Below, one piece after another: positions 1 through 64,000 of a stretch of DNA of 64,000 bases. The notes under the pieces are model-generated. The model saw only the letters and a program-made list of their open reading frames with translations. It searched no databases and was not told where the DNA came from. The stretch covers positions 17,940,210 to 18,004,209 of the forward strand of contig NC_134030.1 of assembly GCF_964204645.1 (NCBI RefSeq), written 5' to 3'. The position numbers were made by a program, and so were the translations under genes. Position 1 is the first letter of the stretch, and each line of letters begins with the position of its first letter. Source of the DNA: Tubulanus polymorphus (lineage: Eukaryota; Animalia; Nemertea).

Positions 1-64
1 TGCACACATTAACAGCATAATCGTATATTCTATTTAACGGAATATCAACTCGGGATAAACGTAC

Positions 65-127
65 CTTCTGTTGTTTGAGTTTTGCCTTCAGATCACTGAC
101 CGCCGATCTTAGTTCGTTGTTTTTCTC
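65..127 (-). CDS. 63-nt phase-0 exon of a multi-exon host coiled-coil protein gene (EKNNELRSAVSDLKAKLKQQK); duplicate at 7376-7438
   Basis: ttccag acceptor, gtac donor, heptad-like translation. Confidence 0.5.
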
Positions 128-1864
128 CTGGAATATAAAGAAATGAAATGTACTTAACTACATAATAGATATACAGGCTCTAATAGGCTGATGCTAAATT
201 CTATAATTTAGTCTAAAATTATAACGATTCTAAAAATTCAATACCTTTATTTTGACAAGATTTTCATTCAATATAGCATTTCTTTCTGTGTTCGTGACCT
301 ATAATTAGAAATTTTATCACGTTATCATAATCAACGACATAACAGTGGGTACTAAATGGAAAAACTGTTGGAATATGCGACAATTACCTTTTCAGTGAAA
401 GCTCGATGATTGGATTGTGGTGTCGTTTCATCACCTTTTGTTGGTTTTCATTGATGTTCTAGGGCAAACAAACACTAGATTTAATTAATCGAATTTTACG
501 TATGACAGATGTGAATAGGACGGTCTCTCGGTGTTGCATGTTAAGGTAACGTTTTTTTGGTCATAATTACCTGATTTTCGTCAACACTTTCCTCCTCCGT
601 CTCATCTACTGACATATTGTCTTTTCCCGATATTTCGTTCCTATCGATATCGGTTTAAGAAAGTAAAAAACATCAATTTTTGCACATGCATTAAGGAAAT
701 TTATAAAATGATTTCGAGTGACGATTTTATTCACCGAATATCGTTCTTTTACTTACGCGCAAGTTTCCAAGAGAGTGGATAAATCCATCGCCCCCCTTGC
801 CATATCGACGAACACAGTCCGTAACCTGCGCTGATCTTGTTTTTATCCCAAGTCCTTGGAGTAATAAGGTTTCAGTCTTATTACTCCAAGCCGAGTCTAA
901 CCCTATTGGAGGACTGTTGACGGCGAGATTGCGACCCATACGAAGTGTTGGCGGCAGGCAACCACCCAGCAGGACTCGAAACCGCCTGCCATTCAATCCC
1001 TCTGATTAAACCCTTACCTTAAAAAAATATCAATCAAATATCAATAGTGCATGTTGTACATACCTACAGGACGGGTGCATGTATACACGACATATGACCT
1101 GTTATAGCACTCGTTGACTACGAGAGGTTTGAATGTGAAATCGCAATCGTTTTTCAATTCGCAATCACTTCTTGCTTTTCCCCACGTTGGGCTGAGCTGG
1201 TTGAATATATTGCGGGGCCAGGCCTGTAGAAAACCAATTTGTATTTGCAATTCAATTAACAAGGTATAGGTCGTCATCTGTGGAAGACGTGTCATAAGTC
1301 CCAATTAGATTTCTTACTTTTAATTAGATTAAATTCATTAAGTGCAAGCAATCATTTTGATAATTGATCTTCTTTCTAATTCAATCTATTAGATGTTATT
1401 CATGATTATGATAAGCTGTCACAGTGCGGAAGTCATTTTCTATTTTGAGTCTCAATTTGTATTCAAAATAATTCGATTTACTAAGTGTAAGTCGACATCT
1501 GCAATAGTTGGCAAGATAATTGTCGTTTAAACTGAGATGGCTTATGTTAGGTTTTATATTGGAGCTAGGGTACTATTACAAATAAAGAGATTATGATTTC
1601 AAAGAGGCGTTGCCTCATTTTTCAGCGTACAGTTCTCGGAACTGCTGGCGTCCTCCGGTCCAGACAGCCATTGTATCATATGGATTGGCATATCGTTCAG
1701 ACAGGAGAGAGATATTTGGTAGGGCGACGACGCCGCGGCATATACATCTAAAATAGAGACAATTATTGATGAAACACTGTGAGTCCGCGTTGTAAAGATA
1801 ATGTTAAATCCCTGCACACTAAGAATAAAAAGAGTCTGAAATGTTTCCTTGAGCTTGTGTAGTT

Positions 1865-1908
1865 TATTCAACGTTTCGACTATATCCTAATAGTCATCTT
1901 CAGGAATA
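1865..1908 (-). ncRNA. Minimal type I hammerhead ribozyme (Penelope/retrozyme type)
   Basis: Minus strand: stem I TATTC, core CTGAAGA(T), stem II GACTA-loop-TAGTC, GAAA, palindromic stem III ACGT, GTT cleavage triplet, stem I' GAATA. Confidence 0.7.
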
Positions 1909-2528
1909 CTGATGTTATCCTTATTATAACCATTGATGAAACACTGTGAGCCCGTGTTGTGAAGATAGTATAAAATCCCTGTACTAGGAATAAAAACGTG
2001 TCCCACTGGTCACCTTCGTAAGTCTGAAGTAACACTACTTACATAATGCGGCCTTTGTTGCTCTATCATCTAAACATCGATGTCATTTATTTCAAATGGT
2101 TATAATATCGACGTATGGAATAGATTAGATAGTACATGAAACAGCTAAAATCTAAAAGGTGAAGAAAGTTCAAATTGATATATTACACCTCGGTTCAGAC
2201 AGTTGAATTTGAGCAACTTTCCTCACGTTGTACTACTGTGCCTGAATATCTAATCGGTTTCATTTGTTTTTCCCAGTATCCGTATAGGACCGGTCATTCG
2301 ACATCTGACTGTATATTTCCCCTGAAATCTAATTCAGTCACTTTATATAATAGCGAATTCGTCTCTAAGAAATGATGAACATAGCTTTCGCAAAACAAGA
2401 CTTTATTAGTATCTCTGTGAATTTCCGCAACATTTTGGTCAATAGTAATTAGAAAAGTAGGCTTTCAGGCCAGAGTACGAGAGTACTAAACACCACTCAT
2501 CACCACAAGTAATTTTTTTCCCTAATAA

Positions 2529-2703
2529 ATGGGAGACAGTGAGTTCCAACTAGAAAACAATAATGTCAATAAAAATCAATATTATTGTCCATATTGTAAA
2601 AAATACATCGATAAACCTTACATGGAAAATGTTAGAAATTATATTGATTCATTAGAAATAAAAGATACAATTGAAATTTTAGAAATATTACGTAGTAAAA
2701 TTG
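2529..2703 (+). pseudogene. 5' remnant of Maverick pPolB
   Basis: Matches 56618-56704 joined to 56996-57083; in-frame 291-bp deletion at ATAAA microhomology, then truncated. Confidence 0.9.
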
Positions 2704-2944
2704 TGACACACATAAACAGTGAGTGCGCGTAACAACAGCTGTGTGTGGATAGATCGATACAGTGAGTCTCTACTGAGAACGGTTATTAATGTGAGTGCTA
2801 TTACTGTAGTACAGTGATTGCGTGTCAACTGTACCCGGATAAATAGATGCTGTGAGGCTTGGGTGAGAACGGTTAATAGCGTGCTTGTTATATAGGGGGA
2901 AGTAATCCCCACTCATCACCACAAGTAATTTGTTTTCCTTATAA

Positions 2945-3271
2945 ATGGGAGATAGAAAAGCATTCTTAGCAACAATAAATAACAGAATAAAACCAGCAAA
3001 AAAACAATTTGAAATAAAAAAGTTAGTTGATGTTACAAAAGAAATTGAACATAAATTATTGAAATTAGAAAAGATAAAAACTAAATATGGAGAGAAAGTA
3101 TCAGCTAATTTAAGCTACTGTAATGTTAGTACATCGCGAGAATTTAAAGTGTTTTTACCCGATAAATGGGTTTCATTGAGTATGGAGGAATTGAAAGATT
3201 TAGTAGGATTTAAAATAATATATCATGGGAAAAATGAAGACGGTCATCATGATTTAGAAATTGTTGATTAA
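2945..3271 (+). CDS. Maverick hypothetical protein (108 aa)
   Basis: Intact ORF with element-like codon usage, preceded by the conserved ACTCATCACCACAAGTAA...TAAATG motif. Confidence 0.7.
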   Translation: MGDRKAFLATINNRIKPAKKQFEIKKLVDVTKEIEHKLLKLEKIKTKYGEKVSANLSYCNVSTSREFKVFLPDKWVSLSMEELKDLVGFKIIYHGKNEDGHHDLEIVD

Positions 3272-3430
3272 ATTTTTAAAAAAATAAATTAATAAAAATA
3301 ATGAATATCTAGAATCCGAAATGACTTATCTGGACAATTTAATTGCTCCACATAGATAGACAAAAGTAGTGAGATATTCAATTATTTTTTTTCATACTCA
3401 TCACCACAAGTAATTTTTTTTCCCTAATAA

Positions 3431-3935
3431 ATGGAACTAGAACAACTACAAACTATCAATATTACAAATAACACTGGTGTTATAAACATATACTACAAGA
3501 AGTGTTCTAAATGTGAATTAGATAAATTAGCTTTAATAGAATTTAGTAAGATTAACGCAATTATTCAACAAAGAAACACATTCAGAAACACTATCTAATT
3601 TGTTGGGTTGTTCAGATGAATTTCTCAAATCATGGATAATATATCAATTCGACAATAAAATGAATATAGATAATTATGGTGAATACTTTCATATTGATCA
3701 TGTGTTGCCGATTTCTAAATTTGATATGAATGATGAATATGATAAGAAGCTAATCTGGAACTGGAGAACTTTAAGACCTTTAGAAAAGAAAGAAAATATA
3801 ATTAAATCTAACAAACTAGATATGAAATTATATTTAGATCAACTGGAAAAAACAAAAAAATTTATTGAATTATGGAACAATAATCCAAATAATGAACGAT
3901 ACGTTGAGGAATTTGATATCAAGGATCCGAAATGA
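3431..3935 (+). pseudogene. HNH endonuclease of the giant-virus type (N-terminal CxxC; frameshifted or deleted near 3550)
   Basis: Start at TAAATG 3431 (KKCSKC); C-terminal LGCS..QF..NYGEYFHIDHVLPISKF..LRPLEKKENIIKSNK. Confidence 0.7.
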
Positions 3936-3972
3936 CTTATCTGGATAATTTAATTGCCGCACAGTGAGATAT

Positions 3973-4344
3973 TTAATTATTTTTTGGTTTTTTTTCTAAA
4001 ATATTAATCCATTTTTTTATTATAAATTTTGGAATTTCAGAAGTACTTTCATTTTTGATAGCAGTTGGTTCAGAATTACTAATATCATGAATTTTATTTG
4101 ATTTCTTATACCAATTACACCCAATCAAAATGAATACAATTACAAATCCAACTGTAAAATATAAATATTTATCAAATATTCTACTATCAGAAGGAGTAGA
4201 AATAACAATATTTTCACCATTTTTATTACTTATTTTTTCTTTTACAGCTTTTTTATATTCTTGTGATTTAATTCCTAATTGTCGAGACCATTCAATTTGT
4301 TTCTGAGTTCTCGGTTTTTTCTTCACTTCTTTCACCTCGCTCAT
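3973..4344 (-). CDS. Maverick small basic membrane protein
   Basis: Lys-rich N-terminus and one hydrophobic segment (LYFTVGFVIVFILIG); TAAATG start. Confidence 0.65.
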   Translation of the reverse strand: MSEVKEVKKKPRTQKQIEWSRQLGIKSQEYKKAVKEKISNKNGENIVISTPSDSRIFDKYLYFTVGFVIVFILIGCNWYKKSNKIHDISNSEPTAIKNESTSEIPKFIIKKWINILEKKPKNN

Positions 4345-4882
4345 TTATTATAGAAATATTTTTACTTTCAATATTTGAAAATGTTATAACTCCAGTTGAT
4401 AATAATGTCATAAATCCACCTAATTGAAATGATAAATATCCAATCCATTTATTTAATTCAGTCATAACTAAATAATCATTTTTTAAATCAGAATATAATC
4501 TATTTTCATCTTCAATTGGTAGTATATAATTACATAATTTACTATAACCTTTTACTACATTTTCTGATATCGCGTCATTAATTCTAGCTGTTCTCGCGGA
4601 TTCATAAATCTTAAATAATCTAATAATTTCATCTGATTTCATTGTATCTAATTCATTATAAGTTAAATTTTTACTGACAAAATTTTTACATTTTCCAGAT
4701 GCTATTAATATTTCTAATTGATGTTTACAATAAAGATAATATTCATAATTATTATTTGTTGTAACATTATTTAAAGCACCATCATCTGGAGTTAATTTTG
4801 TTTCTGTTATTCCTAAATCATCTAAAGTTTTTTCAATTGGAACATCACCATTTTTAGATTTTATTTTCTTTTCACCTCCCAT
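4292..4882 (-). CDS. Maverick hypothetical protein (196 aa)
   Basis: Intact ORF with TAAATG start and a C-terminal hydrophobic stretch, downstream of the ATPase. Confidence 0.7.
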   Translation of the reverse strand: MGGEKKIKSKNGDVPIEKTLDDLGITETKLTPDDGALNNVTTNNNYEYYLYCKHQLEILIASGKCKNFVSKNLTYNELDTMKSDEIIRLFKIYESARTARINDAISENVVKGYSKLCNYILPIEDENRLYSDLKNDYLVMTELNKWIGYLSFQLGGFMTLLSTGVITFSNIESKNISIINERGERSEEKTENSETN

Positions 4883-4913
4883 TTATATAACAAACAAATT
4901 AGTTGTGTTGTTG

Positions 4914-5165
4914 CAACTAGAATTCAACTAGAATGTAACTAGAATTCAACTAGATTAACAAGCTAGTTGAAATATTGTTGTTTTTGTTTATTTCTAGTTA
5001 CATTCTAGTTGATTTTTGTTTCAACTACTAACAACTAGAATTCAACTAGAATGTAACTAGAATTAAACTAGATTAACAAGCTAGTTAAAATATTGTTAAA
5101 TCTATTTGATTTTTGTTACAACTACTAATAACCAGAATTCAACTAGATTAACAAGCTAGTTGAAT
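4914..5165. repeat. Intergenic array of ~11-bp AACTAGAATTC/AACTAGAATGT units in direct and inverted orientation
   Basis: Repeated caactagaattcaactagaatgtaactagaattcaactagattaacaagctagtt blocks; inverted copy at ~4991-5014. Confidence 0.85.
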
Positions 5166-5774
5166 TTAAATAAATTCATATTTAAATGGGTGTTGTAATC
5201 TAAATAGTAATTTTGATCTTTTAATATTTTTCAACTTATCCATATATTCATTATGTAAATCATGTGGAATAATATCATTTTCCTCAAGTGCATTTTTCAT
5301 CGATTTTCTATCTTTATTGTAGAATAAAACTAGAAATCTAATGTTTTCTCTAAAGTCTTTAACAATTGAATTATATTTTTGATTTAAAACCCAAGTTGTT
5401 ATCCCAAAATGTCTGCCAGAAAAAGCTAAATAACATAACTCACTTTCTCTAACTTTTGAATCATGTAGATTAGCACAATCATCTATAATGAATAATGTAT
5501 TTGATCCTTTATAAATATCAATTGCTATTTTTATACAATTATCTAAATTTTCTTTTACTGTTTTAGGATCTAATATAATAAATTTATTATTTCTAGTAAT
5601 ATTTCTATCATAAGTTTGATTAAATTCATATGTTGGACAAAATAATACTATATTATCAAAATAGTTTTCGTAAACAGTTTCTAATAAATTTAATATAAAA
5701 TAAGTTTTTCCACAATTTGTTACACCAGAAATTAACATATTATGAGGCTCAAATATGAATAATTCCTTATTCAT
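5166..5774 (-). CDS. A32/FtsK-HerA family genome-packaging ATPase
   Basis: Walker A GVTNCGKT, Walker B LFIIDD, SGRHFGIT..LNQ motif typical of Polinton and poxvirus A32 ATPases. Confidence 0.92.
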   Translation of the reverse strand: MNKELFIFEPHNMLISGVTNCGKTYFILNLLETVYENYFDNIVLFCPTYEFNQTYDRNITRNNKFIILDPKTVKENLDNCIKIAIDIYKGSNTLFIIDDCANLHDSKVRESELCYLAFSGRHFGITTWVLNQKYNSIVKDFRENIRFLVLFYNKDRKSMKNALEENDIIPHDLHNEYMDKLKNIKRSKLLFRLQHPFKYEFI

Positions 5775-6860
5775 TTATATATTTTTAATTTTACTTGATA
5801 ATATCCATTCATTGAATTTATCTGGCCATCCAACCCATTTTACTAAAGAATATTTTTTTCTTTTAACAGTTTTTGTTTTTAGTACTTTTTCAATTTTATA
5901 TTCTTGTTCTAGATTTTCAGTAGTTAAACTTAATTCTTCTTCGTAAAAGTAGCCATCAACTTCTTCACCATCTAAATCTTCTAATTTATAGACATATGGT
6001 TTTGTTGTTATTACCTTTTTTATTTTATATATTTCTCTAGTAAAATTTCGATCGTATCCTTTGTCAAATATCTTTTTATACTTAGAAATTCTAACATTTT
6101 GACCAACTTTAAATTTAGGTTCACCAAAATCATCTACAAGAAATGCTCCATATAAATTATTCCAAACAATTTCAGCATTTTCAGGTTTTCTAGCATCAAT
6201 AGGTTTCATTCCAATAGAAGAATGATAAGAATTATTATATCCTTCTATAAATTTTGGTAAAACATCAATCCATTTATAAGTATTATTTGCTGTGAAATAT
6301 TTTGATATTCTTGTTCTCAATGTTCTATTAAATCGTTCAACAACTGCTGCTTTTTTATTAGATTTTGTCGAAAAATATTTAATATTATGAAAATCCAAAA
6401 GTCCATGAACTAATGAATTATCAAATTCTTTTCCATCATCAAATTGTATTTTTTCTGGTTTTAGTTTACCACCTGAAAGAAATTTTCTTAAAACATGTGA
6501 TGTTTGTGCAGCATCTTTTCTATAAAGTGGGAAGCTCCATACATAACGACTAAAAATATCAATTATATTCAATATCCACCAATAATCATTATTATCTTTT
6601 TTAAGATTTTTCATATCAATTAAATCTCCTTGCCACTGTTGATCTACATAACTTACCATAGTTTTACGAGTTTTATATTTTCTAACAATTTTTTTATGTG
6701 TTGTATATGTTGGTTGTTCTAACATAAATTCATTTATATCTTTGTATTTAACTAAATTTTGTGGGATTATCTTATCTAATTTATCTTGTTTTACTTTACG
6801 CCATATATTTTTAGTAGAAGAATAAGCAACCGAACTCTCAGGGTTCTTCTTATATTGCCT
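5775..6860 (-). CDS. Maverick retroviral-like (rve) integrase with C-terminal chromodomain; native start lost
   Basis: DDE core WQGDLID / IQFDDGKEF / VVERFNRTL; chromodomain YKIEKVL..LVKWVGWPDKFNEWI. The frame stays open into host-like DNA up to 6992. Confidence 0.92.
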   Translation of the reverse strand, partial: RQYKKNPESSVAYSSTKNIWRKVKQDKLDKIIPQNLVKYKDINEFMLEQPTYTTHKKIVRKYKTRKTMVSYVDQQWQGDLIDMKNLKKDNNDYWWILNIIDIFSRYVWSFPLYRKDAAQTSHVLRKFLSGGKLKPEKIQFDDGKEFDNSLVHGLLDFHNIKYFSTKSNKKAAVVERFNRTLRTRISKYFTANNTYKWIDVLPKFIEGYNNSYHSSIGMKPIDARKPENAEIVWNNLYGAFLVDDFGEPKFKVGQNVRISKYKKIFDKGYDRNFTREIYKIKKVITTKPYVYKLEDLDGEEVDGYFYEEELSLTTENLEQEYKIEKVLKTKTVKRKKYSLVKWVGWPDKFNEWILSSKIKNI

Positions 6861-7230
6861 AAAATTAGTGTATAGCGAGTTATCATTCAACTTAAAATCT
6901 ATCTCTTGTACGTGCTGGTCTCGGAGTACACATTTTAATTTCTTTGAGAGTGTCATAGAGTTAACCAGACTCAAACCGGTACGTAGCGCCGCCTGGATAT
7001 TTTGCGTTTAACTAAAGCGTATTCTGTTTCGCACATAAACCATGATATACCGGGTACTGTGAATATAACAAAAAGATGAATAGTTTATCTGCAGTTGGGT
7101 TTCTAGTTCGTTTATTTTAGCCTCGAGGCACTCCTTTTCTTTCTGAATAAAAACGAAATGATTGTTTTTAGTTCCATGTAGTTCAAATATATCAGATAAT
7201 TAAGCCTACACATTCGGTTTAAATGCCTAC

Positions 7231-7293
7231 CTCCAAAACTGATATTGTATGGTCACAGTTCTTGAGTTTGAACAGCGTCTCTGAATTCACACC
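7231..7293 (-). CDS. 63-nt phase-0 exon of the same host gene (GVNSETLFKLKNCDHTISVLE)
   Basis: ttgtag acceptor, gtaggc donor; the next exon-like segment 7089-7142 reads KEKECLEAKINELETQLQ. Confidence 0.45.
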
Positions 7294-7311
7294 CTACAAT
7301 TGAACGACGAA

Positions 7312-9918
7312 TGCACACATTAACAGCATAATCGTATATTCTATTTAACGGAATATCAACTCGGGATAAACGTACCTTCTGTTGTTTGAGTTTTGCCTTC
7401 AGATCACTGACCGCCGATCTTAGTTCGTTGTTTTTCTCCTGGAATATAAAGAAATGAAATGTACTTAACTACATAATAGATATACAGGCTCTAATAGGCT
7501 GATGCTAAATTCTATAATTTAGTCTAAAATTATAACGATTCTAAAAATTCAATACCTTTATTTTGACAAGATTTTCATTTAATATAGCATTTCTTTCTGT
7601 GTTCGTGACCTATAATTAGAAATTTTATCACGTTATCATAATCAACGACATAACAGTGGGTATTGAATGGAAAAACTGTTGGAATATGCGACCATTACCT
7701 TTTCAGTGAAAGCTCGATGATTGGATGGTGCTGTCGTTTCATCATCTTTTGTTGGTTTTCATTGATGTTCTAGGGCAAACAAACACTAGATTTAATTAAT
7801 CGAATTTTACGTATGACAGATGTGAATAGGACGGTCTCTCGGTGTTGCATGTTAAGGTAACGTTTTTTTGGTCATAATTACCTGATTTTCGTCAACACTT
7901 TCCTCCTCCGTCTCATCTACTGACATATTTTCTTTTCCCGATATTTCGTTCCTATCGATATCGGATTAAGAAAGTAGAAAACATCAATTTTTGCACATGC
8001 ATTAAGGAAATTTATAAAATGATTTCGAGTGACGATTTTATTCACCGAATATCGTTCTTTTACTTACGCGCAAGTTTCCAAGAGAGTGGATAAATCCATC
8101 GCCCCCCTTGCCATATCGACGAACACAGTCCGTAACCTGCGCTGATCTTGTTTTTATCCCAAGTCCTTGGAGTAATAAGGTTTCAGTCTTATTACTCCAA
8201 GCCGAGTCTAACCCTATTGGAGGACTGTTGACGGCGAGATTGCGACCCATACGAAGTGTTGGCGGCAGGCAACCACCCAGCAGGACTCGAAACCGCCTGC
8301 CATTCAATCCCTCTGATTAAACCCTTACCTTAAAAAAATATCAATCAAATATCAATAGTGCATGTTGTACATACCTACAGGACGGATGCATGTATACACG
8401 ACATATGACTTGTTATAGCACTCGTTGACTACGAGAGGTTTGAATGTGAAATCGCAATCGTTTTTCAATTCGCAATCACTTCTTGCTTTTCCCCACGTTG
8501 GGCTGGGCTGGTTGAATATATTGCGGGGCCAGGCCTGTAGAAAACCAATTTGTATTTGCAATTCAATTTACAAGGTATAGGTCGTCATCTAAGACGTGTC
8601 ATAAGTCCCAATTAGATTTCTTACTTTTAATTAGATTAAATTCATTAAGTGCAAGCAATCATTTTGATAATTGGTCTTCTTTCTAATTCAATCTATTAGA
8701 TGTTATTCATGATTATGATAAGCTGTCACAGTGCGGAAGTCATTTTCTATTTTGAGTCTCAATTTGTATTCAAAATAATTCGATTTACTAAGTGTAAGTC
8801 GACATCTGCAATAGTTGGCAAGATAATTGTCGTTTAAACTGAGATGGCTTATGTTAGGTTTTATATTGGAGGTAGGGTACTATTACAAATAAAGAGATTA
8901 TGATTTCAAAGAGGCGTTGCCTCATTTTTCAGCGTACAGTTCTCGGAACTGCTGGCGTCCTCCGGTCCAGACAGCCATTGTATCATATGGATTGGCATAT
9001 CGTTCAGACAGGAGAGAGATATTTGGTAGGGCGACGACGCCGCGGCATATACATCTAAAATAGAGACAATTATTGATAAAACACTGTGAGTCCGCGTTGT
9101 AAAGATAATGTTAAATCCCTGCACACTAAGAATAAAAAGAGTCTGAAATGTTTCCTTGAGCTTGTGTAGTTTATTCAACGTTTCGACTATATCCTAATAG
9201 TCATCTTCAGGAATACTGCTGTTATCCTTATTATAACCATTGATGAAACACTGTGAGTCCGTGTTGTGAAGATAGTATAAAATCCCTGCACACTAAGAAT
9301 AAAAAGAGTCTGAAATGTTTCCTTGAGCTTGTGTAGTTTATTCAACGTTTCGACTATATCCTAATAGTCATCTTCAGGAATACTGCTGTTATCCTTATTA
9401 TAACCATTGATGAAACACTCTGAGTCCGTGTTGTAAAGATAGTATAAAATCCCTGTACTAGGAATAAAAACGTGTCCCACTGGTCACCTTCGTAAGTCTG
9501 AAGTAACACTACTTACATCAATGCGGCCTTTGTTGCTCTATCATCTAAACATCGATGTCATTTATTTCAAATGGTTATAATATCGACGTATGGAATAGAT
9601 TAGATAGTACATGAAACAGCTAAAATCTAAAAGGTGAAGAAAGTTCAAATTGATATATTACACCTCGGTTCAGACAGTTGAATTTAAGCAACTTTCCTCA
9701 CGTTGTACTACTGTGCCTGAATATCTAATCGGTTTCATTTGTTTTTCCCAGTATCCGTATAGGACCGGTCATTCGACATCTGACTGTATATTTCCCCTGA
9801 AATCTAATTCAGTCACTTTATATAATAGCGAATTCGTCTCTAAGAAATGATGAACATAGCTTTCGCAAAACGAGACTTTATTAGTATCTCTGTGAATTTC
9901 CGCAACATTTTGGTCAAT
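7312..9918 (+). repeat. Segmental duplication, copy B (no Maverick at the junction)
   Basis: Matches 1-2443, has one extra 167-bp repeat unit, and continues ggtcaat|ccacgaag instead of ggtcaat|agtaattag. Confidence 0.95.
9073..9455 (-). repeat. 167-bp tandem repeat (~2.3 units), each full unit with a hammerhead (9172-9215, 9339-9382); ~1.3 units at 1766-1985
   Basis: Direct repeats starting attgatgaaacactgtgagtcc, period 167 bp. Confidence 0.8.
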
Positions 9919-10075
9919 CCACGAAGATGTGAGTCGACTATTTCATAGGGTCAATAAGTTGACACAATGGGATCGTATTAAATGTTGCATTTCAATTAAT
10001 TTTCGTGAATGCAAATGAGAAAATTGATACACTTAATGTTAACCATTCTCATAACTTGCTAGATTCGAAGCAAAA

Positions 10076-11104
10076 TGAATTCTACCCAGACGCAGATCGG
10101 TTGATCGTACAGCAGTTACATCATTCTCATGTCTCTGTTGAACAAGTCTGGTGTGCACCGTACCGCGTCACTGGTCATTCTGCTTATTCTGTTCCTGTTA
10201 GGAGCTTTCGGAAATTCAGCTACTATCCTGATAATGATAAGTAACAGATTCCGCGGTTTATCTTACGCTAACTCATCGAATTCCGATTTCAAAATCAAAC
10301 CCCGAATAAATAACGGGGACAATCCCTATTTTAAGATCCCAAAAAAATCCATCATCATCATCGTTTTGTTTGCTAGTGATTTTCTTTACTGTACCACTTT
10401 AACGCTGATGCCCGTGTAACAGTTTGTTCTCATGAGTGAAAACATCGGTCAAATATTCCTAGTGAATTCACTGATCGGTTGTCTTATCTATGAATTTGTC
10501 ATGGCGCTTGCACCATCCATTAGTGCGTGGTTGGTAGTAGCGATATCTCTGGAACGCGCGGCGGTTATTCTCTTCCCGTTCACATCTCGTTTGATATGTA
10601 CACCCAGATTCGCCCGATGCGTCGTTGCTATCATTCTTATTACGAACTTTTCCATAGCTGGTATTCCTTCAGCAGTACTACCGGAGTTTTCAGACCGATT
10701 GTCGGCATGCTACTTCAAATTATCAGACCAATCGATACTCTCCATGGTACCAATCGTCTACGGGTATTTCCTGCCTTTGAAATTGATCTTTCTATCAAAT
10801 TCTGTTATATTTATTCTGTTATTCAGGGGTTCAAAAATAGTTTCGTCCGATCAGAAAACAACAAAATCAAAACGTACGACAATTAATGCTCGTAACAGTT
10901 TCACTTTCATTTCTAGTATTCACACTTCCATCCACTGTCACTGTATTCACACCGATCTCGACTGAATGGAGTGGATTTCTTTTCGACATTTTCGCTCAGT
11001 TTGTATTATGCAATTATGTCATAAATTTTTATATATATATCTTTAATTGGGGCGGGAAATTCGTGAATATTTCTGTACGAAAATCCGCTGTAGAAATGCT
11101 ATGA
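10076..11104 (+). pseudogene. Rhodopsin-family peptide GPCR pseudogene
   Basis: TM1 GAFGN, TM2 ASDFL, TM3 SAWLVVAISLERA, TM6/7 FLVFTLP..NYVINFYIY; premature stops at ~10103 and 10417 and a frameshift at ~10886. Confidence 0.8.
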
Positions 11105-11666
11105 AATAACCATTGATCTTACGTCACTTCGACCGATACTGTAGAAATATTTTTGTAAGTAAATACATTCGGGAATATGACTTGCTTGATATCTCAGAAA
11201 TGTGTTACCGTAGAGTTAAGGCTATTCATTAATAAACCATAGCTGAAGATTTTCTTGGGGTTTAGTTGATAGATAGGCCTGGATGTCGACTTATATAGAA
11301 TGTTAACCAGTATACCATTTTTCGAAGTGATGAACACATAATAGACCCGATACAAAAATAAGCCTTGAAATACTGAACCTGACGTGGGAAACGAGACGTC
11401 GAGCCGATCTGCGCATCGGTAGATATTGGTTACGATATTGAACAATTCCGGCGCAGCTTTGGGTCAGCGTAATTTGTAAAGCGGGTCAAAAATTTTATCG
11501 AGGTGAAATGGGTTTCTGTTGATCTAATTTCAATGTGTCAAATCATGTTGATTTATCATTAAACGTACACAATTCAATAATGCTTATATCATGTTTTTGG
11601 TTCGATACTTTTCGTGGCCATTCAAAATAAAAGATTAGTAGTCAGGTAGTAGTAGTCAGCCACGGT

Positions 11667-12068
11667 GTGATAGCGCGAGTGAAATTTCAAGTTAAAACAA
11701 TTCTAGTCACCGATTTGATTCCGGTGATTAGATTTAAACGCGCTATGATTAAGATAGATATTCAGGGCTTCGAACTGAAGGCGTTTCAACATCTCGAGTC
11801 GTTTTTAAAAACGGTAGATATACCGTTTATACTGATGGAATGGATCTGGGTGAAGGTCGGGGAAACTGGTAAACATATGGTAGCGCTTATGCATAAACTG
11901 GGCTATCAATGTTTTCAGAGCGTACTTAACGGCTCTCAATGTCTAGGTAATGACCACACTAAATGGCCGTATGACGTGGTTTGGGTTAGAACCGATGCGA
12001 CTGTTTACCCAGGGGCATATGAAGCTATCCGTATATGGGCCGGGAAACCGAAGAATCCGTCGAGATAA
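11667..12068 (+). CDS. 3' part or exon of an FkbM-family methyltransferase
   Basis: AMIKIDIQGFELKAF..PFILMEW motif. Confidence 0.65.
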   Translation: MIARVKFQVKTILVTDLIPVIRFKRAMIKIDIQGFELKAFQHLESFLKTVDIPFILMEWIWVKVGETGKHMVALMHKLGYQCFQSVLNGSQCLGNDHTKWPYDVVWVRTDATVYPGAYEAIRIWAGKPKNPSR

Positions 12069-14758
12069 AAGCCGGTCTTTAAAATATAGATAGCTGTGAA
12101 ATCCACAATGAGCTGATGTAAATATTGTAGTGTATAGTATCCATTCAATAGACTTTTTCTTTAAAGATATAGCTGAGTATTATATTATCATGATGTCATG
12201 GTATTTATCATTCAGATAGAAATGAATCACGCGCTACCTGGTGGGTCAATATTAATTTTAGTAATTTCTAAGACTGTTTTCTTTTAAAAATCGGCTGATT
12301 GATGATTTTGGACTGATGGGGCCAAATCATGCCCCCCCCCAAAAAAAAGGTCGGCGAAATGTCAAAATCACGAAAACTGAATGACTTTTTTCATCAATGA
12401 ATTAAGAAATCATTAGTCAAAATAGATTAAGAAACTCTGCTGTTAGCTAGCACTTAGCAACGACCTCCAGACAATCTATACAATGTCGCTAACCGAACCA
12501 AGCGAGAGGCCATAGATAGCGTTGGATATTTTGAGAACAAGTATCTATTTATTGATCTATTTATTTATTTTATTTACACTCAAACCCATTACAGGTATTA
12601 GAGGGACAACACAAGATTTACAGATGTATAACAAACAGAAAATAACTAGTAACTAATTAGAACTATCCATGCATAGAGATATGCATTCAAATATAACACT
12701 TTAGAAAAATACAAATGAGAGCAGTCATTCAGTAGACGAATTCAATTTTTTGACGCCTTATAAAACGTTACCATTATGAAACCTAAACAATGTTAACCAT
12801 TCAGCGTCATTTTACAAACGACAACCGTAAATCGATGTGCAAAACGTCACAGGTCTATGTGTACACAAACAAGCTATCTGGCAAAATATTATTGACATAG
12901 ACGTAGAATGGCTTCCTGTGATTATATAATGACCTATATTTGAACGTCGAAATGTTATATTGCATTGAATATCATTAGAAGACGTATTGTAATAGTAAAG
13001 GATGAATGATTATATTAGAAGCGGCAGGCATAAATAGAAATGATAAGTAAATCGGATTATTCGGTTAAATGGCGGATGTATACACGATTTGGAAGTCTGA
13101 TATAAATTCAGACCCTGACGTGGGCATGCCGAAACGAAGCTATCTACGATGTGTGTAGGGCCGGCTTGAATTTCATCAGCGGCTACAAGCGGTAAATATG
13201 AAAATGTGTAAACATATAATTTCAATATTTAAACGTTTTAGAAAATATGTTTGATATTAGGAGTATGCAGGTTTCGTGAGATTAGCAATTTATAATAGCA
13301 TAGCTGTCATTCATATACGGCTCCGCGTCCTCTGATGACATGTGTATTAGGTGACAATTCAATTCAATTCTTTATTGATCCTTATTACATTGAAATTCTG
13401 GGATAAAATTCCCAAATTCAATAAATACAAATTTTAGAATAAATTAATACAACATACATGACACACGGGTAATTCATACAGAACAACATAAGCATGTTAT
13501 TTTAAATAACAATGTCTACTTCAACCCACCCAGACTCAAGACTAGGATATCGAGTGACAGCCAAACCCGTAGCCCGGGCCGGGGGACCGGGCCGGCTGGC
13601 TAGGCCACACGATATGCTCGACGTCATATGAAGCAGACATCAGAAGAGCTCTTTCTTCAACCATGGAGGCAATGAAGTTGCAGACCAGCTTAGAGGCATA
13701 AGTAAATGAAGTCGGTCGCAAGTTCGCGATCAATTATTGAGAATTTTCAATAAAAAGATTTAAAGCACTACTAGAGTCGAAGACCTGTATCATCTACCCA
13801 ATCGCCAAATCTCATCATTCCCCAAATTTCTTAAAACTTCGATTTCAAATTTGCAATTCCACATTAGCTTAGCCCAGAAATTCAACATTTTTTTCGCAGG
13901 TGTCAAATAATTTTCTAAAATTAATTTTCTTGTTTATAAGTTTCTTGCAAAAAAACTGTAAGGTCTTTAGGTGGTTGAGCAAAAAGATCAATCAGGATAT
14001 TTTGAAAATTACAATCATTCGGGACTTCGGCAAAAAAAATTATCTTTCAAATACAAGGGACAGACAATGAATGATATAGTGTGACTCATTACAAAATGAC
14101 CCTTCCTTTACACGGAGGGCAGTTGTCATCACCGATGTTCACAGGAAGGTTAGATAACATAGTCCCTATGCGTCATCTATATCTGAAAAAATAAACGGTT
14201 GACCTGCCAGTATATGTCCTTGCAAAACAGTCAATCTATCAGTCATCACGCCGATAGAGATGATTCTGACGGATGGTACTTGATCGGTCAATGAAGTTCG
14301 AACTTTCGCTACTATATTATATGTATAGTCTGCAGATATCGACATCGGACATATCGATTATAGTCTGTTCGAAAAGCCGACTTCAGGAATATTGAGAGCG
14401 TACTCGTCGCGTATTGATATACAACTGGTTCGAGTCACGGCCATCCGAATCGGGCCGCAACATTACACAGACACAACCCGCAGTCTTACAGCCGTTTCAT
14501 CGACCAGTTCTAGAAACCATCTGTCTTTCAATTTGAATTGGTCTTCGTGAAATTATTCTTTTTCGTGGACCGATATTCGTTGGTGTATCTAATTTGAGTC
14601 ATTGAATCTTAAGTCACGAGCTACACATTATTTCACACGTCATTGACTCAGGAATCACCAGCTACACCAGCATTCCCAACGTCACTTGAGTTTTGGAGTC
14701 ACTGAGTGTGGGAGTCACAAGCTGTATAATTTCTATCGTCGCGTGGATTCAACTGATT

Positions 14759-15097
14759 TTAGATAAATGAAATAACATTTTTCTGAATTGTTTGTTTACA
14801 ATTGAATACAGTAAGTGATGTAACCCCGTAAATTTGATTTAACAGATCCTTGTAATCTGCGCGGCCTTCAAACTTACCGACAAAACCTGGAAGTTCTAGA
14901 ACAGTATATACACTACTCATTGTAAGCACCATTTTATAAACTTTAGTTTGATTTTGAGATAATGAGATTTTGGACGCTGAGAGAGTTTCACGTTGCTTAC
15001 TTTTGACGTGTAAGACAATAATAAGAGCAATGTTTGCTAGGAAAACGAGAATATTTGAAATAATAACGTGGATGATCGGGTCTATGTATCTGTTCAT
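14759..15097 (-). pseudogene. GPCR fragment (TM5-TM6)
   Basis: Hydrophobic helices, KMVLTMSSVYTVLELP; related sequences at 14345-14410 and 15853-15912. Confidence 0.5.
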
Positions 15098-15249
15098 AAC
15101 TTAGTAAAATCGTTTATCAACAGTTTTAGACATGTAGTGACGGAAGCGGAATCTATTATATCTTCTTGACGGTACTACGATCTGTGTTATAGGGAAGATA
15201 GTACATAGATACAATGACCCTTAGTACTCCTCGGTATCTATGAGAAATT

Positions 15250-15500
15250 TGCTCGTAACGGTTCGAATACTAGGTTGTCTTTTGCGTCCAAGAGCAGTTG
15301 GCTCGCAAGGGTTGGAATCCTAAGTTATCCTCTCAGAGTTCAGGAGAAGTGGACTTGTCTGGGTTTGAATCCTACGTTTTCTTTGGTGCCAATGAGAAAT
15401 GGGCTCGCAAGGGTTCGAATCCTACGTTGTCCTCAGTGTTCAGGAAAAGCGGGCTTGCATGGGTTCGAATCCTAAGTTATCCGCGAGTGTTCAGGAGAAG
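15250..15500 (+). repeat. Degenerate ~50-bp tandem repeat containing GGTTCGAATCC
   Basis: Five occurrences resembling gctcgcaagggttcgaatccta. Confidence 0.6.
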
Positions 15501-16463
15501 CTGTGCAACAAGATTCAGAGACAAATCAAACCTACAAAACAATGAGAAACAACAAAATGAGACAAACTTAACTGACCGTTGAAGCTGATCCCCCCTTGAA
15601 ACCCATCCCGTATGGCGGTTCCAAGAGCCAATGTTGACCGCCTTCTATTCTCCGACCCACCCACCGGCGCAGGTATGCTGCCGATATCGAGACCTTCCTG
15701 TGAATAGCGATACCCAGGGTAACGACAACGACTAGTCCGAGGGCGTCGTCGCGAAACGGAATCGAGACACTCCATCACGTGACCCGAAAGCGGACGACAT
15801 TCCAACACGTGACCGAATGTAACACGTGACACACCGATGTTTGCAGAGCTCAGACATATCGATAATAGTCTGTTCGTAAAGCTGACTTCAGAAATATCGA
15901 GAGCGTACTCGGCGTAGGAAGATTTGCAACTAGTTCCTTTAGATTTAGAGGTTTACAGGACCAATATTGACGTATTATGACATGTACAGCAGCTGTGGCT
16001 TTTTGAAAATCCACCAGCAAAAACTCAATCACAAAAAAATAAGCTTTTAAACGTATAGAATTGTATTCAATAACATTTTATTTGACAAAACTATTCGCAT
16101 ATAGAGCTACACGTTTATAAGCAGAACGAAATTTCTGTATCCGCGATCGGAATCAAGAAAATACTATATACCCAACACCTGACGATGGTCCCTAAACAAA
16201 GAGAGGCTGAAGCATCGTTCCTGTTTTTGATTATATAGATAAGTAAATAAGTATCCATTTTAATTTCTACATATTCATGGATTATAATTTCAAACGATAA
16301 AAAAACAGGGAATCTATTTCCAAATCTCGAAAAAATCTTGAACCGAATTTTCTGATCCTGGCTTTTAATAGAAAGGTACTTTGAAAATTTAAGGGTTCGC
16401 TCGGTACGGGCCCGGTCAGGTCAGGTATATTCGATGGATCAACATTTATTCGAGAGTCAAAGC

Positions 16464-17360
16464 TCAGACGTTTCTGGCCAATAAAAAGTGTTTCAGGGTT
16501 ATAGGCAACATCGGGAATCCATAACTGTAGACGACATATTTACGGATGATATCCTGAACTTGTGCGCGCGATGTTTCCAGTAAGGTATCTATATCCCGAC
16601 CCGCGATGAACGTCGGTATCGCGTCACCCATTTTACGAATGGCTGCGTCCTGTTGGCTGATGCGCGATCTGACCGGTTTCAGAGCTAGGTGCATCAAAAT
16701 CGCGCCCTCGTCGGTCGAGCGCGAAACCACTTTCATCTCAGCAGCTTCCGCGCGTAGGAGTTCATCTATGTCAACTAGTCCGCAGGGAATGGACGATGAA
16801 CCGTCATCGGTGAGGGCTTGGATTTCTCGAGCGATGCTAAAATAATCTGTCTTGGTCGTTGAGCTCAGGTAAACTCGTCCACACTCGTTAGCTAACTTAT
16901 AAAGCGACACTTCCAAACATTCCGCCGGATCGTCGAAGTAATAGAGAACGTGCGAAAAAATGATCAAATCGTAGAAGTCGTTCGGTAAGAAAGAAGGCGC
17001 CTCCTCGCTAGAGAATTTACGTCTATAGACCTCGGACTGGAATTCGTACTTACTGGCGAGTTTTGCCATTCGAGTCTCCAGCTCCAGCGACATGACGTCA
17101 TTCGGTTCAACGCAGTCGACGCGTTCGAAACTCACTTCATCACCGAGTTCGATGAACGCGTCTTCTAACAGATACCCGTGAGCCGCGCCGACTGATAGCA
17201 CTCTCAAACCTCTCCGCCTACCGTCTGCCGTCATCAGGTGATCGGTAGCGGTCTGACGGACGGCGCGAACTGCTTCACATAATCTCTTCAATCCGAAGTT
17301 AATTTCGCTGCAATTCAGACGAAAATATCGGAGACTTTCGCCGTATTTCAGGTCGTTCAT
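16464..17360 (-). CDS. Class I SAM-dependent methyltransferase (histamine N-methyltransferase-like), large exon
   Basis: Motif I VLSVGAAHG, DCVEPN, YDLIIFSHVLYYF; splice-acceptor-like tttttag at ~17381-17387. Confidence 0.75.
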   Translation of the reverse strand: MNDLKYGESLRYFRLNCSEINFGLKRLCEAVRAVRQTATDHLMTADGRRRGLRVLSVGAAHGYLLEDAFIELGDEVSFERVDCVEPNDVMSLELETRMAKLASKYEFQSEVYRRKFSSEEAPSFLPNDFYDLIIFSHVLYYFDDPAECLEVSLYKLANECGRVYLSSTTKTDYFSIAREIQALTDDGSSSIPCGLVDIDELLRAEAAEMKVVSRSTDEGAILMHLALKPVRSRISQQDAAIRKMGDAIPTFIAGRDIDTLLETSRAQVQDIIRKYVVYSYGFPMLPITLKHFLLARNV

Positions 17361-17411
17361 CGTAACTCGGCTGCCGTCTGCTAAAAAGAAACATTTCTAT
17401 ATTATATACCG

Positions 17412-17543
17412 GGAGCCAGTGACTCAATAGTTGGTAAGAGTTTACCAGTGAATAGTTGACATAGTGACAATTATTGAAAGCTCATTTGTACTTTGATTCA
17501 TCCATCGGTTATCTTTGAAACCAACTTTTGAGCAACTGGCCCC
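17412..17543. mobile_element. ~130-bp MITE with GGGCCAGTTGCTC-type TIRs; second copy at 35521-35647
   Basis: Terminal inverted repeats and shared internal ttgacatagtgacaatt in both copies. Confidence 0.7.
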
Positions 17544-18755
17544 CAGTATCATAAACTATGGGTGCCTTTTCTAGACAGGTTCCTATCGAACCGTTTAGGC
17601 GTAATTCTTGTCGACACGAACGGCCCTGAAGAGAATTCCTGAATCGATAGAAAATAGACGAATCAAACCTGCCAAACTCTCTCCCGGCCGCTTCTATCAG
17701 GTTTACAGATACTGGAATATGTAGCTTATCTTGATCGTGACTAAAGCGCCAGATGAGTATTTCCGAATTAGTAGAGGCCATTTAACCTTTCTGGTTTAGA
17801 GATTTTGCTATAATTCCGGAATGGAATAGAGCACATTCTGAAGAATTCCGGTATAGGCCAATCCAAACCTACCTATGTGCGCGATGCTACACAATGATGC
17901 CGTTTCGAAAAGGCCATCGATTATTTTCAAAGCGCCATATTGTAGGTTATTAGTGACGCATTTAGCGTGAATCCTTTATCCTAAATAATCACAGATGTAT
18001 GCATAAATATACAGCGCAGCTTTTATCCTTCAGAATTCATGTTCATACACGTCAAATAGAGGTCATATAGAGGTCACAGTAGTTACTCTATCCGTAATTT
18101 TGCAATAATGAATTTTGGCGTTCATTTTTTTATCAAACATATTTCATAACTGGCAAAAAATACCTTTTTCATAAGTTTCGGATGATGAAATTGTGAATTT
18201 GCCTTTTCTGAGGTCACTATTTCGCGAACAAATTTCCTTTTTTTTCTATGATTTTCGGAACGACATTTTTATTCGATTTGACTCGTAAATCGGCGGTGGT
18301 GAAAAAGCCACGTATCGAATTAACTCGAAATTAGCGGCAGCCCTCGTCCGCCCAAAATGTCATGGGCGATGTAATAGACCAATGAAGGGTTTGCGGCGAG
18401 ATATTGCGTAGGATACAGCAGAATGGCGAGACTTTTGGATGAAAACCATTGAGTGCTGCCCCTATGAATAACGATAGCGGAATTTCTGTGAACTAAAAAG
18501 TAACGCATTTACCACCAAAATATAAATTTCCTAATTACGTACAATCGGGACCTAAACTAGACATAAACTACGGCCCCGACCTACATAAAATCGACGCATT
18601 CGAACAATCTGAGCGCCGCAAATTTCGTGCCGTGGCTCCGAGTCTCGATTAACTATTACAGCCTGCAAGTGACATCACAGATCATATATTTGACAACTGA
18701 TCAGTGAATTCGTGATGAATATAGGAACGCCTTTAACGCGAAAGAGAACGAACTG

Positions 18756-19022
18756 TTAAACAGGCATCAGTGTTAATTTGATAAAGTGCAAGGAATCACT
18801 GAGACACAAAGCGATCGGATAGATAGCGTGAGGTAAACTGCGGAATCTGCGACTTATCGCTATCAGGAAAGTACGTTCCTGAATTTCCAAACATTCCTGA
18901 CGTGAACAAGACAAGCAGACCAGTGACACAGTACAGTAGATTCCAGACCCGTTTATCACAGACATGAGAACGATGTAACCAAGAAAAGGTCGTCGACCAA
19001 TCCGCATCTGAGTTGAATTCAT
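18756..19022 (-). pseudogene. 5' fragment of a GPCR paralogous to 10076-10419
   Basis: MNSTQMRIG..ISRRFRSL..LSDSL..LTLMPV aligns by eye with MNSTQTQIG..ISNRFRGL..ASDFL..LTLMPV. Confidence 0.6.
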
Positions 19023-19798
19023 GATTTGATGCGGATCAGGGTCGGATCCAGCTTTATACCATCCATGCCTTCCGGAAGGTGGAATGCATTTCCAAAATAC
19101 CCTGAGACGATTGGTGAACACAGATAAAAAGGGGCACCATATCACATGAAAATGGAACATAAAGTAAAAAGAACAAATAAAAGGACACTTTGTATGGGCC
19201 GATACGATGGGACCAAATTCCGGATGATCTCATAAAAAGGGCACTATCACTGGTCAATCCTAGGTATCTATGACAGGTAAAGGGGCAGCATATCCAATTT
19301 AAAAGGCATGTAAAGTAAAACGAAAAGAAGGGCATTTTCGGGCCGATGCTGTGAAAAGAAAATTTTCTAAGAATGGCAAAAAAGCTTCTCGGAGTATTTA
19401 ATCTGAAAATTCCGCTTAGATTTTTAGTGGTTTAAGCTACAGGGAACCTCTCAAATTGCATCTCAGGACCTCAATTTATATTATTTTTTTGTTAAATATC
19501 CTTGCCCTTTTATAAGTGGTCAGGTTGTCAAACAGGATGACCCCCTGGTCACGTATTGATAATTACAATTAATCTTGGTGTTTACGTATAACCTAATAGC
19601 GTTAATCAGATTTTCACCTATACGCCGCTAAGTGGCCCCACACCGATCCACACCTCTTGCAATACATGCGGCTTTCATTTATATCTGATGACAATGACGC
19701 ATAAAATAATTTCTCTTCAACCTAAGCTTAACTTAACTTAACTTAACCAGCGACGATCGCGTCGCGTCGCATGGCCAACCTATACCTGAATTGGATAA

Positions 19799-19890
19799 AC
19801 TACTGATTCCGCAGTGGATGAGCTACTGATTCCGCAGTGAATATACTACTGATTCCGTAGTGGATACTTCACTGATTCCACAGTGGATTT
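19799..19890 (+). repeat. ~23-bp minisatellite (actgattccgcagtgga) x4
   Basis: Directly visible tandem repeat. Confidence 0.8.
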
Positions 19891-20002
19891 GTAACAATCG
19901 CTGGACCTTGTGAGAACGAAAATTGCCCAATAATTTTTGAATTCATAGCGATATTGGGGCCTTAAATGTGTCTACCACATTGAACAAAATAGGCCGACAT
20001 CA

Positions 20003-20230
20003 TTATGTATAGTCATGTTGGGTTTGAATTAGAACCAGGGAGCTGAGTCGGTCCTGACCATCGACGCTTTCATGTTCGGCGCAGCGTTCAGATGTCAGAG
20101 ACAAAGAAGAGGGACGTGGCGCTAAACAGTGTCTCATCAGTTCAAACATGAATTCTTCAAAACGAATCCATGGTTCAATCAGCTTCATTTGACACGGTAG
20201 TAATAGAATAGTGAAAGCCACACAGCTGCT
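20003..20230 (-). mobile_element. Possible hAT transposase C-terminal dimerisation-domain relic
   Basis: GQDRLSSLVLI resembles the hATC motif; the rest is degenerate. Confidence 0.3.
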
Positions 20231-21120
20231 AATGTCTATTTCAACTTGACTTCAGAGCACATCGAGTTGGCCTAGCTCAGTCAGTTTTGATGGTACTAGC
20301 CTACCTGATATGAGTCTTATTAGGAAAAGACTGGCAGTTGACCTAAAACATCGTTTTTTTTAATCCATTCTTCACTGTATTGAAGGAATGCCAAAAAGTC
20401 TTCATTGAAAGGCCATAATTTGAAAGTCTAATAAAACCAACTATTTACAGATATGTTTCCATGGCTACATAGCAAACTTGACTCTTATCAAGTATGTACC
20501 GCCAAAACTGACCGAGCTAGGCCACCTGATGTGCTTGCTCTCAAGTCAAGTTGAAATAAGACATCAGATAAAATTAGATTAGGCCACTGGACACCGTACC
20601 GTATACTTGAATCTGGTAAAATGATGTTTGCTCGTTTCAAGGACTGGACATGCAGGAGGCGTGACGATACAATTTGATTGACGCGTGACGTGTCAGCGGT
20701 TCGTCTGCCGCCAGTATAAAAATAACCGCACGCGCGTCGTTTGTTCATCTTCCGTGTTTGCAGCCGAAACCTGAACGTTTGCTAATTTTGAAACCTCGAA
20801 ATAAAAACTTTCGCTGTTCGACAAAACTTGCGTTTGAAGTTGATATCATTGGATTATCATCCGTATATTCTCGACATAGTGAAATCAGATATAATCGTTT
20901 TCTACAATTTCTAACTTTCCCGTAAATAACGAAAGTTTCTTTTATTACAAACATCTTTTTTGAAAACGACACAACGAACTCAGCGTGCGCTCGAACGGGA
21001 AGGTTAAGCTGTATACGGTGGTTATCAGAATATTGTTGATTTTCGTGCACACAAAAAAAAAACATTAATCTTGTTAAATTGAAACATTGATATTTTTGAG
21101 TCGAAATATATCAAAAACAG

Positions 21121-22265
21121 ATGAATTCGACATCAAATCACGCGCCGAATGGAAGTCATCAACGAGAAGGAAACCTGCAAGGATCGTACTGTTTCCTCTA
21201 TTTCGTGTACCCCGTGGAGTTGGTGAACACTATGAACCCGTGGGTGAAATGGGTTCACATTATTTGCACGTCGTTCTTTATTGTCTTCGGTCTGATGTCG
21301 AATGTCGTATCATTTATCGTTATGACGTCGCAGAAAATGCGCAAGAGCTCGTTCGCGGTCTACCTGACAGTTTTAGCCGTGAGCGACGGGTGTGATTTGG
21401 TATTGTACGGTATTTTCTGGATTAATTCCATCAGCGCGCTCTCGGGTGGACCCTTGGTCATCGTGGTCGGTGGCGTGTTGGCAAAAACTTTTCTCAAATA
21501 TATAAGTTTGTATTTCGCGGCATTGAGCAGTTGGTTGGTAACATTGATCAGTGTTGAACGTTTCATCGTTGTCTGTTTTCCGATGTCGGCGTTGCGTTTG
21601 TGCCGCCGTCAAACGGCATGTGGCGCCTCCTGTTGCACGGTTCTCGGCGTCCTATGCGTTATGCTAGTCGACGGTTCCCTGCGTCCGTGGATGGACTATG
21701 ACGTCACTTGTTGGCTACCCAGTCAACGCTACCAGTCACCCACGTTAGGGGCTCTTATGATTGGCTACTTGCCTTTTATCATTTTAAAAATCTGTTGCGT
21801 CAGTATAGTCGGAGTCTTGCGCAGGCGCAGTGCGAGAATACCGATCGCCGCTGTCAAACTGACCAATAACAGAGTCACTCGTCTCATGCTGTTCGTCATG
21901 CTCGTTTTTCTCGTATTACTATTTCCTGGTACAATTACTATAACGCTCGCAGGCGTGCTCCCACAATTACGACAAGTATTGAAGTCTGTACCGTATCGGG
22001 TCCGATGTCCGTCATCCTTTGGGAAATAAGCTACTCGGTCAATTTCCTCATTTACGCGATGACCAGTGGAAAGGTTAGGGAAGCGTTCGTCGAGAGGTTT
22101 CTAGTTTGGTCGACAGGTTGCGCTCGTAGCGACTGCCGATCGTGGAATCGAATGAATCTGAAAACAAAAAAGTGCGAAGAGACACCGGTGTCTCCGAAAC
22201 CCGTGGTAAACGGTAGTGAAGGGACACCGGTGTTCGATGATTCATATCAGATCTCCAACCCATAA
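21121..22265 (+). pseudogene. Single-exon rhodopsin-family peptide GPCR (FMRFamide-receptor-like) with one frameshift near 22000
   Basis: VFGLMSN, YLTVLAVSD, SSWLVTLISVERF, FLVLLFP; TM7 YSVNFLIY lies in a second frame. Confidence 0.8.
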
Positions 22266-23395
22266 TCGAAGAGGATGATCATACGCGACATAATACCACT
22301 AAGACCAGTCATCGCGTACCGCCAACCAGCAAACCTAAGAAAACTCCTCATCAGCAGCAATAGAAATGCAGCTACCGAACGTTGTGACCGTTTCATGGAT
22401 CCAGGCCATTTCACTTCGGACCATGTTACCTGCGCCAAATGTGGAATTTGAGCTCGAGATGCAGGATATAAATGCACAAGAATTAAATAGCATCGTATAG
22501 AAAAAAAAGAGAAGAAACCCAAATGTTTGCATGTCTATTTGCTGACAAAGTCATGTATTGTTCAATCTTTATGTGTTTTTTTAGTCTAATTGCATGATTT
22601 TTATTGTTTTCCGTATACGCTTGTTTTCAATATTTTGTATGGTTGTTCTTATTTACCATTGGCAATTTTCATATTACATGTGTTATTCTTTTCTCTCGCT
22701 ATTTGTTATGATTCTTCATATTCTATTCTCCGAAGTATATGTAAACTTTTGTTGTCATATTTTGTTTTTTTTTCGATGTTAAATGTTTTGTTGTGTTTAT
22801 CACATGATTTACTTATTTACATTTGTACGATTAATTTCACTATTTTGTATGATTTCTTTTCTCTTATTTTGCCATTGCCAATGAATTTTTTTTTATTTTC
22901 TCGTTATTTTGTATGTTTTTTCTCTTTTCGTCTGTATTGTTTCGCAATTTTGTATGCATTTTACATTACGTTTTCTATGATATATGTTCAGCTTTTAAAT
23001 GCATGTATTTCTTCCTTCTGTTTCCCCAACCTTTTGTTTTCTTAAACTTTATTGTTTCTACCCTCTTATATATGTAAAGTTCGGGTCGAACTCTAAGTAG
23101 GGGGGGGGGGAGCTATATGTTAGGCCTGAGCGGAACACGGATTAACGGGTTCCACCCAGACATAGCCTAATTAGTGCTCATGGTTTTTAATTATATTCAT
23201 GTTTTGTTTTTTGTAAATAGCAACTATTATGTATAAAAGATACTAACATTTATTATATCACTGTCAAATCTACTAACCGACTCGAAGAATAAACAACGCT
23301 CTATATAGTCATACCGATTGCTGTCTCTCGTGTTTGATCTTGGATTATAATTATTTGTGTTACGTTGTGTATCAAAGTCTTACATAAGGTTGGGC

Positions 23396-24340
23396 CTAAG
23401 GGGCTGCCCATGGTGACCCCATCAACTTGCTTGAAAATACGATCATTGTACATGAACATGAAACCGAAGTTGCGATTTTCAGTAATTCTTTGAATGTAGC
23501 CTGATCATATGAAGGTTTAGAGTCGGGATTGTTCATGTACAATGATCGTATTTTCAAGCAAGTTGATGGGGTCACCATGGGCAAATTTTGAAATCAAGAC
23601 AGAACTCAGAACTCAGAACCTAAACCGAAACCTGTTGATGAAGATGGTATTAATTTCATTACCGTATATTGGTAACCCGTCAATCCTATTTGCCCGAAAA
23701 TTAAAACATCTATTTAAAAGGAATTTTGTCATCAACTTGAAATGCGCATTCACTACGACCAAAATTAAGAATTTTTTCTCTTTGAAATGTGCTACCCCTA
23801 AATCGCTGAAGGCTAAAGTAATATATAAATGTAATTGTTTATGTGATATAAACACTTCCTATATTGGGAAAACTAAACGACATTTGGCCATCAGGATTAG
23901 AGAACACAGGTCAAAGACTTCTGCGATTGGACAACATCTCGCAATTTGTCACACTTGTGATCAGGAATTCAGTGACAACAAATTCAAAATTCTAGACAAA
24001 AGGTTCATCTGATCTCGACTGTAAAATTATGGAGGCCCTGTTTATTAAAGCGCAACGACCCTCTTTAAATCAACAATTATTTCAAAACGGCTCATCCTTT
24101 ATCCTAAATGTATTCAAATAATTAGCTTGTAATTAGATACTTGGTTTGTAATTAGTTTAGAATTTAGCACTTGTAATTTTGTAACTTATGTTGTATATAA
24201 ACCTGTAGTTTAATCATTTTATTCACTTGTATTTCACCCGATGAGGGGATATGATCCCGAAAACGTTCGTGTTAATAAACTGTATTTACTCATTAGAAAA
24301 TTAGGTTTTTAGTGTTATCGCTTCTATGGTTATTCGAATA
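23396..24340 (+). mobile_element. Truncated Penelope-like retroelement (inverted RT fragment, GIY-YIG endonuclease, pLTR with hammerhead)
   Basis: RT-like FKQVDGVTMG; GIY-YIG VIYKCNC..SYIGKTKRHLAIRIREH; hammerhead followed by AATAAA. Confidence 0.85.
24235..24271 (+). ncRNA. Penelope minimal hammerhead with a core substitution (CCGATGA)
   Basis: CAC-CCGATGA-G-GGGAT atg ATCCC-GAAAACGTTC-GTG. Confidence 0.6.
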
Positions 24341-25067
24341 CTTGAACTCTCTTCCTAAGAACTACTTCCCTGATTTGGCTAAGGCTTGAGAGGCAGATTC
24401 TCACCTTCGGTAGATCAGTAGTTGAATGATCTGAAACGAGAAATAACCAACCGAATTAGAAAAATCAGGCTTCGATCTCATACATCAAGCCTAGTTTTCA
24501 CGAACGCTTCCACGCTGAAAGATCCTGATTACATGAACGCTTCCACGCTTCCACGCCCCGATCAGGAAAAAGCAACTCGGCTTGAAATTGAATGTGCCCT
24601 TTTGTTTAAAATCATTTGCCTCGCCTTATTAAAATGTTACCTTCTCTACTTTTGGGATCGATATAGCGACGACTGAATGTGCCCTGCTATTAAATGTATT
24701 AAATGTAATAAATATTTCTAAAATAATTTACGCAGATATGATATTCTAATGTATAAAATATTAATGTATAAAATATTACGCTCCATGTTGGAGCGATAAT
24801 GAACATCTCACAATACAGAAAAGAAAAATAAGTCTGGAAGCTTTTCTTGAGCTATACATTATTCCGACATTTCACTTCTTTGGGGAATACTGAAAAGTTC
24901 CTGAAGATGACTAATAGGATACAGTAAAATGTCAAATAAAGTGTAACTCGAGAATGTATTCTTCTTTTCCGTATTGTGGGATTTTTACCGCATTATGGCC
25001 GCAGAGAGTTAACTATACTTTCAACAAACTTTTAAGCTACTGGCCTCATGACAGAGAATAAACTTAC

Positions 25068-25316
25068 CTGGACATATTTTTACGTCGCAGTATTCCCAAC
25101 GTACCGCGGGATCAGTGGTATAACACCAGGGTCCTCCTGTTGTATTGTCGGGGTTCCTACAATAATTCGCAGCCGTATTCCGGTCGGAGAGCATATTGTA
25201 ACGGTCATGTTTGTGAGGTGATCGAGAATTCCAGGCTTGACACGTTTTCCCAGATAGCACTTGATTCAAAGTTCCCCTGTATTCTCTTCCCATCGTGGTC
25301 ATTTTGCATTCTTTAA
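25068..25316 (-). CDS. Kringle-domain exon (249 nt, phase 1-1)
   Basis: C..GREYRG..SGKTCQAW..NYCRNPD..GPWCYTTDPAVRWEYC; tttcag acceptor, gtaag donor. Confidence 0.9.
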
Positions 25317-26391
25317 CTGAAATTTGTCACGGCGTAGGATGTTAACTAAGAGATATAACTACATTAACTAAACGAGAGTGCATTTGTTTGTCCGTTGTGG
25401 CCAGTGAATTATCCGAAAATATCTCTTTAACGCACAAATCGACATACGGAAACTTCAATTGTCATACGAAACACTTATCGTGTGGAAATGACTAAATAAT
25501 GATGTTGTTCGTAGGTTCAGTTGTGGTAGGCAAAACAAGTTCTGCTGTCTTGCTTTCAGATGTCGTTATTGGTTGGCCACATGGTTTGTCTTCAGAAAAA
25601 TAATGTGCGTGTGAAAGTAACTAGGAGTCCAGGGACACGATACCCACTTGGGAAGAGGTTTAAAATGCTCAACAATCTAACAATTCCAATGGTCAACTCC
25701 CCTGGTGACCATATACAAAGACCAATGACCTGGAAACTCACCACAATCATAGAACATCTCAGCGGCTACAATTTTGCAATTGATTGTGGTAACAAAATAT
25801 GCACAGGTACGAATATAATAACGAAATACTAAGTTATTGTATTATTCAACGCCCCTGCGAATGAAAGTTAAAACCACAACAGGTGTCAGTTGTCCAAAAG
25901 TGAGTTGAACTTTGCTTATCCTGTGGATAATTGACGTAGTGAAAATAATACTACATTGTTACCGTAGTATTATCAGAAACCAGATTCAAAAAGGTTTTGT
26001 GAGTAAAAACATAGTTATACTACTGTGTCAATTGTCGCTGTGGCATTCATTCCCAGTTAATTTCAATCAAATTCTTAGCAACTTGACCCTGATGATCCTG
26101 ACCAAACACTGTGTCCGGATAGTGAACATCTCACAATACAGAAAAGTAAAATAAGTCCGAAATCTTTTCTTGAGCTATACATTATTCCGACATTTTACTT
26201 CTTTGGGGAATACTAAAAAGTTCCTGGAGATGACTAATAGGATACAGTAAAATGTCAAATAAAGAGAAAACTCGAGAATTAATTTTTCTTTTCTGTATTG
26301 TGGGATCTTTACCGCGTTATGGCTGCAGGCAATTAACTATACTTACAGCAAACTTTAAAGTTACTGGCCTCATGACAGAGAATTTATTTAC

Positions 26392-26640
26392 CTGGACATA
26401 TTTTCACGTCGCAATATTCCCAACGTACCGCGGGATCAGTGGTATAACACCAGGGTCCTCCTGTTGTATTGTCGGGGTTCCTACAATAATTCGCAGCCGT
26501 ATTCCGGTCGGAGAGCATATTGTAACGGTCATGTTTGTGAGGTGATCGAGAATTCCAGGCTTGACACGTTTTCCCGGATCGCACTTGATTCAAAGTTCCC
26601 CTGTATTCTCTTCCCATCGTGGTCATTTTGCATTCTTTCA
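26392..26640 (-). CDS. Kringle-domain exon (249 nt)
   Basis: Same kringle motifs and splice sites. Confidence 0.9.
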
Positions 26641-27633
26641 CTGAAATTTGTCACGGCGTAGGATGTTAACTAAGAAATATAACTACATTAACTAAACGAG
26701 AGTGCATTCGTTTGTCCGTTGTGGCCAGTGAATTATCCGGACATATCTCTTTAACGCACGAATCGACTTACAGAAACTTCAATTGTCATATGAATCACTT
26801 ATCGCGTGGAAATGATAAAATGAGGATGTTGTTTGTAGGTTCAGTTGTGGTAGGCAAAACAAGTTTTGCTGTCTTGCTTTCAGATGTCGTTATTGGTTGG
26901 CCACATGGTTTGTCTTCAGAAAAATAATGTGCGTATGAAAGTAACTAGGAGTCCAGGGACACGATACCCACTTGGAAAGTGGTTTCAAATGCTCAACAAT
27001 TTAACAATTCCAATGGTCAACTCCCCTGGTGACCATATACAAAAATCACAATTTTGCAATTGATTGTGGTAACAAGATATGCACAGGTACGAATATAATA
27101 TCGAAATACTAAGTTATTGCATTATTCAACGCACCTGCGAATGAAAGTCAAAACCACAACAGGTGTCAGTTGTCCAAAAATGAGTTGAACTTTGCTTATC
27201 CTGTGTATAATTGACGTAGTGAAAATGGTACTACATTGTTACCGTAGTATTATCAGAAACAAGATTCTGTCAATTGTCGCGGTGGCATTCATTCCCAGTT
27301 AATTTCAATCAAATTCTTAGCAACTTGCCCCTGATGATCCTGACCAAACACTGTGTCCGGATAGTGAACATCTCACAATACAGAAAAGAAAAATAAGTCC
27401 GAAAGCTTTTCTTGAGCTGTACATTATTCCGACATTTTACTTCTTTGGGGAATACTGAAAAGTTCCTGAAGATGACTAAAAGGATACAGTAAAATGTCAA
27501 ATAAAGAGAAAACTCGAGAATTAATTTTTCTTTTCTGTATTGTGAGATCTTTACCGCATTATGGCCGCAGACAATTGACTATACTTACAGCAAACTTTTA
27601 AGCTACTGGCCTCACGACAGAGAATTTATTTAC

Positions 27634-27882
27634 CTGGACATATTTTCACGTCGCAGTATTCCCAACGTAACGCGGGATCAGTGGTATAACACCAGGGTCC
27701 TCCTGTTGTATTGTCGGGGTTCCTACAATAATTCGCAGCCGTATTCCGGTCGGAGAGCATATTGTAACGGTCATGTTTGTGAGGTGATCGAGAATTCCAG
27801 GCTTGACAAGTTTTCCCGGATCGCACTTGATTCAAAGTTCCCCTGTATTCTCTTCCCATCGTGGTCATTTTGCATTCTTTCA
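27634..27882 (-). CDS. Kringle-domain exon (249 nt)
   Basis: Same kringle motifs and splice sites. Confidence 0.9.
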
Positions 27883-28958
27883 CTGAAATTTGTCACGGCG
27901 TAGGATGTTAACTAAGAAATATAACTACATTAACTAAACGAGAGTGCATTCGTTTGTCCGTTGTGGCCAGTGAATTATCCGAAAATATCTCTTTAACGCA
28001 CAAATCGTCATACGGAAACTTCAATTGTCATATGAATCACTTATCGTGTGGAAATGATAAAATGAGGATGTTGTTTGTAGGTTCAGTTGTGGTAGGCAAA
28101 ACAAGTTTTGCTGTCCTTGCTTTCAGATATCGTTATTGGTTGGCCACATGGTTTTTCTTCAGAAAAATAATGTGCGTATGAACGTAACTAGGAGTCCAGG
28201 GACACGATACCCACTTGGAAAGAGGTTTCAAATGCTCAACAATCTAACAATTCCAATGGTCAACTCCACTGGTGACCATATACAAAGACCAATGACCTGG
28301 AAACTCACCACAATCATACACCATCTCAGCGGCTACAATTTTGCAATTGATTGTGGTAACAAAATATGCACAGGTACGAATATAATAACGAAATACTAAG
28401 TTATTGTATTATTCAACGCCCCTGCGAATGAAAGTTAAAACCACAACAGGTGTCAGTTGTCCAAAAATGAGTTGAACTTTGCTTATCCTGTGGATAATTG
28501 ACGTAGTGAAAATGATACTACATTGTTACCGTAGTATTATCACAAACCAGATTCAAAAAGGTTTTGTGAGTAAAAACATAGTTATACTACTGTGTCAATT
28601 GTCGCTGTGGCATTCATTCCCAGTTAATTTCAATCAAATTCTTAGCAACTTGCCCCTGATGATCCTGACCAAACACTGTGTCCGGATAGTGAACATCTCA
28701 CAATACAGAGAAGAAAAATAAGTCCGAAATCTTTTCTTGAACTATACATTATTCCGACATTTTACTTCTTTGGGGAATACTGAAAAGTTCCTGAAGATGA
28801 CTAATAGGATACAGTAAAATGTCAAATAAAGAGAAAACTCGAGAATTAATTTTTCTTTTCTGTATTGTGGGATCTTTACCGCATTATGGCCGCAGGCAAT
28901 TAACTATACTTACAGCAAACTTTTAAGTTACTGGCCTCATGACAGAGAATTTATTTAC

Positions 28959-29211
28959 CTGGACATATCTTCACGTCGCAGTATTCCCAACGTAACGCGG
29001 GACCAGTGGTATAACACCAGGGTCCTCCTGTTGTATTGTCGGGGTTCCTACAATAGTTCGCAGCCGTATTCCGGTCGGAGAGCATATTGTAACGGTCATG
29101 TTTGTGAGGTGATCGAGAATTCCAGGCTTGACAAGTTTTCCCGGATCGCACTTGATTCAAAGTTCCCCTGACTGTATTCTCTTCCCATCGTGGTCATTTT
29201 GCATTCTTTAG
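28959..29211 (-). pseudogene. Kringle exon with a 4-bp frameshifting insertion (253 nt)
   Basis: Extra actg at ~29171 relative to the other copies. Confidence 0.85.
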
Positions 29212-30032
29212 CTGAAATTTGTCACGGCGTAGGATGTTAACTAAGAAATATAACTACATTAACTAAACGAGAGTGCATTCGTTTGTTCGTTGTGGCCAGT
29301 GAATTATCCGAAAATATCTCTTTAACGCACAAATCGACATACATAAACTTCAATTGTCATATGAATCAATTATCGTATGGAAATGATAAAATGAGGATGT
29401 CGTTTGTAGGTTCAGTTGTAGTAGGCAAAACAAGTTCTGCTGTCTTGCTTTCAGATGTCGTTATTGGTTGGCCAAATGCAATGTTTTCAAAATAATAATG
29501 TGCGTATGAAAGTAACTAGGAGTCCAGGGACACGATACCCACTTGGAAAGTGGTTTCAAATGCTCAACAATCTAACAATTCCAATGGTCAACTCCCCTGG
29601 TTACCATTTACAAAAACCAATGACCTGGAAACTCACCACAATCATAGAACATCTCAGCGGCTACAATTTTGCAATTGATCGTGGTAACGAAATATGCACA
29701 GGTACGAATATAATAAACGCAGTTTATATTTTGTGACTTTCTCAAAATGTATCAAAAATTTAACTAAATTTTAGTCCATAAGTCCACAAATATTCATAAA
29801 TGAACAGTTAAAAATTGTTGAAACTTGTCGACTCTGCCGTAAAGTCAACCTATTAACAGTCCGGAATGTGGGATAATGTCGGGCTTAAGAGAACATTATT
29901 TCCCCGAGGTCTTCACATTTACGGAAAAGATTACGTAAGTGATTCACGAGCAGCGCGTGATAGGCACACAATAGGAATCTGAGCCGCGCGTTCTTTGAGT
30001 GTCACCAATTAAGGGGACCCCTATTGTGAAAA

Positions 30033-30192
30033 TTGACCTTGGGAGGAATATTCCTCCCAAAGTCAATCGATGGAAACTTGACCAAGGGGTTCGATATTCA
30101 AACAATTGACTTTGGGAGGAATATTCCTCCCAAGGTCAAACGAAGAGAATTTGACCTTCAGGTCTGATATTCAAAGTATTGACTTCGGGAGG
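30033..30192. repeat. Two 34-bp near-perfect palindromes plus a partial third, 73-bp period
   Basis: ttgaccttgggaggaatattcctcccaaagtcaa at 30033 and its exact reverse complement at 30106. Confidence 0.85.
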
Positions 30193-30449
30193 TGTACACC
30201 TTGGACTACAGTTTTTTTTCATTTAATAAATCATCTTAAAAACATATATGCGTAGGTGAAGAAGGTCCTTGTAATGCACTCAGTGACTTGTTTACAGGAA
30301 AGAAGCAGGAAAAGGGAGGATCAGTCCAAACAAATCGAACAATGTTCTGTTTCGCCCTCTCAACCTTTAACCAACTATCATTGTGAGCCAACTATCATTT
30401 TTTATGATCACGACCTCTCGACCATTGGCCTGAACCAACTATTATACAA

Positions 30450-31640
30450 TAACTAATGATGATGAATATGATGATGATTTTAGTGGAAATAGTGATCATG
30501 AAGAATGTAAATATGATATTGAAACAAATGAAAAATTAATAGATTATTTTTAAGCTGCCGATAGGAAAGTAATTAAAACTAGAAAAGAAAGAAAATCCTA
30601 TATTGCAAAAAGATTTATTAATCATAAAACATAGTGTAACAAATACAGTTATTGATGAAATATTACCAAAAGATGTAACATATAACATTGAACCAGAAGA
30701 TATTTCAGAACATATTAGAAAAGATGATCAATTTTTCATGTCTAATTTAGAGTTTAAAAATGATTCCTGGGTTTATAATCTTGTATTTATATTATCTAAA
30801 ATGGGGCAAGAAGATCTGTTCCATCCTGGAATGTTAGCAAGATCTACAATTGAAAAATCAAAAGGTGGTACAGAATTTATCAGAATTATATGGAATGCAG
30901 TCGAAAAAGTAAATGAAGAAGAACCAATTAAGAATATTGATAATAACAAATATTCACCATTTAAAAATCCAAATCTAAATCCTTTTGATGTTGATCCAGA
31001 AATGGAAGAGTATGGAGATCGATTAGATAAATTAAGAACTTCAACACCAGAAACATCGAGAAGAGACACTCAACCAATTAGTAATGATTCAATTACAAGT
31101 AGTAATAGAAAAACAAATTGATAGACTGAATAATTCAGAAGAACAGATAAATAGTACTTTAGATACATCTGGTACTGGAACCGAATAAAATCAAATGCAA
31201 CTTTTATTAGAAAAAGGATTTATTGATTTAACTGATGAAGATTTAGAGACATTTCCTGAACAAGCACGTAGAAAAATTAAAGGTTTACAAAAATCACCTG
31301 ATAAAATTGCACACGATGAAATGATTAGCGATAAAAAAATTTATACTTTAGAGGATGAATTAACTAAATCAAGAAAAAATTAAAACAATTAAGTGTGATT
31401 TAGAGTAATTGATCAAGTAATTGATGAAATTGAATATAGACAAAAAGAATTAAGTTTAGAAAAAGAAATTGATGATTTAAAAAATTAATTGAGAATTACA
31501 GAAAGAAGAAAAAGATTTATTATTATAAAATCATATGATTATAATATTAATAGATAAAAAGTTATTTTTAAAGATTTGTTAATTAAACCAAATTCTGAAA
31601 TATCATTGAAAGATGAATGTCAGAAAACCCTAATTAGTTA
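30450..31640 (+). mobile_element. Degraded AT-rich viral or Maverick-like coding relic
   Basis: Composition and codon style match the Maverick ORFs; broken K/E/N/I-rich frames; no diagnostic motif recognised. Confidence 0.35.
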
Positions 31641-32540
31641 TAACTTAGTTTGCATTGAGTGTACTGATATCAGTTCACCATCTGGTGTACATGAATAGAC
31701 CATTGTTAAAATTGAATTACTGATCGATTAACTTTTATCGAGCTTAAACCACAGTGTTATCGCCGTGATATTGATTCATGAAATTTTCAACGCTCGTACA
31801 CTTGTAAAGCAATACCACAATGGGCTGAGCTCGCTCACCGTTAATCTTGGCTGTATTTAACCGTTGTTCCATTACTTTTCGAATACTTATCTGAATAGTA
31901 AGCACTTGTTCAACTCTTCTTGATCATTATTCCTGGTTTCTCAACCTGCAATTTTTTTGCTTTTGTCCGTCCATTATCTCCTATTCAAACTTGTATAAAT
32001 TGTCAAGTATTCTTAGAATGTTGGTCATTCGAAATAAAGCTATAATACAGTCCATGTCTACGTCGTCGTTGTAACTGTTATTAGTAGATGTAGGGATTTT
32101 CGTGCTCCCCCTACACACAGTTTCTAATTTCATTGCATAATTTACATGATAAAAAGAAAAAATATATAATTCCCATTAGACTAGCAAGAACAATTTTAAG
32201 ATATATGTCTAATCTAAAGCAAACGGAAACTGTTTATCCAAAGCGAAATTGAAATGTCACCCAGCCCTCTACATCCCCGATTATAGCTCTAATACAAATA
32301 CATATTTTCATAAAAAACTTGGTAAAGAACCTTAATGAACGGCGTTAATCAACCGTAAATCCAGTAAATACCAAGGCAAAAGTGATTAATTGATTACGTA
32401 ATTGATTTCCAGTGATAATATATTTAATTAGTATTTGTGAGTTCAAAACATTCACTCACATCCATGTGTTTGAATGTTTTCTAATAACTACTTAACCCAA
32501 ACGTAATTATCTAATTTAATTAATTCAATTACAATAGAAC

Positions 32541-33880
32541 ATGGCAGAATTCATTAAAACAGGGAAAAGCGGATTTAAGCTATGTCTAAATACCTACATG
32601 GACGTAAAGAAATATACTACACAAAAAGCAAATAAGATGGAACAGTGTGAAAAACAAAACTGATGGGTGTCGTGGTGCTATTATAACAGATCAACAAATG
32701 GAAAATCCGATGGAAACAGTGTACCATAACGATTTCGTCGATACCACTGCTGTAGCAGCCACCAAAACAAGATCGACTTGGCGATGAAGAAAATCACATC
32801 AGATGCAACCGCAAATAATCCAGTCCAAATATATAGCAGGGTTATGATAGAAGTTGATGATAGTGGTGCCAGGGCTCGAATGGCAAGGGAAGAAGTTTGC
32901 AAAAGGTCAACTCGTCGAGAAAAAAAGGAGAATCTACCTAAAGAAACTCGAGGAACTAGTCATCGAAAGAAAAAGGGCTTCTACCTCCCTTGACGATGGA
33001 CAAGACGAACGATTTTAACTTTACGACAACAGAACCGCAGAACGGCGGCGAATAGCAATATTTGCAACCGAAAATGGTATTGGGAAATTTGGAGAAGCAA
33101 GAGCATGGTTCATGGAAGGATTCTTTTCGATGGCCCCACCATTATTTGAATAGGTTTCTACGTCATTCGGGTGCCACTCGTAGAAACTGCAATTACAGCC
33201 GCGTATTGTCCAATAAGAGAGAATTTACAGAGAAAATGAATTTACTGCAAGCTAAAAACCTCGGATTTAAAGATTTTGGCGCTAAAAAGAATACGTTATC
33301 TCAGAGTGAAAACAAGAGACATTCTGAATGACAAGAGACATTGCTTTCGTACTCATTACATTAAGTTTGTAAAAATTGTTCTCTATTTCGATTTTGTAGG
33401 TAAGAAGAGAGGGGGAAACACGGGAGTTCTTTCCAGATCCGGAGTTTATCATGGCAGACTTTGAAAAGGCAGTTCCAAAACGCCGTGTACACTACATTCG
33501 ATGGTCTAGTTGAAATAAAGGGGTGCTTTTTTCATCTGACGCAGTCAACATGGAGGAAAATACAACAGTTTGGGGCTAACACAATTGAACAAATAGGATG
33601 ATGCACGTACAAACAATATTTGCGTATCGTGGAACTGCAACTTTTTTTGATATCGTTTGGCATCATCATCCCTCAATTTGGCGAACTCCTGCCAGCTTTC
33701 AACAGGACAATGCGTCGGTTTCGGGGGCAATTGCACAGGATAATATCGGACAACGCCCAACCAAACGAGTACGCCGCAATTATGTCGCCCTTCAACTCCA
33801 TTTGAAAAATCTGTGTGAAGATTATAATACTGAACAAAAAGGGAATTTCTTCGTGGGATCGGGTATAATATGCGGCTATT
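32541..33880 (+). mobile_element. Degenerate FLYWCH-MULE (Mutator) transposase
   Basis: MAEFIKTGKSGFKLCL start; IMADFEKA and IKGCFFHLTQSTWRKIQ motifs in broken frames. Confidence 0.7.
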
Positions 33881-34629
33881 AATTAAACTTATTATAATAT
33901 CAAATGTATATTATATCAACTTATCAGTCATTCTGTGTTATTATTGAAAATAACTTTGTATGATCATTATTATCATTTAAATTATCTACTTTTTTATCTC
34001 TGTAAAAGAATCATCTGTGCTGCAGATTATGTGACTTTCTTTTTCTGTACATTGATTTCTATGTTCAAAACACTTGAAAGTCATAAATGAAATGAAATAT
34101 TTCTTGATTAAAAAGTATGCATTGCTAAGTGATTCTTGTTTAATAAAGTTGTCTTTGTTTCTATCTATCTATATCACTTAAGTCTAAGAACTAATTTCCT
34201 TGCAATGAAAGGTGAACAGAAATCAGCAGCTGCGCACTGAGATGTAATCAATAATTAGTGTCTATAACTTATTATTAGATTGGATCAAAGGCCCAGGGGT
34301 ATATTGAATTCAACACATAATCAAGCACGGGTATCCTTAAATAATTGAACAACGAAATAACATAACTTGTATTCCATACATCCACATTCCTGAAATACTA
34401 GAATTGGATTCACAATGAACAATGTATTTTTGTACAACGAATATTGATATTTAATTTAGTGATACTTTAGTGAAACTTTACATCGACGGCAAACTGTTCA
34501 AAGGGAACGGCAGCGAATTCACCTGCGAACAGCCTACACCCCAGGCCCCAACTGCGGAAAATTCGCAAGAAAGAGACCAAACCGACCCGACACCGGGTTA
34601 GGATCCAAAAAGTGCGGTGATAAAAATAT

Positions 34630-36195
34630 GCCATGTAAACATTCACGGCCTGTTCAACAGAAATAACAATGTCAGAATTTGCAAACTTGCTACCTGACGT
34701 TCTCAACTTATTCAATAATAATGATATCGTGCTGATATCAGAAACATGGAATTCCGCCGAAACAGCGTCCAAACACCAGTATGTATCGCCCGTTCATATC
34801 AGCCGCGCACAAGCGGATACAATGACTGTATTACGAACTGAAATTCTGGCGTATTCAATCGAAGGGAATGTACTTGTTCTCGGAGACTTCAATTCCAGAA
34901 CGGCAAATAAATTGGGTCCCATTGTAGATGAAATTGGTAATAAAACAGATGCTAATGAAAATCTATTCACTAATAACAATTTGATATACTTAGAAAACGA
35001 TATTAATCTTAGCACACAAAGAAGCTCATGTGATGAAATTTGCAACGATTATGGAAACGATCTATTAGAATTATGTAAGTACCCAATCTTTCATTCTTAA
35101 TTAACGGAAAAGCGTTTAATGACAAAGATTTGGGTAAATTCATGTTTCCAACCGAATGGAAAGAGTACGTTGGACTATTACACAAAATAAACTCAGATGC
35201 ACTACGCATTATACGAGATTTTGAAATCTCCGATTTAAATCATTTCACAGATCATGCCACGGTTTTTGTTTCTATCGGTAAAAGCTTAGAACCACGGTAC
35301 ATGACCACAGTTCTTTACATAGTAATCCAGAGTATAATGCCTTACCGGAGCGTATAACCTGGAACAAACTAACACAGAACAGATTCTTAGAAACCGTTCA
35401 GAGCGATGATTTCATAAATCAACTAACCCACTGCATGGATAATCTAATCTATAAAGAATCTCCTAATACAAATGTCGTCAACGAAGCTACTTATAATATA
35501 ACCAATCTCTTATCGTCCGGGGGCCAGTTGCTCAAAGGTTGGTCAGAGTTAACTAGTGGATAATTGACATAGTGACAATTAAAAGTTCATTGTATCTATG
35601 GTAGCTATCCGCTGGTTATCTTTAACCAACTTTCCAGCAACTGGCCCCTGGTATGATGGAAATACTCGGCATGCTGCGGGACCAATCAGACGCCGGATAA
35701 GACGTCGTTAATTTAATAGAAATTGCTCCATAGCCAGGAATAAATTTAGCAAAGCGAATGGGCTCTACCACAACCAACTCAATCTTAACAATTTACGAGA
35801 CATACCAACCAAACGTAAGCGTTACAGAAAGATAATATCTATAGCAAAAATCCGCAACGAGAAAAAAGATAGCTAAAAAACTTAAAAATGCTTTATCTCA
35901 AAATGACACTAAGTCTTTTTGGAAGATTTTAAAATCATTTGAAACTCGACACGCAGATAAAAATGAGAACTGCCCAAATTTAGCTAAATTCGAAACTTTT
36001 TTTCGCGGAATAATTCAATCTGAATCAAACGATGACATTGATCCTGATCCTTTGCTTAATGAAAATGATACGGAAACTATTAATATGCCTCACGATCTAG
36101 ACATCCCCATAACTAGAGATGAAGTTTTAAGAACGATAAGAAATCTTAAAAAAAGGCAAATCACCGGGTCTTGATAATATCCTACCAGAAATATC
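34630..36195 (+). mobile_element. Degenerate non-LTR retrotransposon ORF2 (APE endonuclease to start of RT)
   Basis: NIHGL, DIVLISETW, VLGDFNSRT, TDHA, then PITRDEVLRTIRNLK..KSPGLDNILPE; cut off by the 73-bp repeat element. Confidence 0.8.
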
Positions 36196-36197
36196 CC

Positions 36198-36620
36198 TGT
36201 GAAGCTGGCTCCCGGTTCCCGGTTCCTTATTCGGCTCCCGATTCAAAATGCTGTTGAACCGGGAGCCGAATCGGGAACCGGGAACCGGGAGCCGGCTACT
36301 GGTTCAGCTCCCGATTCAAAATGCTTTTGACCCGGGAGCCGAATCGGGAATCGGGAACCGGGAGCCGGCTACTGGTTCAGCTCCCGATTCAAAATGCTTT
36401 TGACCCGGGAGCCGAATCGGGAACCGGGAACCGGGAGCCGGCTACTGGTTCAGCTCCCGATTCAAAATGCTTTTGAACCGGGAGCCGAATCGGGAACCGG
36501 GAGCCGGCTACTGGTTCAGCTCCAGATTCAAAATGCTTTTGAACCGGGAGCCGAATCGGGAACCGGGAACCGGGAGCCGGCTACTGGTTCAGCTCCCGAT
36601 TCAAAATGTGAAGCTGGCTA
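36198..36620 (+). repeat. 73-bp GC-rich tandem repeat (gggagccgaatcgggaaccggg...) of a dispersed family; also at 51613-51850 and 52558-52650
   Basis: Five units; the shared tail aaaatgtgaagctggcta(c/g)ttattcg recurs at 36603, 37358, 51830 and 52633. Confidence 0.85.
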
Positions 36621-37389
36621 CTTATTCGCCAGGTGGCGCTGGTGTACACTGTGCTGTAGTCCAGACATTTTACGTAACTATGTCTACTCTGCTGATAAAC
36701 AAACTCGACCTCGACCTTGACAAGAAATCGCCAGGTGTGGCGCGAGCCAATCCAGACGTCTAAACACGATTGCGTATGCGACCGCGAGACTCGCGGTCGC
36801 TATACGTCAGTAAGCTGCGTCTATTAATAACATAACTTGGTTTAAGAACGTGTGTATTGCTCGGTCGTTTTTCTCGTCACCGAATCGACTTCTTCATATG
36901 TTATTCGCCTCTTTAATCATTTAATCAATAAACCATCGATTGTTCCCGAGCTATAGGGTATTGATTAGTCAGCACTGAAAGGGTTAACAAGAGAGAAAGT
37001 TTCTAACGAAAGTTATCGAATCCCCAAGACAACAATATCTGCAAGCCCATGAAATTGTAAGATATAAAATAAACAGACGCTTCTGCCTACCGTATAAATC
37101 ACCCTTCATGCAGGGTAAATCCATTGTCGAAGATGAAAAAACTATCACTTCAATATTCTATTAAACTTAATATTTTCCTATCTATCAAATTCCATAGAAA
37201 ACATAAAAGAACATTTTTCTCATCCCTAAACCGAAAATAGCTTGAAATGAGAGCGCACACAAAATTCTAATCCAATAGTTACCACGGCTGCATGGTAAAA
37301 CAGTGAGACCACTAACATTGGCGCAGAGATAAGATGGTTGTTTAGACGTCTCAATTGCAAAATGTGAAGCTGGCTACTTATTCGATTCG

Positions 37390-38706
37390 TATGGTGGCTG
37401 ATTAGGGCCAAGTTAAAAAAAAAAAATTTCGTGCAATATACCATGCAAAAAATATATTGCTTCGTTTCTGCGTCCGTTTCTGCGCGGCGCAAAAACGAAA
37501 TTTACCGCGCTAAAACGCGCCAAAACGAGCGCAGAAACGAAATTTCGTTTTAGCGCCCGTTTTGGCGCGTTTCTGCGCGGTGATTTCTCGTTTTTGCGCC
37601 GCGCAAAAACGAAGTTCGTTTCTGCGTCCGTTTTTGCGCCGCGCAAAAACGAAATTTACCGCGCAGAAACGCGCCAAAACGAGCGCAGAAACGAACCTTC
37701 GTTTTAGCGCCCGTTTTGGCGCGTTTTAGCGCGGTGATTTCTCGTTTTTGCGCCCCGCAAAAACGAAGTTCGTTTCTGCGTCCGTTTTTGCGCCGCGCAA
37801 AAACGAAATTTACCGCGCAGAAACGCGCCAAAACGAGCGCAGAAACGAACGTTCGTTTTAGCGCCCGTTTTGGCGCGTTTTAGCGCGGTGATTTCTCGTT
37901 TTTGCGCCCCGCAAAAACGAACTTCGTTTCTGCGTCCGTTTTTGCGCCGCGCAAAAACGAAATTTACCGCGCAGAAACGCGCCAAAACGAGCGCAGAAAC
38001 GAACCTTCGTTTTAGCGCCCGTTTTGGCGCGTTTTAGCGCGGTGATTTCTCGTTTTTGCGCCGCGCAAAAACGAAGTTCGTTTCTGCGTCCGTTTTTGCG
38101 CCGCGCAAAAACGAAATTTACCGCGCAGAAACGCGCCAAAACGAGCGCAGAAACGAACCTTCGTTTTAGCGCCCGTTTTGGCGCGTTTTAGCGCGGTGAT
38201 TTCTCGTTTTTGCGCCCCGCAAAAACGAACTTCGTTTCTGCGTCCGTTTTTGCGGGGCGCAAAAACGAAATTTACCGCGCAGAAACGCGCCAAAACGAGC
38301 GCAGAAACGAACCTTCGTTTTAGCGCCCGTTTTGGCGCGTTTTAGCGCGGTGATTTCTCGTTTTTGCGCCCCGCAAAAACGAACTTCGTTTCTGCGTCCG
38401 TTTTTGCGGGGCGCAAAAACGAAATTTACCGCGCAGAAACGCGCCAAAACGAGCGCAGAAACGAACTTTCGTTTTAGCGCCCGTTTTGGCGCGTTTAAGC
38501 GCGGTGATTTCTCGTTTTTGCGCCCCGCAAAAACGAACTTCGTTTCTGCGTCCGTTTTTGCGGGGCGCAAAAACGAAATTTACCGCGCAGAAACGCGCCA
38601 AAACGAGCGCAGAAACGAACTTTCGTTTTAGCGCCCGTTTTGGCGCGTTTTAGCGCGGTGTTTTCTCGTTTTTGCGCCCCGCAAAAACGAACTTCGTTTC
38701 TGCGTC
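37390..38706 (+). repeat. Left TIR built from a 154-bp tandem array
   Basis: Period 154 bp; reverse complement of 50170-51484. Confidence 0.95.
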
Positions 38707-39848
38707 CATTTTTACCACGTGGTGCAGTCCCGAGCCGTGCATTCTAGGTCACAACGGCACCACGTTCGGGGCCCATCTCTAAAGTTCAACACTTCATCCT
38801 AAAACGTAGCCTATTTTAGAGCCCAAGGCACTAATTCACTTACTTGACTAACTAGCCCCCACTTCCCGAAATCGTGGAAAAACAAGAAAACTAAATTGAA
38901 AGTTTATTGACGGCGTGAAAAACATTGAATTGATCAGTAAGCCCATTAATGACGAAAAAATTATTAAATAGAAAATATATCATGAAATTTGTCTAATTAC
39001 AATAAACGCCATATAATTCAAAATTTTGTTAGGTCTATCTAAACGCCGATATTGATGCCCAGTGCACATCGAGTTATGAACTCCCTTGAGTTTTTATTGT
39101 CGAAGATCTAATTCATGGTTGCGTGCTTTTGGAAACAGAATGGTTCAACTCGATTTATTTTCAAATTAAACGATTAACTCTGGCATCATAGTGTCTGGGC
39201 CCTTCTATTCTCATCTAAAGAAGTGTCATTTTTCTGTAAAAGAAGGGTGCTCTTTAAAATCATCGGGAAGAGGGTTTCGAGGACTAGAAGATATTCGTTT
39301 TCTATAGAAGTTTTGAGACGACCCCTGTATCGATCGCCTTCTTCGCAATCATGGACGCTGTTGAGGTGAGCTTTTTCTCTTGTTATTTCATCATCATCAT
39401 CATCATCAGATACTTTATCAGTGACCCGATTTTATTGTGGTCATCTCAAAGAAACTACTCAATACTATACGTATATATTTTCATCGTCTGTTGGCCTACA
39501 TTGATTTGGGATATAATAGCACGTGCGTACCGGTATGTTAACCAGGTAGCCTACGTTGCTATGGATATCGCGCTGGAAACCCGAAAAGGGCGCTGCCGGT
39601 CAAAATTTTCCCGGGCCTCATAGAATTGGTAAAAATGAATAAATCAAAGGCCTATAAAGCAAAGACAATTGTAATTTTACAAAACTATCCGTGATAGTGA
39701 GGGCCCGGTCCATAATTTATATATCCGAAGTGTACGGTAATTCCCGATGGCGATATCGGAGTTACAATGCTCCGACGTGTGCTCCGACGGCTCCAAATCA
39801 CACTCCTTTTCTGTGTCAATTTCGGTTCCAGCAACACGTCAAGGTCGT

Positions 39849-42800
39849 ATGAACCCAGAAGTAAATTGTAATTCGTTTTTCAGCTTGTGGATATATTACA
39901 GGAACTTGGTCTCGGGCAATTCATTAGTATATTCAAAGAACAGAAGGTAAGTAGTAGTGCTGGCCTGGCTCAGATTGCTAACAAGTAGTTAATATGTAAT
40001 AGATGAAATCTAGATAAGTGTAATAAATCTAAATAATATATTTTTCTGCAAGAAAAGTTACCGAAAATTCCCTAGGAAAACATTATTAATACAATTACTT
40101 ACAAAATTGATTTGAAAAAAATTTTTCTGTCAAAATATCGCGCGAGCCGGGAATGTACGGTTCAAAATAAATGGTGTACGTGGCTGAGAGTTCCATTTTT
40201 GGTGAGGAAGGGGCGGCAACTAAATGTTTTGCCGACCGCGACGTTGCTGCTCGAGCGAGGTGCCTGTTCGCCGCAAGGCTTTAAGGCAAATCGCTTCTAC
40301 AGGGACTCTCATCGAGGTTTAAGGGTCAAACGACATTAAATCTGATAAAAGAAATATATTTCAGACACATTGTAGTATCCACATATACGCGTCCCATCTA
40401 TTAAGTTGTAGCTTATGGGCTATAGCTGTTATTTAATCAATTCATATCTTTACTCTAGATCGGCTTAGAAGATGTAGAGATGTTGAGCGATGAAGATTTT
40501 TGTACGATAGGAATCACAACGGTTGGTGACCGAAATCGTCTGAAACAACGATGCAGAGTAGCTCGGAACAGTACTGGTAAGTGATCTGATTATACTAAGA
40601 ATTTGTTCTATTATTAATCTCTCATTAATCTACATTTGCCTAATTCTAAAAAGTAGAAACAGTTCATGCATTAATCTGTGGATTCTGATTGTGAAAAATA
40701 TGGAGCCGTGCATAAAGTACGTATGCCCATAGGGGAAGGGGGGTTTTAAAAATCCGTACAAAAACGTACAGGGGGAGGGGAGGGGTGAGCTAAAAGTGTA
40801 CATACTTTCTAAGGGGGGAAGTTTATTGTGATTTTTACAAATATCCCCTATATTTCTTGGGATTTCCCAGGAATTTTCACTTTGTCGATACGGTACATCG
40901 TCGTCGGAGCTCTGATGAAGGCTGGAGAATTTTGCCTTCTTTAAACCATGAATCCTGAAAAATTTAGTTTTATAGGGAGGGGGGTTATTTAGTATTTACT
41001 GAAGTATTTACTCAAGTGGGTTATAAAAATGTACAGATAGCGTACATGGGGGGAAGGGGGGTTAAAAATACCCAGAAGTCAAGCGTACGCACTTTAAATG
41101 GATAATTTTAAAATTTGATTCCAGCATTTTACTATATGAATTCTTATTTCAGGGACAAGTTCAAGCAGCGTCCTTCACAGACTTCACTCGTACCGGCGAC
41201 TGAAAACTAAACAAGGCGTAAGCAACAAGGATAAAGCAGCTGAGAATAGTAAAATAGGAAACCAAAACGCTGTCAAAACAACTTACAAAATTCGAATTGG
41301 GTGGAAACATGCGAAGGCAAACGGCAAATACGAACTGGTGCCAATCAGTAGAGGAGGAGGATCGTTTAAATTGGACTTAGAAAAATCCCTCAGTTACGAA
41401 GAACTAAAACAAGAGTTACAAAACTATTTTCTTCCGAATGGTTTGTCACGAGCCAATAATGTACAATGCTCCGATCTTACGGATGTTTACGTCGGTGATT
41501 TTACTGGGAAGTCCGTACCAAATCTTATAAATGGAGAACCATTCTGTCTCGGGACTTATGCGACATCGGTGAACAATTTTCCCATAAGACTTTATCTACA
41601 TACGCGTTGTGAAGAACTGTCGACACATGAAGCAGATACGGACCCTTTATCAGCTGTCGGATCTCATCAGCCTTCGGTCACCAGTCAACCTAACCAGTCA
41701 ACCCCCTCACAGTCAGCACTCGGTCAAACAATTGGAAGTTCAATATCAGCATTCGGATCTCATCAGCCTTCGGTCACCAGTCAACCTAACCAGTCAACCC
41801 CCTCACAGTCAGCACTTGATTTCACCACTGGACTCTCTTACCCGCCTTTCCAAACCGGTCAACCTAACCAATCAACCCCCTCACAGTCAGCACTCGGCCA
41901 AACAAATGGAAGTTCGATGTCAGCATTTCTTTTCTCTTCTGACGAGTTTCGCCCCCCTGAAATTCATCAGATGATGGAACAACCAACAACACAGAATCAG
42001 CACATTCAGATGAACCAAGTAGCTGTTGCAAGTACTTCTCAACATTCTGCGACTGTTCTCAGTCCAATAGCAGGCTTGGTTTCAGATCAGGACTCTATTA
42101 TTGACGGTGCTAGTAGTACAATTATCATTCGTGACACAGACGATCTCATGACACTCAGAGATATATTGAACATGCTTCAGCCCGATGAACACGCAAATGG
42201 GGTAAATTTGATAAATGTAGGGGACCGCAGTGAGGCACTCTACGTCGGATTTCGAGCTGCTTTAAGAAGACAGTGGTGCGCCCGAAACAGATTAAACGTA
42301 TTGTTTGAGGCGGAATTTGCAATTGATGGAGGTGGTCCAACGAGAGAATTTCTTACTTATTTCGTCAAACAGCTGAGTAATTCGTGTTTGTTCACTGGAA
42401 ATGAAGAGAAAAAATTCTTGGCTTTGAGCGCATCAGGTGAATATCTATCGGCACATCATTTCATCTCAAAAACTCATACAGCTCCCAAAAATTGTTGTTT
42501 ATATAATCACATACTAATCACTTGGCATCATTCAACAGCTTATTGGTAAGAATGATTAACCTGTAGTTTACCATCGCGAATCTCTGGAAAAATATTTATT
42601 ACAGTAATTGGTGACACTTGTCTTAAACAAGGACGGCTCAGTATGCATTATGCTAGACTGACAGAAATGTGTAAAAGGAAGAAAAATTAAACACAAATAA
42701 TTTATACATTGTAAGTGTATCACAGAATGATTAATTAATTGTATTCCATTAATTCAAGCCGTTGAAAAGCAGTATTATCTGGCAGCTGGACGCATACTTT

Positions 42801-44634
42801 CGTACAGCATAACGCACAGAGGACCACTACCAACCTTCTTGGATCCATTTACGTATGCGATGATTGCAAACGAGACTAGAGGGAATGAGATACCGTTGGA
42901 AGCTTGCGGGGATGAGAAAGATACTTTAGAACAGGTAAGGAAATGTCTTCTTAATCTGATACATTTTTATAAAGAAAAAATTACCTCTTGAACGTAGCTT
43001 AGAAACGCAGCCAAGCCTTCATGTAAACAAATTTCCCCAGATGATGGGCAAGATCAAGTAAACATGTATTCACAGCAACAGTTATCTTTTTTCTCTGAAT
43101 TCTATCAAAAATACATGTATTTTTGATTCTATAGATAGCAGGATGTGAAGATGAAGAAAGCTTCAACGAGATGGTGGCAAAACATGAATGCGTCATCTCA
43201 GTTTCTGGCTGCATGACTCTGGCAACATATAACAACAAGGAGCGACTAATCAAAGGACTATGTAAATTTCTGGCTGTTCAGCGACTGAGTGTACCTTTGG
43301 CACAGTAAGTTCAGTGCCTTTATATTATATATGTTGTATTTTGTGGACACAAGTATTATCTCAAAGGCAATTCGGACATTTATAATATAGCTATATAGAT
43401 TCACACCTCAATTATTGTCTTCCTGTTTGGGGCCTATGATTTCTAAACAATAAATCAATACGTTAACTAAATTGCGGAAAAAGCTGTTCGGGTAATAACT
43501 AATTCAAAATACAATGCTTCGATCTCACCGCTTTTTGAAAACTTTAAAATCTTGAAATTTGATAACATGATAAACCTGGAACTTATTAAGCTCGTATATT
43601 CTTTCCTTAGGCCTACTCCCAATGGCAATAAGTAATTTAATAGTAATTCAGTTCATCATCCATATAATACAAGTGGCTGCAACATTCGAGCCATTACATA
43701 AATAAAGAATAATTAGGGTTAACGATACACAGCAGGGCTACATCAGTGGACAGACTACATGTTTTTTCACTTAAATAATTCTTTAAAAATGGCCACCAAA
43801 CTATAGAAATTAAAAATGCATTATATAATTGATTGAGTCGATGAGATGCCACGATTTGCTTTAAAATGTATCATTCCTTTCAGGTTAAAATCTGGATTGG
43901 AGGATAATGGCGTGTTATTTTACATAACCGCATACCCACATCTTTTTAAAGATGCGTTTTGTAAACTGGATGGCAGAAAATATACAGCCGAGGATGTGTA
44001 TGCTCTATTCGACATGGAACAAACCTACTGGAGCGAACCAGAATCAAATCGATTACGTTTGGAAAACAGAGCATACGGATATTTCAAGGAATATATCCTT
44101 GATATCGAAGGTAAATTTAGCAATGTTGTAATTTTTAGCCCACTTGGGACTTTAGCTGTAATAGACAGTAATACCAATTTTTAGCCCACTTGGAACTTGA
44201 GTCTCAGCGGGCTATTGCGTTCACTTTTCATTCGTCCCTAGACAGAATCCAGTTAGTTTGAGAAATTTTGAAGACGCTTCTATGGATCCTTTTGATATTT
44301 GGTGGTTCTAAAATGTGGTTGCTTTACAACCAGGTGGCGTTTTTCATAGCAAATTAAGTATTTTTCTGATTAAATTTGTTTTTTAGGTGAATTCATTACG
44401 GATTTCATACGTTTCATCACTGGCCTAGAAGAGATTCCAGTTTTAGGGTTCAGCCCTAAATTAACCCTGCAGTTTCGACATCCGGGAGATATTGGTGACT
44501 GTACTAAAGACTTTCCCATTGCAAACACATGCGGCAATGTTCTTTCGGTGCCGGTACACAATTCTTACGAATTGTTTAAATTTTATATGGATGCAGCAAT
44601 AAAAAATGCCAGCCAAACTTTCACTGAGGCATAG
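39849..44634 (+). CDS. Multi-exon SAM-domain plus HECT E3 ubiquitin ligase (G2E3-like HECT) inside the transposon
   Basis: SAM-like exons LQELGLGQFISIFKEQK and LSDEDFCTIGITTVGDRNRL; HECT motifs AIDGGGPTREFL, FIRFITG and FPIANTCGNVLSVP with the catalytic Cys; GT-AG exons; stop at 44632-44634. Start position uncertain. Confidence 0.8.
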
Positions 44635-45339
44635 GTCATAACCGTGATTTGCTGGATTATAATCTGTTAAACTGTTTGTAGACTTTACTTCTAGTTACAT
44701 GTGTGACACTGCATTATCTACTGTTTTAAGTAAAAGTGATTATGCTAGCTTAGATTTTATGGTATTGATTACGGTTATAAATGCACTAAAATGTTTTTAC
44801 AATTCATTGATGGACGACTAAGTATTATGGAAACGAAACTTAGGATAATCTACTGTTTAACATTAACTTTTTTTTTATTGATTGCCTAGGGATGACTAAG
44901 CAATCTGTTTAAAATACTACCTATTGTGTGCTAGCACATCAAAGTATGAATGTTAAGGTCATTTTATGAAGACAAAGTTATATGCCTGACACATTTTTTA
45001 ATGTTTATTTCCCCACAGTGGTTGAATATAACAATAAAATTTATTGCCAGTTAATAGAAATATAATCGCTTTCTCTTGATGTTTGTCGGCATTCTGGTTG
45101 AGACTGTTTGTTCTTCAAGAGAAACCATTAAGTTAAACAGAACAACTCAAAACTAAAGTCAGTGTTGATCATGAGTTGGATATGCTTAGACTTGATTGTG
45201 TTAATAGATTAGATTAGCAGAATTAGATGCCAATTGGTCAATTTAACCCACCACTATTGATTGATAGTAGTTGAATAAACACTCTAATCCGTGTAGACTG
45301 TACATAATTGAAGAAGTCCCACAATTTGAATTTTAAATA

Positions 45340-45760
45340 ATAGAATTTATTAAAACGAGACCACAACGTTTTGGCTGTTGATTAACAGCCATCATCAGGT
45401 GGAATGACCAGAAATACAAGTAACCTAAAGTATATAAACTCGCAGGATGAAAAACAGAAGCTAATGTGTCAGAACTAAAGAAACAGACAGCAATAAAAAC
45501 ATCCAAGGGTACCAGTAGGACTTCTTCAATTAACCATTGATCGAGTTTAGATACCATTCAAATATGTTTCGATAAGAACAACATGTAAAGGCTTTGCCCA
45601 AGACAACTGCCTTCAATAAATAGATATTTCCACCAAGAGACGTATTCTAACATTGTTGAATATGTGTCCGCCAGCAAGTCTACAAGAATAAAGATCTAAT
45701 AAGAAGTATCTTGGAAAATATGAATTTATTCTGTCTTTATCTTCCAATATATACATACAG
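45340..45760 (-). mobile_element. Penelope 3'-end fragment with hammerhead (45361-45402) nested between the two transposon genes
   Basis: CCAC-CTGATGA-T-GGCTGTT aatc AACAGCC-AAAAC-GTT-GTGG (GAAA mutated to AAAA), followed by AATAAA. Confidence 0.55.
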
Positions 45761-45793
45761 TACTAACATGTATACAAAATACATTTTACACAT

Positions 45794-48700
45794 TTATCTA
45801 AACTGAGATAATAGCCAATCATACATGTCGCAAGCTTCGATCGAGGTTGAAGGAAATCTTCCAAAATTGCTTTGCGCGAGAATTCCATCACATAACGCGG
45901 AAAATTGTGGATCACACCCTCGAGTTTGATTTGGGATTTTGCAAAAATCCCGGCGTATTTGATCCAGTATTCCCGTATCAATGGCCACTTTGTAATCATC
46001 TGTTCCTAGAATACAAATTCAGATAAACATACTGGTCATTATACGAGAACCATAAGTACAATGACCATATCAAAGACAACAATGCTATAAATGCGTATGG
46101 TCCAGGGGTGGATTTAGAGGGACGGAAGCGGCGTACGCCCCGCCCGCCCCCTTGATATCACCGAGATACGTTTTGAAAAAGACCCCAGGTGTGGATTTTG
46201 TCCTCATGCCTGAAAATCCTGTATTTCAGAATTTTGTAGGAGAACGGCCTCCAGACCCCCTCGGGGGATTTAGCCGCATGCCTCCCGCCTCCCTTATCCA
46301 AAATCCTGGATCCTACCCTAGTTTCCACATAATAATAAATTCCCTCACTAGAGATATATATTCAAACGTTTTATGTAGGCAAATGATAAATGGTATAATT
46401 TGTGACATTATTTTAATATAACTCACCAAACACCTCTGGAGTGAAGTACAATAAATCAGGTTTACCACTCGGTACTTCCATGTTACTCTGTGGACGAATT
46501 ACATGTGTGTTCCATTCCCTTTGGAAGTCAAGCAAGTCGTTGGTGATCAAATAAAAAAAACAGTATCGTAGCGTGTCACTGAAAATGGTAATACTTGAAA
46601 ATATATCCATATATCATATTAATGATACAACTAGGGGACCAGGGACACCACGCCCACTTGGAAAGTGGTTTGAAATGCTCAACAATCTGAAAATTTCAAT
46701 ATTCAATGGACCTAGTGAACATATCAAGAAAAGAATGACCTTGAAACTGACCACAATCATTCAAAATGTCGCAAGCTACAATTTTGCAATTGATTGTGGT
46801 TACAAAATATGCCTAGGGACAAATACAATATGAAAATACTAAGTTAATCGGCTATTCAACGCCCCTGGTGACCATAATACAAAAACCAATGACCTTGAAA
46901 TTCAACACAATCATAGAATGAGTCCGGAAAACCATTTTCTATCTACAAATGAGGACTGTCGACACTAAGATGGCTGTCAATTGCGTCAGGCTTGACTGAT
47001 CGAACAATTTGTTTAAGAGCCCTTCTCAAAATATACCCATCACGAATTTCAATGAAAAATGGCAAACCATTCAGGTCTCTGAATTCTGGTCAAAAATGAA
47101 CTATTTGGGCATAAAAAAGGTCACAGGACGGCCATATTGTGTCCGATCGACCCAATTTTTCTTATGCTGATGCACCATAGGGGGATACAAACATATCTGA
47201 AAGATCAAGATTGAAGTGTCTTTAAAATTGCCCTTAAAAACTCCAAAAATGTGTAAGTACGATTTTGGCGAACAAAAATAGCCGCGAGTCGGCCATCTTG
47301 AATCTGACCGGGCCAGTTTTTGGGCTGAAGATGTGTTTAGGGGAGATACATGTATAAATCAAAGATCAAGACAATCCATGCATTGAAGCTGGATTCCATC
47401 TACGGATGAAAAGTGAACGCAATAGCCCGCTGGGACTAAAGTCCCAAGTGGGCTAAAAACAAACATTCAGTGATTAAGTCTTACATATGAATAGGATCAG
47501 CATTCGAAAACAAACCACGATCCGCCATGTCTTTGAACAGATTCATCCAATATTGGCCAAGTGAATGTCTCAGTGTTCGCCACCACCTCTCTATTCGCTG
47601 AAGGAAAATAACATTTTCTATTTATAGTTTGTGTGCGCACGTACCCTTTTTGGTGTTTTTGCTGATGTAAATAATGTACATATTTACAGGGAACTAATAA
47701 AATGACAAAACAAATCAAATAGGTATGCAAAAGCTTCAGGGGCGGATCCAGGGCATATATGGAGGGGTAGCACCTGATGAAAGGGCGATAATTATTGCAA
47801 AGAGGCAATATCCACTGGTAGTGAGCGCCGAAGACGCAAAGCCAAAGGGGGTTTCCTCCCTCTGAAAATAAGCCCCTGCAGATGCAATTTCAAGCATTTG
47901 AGCTTCTTTCAAACAAAGAAAAACATATTAGGGGACATATTAGGCCATTGGACGTCCTCAGGTGGTACCAAATTTATGATGGGAAAGGTTTTTGGGGCCC
48001 AACTGAAAGTCAAGCGGGTAGCACGTGCCCCAGGTGCTACCTCATGGATCCGCGCCTGAGCTTTGGTTATAAATTTATTTTAGCTAGCAGTGTTTTTAAG
48101 GTTGGTTATTACGGATACATGTCAACAATTAAATATATGTAATCAGAAAGTGATGATTGAATCTTTTTCATTGTAAAAGAGTGAAATTTTTATCGTCAAC
48201 GAACCTGATTACTAGTAGATCTTCCGATTCCTACACTGGCTTCATTTGTATGGTCCGTAAGGAAAGCTTCTTGAATGGATGCCAAAATACCATTTTCGGT
48301 CCCCGCATCAATCCTGACGCAACGAGGTACAGCTAAAAAAATTCAAATAATAAAAAATACATGAATACCCAATTGTTCTTGACATGTATATATGGCATTG
48401 CATTGTAATAGTGAAGTCATTGTATTTCTCAAAGCAGTCGTTGTAAGGCAATAACAATTTAATATTTTTCATGCATTATTTCGATTAGAGTATCGAAAAT
48501 ATTGGAAAATTGAGATGATATTTTCAGGGTTGTTGCATAATGACAAAATACCTACCTTTTATTTGCTCTATAAAATCGACAAAATACCAGCCAATAACAG
48601 CAGGGTCATTATTTGTATTGCTTACGTTGAGCCAAAGAATCCTCCTAGAATAACTATACATTGGAGCAATAACTTAGACATACACACACACACACACACA

Positions 48701-49620
48701 CATATCAGATCAAATAATAGAACAATCCAGGCCAGCATATGGAAAAACAACCGATTACCTACCCATCTATGGCTCCATGTATAGCAAAGCCATACGGCTT
48801 AAGCTTATCATGCCCATCAACATGTATCAAATAATTAGGACCTTTGGCTGAATAATTACGGCGACGGAGGATACCACTAGCTCTTTCCCTGACTCCTTCA
48901 GGATCAATCAAGCGCTGGACACCCGAATCAACTGTCCTGAAAATAATTCATCAATGCTGGGTTAAAATATAGGTTAACAGTCGATGTATCACTCCTGATA
49001 ATTACGGACCATCATCGTACCTAGGAACACGAATTCCATAGCGATTCCTCAATCGACTAGTCATGGCTCTGTAGCCCAAACAGCTACCACTGCCACGTAC
49101 CTCTTCCTATAATTAAAGAAACCTATATTACTGGCAGTAATTAACTTGTCAGAATGATATCTGAATCTCCATTCATACATTCTTGATATTACGATGACAC
49201 ATTTTGATATTAATGAAACACTAGAAATTAAATATGGATAGGTCTCACCGTATAATTACCTCTACTACACTGACAACTTCATGTAATTGATAGTTACATC
49301 TCCTTTTCAATCCCAGTTTGTTGAGTCGCCGTTTTAATGTACGCTCACTGCAAAGAGAGCAAGGTTTTGAGAACGATTCTGCGAATATTTTAGCAAAAAT
49401 GCATAATTAAGCCTAATCGATCTCTCAGGATGTAACATTTATTTAGGGGCTACATAACCTCTTACCTCATTGCCAATCCAAAATAAGTCTCGAGTGAGTG
49501 GCAAATTTCCTTATTAGTAAATCCGTCGTTGAACAATTGTGTGATGATATTGTCCTCTATAAAGAAATATAACCAGTTGTCAGAGTGGATTAGAATACCA
49601 AGAATTAATATTTTGATGAA
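45794..49620 (-). CDS. Multi-exon IS3EU DDE transposase (integrase-like core)
   Basis: Exons encode SERTLKRRL, LGYRAM, RRRNYSAKGPNYLIHVDGHDKLKPYGFAIHGAIDG, VRIDAGTEN, STSNQ/RIERWW and WNTHVIR. 5' end approximate. Confidence 0.85.
46629..47459. mobile_element. Non-autonomous Helentron-associated (HINE/DINE-like) element in a transposase intron; fragments at 44132-44260 and in each kringle unit
   Basis: AACTAG end, sub-terminal inverted GCCCACTTGG/CCAAGTGGGC, terminal palindrome tagcccgctgggactaaagtcccaagtgggcta, A/T-run flanks. Confidence 0.6.
47738..48058. mobile_element. hAT-like MITE (CAGGGGCGGATCC..GGATCCGCGCCTG); similar elements at 46103-46320 and 53748-54034
   Basis: Short TIRs with CAG-type termini. 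Confidence 0.5.
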
Positions 49621-50169
49621 ATTTCGAAATATCAGTATTGACAATCAGACAATTTCCATACCTGAGCTGACATCATCATCCTGTCCTTCTTCTTGTAGAA
49701 AACACGACATGATCTACCGCGCGAGGGGTTTATTTGTGGGATTTGGGAGGCCGTAGCGGCGTAGGAACCCTTATAGCGCGTCGTCAATATCACACGTATC
49801 AATGGGGCAGTCAGACGTTCAACTGAACTGACCTTATTGTATTGTATTAAAACTACACGCGCACGCCCTACTCTCTTCTCAACCGTGAATATAACCACTA
49901 TTCTTGACGCACTGGCTACCGCATCAAAACGTCAATTTTTACAAATATTTAATTTGAATTTGTTTACTTTTAACTGAAGGCAGTGCTACTGGCTTTCGTA
50001 AAAAATCAGAAAATCACCGATAAAGGAAGTTTTATTGCGTATAAACGTAATTCTGAAAATTAAATTAATTAGAAAATAATTGGTATAATAATACAACGTT
50101 TTAAGGCCGTAATTAGTATCACGAGATGAACCCTGGCGCCACCATCCGACCAAAATTACCGCGCATGAA

Positions 50170-51484
50170 CGAAGAAACGAAGTTCGTTTTTGCGCGGCGC
50201 AAAAACGAGAAATCACCGCGCTAAAACGCGCCAAAACGGGCGCTAAAACGAACGTTCGTTTCTGCGCTCGTTTTGGCGCGTTTCTGCGCGGTAAATTTCG
50301 TTTTTGCGCCCCGCAAAAACGGACGCAGAAACGAAGTTCGTTTTTGCGGGGCGCAAAAACGAGAAATCACCGCGCTAAAACGCGCCAAAACGGGCGCTAA
50401 AACGAAGGTTCGTTTCTGCGCTCGTTTTGGCGCGTTTCTGCGCGGTAAATTTCGTTTTGGCGCCCCGCAAAAACGGACGCAGAAACGAAGTTCGTTTTTG
50501 CGGGGCGCAAAAACGAGAAATCACCGCGCTAAAACGCGCCAAAACGGGCGCTAAAACGAACGTTCGTTTCTGCGCTCGTTTTGGCGCGTTTCTGCGCGGT
50601 AAATTTCGTTTTTGCGCCCCGCAAAAACGGACGCAGAAACGAAGTTCGTTTTTGCGGGGCGCAAAAACGAGAAATCACCGCGCTAAAACGCGCCAAAACG
50701 GGCGCTAAAACGAAGGTTCGTTTCTGCGCTCGTTTTGGCGCGTTTCTGCGCGGTAAATTTCGTTTTGGCGCCCCGCAAAAACGGACGCAGAAACGAAGTT
50801 CGTTTTTGCGGGGCGCAAAAACGAGAAATCACCGCGCTAAAACGCGCCAAAACGGGCGCTAAAACGAAGGTTCGTTTCTGCGCTCGTTTTGGCGCGTTTC
50901 TGCGCGGTAAATTTCGTTTTGGCGCCCCGCAAAAACGGACGCAGAAACGAAGTTCGTTTTTGCGGGGCGCAAAAACGAGAAATCACCGCGCTAAAACGCG
51001 CCAAAATGGGCGCTAAAACGAAGGTTCGTTTCTGCGCTCGTTTTGGCGCGTTTCTGCGCGGTAAATTTCGTTTTGGCGCCCCGCAAAAACGGACGCAGAA
51101 ACGAAGTTCGTTTTTGCGGGGCGCAAAAACGAGAAATCACCGCGCTAAAACGCGCCAAAACGGGCGCTAAAACGAAGGTTCGTTTCTGCGCTCGTTTTGG
51201 CGCGTTTCTGCGCGGTAAATTTCGTTTTTGCGCGGCGCAAAAACGGACGCAGAAACGAACTTCGTTTTTGCGCCGCGCAAAAACGAGAAATCACCGCGCA
51301 GAAACGCGCCAAAACGGGCGCTAAAACGAAATTTCGTTTCTGCGCTCGTTTTGGCGCGTTTTAGCGCGGTAAATTTCGTTTTTGCGCCGCGCAGAAACGG
51401 ACGCAGAAACGAAGCAATATATTTTTTGCATGGTATATTGCACGAAATTTTTTTTTTTTAACTTGGCCCTAATCAGCCACCATA
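50170..51484 (-). repeat. Right TIR built from a 154-bp tandem array
   Basis: Reverse complement of the left array. Confidence 0.95.
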
Positions 51485-54400
51485 GATTCGACTCTATTGC
51501 GGACAGCAGGTAAACATAATTACGTAACTATGTCTGCTGAAATGAGTGCAACCTTGACCTCGGCCACCAGGCTAATCGAGACCTGAATTAACACCACGCG
51601 TGTGACGATTTCCTCCCGATTCAAAATCATTTTGAATCGGGAGCCGAATCGGGAACCGGGAACCGGCTACTGGTTCCCGGTTCCCGGTTCAAAACCATTT
51701 TGAATCGGGAGCCGAACCGGGAACCGGGAGCCGGCTACTGGTTCAGCTACCGATTCAAAAACATTTTGAATCGGGAGCCGAATCGGGAACCGGGAACCGG
51801 GAGCCGGCTACTGGTTCAGCTCCCGATTCAAAATGTGAAGCTGGCTACTTATTCGATTCGACTCTATTGCGGACAGCAGGTAAACATAATTACGTAACTA
51901 TGTCTGCTGAAATGAGTGCAACCTGACCTCGGCCACCAGGCTAATAGAGACGTCTGAATTAACAGCACGCGTGTGACTTCAATATACACAGTTACTATGC
52001 AACTATATTCTATACTATAAGCGGCTAAGCCATAGCGTATTAACTTTGTAGCGCGTAATCTCCGTTCGTGTGGCTTCGATTACGCGTTGAGTGGTATGGA
52101 TTGAAAGAGGATGGTCTGATCTGTGTTAACGAATAGATTTCGTGCCGATACGATAAAGTTTAGGTAGACTTTTCTACCATTAAGTTTGGACTTTCCGCGT
52201 GACGTCACTGCGCGCGATGATGAAAACAAACATTTGCGCGATGTGAGCGTCAGCTGTTGCTCGTTGACTACAGAGACGCCGGTGACCTAATTTCATTTTG
52301 TCTGCCTACAGAGACGCGGTGACGTCAATTCTGGGGAATGTAATAGTGGAGAATACTGCGATGTGAGCATCATCGGTCTGATACGAGAAAGATGTACTGC
52401 ATGATTTGTTATATGTTACTAGTTCTTCTGCCCTGGGCCCGGTTTAGGTGATAATTCTAATGGAAAATGCTTAATTCGGGTTAGTTAATTGGTTTACCTT
52501 TGTCAGCGATATGAAGTTGGCTATTGAAATGTGTATTGAAATATTGTCAACATATTTGAAAATCATTTTAATCGGGAGCCGAATCGGGAACCGGGAACCG
52601 GTAGCCGGCTCCCGGTTCCCGGCTCCCAATTCAAAATGTGAAGCTGGCTAGTTATTCGCCAGGTGGCGCTGGTATATTCGATTCGACTCTATTGCGGACA
52701 GGTAAATGATATGATTGCGTAACTATGGTGTCTGCTCTCAAGTGCTAGCCGCAACCTTGACCACCAGTCGAGACGAGGCTAATCGAGACGTCTTAACACA
52801 TCGCGCAACCAGGTGTGCTGACCGCGAGCGTTGCCCGGAGCGTTGACATGCACTTTGACTCAGCAACTCATAATATCTTCTTTTATTCATTGAAGGTTTT
52901 GTGAAATAAGTGAAATCCTCGGAAATTTCTTTCCTTTTAAAAACTGCCAGCTACTGCTAATACGTACGTCATCATTCCGATATGAGTGTATGAAGCTACG
53001 AGATAGATTGTACGCGTGACTTATATGATATGTAGTTTTTCCCACAGCCAAATGGGTTAATGCCCTGGGCCCGGTTTAGGTGATAATTCGAATTGAAAGT
53101 GCTTTATTCTAGTTAGTGAATTCGATGATTAAATCTCTTTCACAAACGCTAATTAGGGAAAAGTAATTAATTGTAATTATCTCCGAAGTTAATTCCAAAT
53201 TAATTATTGCATTATTCCTATACGATGAAAAAACTATCATTAATAAAATGACCAGCCCCGTCGCTAATTATGCACACCGGAATTAGGGGGAGCTTAAATT
53301 CCCCTTCGTGAAACCCGAAACCCGACTCTGGTGAAAATGCGATCAACAAGATCAAAATTGTGACATCGTCAAATAAACAGGCGTTCGATCGAGACGTCTG
53401 CCCACCGTCTGAATCACCTACATATACATACCTATAGTCGCCTTTTTTGTTGAGTATTATTTTCCGTAAATATTATAACACACTAGAAAACGAAAACATG
53501 TGGATAATTTGGAAGAAAGGGTTGTAGTGTAGGTAAATATATTCATATGTATTCTAATCCAATGGTTACTGTGGTTGCATAGCAACTGTGAAACGTCTCG
53601 ATTAGCCTAGTGACCGAGGTCAGGTTAGCTATCGCTTATCTCAGGCGAGACATGGTTACGTAAATACGTCTGGACTGAGGAATATCGTATACTCGTGCCA
53701 TGTGAGAATAGAAAACCTGGAACGAATGAAATGTCAAAAGGTAATAGCAGAGCCGTCGGAAGGAATTTTTAAGTGGCGAGGCTTATTTCTGAAGGGGGTT
53801 TAGGGGCCCTCCCCTAGAAAAATTTTGAAAATTCAATCGCCGGAGATGCGTTTTGGGGCCATTTCACGGTCTCACTCACAGAAGCACGAGAAGCGGTGAG
53901 CCAACCACTTAGTACAGAGAACGACGAGCTGCTACGCGGTTCAGCGTGCTTTTGAAAAATATTTTGTTAAGCAAAAAAGTGGGGCGGCTTTGGCCGCCCC
54001 TGCCGCCCCTGCCGCCCCTGTTCCGACGGCCATGAATAGAGATGTTACGAGAGGTCATCGGTTGGTTTTTCGATGTATTTGATGATGCGCTGTAACTTAA
54101 ACCATAGCGCCGAATCGATTTAGGGTGTTTTAGTAAAAAAAGTCGAATCGGAACAGTTTTCCAACTTATTACTACCAACGGAATTCCTTTGTAAAAGTAC
54201 ATAATTTCAAAATTTTTGATATATCTCGAATATCGTTGATGAGTCATATATAATGAAGGTCGAAGGTTTAGAGGGTCGATTTATTGGAATTTTAAAGGCA
54301 TAGTTATATAATTTCTGGAATAGAAAAAAAAAAAGTTTGGAACTTAATGATAGTGAAGTTTCAGCATGTCTCCTTTACAATGAAGGATTCAATCCGCGAT

Positions 54401-56553
54401 GTTGATTCTACTTGCTTAAAGGGCACATGTACAATTAATAGAATATCATGTCATACTTTTTCTATGAAGTAATATGTTCACAAGTTATAATATGCTACTG
54501 ATTATCATTTCAGTCATTTCCTGAAATACACTTATAAATCGGCAGTTTGAGCAGGTGCTCACTGTATCTAGATGTGTGCAGGTACGTGTTCCTGACGTCA
54601 TCTCTATTGAAAGCTTACTGTTTACTCAGTTTCTATTCATTTAAAAGGGGTATTTAAGATTTTTTAAATTAATGATTTCTAAAGTATTGTTGGTGCCATC
54701 GTATATGATATGATAAACATATATGTTAGTGGGTGCATCATATAGCCGTGATATATAAGAGGGAACAAATTATGACTATCAATTGGATACGTATATATCA
54801 ATTGTATACGCTAGAGAGCGCATACGTGCTTAGGTTTATCACCGACATACCGTGAAAAAAGCAACAGTGAGTTTGGTGAACTGTGTAAACAAAGTGAAGA
54901 GTAAATGAACGACGCATTTATAAGAAATCATTCCTTTGCGAAATAAGCATTGCGTTTATCAATCACGAAAAGTACAATTCATTGGCCATGTGGCCAAAAG
55001 AAAAAACGTTTGAGACGCTGAAGCGAGTTTCGGTGGGCTGCAATCAAACCCACGCAAGTATGGCGCCAGAGAGGCGATCCGATGGTTATTGGACAGTGTC
55101 TGTCATCGAGAGGATTTCCGAGGTTGCGCCAGACGTGATGACACGATCAACTGGGACTATCGTAGCTACGTCACCAAGCAATGATGCTGACCTACTATTT
55201 TGATATCGGAAAAGCTGACCGTGTGAAGAAATTGATATCTGTTATCACTCATCACCGCTCAATGAGATACGCGTGAGAATCCCACCTGTTGCTGACGCAC
55301 TGTTGCCGGGGCACCGCTCCAGGGGAAATTAGTACGTATGATCACAAATGTGAAAATGCAGTGTTAAGTATTATAGCAATACAACACGACAAGTTTATCG
55401 CTTTTCTAGCAATCAGTAAATGCTCCCTATTGTGCGTACTGATCACGCCGCTTAAAGCGTATGTATGTTTCAATGCGCGAAATTAAATAGTTCCAATTGT
55501 CACCTAATTTTACTTTGCTTTCCGGAAGAAATTCAGATGTGTCGTTACTTTTACGCAAAGAGTGTAAACATGTAACAATTAATTATTGGAAATAATACGA
55601 TAGTTTTGTGCTTGAAGATAAGATACTGCCCGCGCGCATCAATCGACCGCGCTTTACTACAAGTATTCAAATAGGCCTGCAACTGCTGTATCGAATCGAT
55701 GATGAGTGTTGCATTGTATTTATCTCTCTCTAAATCGCAAATTTTTCTCTGGCTTTGCGCATAGTTTATTTCAAGTAGTGAGAAAAAAATGGTACGGTTA
55801 GCTTTGGTGCTACTGATGTCGATTTCTATTCTTTTATCTCATCATTCCAGAGAGCAGTGGAAATATGTAGAGATTTAGGGGGGATGAGGGTTATTGAGGC
55901 TTGGGTCACATAATTTTTCTGAGATCGGTAGATCACATTTTGCGGCCGTAAAAGCGCTGCGAACCGTAAAAGCGTTCATTGTTTGTGTTTTCCCGATCTC
56001 CGTTTACCTTACGTTGTACATGTTTTATATATAAGTGTAACACGGAAAATCGCAATGCCGGGTATTGATGTGCAGTCGCGGCCATGGCCATGTTTCAGAA
56101 GGTACCGGTATAATACCACGGAATATAAATGTTCTAAACTCGAAAGGGGGGACACCTTTAGATGTATATGAATCCAATGGGTAATATGTAAATAGTATGT
56201 TCGGTAAATAATGTTTGTTATGTTTTAAGATACGTTTTCATTTACCTCCTAAATGAATGCTGTTTTTCCTCCTCCATATACCATAGAAGTGATTGGAGTG
56301 TAATGAATATTCGTATTCGTATTAAAAGTATTGAGAGCAATCTGATCGAATAGTATTAAAACATGTGTGTAACTGAAGCTTTTATATATATATATATACG
56401 TAAAAACAAGAATTTATTTATTGAATCTAAAAAATTTTTATTATCCGTTCACCACGTTTGAGTGTGGTTATCGTTCTATCCTGAAGTGAAGCTACAGCTG
56501 ACAGTAATTAGAATATCAGGCTTTCATACCAGAGTACGAGAGTACTAAACACC

Positions 56554-56620
56554 ACTCATCACCACAAGTAATTTTTTTTTCCTACTCATCACCACAAGTA
56601 ATTTTTTTCCCTAATAAATG
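56554..56620 (+). promoter_or_regulatory. Conserved Maverick promoter-like motif ACTCATCACCACAAGTAA-T-rich-TAAATG (partly tandem-duplicated here); also at 2495-2531, 2911-2947, 3396-3433 (+) and 62978-63013 (-)
   Basis: Near-identical ~37-bp sequence ending at the ATG of several unrelated ORFs. Confidence 0.8.
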
Positions 56621-59600
56621 GGAGAGAGTGAGTTCCAACTAGAAAACAATAATGTCAATAAAAATCAATATTATTGTCAATATTGTAAAAAATACATCGA
56701 TAAATCTAATAAAACTAAACATGAAAAATCTTCAAATCATATACAAAATTTAATAGATTTTGAAACTCCAGAAAATTCCAATGAAAGAAAAGAACGATTA
56801 GAAAATATGAATGTGGATGAAATAAAATGTGAAGTTTGTAATGAATTTATAGTAAAAAGGAATTATAATAGACATCTCGAATCACAAAAACATTATAAAA
56901 ATTTAAATAAAAATGTTTTAGGATTAGAATATTTTGATAATAAACCTCAACAAGTAAAAGAATCAACTTCAAAAACAAAATCCATTTCAAATAAACCTTA
57001 CATGGAAAATGTTAGAAATTATATTGATTCACTAGAAATAAAAGATACAATTGAAATCTTAGAAACATTACATAGTAAAATTGGTCCTGCAGCAATTATA
57101 TTTAGATTTTTTAAAGGTACAACAATAGAAGATTATAGTAAATTTAATGAAATAATAGAAAAAATACTAGATTTGATAACAGATGTTGAATATCCAAAAA
57201 TTAGTATCTCTGGGAAAGTAAGTTTTATTAAGTCAGAAGAAAAAATGGATTATAATATTCAAACACACTCTGAAGAAATAATTTCAAAAACACAAATAAA
57301 AGAGAAGTTAGAAAAAATATTAAATGAATTTAAACGTCATATTGAAGAAAGATATTTTGAGGTTTCTGGTTTAACATTGAATGAAATTATATATTTAGAT
57401 TTAAATGTTTATAATACAAAAAGAAATAAAACATCAAAAAGTAATAAAATGTTTAAAAATGATTCAAACTTTACAACAGAAAAAGATATGAAAGCATCAA
57501 GTTATATTAAATTACCATTTAAAACTAATGCAGTAATTAATATACAGAATGATGATAATAAATGTTTTCTGTGGGCGATTATAAGTTGTTTACACCCAAC
57601 AGAAGATATGACGCATAGTTTTAGAATAACAAATTACCGGAAATATGAAACATTATATAAAATTGATCAATATCCAGTAACTATAAAAATGATTCCTAAA
57701 ATAGAAAAAGTTAATAATTTAAAAATAAATGTATTCGAATTAATGCAATTACCAAAGACAAAAGGTGAAAATATTAAAGATTATACATTGGAAGCTTTAT
57801 ATTTAACAGAATATTATGATGATGAAAATGCTATAGATTTGTTATATTACAAAAAAGATGAAAATGAACATTATATGTGGTTAAAACAAATTGATTTATT
57901 CTTTAGAACAGAAAGTGATCATCATAATAAAATTTATCTATGTAGAAAATGTTTATCTAAATTTATGATTGAGAATACATTATTAAAACATAAAGAATTA
58001 TGTGATAATAAAGATTTTTGTAAATTAATAATGCCAACAGAAAAAGATTATAAATTGAAATTTACTAATCATAAATTTAAAAATATTGTTCCATTTGTAA
58101 TTTATGGGGATTTTGAATCGTTGAATAAAGAATTAACTGATCAAGATAGAAAAGAAATATATAACAAAAAGCAATTATTAAAATCAATGGATAAAGGAAG
58201 TGAATTAAATGAAGACATAATACAAGACCCACCAATTATAAATACAATTAAAAAAGTTCATCAAAGAGCTGCTGCTTATGGAATTTATATAAAATCAAAT
58301 TATCCCGAATTATATGAAAGTCAATATATTTCTTTTAGAGGTGAAAATGTAGTTAATGATTTTTGTGATAAAATTATTGAATTAGAAAGTGATTTTGCAA
58401 AATTATTAAACAAAAATAAAAGAATAGTTATGACAAAAGAAGATGAAATTGATTTTAATTATGCAACTCATTGTTGTTATTGTGAAAAACGTTTTTATTC
58501 ATTTGATAAAAGAGTTAGAGATCATGATCATTTAAATTCAAAATATCGTGGAGCTGCTCATGAAGATTGCAATTTACAAGCTAAAAAAGTAAATTTCGTA
58601 CCAATATTATTTCATAATTTATCAGGCTATGATACCCATCTATTTATAAAACAATTATCGGGAAAATTGGGCGCAATTAATCAAGAAATAGAAGAATATA
58701 ATGCTATGAATGAAGCAAATGTAAGAAAATATGATTTTAAACTATTAGCTAAAACATCTGAAAATTATATTTCATTTCAATTTGGTTGCATTAGATTTTT
58801 AGATTCTTATAGATTTCTAGCAAGTTCATTAGATAATTTATCAAAATCATTTTATAATGATTTCAAAATAATGATTTTATTATAACTCGATATTATTATC
58901 CAAATGAACAAGATTTTAAATTATTGAGATATAAAGGCGCAATTCCTTATTCATTTTATAAAACACATGATGATTTTAATATAACAGAATTATGAAGATC
59001 AATTTTATGATAAATTAAAAGAGGAGTATGTGAAAGACGAAGTTTTTGATAGAACATTAAATATTTGGAACCATTTTAAGATGAAAAATCATGGCGAATT
59101 AGTTGATTTATATTTAAAATCAGATGTTATGATATTGGCTGACATATTTGAAAAGTTTAGAGAAGTTAATCTAAACCATTTTAATGTTGATCCTTGTTAT
59201 TGCTACTCTAGTCCTGGTTTAACCTGGCAATGTGGTTTAAAATATACAAATGTAGAATTAGATTTATTAAAAGAACCAGATATGGTTTTATTATTTGAAA
59301 AATCAATTAGAGGTGGAATTAGTGGTGTTATGGGAGATAGGTATTTTAAAGCAAATGATGAATATAAATTATTATATATTGACGCCAATAATTTATATGG
59401 TTGGGCAATGATGCAACCTCAACCATATAAAAATTTTATATTAACAGAAGTTGAAAATGATGATAAAACTGATTGGGAAAGCGCAATTGCGAGTTTAAAA
59501 GACGAAGCACCAATTGGTTATTTCTTTGTAGTTGATTTAGAATATCCTGAAAATATAAAGTTTAAAACAAGAAACTTACCTTATTGCCCAGAACATTTAA

Positions 59601-61694
59601 CTGTAGATGATAGTTATTTAAGTGAATACCAGAAGAAAATAAAACCGAAAGATCATGTTTTTACAGAAAAATTAATACTTACTCAAAATAATAAATACAA
59701 TTATATTGTTCATTATAGAATGTTAAAATTTTATCTAAAACAAGGAATGAAATTAAAGAAAGTACATAGATATATTGAATTTAATCAATCAAAGTGGTTA
59801 GAAAAATATATAGATTTCAATACTCAACAGAGAACAATATCAAAAAATGATTTTGAAAAAGATTACTTTAAACTGATGAATAATGCGTTCTATGGCAAGA
59901 CTTGTGAAAACATAAGAAATAGAAATGATATTGAGTTAGTTAGTAATGGTAAAAGATTAAGGCATTTACAATCGTATCCGAAATTTATAGGCAACAGAAT
60001 ATTTGATGAAAATTTAGCAGCAGTTAAAATGAGGAGAACTTCAATGAAGTTCAATAAACCTATATTTATTGGTGCATCAGTTCTAGAAATTTCAAAATTA
60101 TTAATGTATCAATTTTACTATAACATATTACAACCCCATTTTGGAGAAAAAAATATAGAAATATTATATTTTGATTCTGTAACAGCTGACACCCCAATAT
60201 TATTAAAATGTAATAATAAAATATTGGTAAGAAGAATTTCAGAAATAATTCCAAAACAAAATGAATGTTATATTTCATATGGTGAAAAAGAATTAATACA
60301 AATAAATGGATTAATGGATGTTTGGACGAGAAATGGATGGAAAAAATTAAATAAAATTATCAGACATAAAACAAATAAGAAAATCTATAGAGTTAGAACT
60401 AAATTAGGATTTGTAGATGTTACAGAAGATCATAGTTTAATTAAACAAAATGGTGATGAAATAAAACCAACTGATATAAAAATTGGAGATGAATTATTAC
60501 ATAAAAGATTTTACCCAAGAATGAATCATATGTCATTTGATGATAATTGATAATATTTATAATATAGAACCCGAAACATTGGAAGAAAAAGAATATTTTA
60601 TCAAAGGATTTTTCATGGGTGATGGTTCAGCAGGTGTGTATAATTATGTTAGTGGAACTAAATATTGTTGGTATTTATGCAATCAAGACTTAAAATTATT
60701 AGAAAGAATTAAGAAATTCTGTGAAGAAGTTTATCCAAATAAAACTTTTAAAATCATGGATGTTATGAAATCATCAGCAGTTTATAGAATACATGTGAAT
60801 AATCCTAAAGATTTTGCTATAAAATATAATAACGAATTCTATATTCATGCAATAGTGAAAAGTAATACTTCAACTAAAGAAAAGATAGTTCCAGATTATG
60901 TATTAAATGCAAAAAATAATTTAAAAAAATGGTTCTTCATTGGATTCTACGCAGCCGATGGTACTAAAAGTTTCAAAAACCGCAAAACAATATCTTTAGC
61001 TCAAAAAGGAAAAGTTGCTATATCAGGATTAAATATATTATGCAATTCATTAGGTTTTAATATGAATATTGGATTGATTAAATCTAAACCAAATTGCTTT
61101 AATATAAGCCACACAGAAAATGAGATAACTGAAGAAGTTAAAGATTTATTTGAAATATATAACCCAACAGATTATGTTTATGATTTATCAACTGAAGATG
61201 GTACATTTAACTGTGGATTTCCATTAATAGCCAAAAATACTGACGCCTACATACTAAAAATAAAAACTGATAACATAACAAAAGACTTAAAAACATTAAA
61301 ACATCATTTTGATTTTAGTAATTACCCTAAAGATCATGAATTGTTTAGTAATGATAATAAAAAGATTCCTGGTAAGTTTAAAGATGAATTAGGAGGTGAT
61401 GAAATGATTGAATTTGTTGGGATAAGAAGTAAAATGTATAGTTACAGAACAAAAGATCATGAAGCTAAAAAGTTAAAAGGAATAACAAAACATGTGGTTG
61501 ATAAACATATAGAATTTCAAGATTATATAAAGTGTTTATATAAATCAATTGTAATGAAACACAAAATGAATTGTTTAAGATCAGAAGATCATGAGATGTA
61601 CATTAATGAAGTTGAAAAAACTAGTTTAAATCCATTTGATGATAAAAGGCATATTTTAGATGATGGTATAAAAACATTACCTTATGGTTATTAA
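56618..61694 (+). pseudogene. polB: Protein-primed family B DNA polymerase with intein; disrupted at ~58860-59030 and ~60545
   Basis: N-terminal Zn fingers, ExoI YGDFES, endonuclease-VII-like insert RDHDH..YRGAAH..CNL, ExoII FHNLSGYD, FLDSYRF, motif A YIDANNLYG, motif B KLMNNAFYGK, split motif C YFD^TD, C-terminal DDKR. Confidence 0.95.
60176..61238 (+). mobile_element. Intein (~355 aa) with LAGLIDADG homing endonuclease in PolB motif C
   Basis: Block A SVTADTPILL, block B VDVTEDHSL, LAGLIDADG helices FIKGFFMGDG and FFIGFYAADG, block F YVYDLSTE, block G LIAKN|T. Confidence 0.93.
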
Positions 61695-62980
61695 AACATA
61701 AAATCAATATCATCAAATTCGAAATCATTATTGTCTTCTTCATTTTCATGTTCTTCTTCCATTCCATTTTTCTCATTTAAATAAAGTTCTATCTTGTTCC
61801 ACATTTCATCTCGCTCTCTTTGTTTCTTTTTGTTTGTTAATTCATCAAATGGAATTATAATATCTAGGTTTAAATAATTTACAATCTTATTCAAAAAGAA
61901 TTCATAATTTATTGAATCTGTTATTCTATTTTCCAAATGATACATTAATATTTGTTTAAATATTTTTTTTATATTTTCCATATCTTCTTCTGTTAATTTA
62001 GGTTTTTCATAATAATCGTTAAATAATAAATATAAATACATTTTCTTTTGTTTTGTGTTAAATGTTGGTGGAATAATTGTTTTTATAATATCTTTTTTAG
62101 TTATTTCACCATTTTTATTTTCTATTATTTTCATTTTTTCAAGCCATTGCATATATTCTGGTGTATGATCTTCTATAGAAAATATTTTAAAAATTTCATC
62201 AAGATAATTTAATTTTGGATCTATAAGAAAATTTCTAATTTTTTCTTCATCCCATAAATTCTTTTGCCATCCACAATCAACACAAAATAACACAGTACCT
62301 TCTTGTCTTAAGGTCGCATAAATACATTGTGGGCATTTTTGTTTATAATTTATTGGTAATAGATTTTCATTAAGCTCTTGGTATTTTCTTACGTTTTCTT
62401 TATGTTTTACTGTTCTATTATGTAGATTTGAATTACTTGTTGTAATAATCAATTTACAATATTTACAATAATATGTTTTTCTTGTTAATTCATTATATTG
62501 TTTTTCTAACTTTTCAACTGTTTCTTCATTATCTGGTAACGTTTTCTCATATTTTATTTTTTCTAATAAATTATTTTTTCTTTCATTGAATTCAGTTTCA
62601 AATTTATTAGAAATTTTATCTATGTGTGCTTTACTAAATTGATGATTCTCCCAATCTTCTATATTGTCAGGGCTATATTTTACTTGACAAGGCTCACAGA
62701 AATTATTCTTTACATTATTCTTGTTATAAAATAAAAAAGGTCTTTTCCAAATAACTTCAGGTTCAACTTCAGCAGAATTATTATCAACATTAGCTGTTGC
62801 GCCATTAATTCTACACTTCTCTGAATGTTTTTTAACATAATTTCTTGAGAATAATTGATTACATTTTGGGCAGTTTATTTTAGGGGGTTTATAATTTTCA
62901 TCATGTTTTTTCATATGTCGAGCCTTATTACTTTTTCTTAGAAGTTCACCACAAATTTCACATGCTATCTTCTCGTCCAT
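61691..62980 (-). CDS. Multi-zinc-finger protein with a C-terminal poxvirus/NCLDV VLTF3 (A2L)-like late transcription factor domain
   Basis: C2H2-type fingers, zinc ribbon CPQC..EGTVLFCVDCG, then PKLTEEDMENIKKIF..SINYEFFLNKIVNYL..KKQRERDEMWNKI, resembling the VLTF3 C-terminus. Confidence 0.65.
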   Translation of the reverse strand: MDEKIACEICGELLRKSNKARHMKKHDENYKPPKINCPKCNQLFSRNYVKKHSEKCRINGATANVDNNSAEVEPEVIWKRPFLFYNKNNVKNNFCEPCQVKYSPDNIEDWENHQFSKAHIDKISNKFETEFNERKNNLLEKIKYEKTLPDNEETVEKLEKQYNELTRKTYYCKYCKLIITTSNSNLHNRTVKHKENVRKYQELNENLLPINYKQKCPQCIYATLRQEGTVLFCVDCGWQKNLWDEEKIRNFLIDPKLNYLDEIFKIFSIEDHTPEYMQWLEKMKIIENKNGEITKKDIIKTIIPPTFNTKQKKMYLYLLFNDYYEKPKLTEEDMENIKKIFKQILMYHLENRITDSINYEFFLNKIVNYLNLDIIIPFDELTNKKKQRERDEMWNKIELYLNEKNGMEEEHENEEDNNDFEFDDIDFMF

Positions 62981-63036
62981 TTATTAAGGAAAAAAATTAC
63001 TTGTGGTGATGAGGTAATTTTTTTATGTTATAAATA

Positions 63037-63834
63037 ATGGTAGAATTAAAAGAATACAGAATATTTGTTGATTCTAGAAAACTTATAAATTATAAATCTC
63101 ATAATTTATTAGTACAATTAGATAGAGAATTTAAGAATTGTGTAGATTTAAAATTAGTAAATATAAGTTTATGTAATTCTTTTTATAATATATCGGATAA
63201 AACTGATGAACATAGAAGCCTTCTTATTTTTGATAAACTTGAAAAAAAATGGATTCAACTTATGCTTACACCAGGATTATATAATTTAGAAACATTAGCG
63301 CAAGAAATTAATAGAAAAGCTCGGATTAGATTAGGTAATGGTAATTCCAAATTTAATATTAAATTCATAAAAAGTGAGAGCTCTAATAAAATTAAAATAA
63401 AGCTTGATGATGAACTTATTAAACTTGATAAATCTGATCCATTGATGACAAGAAGACATACTTACACGGTAAAAAAACCTATAGCTAAACTATTAGGAAT
63501 TACTCCAAATCAATTTGGTGGAAACAAACACGGTAACTCAAATATAATACCTTTTACACACTTTTATATTTATTGCAATTTAATCGATCCTACAAAAACA
63601 TTCGAAGCAACTAAAGATACAACATGTAATTCTGGTTTACTAAACATTTTACCATTGAAGAATGTTAAACAATTTGGAACGCAAATAAATTATAATTTAA
63701 CAGAATGTGATTTTAAACCTTGCATTCCTAAATTTAATAATTTTAGATTAGAAATTAGAAATCATAATGGATACTTAATTGATTTAAATAACTTTCCTGT
63801 GATATATGAATTAGTTATAAGATGTAAAGAGTAA
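63037..63834 (+). CDS. Minor capsid (penton-like, single jelly-roll) protein
   Basis: IFVDSR, NSFYNI, PGLYNL, KLLG, FYIYCNLI, LEIRNHNGYLIDLN pattern of Polinton and virophage pentons. Confidence 0.75.
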   Translation: MVELKEYRIFVDSRKLINYKSHNLLVQLDREFKNCVDLKLVNISLCNSFYNISDKTDEHRSLLIFDKLEKKWIQLMLTPGLYNLETLAQEINRKARIRLGNGNSKFNIKFIKSESSNKIKIKLDDELIKLDKSDPLMTRRHTYTVKKPIAKLLGITPNQFGGNKHGNSNIIPFTHFYIYCNLIDPTKTFEATKDTTCNSGLLNILPLKNVKQFGTQINYNLTECDFKPCIPKFNNFRLEIRNHNGYLIDLNNFPVIYELVIRCKE

Positions 63835-63850
63835 TTTTTCACCTATAAAA

Positions 63851-64000
63851 ATGAATATAACTGTTGGACCGAGTATATGTTTTGGGTTTGATTTTAAACG
63901 TGAGAAAGAAATGAAATTTAACATTAATGATGTAATAACACATATCAAAAATGTTGTATTTTCTAATGAAACAACATTTGAGTATGAAACAACAATAGAT
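63851..64000 (+). CDS. 5' end of the next Maverick ORF (truncated by the window)
   Basis: Open frame MNITVGPSICFG... to the window end, preceded by GAGTAA-N16-ATG. Confidence 0.6.
   Translation, partial: MNITVGPSICFGFDFKREKEMKFNINDVITHIKNVVFSNETTFEYETTID

Follow-up and report, generated by a model that had tools for sequence, protein, structure and literature searches.

Mavericks/Polintons, the adintoviruses of Starrett et al. (PMC8502044), share with the element described here a protein-primed family B polymerase (pPolB), an rve integrase, an A32 ATPase, an AG terminus, a probable penton and occurrence in many copies in an animal. The present element differs from them in its pPolB intein, its strict TAAATG starts and its GC content of 24%. 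In stony corals, polintoviruses carry VLTF3 within an animal-integrated element, which was read as giant-virus gene exchange, and colony transcriptomes show expression of their core genes (PMC11131425, which cites Krupovic and Koonin 2016). Promoter, intein and helper are absent from the main text of that paper, and, unlike in the coral elements, VLTF3 is fused here to zinc fingers and missed by Pfam. Polinton-like viruses were also found in entomopoxvirus occlusion bodies (Barth et al. 2024, PMC11296320). They too are animal Polinton-type elements and were proposed to be poxvirus hyperparasites; they were found physically with their helper, whereas no helper sequence was seen for the present element, and the main text of that report makes no mention of VLTF3, promoter, intein or TAAAT. 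Both animal polintoviruses with VLTF3 and Polinton-like viruses associated with poxviruses have thus been published before. Vaccinia intermediate/late promoters and yeast virus-like elements (PMC11980589, PMC6211774) resemble the element in having a TAAAT(G) initiator over the start codon and upstream T residues. The 14-bp box described below is not in their consensuses, and the yeast elements encode their own RNA polymerase (PMC6211774), whereas none was seen in the present element. Mavirus, of the mavirus/CroV virophage system, is likewise an integrating pPolB/rve element with proposed giant-virus activation (bioRxiv 10.1101/068312). It has virophage capsid proteins, a protist host and an experimentally shown dependence, as opposed to the sequence-only case made here. 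Activation of mavirus by the giant virus is proposed to go through shared promoters. The present family bears on whether animal Polintons are autonomous viruses or helper-dependent.

Two copies of the element lie in the window, by which we mean the whole 64-kb stretch of DNA that was analyzed (Table 1). Both are AT-rich islands with contiguous ORFs (GC 0.24 for copy B and 0.26 for copy A vs 0.39 for host DNA at 7000-56400), in line with the earlier description of intronless DNA far richer in AT than the host. The left AG terminus is common to the copies, at 2444 in copy A and 56503 in copy B, and an empty paralogous site at 9918/9919 fixes the position of the copy A terminus. The right ends of both copies, a cysteine protease gene and a major capsid gene, hence also a virophage-type major capsid protein, are absent from the 64-kb window, and Rfam gave 0 matches. 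The integrase start and its upstream region were probably lost at the host DNA junction.

Table 1. Element copies and their features, in window coordinates
Feature	Position	Strand	Remarks
Maverick/Polinton copy A, deleted	2444-~6990		second copy in the window
Copy A left terminus and deleted pPolB stub	2444..2732	+	249/262 aligned bases identical to copy B
ORF108, 108-aa orphan ORF	2945..3271	+	behind box promoter; no family match at Pfam cut-off
HNH-type nuclease gene, frame broken	3431..3935	+	behind box promoter, copy A
123-aa ORF, hydrophobic stretch	3973..4344	-	TAAATG start
196-aa conserved Polinton protein	4292..4882	-	homolog E 2.5e-13
A32-like packaging ATPase	5166..5774	-	Pfam Pox_A32 E 3e-13, above cut-off
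rve integrase, chromodomain-like tail	5775..6956	-	Pfam rve E 1e-8, above cut-off; Chromo E 2e-4, below
Candidate 6-bp target-site duplication gctgac	56497..56502	.	adjoins copy B terminus; right end beyond window
Maverick/Polinton copy B, left part	56503-64000		defective copy
Copy B left terminus	56503..56617	+	starts AG; two CTCATCACCACAAG boxes, T-run, TAAAT
pPolB pseudogene, protein-primed family B polymerase	56618..61694	+	three reading-frame pieces
Intein with LAGLIDADG homing endonuclease	60176..61238	+	YxD/TD site, polymerase motif C
429-aa VLTF3-like protein	61691..62980	-	open frame; U1-type zinc fingers, then zinc ribbon and VLTF3 (poxvirus A2-like) domain
Divergent intergenic region, 56 bp	62981..63036	.	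VLTF3 side: box, T-run, TAAATG; penton-like side: T-run, TATAAATAATG
Penton-like (minor capsid) gene	63037..63834	+	hhalign 39%, E 3e-4 vs three locus proteins picked as penton candidates
Unassigned ORF leaving window	63851..64000	+	start at T-run and TATAAAAATG

The presence of a protein-primed family B polymerase (broken in copy B), an rve integrase and an A32-like ATPase identifies the element as a member of a multi-copy Maverick/Polinton family, represented here by a defective copy. A first-pass annotation had assigned a full Maverick core to the two copies together and placed the viral signatures in 56503..64000. The polymerase, integrase and ATPase of that core stand, whereas the penton call is weak; the interval contains pPolB, intein and VLTF3, but the integrase, ATPase and HNH genes lie outside it, in copy A only. 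The reading-frame pieces of pPolB (56618-58885, 58985-60550 and 60525-61694) encode N-terminal zinc fingers and an endonuclease-VII-like insert, and their kin are Pfam DNA_pol_B_2 proteins, e.g. P0005. PF03175 gave no match for pPolB, and the polymerase is probably of the Beta/group 1 type, as judged only by this missing match. Scans of viral contigs with pPolB, the ATPase or VLTF3 returned no usable relative. As in Polintons, the ATPase and the 196-aa gene are homologous to neighbors in locus L012, where the homolog of the 196-aa protein follows the ATPase. The product of 63037..63834 is probably a minor capsid (penton) protein, for which single-sequence folding reached a pLDDT of just 31 and no PDB sequence match was obtained. 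The HNH gene had been called a nuclease of the NCLDV type. The gene is present, and its best database match, P0038, is among Nucleocytoviricota clusters, but 52 phage records matched the HNH piece at <60% identity and rule out giant-virus specificity. The best phage record scored 71 bits and giant-virus-type P0038 62.8 bits, the two values coming from different programs. Because this HNH family is common to phages, it is not proof of helper dependence. A 48-bp repeat (3305-3352, 3916-3963) follows both the HNH gene and the ORF before it.

The VLTF3-like late transcription factor was missed by Pfam, PF04947 giving no match up to E 1, yet three other approaches agreed on it. With phmmer, the ORF matched P0004 at E 5.6e-5 among 1.8 billion sequences, and P0004 itself is Pox_VLTF3 at E 1e-24. 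ESM Atlas gave 0.94, with VLTF3 in 27 of 30 matches, and in Foldseek the best matches were VLTF3 of cowpox (E 2e-6) and a homolog from an entomopoxvirus (E 2e-5). The protein thus combines a zinc ribbon and a helical VLTF3 fold with homology to members of the family, although it is divergent (18-22% to poxvirus homologs). Its relatives include P0001 and P0002. A word-index protein search with the VLTF3 half yielded 0 of 1584 candidates, and a PDB fold search at E 0.001 came back empty. Neither the 80 pPolB loci, most of them short, nor the 80 viral contigs contained a match to the VLTF3 profile, penton, HNH or ORF108.

As claimed earlier, pPolB carries a pol-c intein. The insertion begins with Ser after YFD and ends with Asn before TD, and it has N- and C-terminal splicing blocks, a nucleophile at +1 and a central endonuclease. 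Profile TIGR01445 scored 34.5 bits (cut-off 24.5), and the endonuclease matched LAGLIDADG_3 at E 4e-7. The intein frame is broken near 60540; pPolB, intein and HNH are each frame-shifted in these copies. Lys stands in the penultimate position, which also holds for 31 of the 72 viral alleles. The same insertion site is occupied in 72 of 80 viral contigs, most of them named GVMAG, and these 72 inteins, mostly from giant-virus genomes, were used for comparison. Polinton inteins (n = 6) formed a clade of their own (support 97/95; SH-aLRT 99) apart from the viral ones, at 46-61% identity vs 31-42% for viral contigs. Given this separate clade, a recent gain from a giant virus was rejected, and the intein consequently points to no recent helper. 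It may be a sign of old giant-virus contact rather than present dependence, and it appears to have been inherited and exchanged among Polintons. Full and empty alleles occur at the same site within one pPolB clade, P0007 (1537 aa) carrying the intein and P0030 (1191 aa) lacking it; P0029 is a further empty allele. Among 80 metagenome pPolB loci none contained the intein, and the motif was uninterrupted in 74. Sequencing read depth drops over the intein, and none of the joints listed skips it. Nucleocytoviricota DNA polymerase inteins (PMC5784728, PMC10710043) are similar in their YxD/TD site, Ser start, Asn end and LAGLIDADG domain; here, however, the host protein is a protein-primed Polinton polymerase in an animal nucleus, and the intein clade is separate. 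To our knowledge, no true intein has been reported before from the polymerase of a Polinton, and the intein surveys consulted record no true inteins in animal nuclear genomes. If such a polymerase carries a homing intein that has both full and empty alleles, the range of true inteins would reach into animal nuclear DNA, and genes would be seen to pass between giant viruses and Polintons.

Promoters were examined across the element. TAAATG is present at 8 of 10 intact starts, whereas only 20 of the element's 483 other ATGs have it (p ~2e-9), and it is not enriched in the whole window (83 vs 83.9). The 14-bp box CTCATCACCACAAGTAAT occurs six times, where 0.08 would be expected by chance. Five of the boxes sit 16-17 bp ahead of TAAATG and the sixth is a tandem duplicate, so that the fixed spacing proposed for poxvirus-like TAAATG promoters is real. 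The box precedes four different genes (pPolB, VLTF3, HNH and ORF108); the ATPase, 196-aa and 123-aa genes have no box, yet start at TAAATG. With T at -3, the Kozak context is poor. AT-rich chance was rejected as the cause of TAAATG on the above counts, and stop-start coupling because a long upstream ORF stops there in only one of eight cases. In 80 related pPolB loci, 16 of 182 starts carry TAAATG and the commonest -3..-1 triplet is AAA (27/182); in 80 intein-bearing viral contigs, TAAATG was found at 55 of 677 starts. Its frequency here and rarity in relatives support a poxvirus-type initiator, and the sequence match to the poxvirus TAAATG initiator is what would be looked for in a helper-type promoter. 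T occurs ten bases ahead of TAAAT in five of eight starts, a feature shared by the vaccinia late consensus (PMC11980589). The TAAATG leader recurs, at one start only, at the end of sister-clade locus L002.

These data bear on the idea of an ordinary Maverick with relics. Ancient contact with giant viruses would have left it the intein, HNH and VLTF3 as remnants or selfish passengers, and its promoter would be an AT-rich leader that was duplicated and has nothing to do with a viral polymerase. Intein and HNH are indeed homing elements, the former patchily distributed, and two of the supposed passengers are broken along with pPolB; the box copies are near-identical, as expected from duplication. 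One duplicated leader is nevertheless insufficient for the box-free genes with TAAATG, the same leader is kept in L002, and VLTF3 is open for 429 codons and has relatives. We regard this explanation as distinctly improbable.

With the left element end, gene set, intein, VLTF3 fold and promoter pattern directly established, we lean, mainly from the promoters, toward transcription of the family genes by the RNA polymerase of a helper virus, poxvirus-like or another cytoplasmic large DNA virus. The element is a probable virophage-like element of an animal. Transcription would begin within the AAA of TAAAT, and the RNAs would acquire a poly(A) leader at their 5' end, just as those of vaccinia intermediate/late genes do. 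One class of genes, comprising pPolB, VLTF3, HNH and ORF108, would be distinguished by the CTCATCACCACAAG box, a bare T-run/TATAAAT would mark a second, morphogenetic class, and the zinc-finger-VLTF3 protein would steer the helper polymerase onto element promoters. The intein would have entered the Polinton lineage long ago from a giant-virus-type polymerase and would now move among Polinton copies. The tight spacing, with 56 bp between divergent starts and just 115 nt from the element terminus to the pPolB ATG, counts for a helper polymerase, and so does the insertion site that the intein shares with viral contigs; the Polinton-like viruses of entomopoxvirus occlusion bodies (PMC11296320) are a precedent. 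Against it count the late-type initiator at pPolB and VLTF3, which would be needed early; the box, which has no counterpart in the poxvirus consensus; and the A/T-rich leaders ending in TATA or AAAATG that are common in related Polintons (>=84% AT, i.e. at least that value, at 17 of 29 full-length pPolB starts).

Some of this evidence would suit an autonomous nuclear Polinton, transcribed by host Pol II with its own zinc-finger-VLTF3 as adaptor or early-to-late switch on box and TAAAT, and needing no helper. Viral contigs gave 0 matches to the box, which is element-specific, and VLTF3 is divergent, fused to zinc fingers and also present in small Mriyaviruses and PLVs. VLTF3 is likewise encoded by chloroviruses and prasinoviruses, which are not known to have an RNA polymerase of their own. 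Expression of the core genes of VLTF3-bearing coral polintoviruses in ordinary colony transcriptomes (PMC11131425) likewise speaks for autonomy and counts against a helper polymerase. Autonomy, however, leaves unexplained why 8 of the 10 genes have a strict TAA directly ahead of ATG and T at -3, and VLTF3 itself lies behind a box that it would have to activate. Moreover, the related loci L026, L033 and L040 have a TATA-like box ~35-45 nt upstream together with a leader richer in GC, the arrangement to be expected under Pol II, and both are absent in this element. We regard autonomy as the main rival, if less likely.

If helper-driven transcription is true, animals would harbor mavirus-like endogenous elements, and the promoters would predict an unseen poxvirus-type virus. 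We more tentatively suggest that this animal Polinton clade may consist of endogenous virophages of an undescribed poxvirus-like invertebrate virus, sharing its polymerase at TAAAT, redirecting it via zinc-finger-VLTF3 and carrying a mobile giant-virus intein into animal nuclear genomes. The first-pass annotation had treated the giant-virus signatures as independent. All gene calls and the promoter pattern hold, but they do not amount to four independent proofs: the intein is apparently exchanged among Polintons, HNH is shared with phages and VLTF3 is known from animal polintoviruses. The annotation's reading, which included a possible redirection of the helper polymerase and possible activation on helper infection, is thereby supported in part. 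Among other signals, AATAAA was observed 49 times vs 47.5 expected, with no group depleted or set apart, and TTTTTNT 6 times vs 12.1 (z -2.4), a shortfall that is only suggestive.

The two AT-rich islands in the window, copies A and B, started with a common AG terminus, and 249 of 262 aligned bases matched. The host segment preceding copy A is duplicated further downstream, where it runs on without the element, and this fixed the terminus exactly. From the common terminus and a shared promoter box we infer that the genes of both copies belong to the same element. Same-species reads covered 50001-64000 abundantly at 90-99% likeness. Up to 26 read contigs fell on one element site versus mostly 1-2 (maximum 12) in the flank, which is not a copy number and indicates a multi-copy family. 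A kringle exon, rhodopsin-type receptors and a host GC content of 39% identified the window as animal DNA.

Features of the window and their positions
Feature	Position	Remarks
Copy A, internally deleted	2444-~6990	GC 0.26; pPolB stub, 108-aa orphan (ORF108), broken HNH gene, 123-aa ORF, 196-aa ORF, A32 ATPase, rve integrase
Copy B	56503-64000	GC 0.24; pPolB in three frame pieces, 429-aa ORF (minus strand), 265-aa ORF, beginning of one further ORF
Intein	60176-61238	between YFD and TD of pPolB
Host segmental duplication	1-2443; 7312-9918	~98%; one copy element-bearing, the other empty
GC-richer DNA	2705-2905	~200 bp, unique within window, in place of most of copy A pPolB
48-bp repeat	3305-3352; 3916-3963	downstream of both ORF108 and HNH gene; possibly 3' end signal or trace of HNH cassette insertion
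Repeat array	4914-5166	short CAACTAGAAT-type repeats, direct and inverted, between ATPase and 196-aa gene
Receptor gene cluster	10105-22265	long-exon rhodopsin-type; two methyltransferase ORFs (FkbM, Methyltransf_23)
Tandem units	24700-29750	~1.3 kb, four times; kringle-domain exon detected in unit 1
Satellite arrays	37390-38709; 50165-51484	154-bp; mutually inverted, 98% complementary; 66-73-bp repeat array adjoins each
Read-switch site	56401-56438	~70 bp from copy B end; many reads switch strand or run off; probably small palindromic repeat family

Major capsid, protease and the right end all lie beyond the window edges, and the putative penton gene was called from an hhalign match (39%, E 3e-4). 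Homologs of the 196-aa protein and the ATPase were adjacent in the related locus L012, in a typical Polinton layout.

The sequence pattern of poxvirus-like TAAATG promoters at fixed spacing, described in the first-pass annotation, was confirmed. After exclusion of the integrase start and of starts created by breaks, an A/T box directly abutted the ATG in 10/10 intact starts; TAAATG occurred at eight of these ten versus 20 of 483 other ATGs (p ~2e-9, or 2e-8 with pPolB counted once). The box CTCATCACCACAAG was located 16-17 bp upstream of TAAATG in pPolB (both copies), VLTF3, HNH and ORF108, and was missing before the ATPase, 196-aa, 123-aa, penton-like and last ORFs. The starts agree with the vaccinia late promoter consensus as described in PMC11980589, and with the TAAAN initiator that yeast virus-like elements use (PMC6211774). 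Among control starts, which are first-ATG calls and partly erroneous, TAAATG was found at 16/182 in related pPolB loci and 55/677 in viral contigs; L071 was the only control locus with half its starts of this kind (4/8). A/T-rich leaders were common among relatives, which counts against uniqueness, and the sister locus L002 terminated in the same T-run-CC-TAAATAAATG, which counts for leader conservation. Reports of TAAAT promoters in animal Polintons were not found in the accessible literature, which excludes most subscription titles.

Two leader types were seen in related pPolB elements. In one (L007, L009, L018, L024, L032, L034) the leader has an A/T-run together with TATA or AAAATG abutting the start; in the other (L026, L033, L040, L074) the leader is richer in GC and a TATA-like box lies 35-45 nt upstream. 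Each type tends to group on the polymerase tree, and the split may correspond to helper-type versus Pol II-type Polintons.

Of the traits examined, only the promoters bear on current biology, and judged from sequence they fit better with initiation by a poxvirus-type polymerase than by Pol II. The proposal that a helper virus transcribes the element was supported in part, and the sequence observation behind it was confirmed. Dependence on a helper polymerase appears somewhat the likelier state of affairs; VLTF3 might then redirect that polymerase, and the element might be activated on infection. Transcription by Pol II with the element's own VLTF3 is a less probable arrangement, and that we are looking at relics is unlikely.

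The 429-aa protein matched no VLTF3 family in Pfam, PHROGs or NCBIfam. Unfiltered phmmer with its C-terminal 220 residues gave four matches, the weakest of which (P0004, E 5.6e-5) is clearly a Pox_VLTF3 protein and carries an A2L zinc ribbon; the remaining three had no VLTF3 Pfam match. In the ESM Atlas (0.94), 27 of 30 matches were VLTF3 clusters, one being Preplasmiviricota. The fold modelled on five aligned sequences (pLDDT 74) matched cowpox VLTF3 (E 2e-6) and an entomopoxvirus homolog (E 2e-5), a result not fully independent because P0004 is among the five rows. By homology and predicted fold, the assignment as a VLTF3-like late transcription factor stands. VLTF3 in animal polintoviruses is already published, for corals in PMC11131425 (credited there to Krupovic and Koonin 2016), as are poxvirus-associated PLVs (PMC11296320, which cites mobilisation of Polintons in baculovirus-infected cells); other sources place VLTF3 in Mriyaviruses and PLVs (10.64898/2026.06.19.733378) and in a MELD virus legend (PMC8502044).

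The HNH gene had two database matches only, both grouping with Nucleocytoviricota HNH clusters (0.98, query P0038). There are also 52 matching phage records. The gene is compatible with a giant-virus origin but does not diagnose one, and it is not specific to giant viruses.

The pPolB intein scored above the TIGR01445 cut-off. Its frame is broken near 60540, where same-species reads vary; the family is therefore not fixed for this break. Protein search gave 12 matches. Six were pPolBs, five of them at 46-60% and the sixth partial; the other six were delta-like polymerases, at 27-39%. Of 569 stretches in viral contigs, 427 were intein-related; the best 80, mainly GVMAG records at 31-42%, had delta-like exteins in 76 cases and pPolB in none, and 72 were parsed to the corresponding insertion site, YGD/TDS. 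In unrooted trees of the C-terminal piece, which do not give the direction of transfer, six Polinton inteins formed one side of a branch (support 97/95 with 13 rows, 99 with 78). One of the six, P0009, resides in a pPolB of different type, suggesting intein transfer between Polinton groups; its extein showed no similarity to the window's pPolB, though the intein clade is the same. On the polymerase tree, whose length filter dropped L003 and other short matches, the five intein-bearing pPolBs of the window's type joined intein-free L001, L002 and P0030 in one clade (100), and the intein was absent from all 80 metagenome pPolB loci. On these results the intein is a mobile element that belongs to a single Polinton clade and has relatives in giant viruses; the pol-c intein is present as annotated, and it does not mark a present helper. 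In a 136-member cluster (P0007, P0020-P0033; contigs up to 1 Mb), pPolB alleles with unbroken frames occurred both with the intein (1537 aa) and without it (~1191 aa), so that the homing of an intein in a Polinton could readily be studied there.

No earlier report of a Polinton polymerase intein was found in the literature covered, which omits most subscription titles and supplements that may list such genes. In the parts available, endonuclease inserts in pPolBs were proposed to derive from intein invasions (PMC11161782), a nematode Polinton paper reported HNH and VSR inserts without the word intein, a survey of eukaryote inteins (PMC5784728) listed fungi, protists, algal plastids and giant viruses, animals not among them, and viral-type polymerase inteins were known from algal nuclear scaffolds and from those of a labyrinthulid (PMC10710043).

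CpG observed/expected was 1.2 in host DNA (7000-56400) and 0.51-0.62 in the element copies.

Follow-up and report, generated by a model that had tools for sequence, protein, structure and literature searches.

An old and probably still mobile intein lineage of Polinton polymerases in an animal genome

The window, that is, the whole 64,000-nucleotide stretch of Tubulanus polymorphus DNA analysed here, holds two copies of one Maverick/Polinton family. One of them lies at 56503..64000 on the forward strand and runs off the window. Its left terminus is likely the 5′-AG at 56503, because homology with the other copy begins there and the flanks differ; GC content is down to 22–25% from about 56500, and read depth is up about 2-fold at 56505–56805. 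Just outside this end, at 56200–56500, there is a short palindromic high-copy repeat, with a depth of about 1100 and an opposite-strand joint at 56401/56438. The element codes for a protein-primed family B DNA polymerase (PolB; 56618..61694, forward strand) with N-terminal zinc fingers, exonuclease motifs, motifs A and B, a split motif C, and KxY. The N-extein of this polymerase is 59% identical to P0001, and pieces of the window polymerase are 48% alike to P0036; both relatives match PF03175 (P0001 at 62 bits), a profile that gives no match on the window pieces themselves. A zinc-finger ORF of 429 aa (61691..62980, reverse strand; zf-U1, 27.4 bits) is convergent with the polymerase gene, and an ORF of 265 aa (63037..63834, forward strand) likely codes for a minor capsid (penton) protein. 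The latter assignment is a lead only, drawn from Atlas look-alikes scoring 0.97–0.98 in clusters of Preplasmiviricota and Nucleocytoviricota (recognition 2222, under the 2300 mark), one of which is named Sputnik minor capsid V18/19 (26% of members). A major capsid protein and a cysteine protease, as expected of such an element, would be encoded beyond the end of the window.

The second copy (2444..6905) is internally deleted and lacks the intein region. It is linked to the first by its terminus (5′-AG), the start of PolB, and the start motif, and its flanks are different. A rve-chromo integrase (5775–7007) and an A32 packaging ATPase (5166–5774), both on the reverse strand, belong to this copy; neither is found in the 56503–64000 copy, which leaves the window. 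Nested 11-bp and ~100-bp repeats (4914–5186) separate the ATPase gene from the next one. Among the natural gene starts of the two copies, 8 of 10 read TAAATG, compared with 28 of 491 ATGs overall. Most of these starts are preceded by an AGTAA/T-run motif, and CATCACCACAAGTAA occurs 6 times, against 0.12 expected. Starts of this kind resemble the late initiator of poxvirus late genes; by analogy, they may be a hint that a large DNA virus transcribes the element, which would weakly fit contact with such a virus. Two rhodopsin-family GPCR genes and a HECT gene, also present in the window, suggest that its DNA comes from an animal. The spliced HECT-domain gene lies in the ~11.5 kb between two 1.3-kb arms (37390–38709 and 50165–51484) that are 98% complementary and made of 154-bp tandem units, with 73-bp arrays outside; arms and enclosed gene (37390–51484) likely form a large DNA transposon.

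Motif C of the forward-strand polymerase is split (YFD|TD) by a Hint/LAGLIDADG intein encoded at 60176..61238 on the same strand, that is, a Hint splicing domain with an embedded two-motif LAGLIDADG nuclease at the pol-c site. The N-terminal junction (60152–60214) translates as NIEILYFD|SVTADTPILLKCN, with Ser1 at 60176, and at the C-terminal junction FPLIAKN runs up to 61238 and is followed by TDA. The boundaries given in the earlier note, from Ser1 at 60176 to the Asn that ends at 61238 with Thr next, are therefore exact. The N-terminal Hint part (60176..60541, forward strand; TIGR01445) contains Ser1, block A, and the motif VTEDH, which we take to be block B, and is 67% identical to the P0001 intein. 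The remainder (60552..61238, forward strand; PF14528), with 61% identity to P0001, comprises the nuclease and the C-terminal Hint part, from VYDL (presumably block F) to FPLIAKN. Both LAGLIDADG motifs, GFFMGDG near 60606 and GFYAADG within 60924–61070, have acidic residues and are kept in six of six intact inteins aligned. This alignment with six intact relatives places VTEDH, both nuclease motifs, VYDL, the Lys-Asn end, and Thr+1 in the window sequence, and so bears out the TxxH block B, the two LAGLIDADG motifs, and the terminal residues given in the earlier note. The splice residues, S...N|T, are those of class 1. The penultimate residue is Lys rather than His; in class 1 inteins a penultimate His is common and not obligatory. 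Lys is also found at this position in the Mimivirus record and many giant-virus-type rows, and His in P0036, P0002, and P0050. Excision of the intein in silico leaves YFD-TD at motif C, in agreement with the claim that its removal restores YFDTD, and the four closest intein-less relatives (73–81% identity) read YFDTDSY.

The insertion is in frame in intact relatives; the window copy itself is dead, with one frameshift inside the intein, near 60545 as previously noted, and two more upstream in the polymerase, near 58850 and 58985, that the earlier note had missed. A Hint profile and a LAGLIDADG profile both score above cut-off on the window intein, so that the absence of such matches, named in the earlier note as a refutation, does not apply: TIGR01445 intein_Nterm at 34.5 bits (cut-off 24.5) and LAGLIDADG_3 (PF14528) at 32.6 bits (cut-off 22.5). 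Pfam Intein_splicing (PF14890) reaches 18.2 bits on a 124-aa window piece, below its cut-off of 35.8; it is also below cut-off on P0001 and P0006, and above it on the intact relative P0036 (37.7 bits). The predicted structure of the intact P0001 intein (pLDDT 73.9, from an alignment of 5) has homing-endonuclease inteins as its best fold matches, namely TliVMA (E 7e-14), PI-PkoII, PI-PfuI, and PI-SceI. A chance motif and a mini-intein were considered and rejected, as was a Hedgehog-type Hint, given the presence of LAGLIDADG and the pol-c kin.

The same intein, at the same site, is carried by ten other protein-primed polymerases, that is, nine distinct protein rows and locus L081. Searches with the intein gave 16 matches in one case and 570 in another (120 listed), and nearly all the other listed matches are RNA-primed PF00136 polymerases, including those of Mimivirus and ChoanoV1. 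A single-protein scan of viral contigs gave no relatives among 30 stretches, and alignment scans gave one Polinton-type locus (L081) among 189 loci. No protein-primed host appeared in the best 150 of 3285 matches of a 50%-cluster search in which one member per cluster is visible. Phage records contained no match to the C-part of the intein and two partial Hint matches to the N-part. Giant-virus-type intein polymerases (L161–L163, P0108) also occur in bins labelled Bacteroides, Saccharimonadales, and Heimdallarchaeaceae, likely through mis-binning.

Most close relatives of the host polymerase are empty: among the 120 closest by extein, 5 have the intein, 104 lack it, and 11 were not classed. 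Full and empty alleles occur side by side within families. The P0036 cluster numbers 136 proteins, found on contigs of as much as 1 Mb. Of the 15 that are listed, 7 carry the intein and are intact, 6 lack it, and 2 are fragments that give no information. In this family the exteins of copies with and without the intein are 97–98% identical; those of P0023 and P0026 are 99.2% identical. Between the window copy and P0001, intein and extein are 63% and 60% identical, and in the main Polinton group as a whole the paired values are 63/60, 51/47, 48/48, 52/42, and 43/51%. Because intein and extein have diverged to similar degrees, and because the GC and GC3 of the window intein match those of the element, the intein is regarded as an old resident of Polintons. 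The pair of P0006 and the window copy departs from this pattern, with 51% identity in the intein and 25% in the extein, which suggests, at the level of sequence, a second jump of the intein between polymerase groups. P0006 represents a distant group of protein-primed PolBs and carries, next to its intein, an insert that we assume from its motif to be VSR-like.

Full and empty alleles were also surveyed in reads, as had been proposed, and both are found in T. polymorphus. Four of the ten listed runs were examined; no RNA run was listed as containing the stretch. The stretch was found in four runs of one study, and the second study contributed a raw whole-genome run under the same species label (1934 Mb read). 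In this latter run, 82 raw reads with 51 different starts pass directly from 60175 to 61248 and so skip the intein; empty alleles thus exist as DNA in the species. The 36 joint reads whose middle is shown read Thr-Asp-Ser, and 4 of the 9 bases after the site differ from the window. Raw-read depth is about 420 on either flank of the intein and 179–250 within it; depth also falls to 200–295 at 61923–62825, outside the intein, and hence the share of full copies, roughly half, is only a rough figure. Of 212 reads across the intein frameshift, 130 have a length there that differs from the window's; the lesion is thus absent from most copies. For a genome of 0.1–1 Gb, a depth near 400 would correspond to tens of copies or more. 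Element, intein, and flank are present in runs of both studies, with reads 85–100% alike, as a diverged multicopy family gives. In run X1 the summed contig depth over 55000–64000 is ~50x higher in the element than in the flank, a ratio of contig depths and not a copy number, compared with ~2x in the raw reads of X5.

In the P0036 family, the differences between full and empty alleles are piled at the insertion site: when 7 full copies are compared with 7 empty ones, every one of the 10 fixed differences falls between −6 and +44, within 51 of 1191 residues (random-placement p 2e-12, an overstated value, because the sites are linked and perhaps reflect one event), and the empty copies have three different motif C variants. 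Such clustering fits co-conversion of the flanks or escape of the empty alleles, as far as sequences can tell. In the P0003 family, by contrast, full and empty alleles do not differ around the site. An extein tree of 40 rows, made up of every one of the 12 full rows and a selection of 28 empty ones, requires 11 changes of intein state, at least 9 of these being forced by starred branches; the number is no smaller than with shuffled labels. For the main Polinton group the intein tree and the extein tree are largely concordant, which vertical descent with losses would produce as well. Among empty copies, the motif C variants DCD, YFD-TDA, YGD-TDA, and YTD-CDS are candidate escape forms. DCD replaces DTD in 43 of 104 empty alleles (P0305–P0422; 46 with Cys if three variants are counted), and these DCD alleles, which share a branch with intein-bearing copies, are possibly resistant to homing.

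Intein trees, built apart from extein trees as the earlier note had proposed, place the 11 Polinton inteins in one clade, with support 99 in FastTree (234 rows) and 100/100 in a mixture-model tree of 50 chosen rows. X stands at the breaks of two of the inteins used, those of the window and L081, and 10 near-duplicate rows were removed. In the mixture tree the window intein is sister to P0001 (100/94), then to P0006 (99/96); this tree does not resolve the base of the pol-c inteins, and an AU test (p 0.22) does not force P0006 into its nested position. A further tree (LG+G4, bootstrap unsettled) was outgrouped with 16 archaeal pol-c inteins (17 tried) and included 32 giant-virus-type and 9 Polinton rows, where giant-virus-type is a label given here and the rows named as such are only Mimivirus, ChoanoV1, and seven IMG/VR contigs. 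The Polinton rows nest inside the giant-virus-type rows, and their sister (99/95) is a group of 9 rows including ChoanoV1 and five GVMAG contigs. When the giant-virus-type inteins are instead held as a clade without the Polinton ones, which makes the two sisters, AU tests give p of 0.070 and 0.060 and do not reject this position. Identity to giant-virus inteins is 42–43% in the intein and 20–27% in the exteins. An intein at D|T of PolB motif C that is kin to other inteins of that site belongs to the pol-c allele, and the description of this one as a Mimivirus-type pol-c intein in a Maverick protein-primed PolB in animal DNA stands, the giant-virus-type inteins being its nearest non-Polinton kin. 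As for the proposed transfer from a giant virus to a Polinton, its direction is favoured by the best trees and not proven, because the AU tests leave the sister position standing; co-infection would be the route.

The explanation that we hold as probable is that the window contains a decayed copy of a full-length motif C intein of Polinton protein-primed polymerases, which is predicted to splice in intact copies, likely entered once from a giant-virus polymerase, and likely persists by homing. The lineage is old and probably still mobile. An intact precursor would splice by the class 1 route, through Ser1, the Thr and His of block B, the Asp of block F, the terminal Asn, and Thr+1. Splicing would rejoin D-T-D, and the polymerase would work only afterwards. 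To judge from the allele patterns, sister elements that share a nucleus or virus factory with an intein-bearing copy would have their empty motif C alleles cut by the LAGLIDADG domain, and the intein, along with part of its flanks, would be copied into the cut allele during repair. The initial step would have been an illegitimate jump from a giant-virus polymerase within a shared cell. A bolder version makes the intein a gene drive among Mavericks in animal germ lines, of giant-virus origin, jumping between distant Polinton polymerases and evaded by empty copies through changes in motif C; we hold it tentatively, at slightly less than an even chance.

Should the intein be real and splicing but immobile, one old gain followed by vertical inheritance would suffice, and the empty alleles would result from repeated loss or ordinary recombination. 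This would agree with the concordance of the intein and extein trees in the main Polinton group, with the similar identities (63/60, 51/47, and 48/48%), and with the rarity of the intein (5 of 109 classed close relatives). However, none of the six intact inteins aligned has lost either LAGLIDADG motif, and precise loss would leave no differences at the site, yet those of the P0036 family cluster there, and in T. polymorphus too there are differences beside the joint (4 of 9 bases in the 36 reads shown). Together with the P0006 intein, which is 51% alike where its extein is 25% alike, this makes immobility unlikely. A donor other than a giant virus, whether the two groups are sisters, a cellular (Pol delta) intein was the source, or the transfer went from Polinton to giant virus, we rate as similarly improbable. 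One would invoke for it the AU values of 0.070 and 0.060, the inteins known from Anaeramoeba DNA polymerases alpha, delta, and epsilon (PMC10710043), and P0079, an occasional sister that takes this place in the quick tree and has a weak Pol-delta zinc-finger match. Against it, the best trees put the Polinton clade inside the giant-virus-type rows, and diversity is far greater on the giant-virus side, which accounts for 540 of 595 candidate stretches in viral contigs and spans several sites and genes, compared with one site and one clade in Polintons.

Two further readings have very little probability. The earlier note envisaged that the intein reached this animal through one event. A recent transfer particular to its Maverick would explain why only 5 of 109 classed relatives have the intein and why the four closest polymerases are empty, but as a one-off from giant viruses it is refuted by the same-clade inteins of ten other Polinton polymerases. 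Such an event is contradicted by the age and spread of the clade, which extends over several Polinton lineages, and by the parallel divergence from P0001 (63% and 60%); moreover, the nearest giant-virus inteins are only 42–43% identical, and GC and GC3 match the element. A recent re-invasion of the window's Maverick family from another Polinton is possible. It is just as improbable that the element lies outside animal chromosomes, in a co-sequenced virus or symbiont or in a chimeric contig. No listed read-assembly piece covers the whole stretch, which would leave room for a chimera; against this, two copies share a terminus within different flanks in one window with rhodopsin-family GPCR and HECT genes, the copy is decayed by three frameshifts, and element, intein, and flank are all found, in reads 85–100% alike, in runs that come from two studies with the same species label.

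As an old and probably mobile lineage, this intein has several consequences. Because it blocks the active site, Mavericks that carry it could spread only if animal cells allow protein splicing, and full and empty copies within single genomes make homing and escape directly testable. Protein-primed polymerases are now among the hosts of pol-c inteins. The jump would have crossed polymerases with little sequence likeness, for which Ogata et al. (2005, PMC549080) held plain homing implausible. The intein may also serve as a marker for the question of whether animal Mavericks meet giant viruses. If the gene-drive reading is true, this would be the first case of animal nuclear genomes harbouring a functional intein lineage, and a sign that these Mavericks share cells with giant viruses.

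Surveys of eukaryotic inteins (Green et al. 2018, PMC5784728; PMC10710043) include those of large DNA viruses beside those of fungi, algae, and protists, and large DNA viruses have been proposed there as intein carriers. In the available text of these two surveys there is no animal nuclear intein or Polinton host, and the main text of PMC10710043 contains none of the words animal, metazoa, or Polinton. According to a 2021 review (PMC8529194), metazoan genomes have no inteins. The statement that inteins are essentially unknown from animal nuclear genes thus agrees with the literature found, and the present case is a counter-example to that absence, with the qualification that its host is an endogenous virus-like gene. 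The word intein is absent from the accessible text of PMC8502044, PMC11296320, 10.64898/2026.10.13.758929, and 10.64898/2026.06.19.733378, and in that of PMC12220804, PMC3671162, and PMC13768754 inteins are mentioned only in general terms. No published intein in a Polinton, Maverick, or adintovirus polymerase was found in the texts accessible; an earlier record could exist in supplements, Repbase, InBase, or subscription papers.

Several known systems resemble the one described here. Iridoviruses are viruses of animals. Fourteen inteins are listed for them (PMC5784728; PMC10710043), and these, like the nuclear inteins of fungi and protists (Prp8, VMA1; Anaeramoeba), are full-length homing inteins in eukaryotic cells; unlike the fungal and protist ones, the window intein interrupts an endogenous virus-like gene rather than one of the host's own. 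Inserts of HNH and VSR nucleases have been described in Polinton pPolB2 (Jeong et al. 2023, 10.1101/2023.08.22.554363), and nuclease inserts in polinton polymerases have been suggested to be "intein invasions" (Krupovic et al. 2024, PMC11071308, where the work cited for them is taken to be that of Jeong et al.). They share with the present case a nuclease domain within an animal Polinton polymerase and signs of horizontal transfer. However, they are described as bare nuclease domains, in a main text that mentions neither intein nor LAGLIDADG, whereas here a complete Hint domain splits the catalytic motif, and splicing would therefore be required for the polymerase. Archaeal PolB pol-c inteins (site III; the split intein of Nanoarchaeum NEQ068) occupy the same site, at 16 archaeal loci, and PI-PkoII and NEQ068 are the best PDB sequence matches, but they are only about 22–30% alike over long stretches and form the outgroup. 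The closest parallel is with the PolB inteins of Mimivirus, a pol-c allele (Ogata et al. 2005, PMC549080), and of related Nucleocytoviricota such as ChoanoV1. These also lie at D|T of motif C, have Ser1, Asn, and Thr+1, about 350 aa, and LAGLIDADG, and are 42–43% identical to the window intein; the Mimivirus record even has the Lys before the last Asn. In contrast, the window host is the protein-primed PolB of an integrating element, 20–27% alike to those polymerases, and the intein is present in many copies in an animal genome, in full and empty alleles. Hence, this is a known type of allele, the pol-c intein, in a new kind of host, the protein-primed polymerase of Polintons, in an animal genome and several related lineages.

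Follow-up and report, generated by a model that had tools for sequence, protein, structure and literature searches.

A VLTF3-like protein fused to zinc fingers is encoded by a Maverick element

Poxvirus VLTF-3 (vaccinia A2L/OPG127; PF04947 and PF08792) consists of a C4 ribbon followed by a helical VLTF3 domain with a TFIIB-like fold, and A2L has been described as derived from TFIIB (bioRxiv 2022.11.22.517515). VLTF2 and VLTF3 are called undetected outside Nucleocytoviricota in the available text of one study (PMC11253617). VLTF3 has been reported in coral polintoviruses (PMC11131425, citing Krupovic and Koonin 2016), a VLTF homolog called mimivirus-like in MELD viruses (PMC8502044), and a VLTF3 homolog in about 30% of two clusters of Polinton-like viruses (PLVs; bioRxiv 2026.06.19.733378).

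We analysed a stretch of 64,000 nucleotides from the nemertean Tubulanus polymorphus (hereafter the window), which carries a gene whose product has the same succession of ribbon and helical domain. Unlike poxvirus VLTF-3, this protein has 209 additional N-terminal residues with four fingers, and an acidic tail. Its gene lies on an integrating element, and among the ORFs of the part of the element within the window none was seen for an RNA polymerase, VLTF-2 or G8. The initial annotation had placed the gene outside the standard Maverick set; this is true, but VLTF3 was already reported in a subgroup of polintoviruses (PMC11131425), so that its presence in a Maverick is not new by itself.

The fusion gene and its C-terminal domain

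The gene and the parts of its product are as follows.
61691..62980, minus strand: zinc-finger-VLTF3 fusion gene, 429 aa, intact ORF without internal stop
62813..62962, minus strand: fingers 1-2 (C2H2 and C2HC, residues 7-56), weakly like the tandem fingers of CTCF
62402..62698, minus strand: fingers 3-4 (residues 95-119 and 172-193), with U1/JAZ-type spacing (Pfam)
62273..62335, minus strand: C4 zinc ribbon (residues 216-236), whose cysteines align with the A2L ribbon of entomopoxvirus VLTF-3
61769..62224, minus strand: helical VLTF3 domain (about residues 253-404) with a predicted cyclin/TFIIB-like fold (Pfam, model, fold matches)
61694..61765, minus strand: acidic tail, residues 406-429, 50% D/E

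The ORF had been annotated as intact and convergent with the gene for the protein-primed family B polymerase (pPolB), and this was confirmed, the last pPolB frame ending in a stop that overlaps the one of the fusion gene at TTAA 61691-61694. The proposed series of several fingers, ribbon, helical C-terminus and acidic tail was also recovered, as four fingers, a C4 ribbon, seven predicted helices and a tail in which half of the residues are D or E. The fingers occupy residues 7-26 (C2H2), 37-56 (C2HC), and 95-119 and 172-193 (both long-spaced C2H2). Fingers 1-2 matched CTCF (phmmer, E 0.001), the finger at 172-193 matched Pfam zf-U1 (27.4 bits, cut-off 22), and fingers 3-4 gave a weak match to the RNA-binding protein ZFa (E 0.084). 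An Atlas search with residues 1-209 returned finger matches only, all below 0.9. The ribbon, with a CxxC-x13-CxxC spacing, precedes the helical domain; taken by itself it had no match to A2L_zn_ribbon (PF08792) in Pfam.

The VLTF3 identity of the C-terminal part, which had been proposed from the sequence, was borne out by Pfam and by profile comparison. Residues 210-410 matched Pox_VLTF3 with 26.8 bits (E 4.9e-6) and residues 291-410 with 28.5 bits (E 1.4e-6), for a cut-off of 25. The whole 429-aa protein gave zf-U1 only, without Pox_VLTF3, and Pox_VLTF3 was not reported by Pfam for the full-length relatives P0003, P0004 and P0005 either; the family is therefore easy to miss in whole-protein Pfam scans. 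Pox_VLTF3 was carried by 27 of the 30 Atlas matches (score 0.94), and the family profile aligned with that of entomopoxvirus VLTF-3 over 135 columns with a probability of 95.9% (hhalign, E 5.7e-9). Identity of the domain to entomopoxvirus VLTF-3 is about 24%, and for each of six proteins the pairwise score exceeded those of all 300 shuffles (z 11-15).

A search with the domain among 1.84 billion representatives gave four matches, P0003, P0004, P0005 and P0006. Of these, P0006 alone (E 7e-5, 27% identity over residues 7-190) could be identified as a protein of a virus. It is a standard VLTF3, with Pox_VLTF3 (E 1e-24) and the A2L ribbon, and shares 60-63% identity with named VLTF-3 proteins of entomopoxviruses. 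No homolog was returned by word-indexed searches, whether the query was the 429-aa protein or its domain, and sequence searches of the PDB returned finger and ribbon matches only.

The structure of the domain was predicted with a pLDDT of 82.8 and seven helices from an alignment of nine rows, five of which are of entomopox type; the prediction from the single sequence had a pLDDT of 42.5. The best viral structural match of the model was cowpox VLTF3 (BFVD, E 3e-6, TM 0.62). At E<=0.001, six of the eight BFVD matches were named VLTF3 or late transcription factor, and three of the top five were poxviral, with Megaviricetes VLTF3s trailing the poxviral matches by just 10- to 100-fold in E-value. 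Foldseek found no match at E<=0.001 among solved structures (PDB). Cyclin-box proteins including TFIIB made up 16 of the top 17 VIA rows, with Z-scores of only 5.0-6.2 and chain identities taken partly from entry titles; this weak cyclin/TFIIB-like fold agrees with the proposed derivation of A2L from TFIIB (bioRxiv 2022.11.22.517515). In conclusion, residues 210-410 are, judging by profiles and predicted structure, a real VLTF3/A2L with a probable TFIIB-like architecture, to which four fingers have been added. The best viral matches of the domain are poxviral, an apparent affinity that could be inflated by the AT bias common to both groups (each about 20% GC) and by the entomopox rows of the alignment.

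The Maverick element and its relatives

The fusion gene lies in a block of 24% GC that starts near 56.5 kb and reaches the end of the window; the Maverick copy itself runs on beyond 64000. A second copy is present near the left end of the window.
56618..61694, plus strand: pPolB gene, in three separate frames, with two U1-type fingers at the N-terminus
60176..61238, plus strand: LAGLIDADG intein within the D-T-D catalytic motif of pPolB, split over two frames
63037..63834, plus strand: 265-aa gene with a weak DUF5901 match (E 0.03)
2444..6956, no strand assigned: second, internally deleted copy, with a pPolB 5' remnant, three copies of a 17-mer, ATPase and integrase
5166-5774, minus strand: A32-like packaging ATPase of the second copy (Pox_A32, 50.1 bits)
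5775-6956, minus strand: rve integrase with chromodomain of the second copy (35.7 bits)

The second copy shares 5' sequence with the first and supplies the A32-like ATPase and the rve-chromodomain integrase, which identifies the element as a Maverick. Two further genes of this copy, one of 108 aa and one HNH-like and broken (from 3431 on), both lie behind a cassette with the 17-mer. The 265-aa gene of the first copy presumably encodes a minor capsid protein, to judge by resemblance. The pPolB gene had no Pfam polymerase match; it was recognised by its motifs and by the 83% identity of its core to the intact pPolB of a related locus, L001. Its intein (TIGR01445, 34.5 bits; LAGLIDADG_3, 30.6 bits) lies at what we take to be the classical pol-c site. 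As the intein is missing from the L001 pPolB and is skipped by 82 reads of a DNA run from the same species (X6), it is polymorphic among copies; homing-endonuclease insertions are known in polinton pPolBs (PMC11071308).

Reads of the same-species DNA run covered all 30 bins, mostly with 85-99% likeness, which indicates that the family has many diverged copies. In run X1 the summed contig depth over 56338-64000 was about 20,000-150,000, compared with about 600-3,000 on the left flank, where depth is not a copy number and the flank itself may be repetitive. This excess is far above the few-fold excess seen in run X6, and could reflect RNA or amplification. The marine metagenome run X5 contributed a small share (68 records, mostly partial) and was not used for habitat. 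No RNA run was among those listed for the gene, which argues in neither direction. A TTTCA..CCAGAG-type motif was observed at the left ends of both copies (56518-56545 and 2460-2487) and at the pPolB-side end of L001 (about 6310-6340); it is a candidate terminus or target preference. On the host side (8000-54000), inspection by eye showed GPCR-like ORFs (10129-10965 and 21121-22265), kringle-like exons in repeated form (25021-27868) and ORFs resembling methyltransferases, all of which suggest that the host is an animal, probably an invertebrate.

P0003 and P0004 have the identical order of fingers, ribbon and VLTF3 domain, P0004 matching zf-C2H2_jaz with 26.6 bits (Pfam); in P0005 the VLTF3 domain follows a short cysteine-rich N-terminus. 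Three divergent elements, at 33-46% identity, have retained both an intact frame of the fusion and its domain order. In L001, the fusion gene is convergent with an intact pPolB that has no intein, so that the convergent VLTF3/pPolB layout is conserved. Between the window and L001, uncorrected pN was 0.32 for the VLTF3 gene and 0.09 for pPolB, and uncorrected pS 0.35 and 0.51, respectively, with possible saturation at such AT content. Scans of viral contigs with the domain, pPolB, ATPase, promoter motif, family alignment and P0005 found no Maverick locus, nor did scans of prokaryotic genomes.

Gene starts and promoters

Poxvirus late promoters have an upstream T-rich tract with a spacer of about 6 nt. 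The vaccinia intermediate and late initiator is TAAAT, where slippage of the polymerase adds a poly(A) leader (PMC6211774). Two promoter regions of the element were delimited.
56555..56620, plus strand: pPolB promoter, with two tandem 17-mers, a T-run, a 6-nt spacer and TAAATG
62971..63039, no strand assigned: divergent promoter of the VLTF3 and 265-aa genes, with a 17-mer flanked on both sides by GTAA, a T-run, a 6-nt spacer and TAAAT

Leaving out the start of the integrase ORF and the duplicate pPolB remnant, a TAA/ATG junction was present at 7 of 9 gene starts in the window and at 3 of 3 in relatives, compared with 21 of 481 other ATGs and none of 14 host-side ORFs. TAAA at -3 to -6, touching or overlapping the ATG, was found at all 12 gene starts, against 123 of 845 ATGs (14.6%). 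With T at -3 these starts depart from the context usual in animals, and Pol II, given a TATA box adjoining the ATG, would begin transcription within the ORF. The T-run (at least 6 T among the 8 positions from -14 to -7) accompanied 8 of the 12 starts and 5.1% of 877 TAAA sites (Mann-Whitney p 4e-6); 4 of 8 starts had it when four that share one duplicated cassette were removed. In entomopoxvirus loci, the TAA/ATG junction occurred at 7 of 20 ORFs, VLTF-3 included, and the T-run was weak, with 6 T reached in 2 of 7.

Six copies of the 17-mer are present in the window, for 0.17 expected. It precedes pPolB (twice), the VLTF3 gene, the pPolB remnant and two small genes, as well as the 265-aa gene in reverse orientation, and it was not found before the ATPase or three other genes. 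Allowing up to 3 mismatches, it is missing from both relatives, L001 and L002; the feature that is conserved sits nearer to the ATG. As it precedes pPolB and VLTF3 and not the ATPase, and is missing from the relatives, a replication-gene or feedback site peculiar to this family is a likelier reading of the 17-mer than a late-gene target. A stretch of 43 nt of the divergent promoter is 93% identical to the pPolB promoter and start, and the U1-type fingers at the N-terminus of pPolB (56618-56917) resemble those of the fusion protein (33% over 39 aa, pairwise E 2e-6). Together, the common promoter and the likeness of the fingers hint that the fingers came from the polymerase gene of the element.

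AATAAA was found 42 times on the coding strands of the window for 42.5 expected, and 46 times in L001 for 44.3 expected, a comparison of low power without nuclear control; this corresponds to about one AATAAA every 220 nt of Maverick coding strand. Five-T runs are depleted on the coding strands of the Maverick ORFs of the window and L001 (z about -3.4). The early terminator of poxviruses, T5NT, also seemed depleted (6 vs 11.7), a reading that was rejected since T-runs are depleted in general.

Possible roles of the protein and comparison with known systems

With odds that we place a little short of even, the fusion protein may act on the TAAAT-type promoters of the Maverick together with an RNA polymerase supplied by a pox-like virus that co-infects the cell. 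Element DNA would then be present inside the cytoplasmic factory of the helper, whose polymerase would start in the AAA and, as in vaccinia at TAAAT, add a 5' poly(A) leader by slippage. The place of the helper's A2 would be taken by the ribbon and cyclin-like fold, and the fingers would hold the protein on DNA or RNA of the element, perhaps through the family-specific 17-mer in front of pPolB and VLTF3, thereby biasing transcription towards the parasite. In a wider and somewhat more tentative proposal, this animal Maverick lineage would be made up of virophages of pox-like viruses. Practically every gene would have a pox post-replicative promoter, and an A2L captured and joined to fingers of their own would reprogramme the helper polymerase onto parasite DNA.

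Maverick-related elements were found in entomopoxvirus occlusion bodies (PMC11296320), which is in favour of a helper. The suggestion of the initial annotation that a helper-virus polymerase is involved received support that is real but indirect: it is favoured by the poxviral nearest viral matches, by the TAAAT gene starts with upstream T-run, and by AATAAA not being depleted. On the other side, we know of no helper virus for this host, the integrated copy is nuclear and beyond the reach of a cytoplasmic polymerase, and a helper would supply its own A2. In addition, VLTF3 is kept by presumably nuclear viruses that have no RNA polymerase (PMC11253617; bioRxiv 2026.08.29.747986, in the parts available), and therefore needs no viral polymerase.

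These last points lead to a rival that we judge unlikely but the most serious, in which the TFIIB-derived VLTF3 recruits host Pol II, with a host or element TBP, and the fingers give DNA specificity. The origin of A2L from TFIIB (bioRxiv 2022.11.22.517515) and the TFIIB/cyclin matches of the domain agree with such a nuclear switch, as do the retention of VLTF3 by the polymerase-less mriyaviruses and ariadnaviruses, the chromodomain of the integrase, the nuclear location of integrated copies and the TBP-like genes that PMC8502044 lists in related viruses; an activator might well have such an acidic tail. However, the initiator overlaps the ATG, which would leave a leader of only 2-3 nt without slippage, a TATA at the proper distance is absent, AATAAA is frequent in the coding strands, and the nearest viral matches belong to cytoplasmic poxviruses.

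We consider it improbable that the protein is a decoy, which would bind the helper polymerase or A1/G8-like partners and block late transcription of the helper as a virophage-style weapon. The VLTF3 gene does change much faster than pPolB (pN), its pPolB promoter cassette makes early production of the protein likely, and its ribbon has diverged too far to match the A2L ribbon profile. Nevertheless, neither the fold nor the key residues have been lost, the AT content of the element may have led to saturation of synonymous sites, and such a weapon would probably be self-defeating, the element's own promoters being of the type that needs late factors. Least probable of all is that the U1/JAZ-type fingers bind RNA, for instance dsRNA formed by the convergent genes, with the VLTF3 part as a passenger in decay whose role in transcription is lost or secondary: fingers 3-4 are of RNA-binding types and the pN of the gene is near its pS, but the frame and domain order persist in the three divergent elements, and the VLTF3 ORF is intact in the window copy although the adjoining pPolB is broken.

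The yeast cytoplasmic virus-like elements pGKL1/2 replicate by protein priming. Like the Maverick, they are AT-rich and have a TAAAN initiator with a conserved upstream motif; unlike it, they have genes for a pox-like RNA polymerase and a capping enzyme of their own, and their upstream motif does not resemble the 17-mer (PMC6211774, text available). Mriyaviruses and ariadnaviruses also have VLTF3 without a viral RNA polymerase, but in the sources available they are Nucleocytoviricota that have VLTF2 too and no DNA polymerase. The Polinton-like viruses associated with entomopoxviruses are Maverick-related elements proposed to be hyperparasites of poxviruses, and VLTF, transcription and promoter are absent from the main text describing them (PMC11296320). 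Coral polintoviruses, MELD viruses and Zephyr-group PLVs share with the present family a VLTF3 homolog in a Polinton-class element, and the available parts of the reports on them give neither a domain architecture nor an analysis of promoters, nor any affinity to poxviruses.

The family is a further case against VLTF3 being restricted to Nucleocytoviricota, as stated in the available text of PMC11253617. It bears on gene expression in animal Mavericks and on their possible need of a helper virus, and on what VLTF3 does in the absence of a polymerase of its own. A finger-fused VLTF3 and TAAATG promoters in Mavericks were not found in the open-access literature, whose figures and supplements may hold cases. 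Compared with the literature found, what appears to be new is the fusion to fingers, the poxvirus proteins as nearest viral matches and the promoter pattern.
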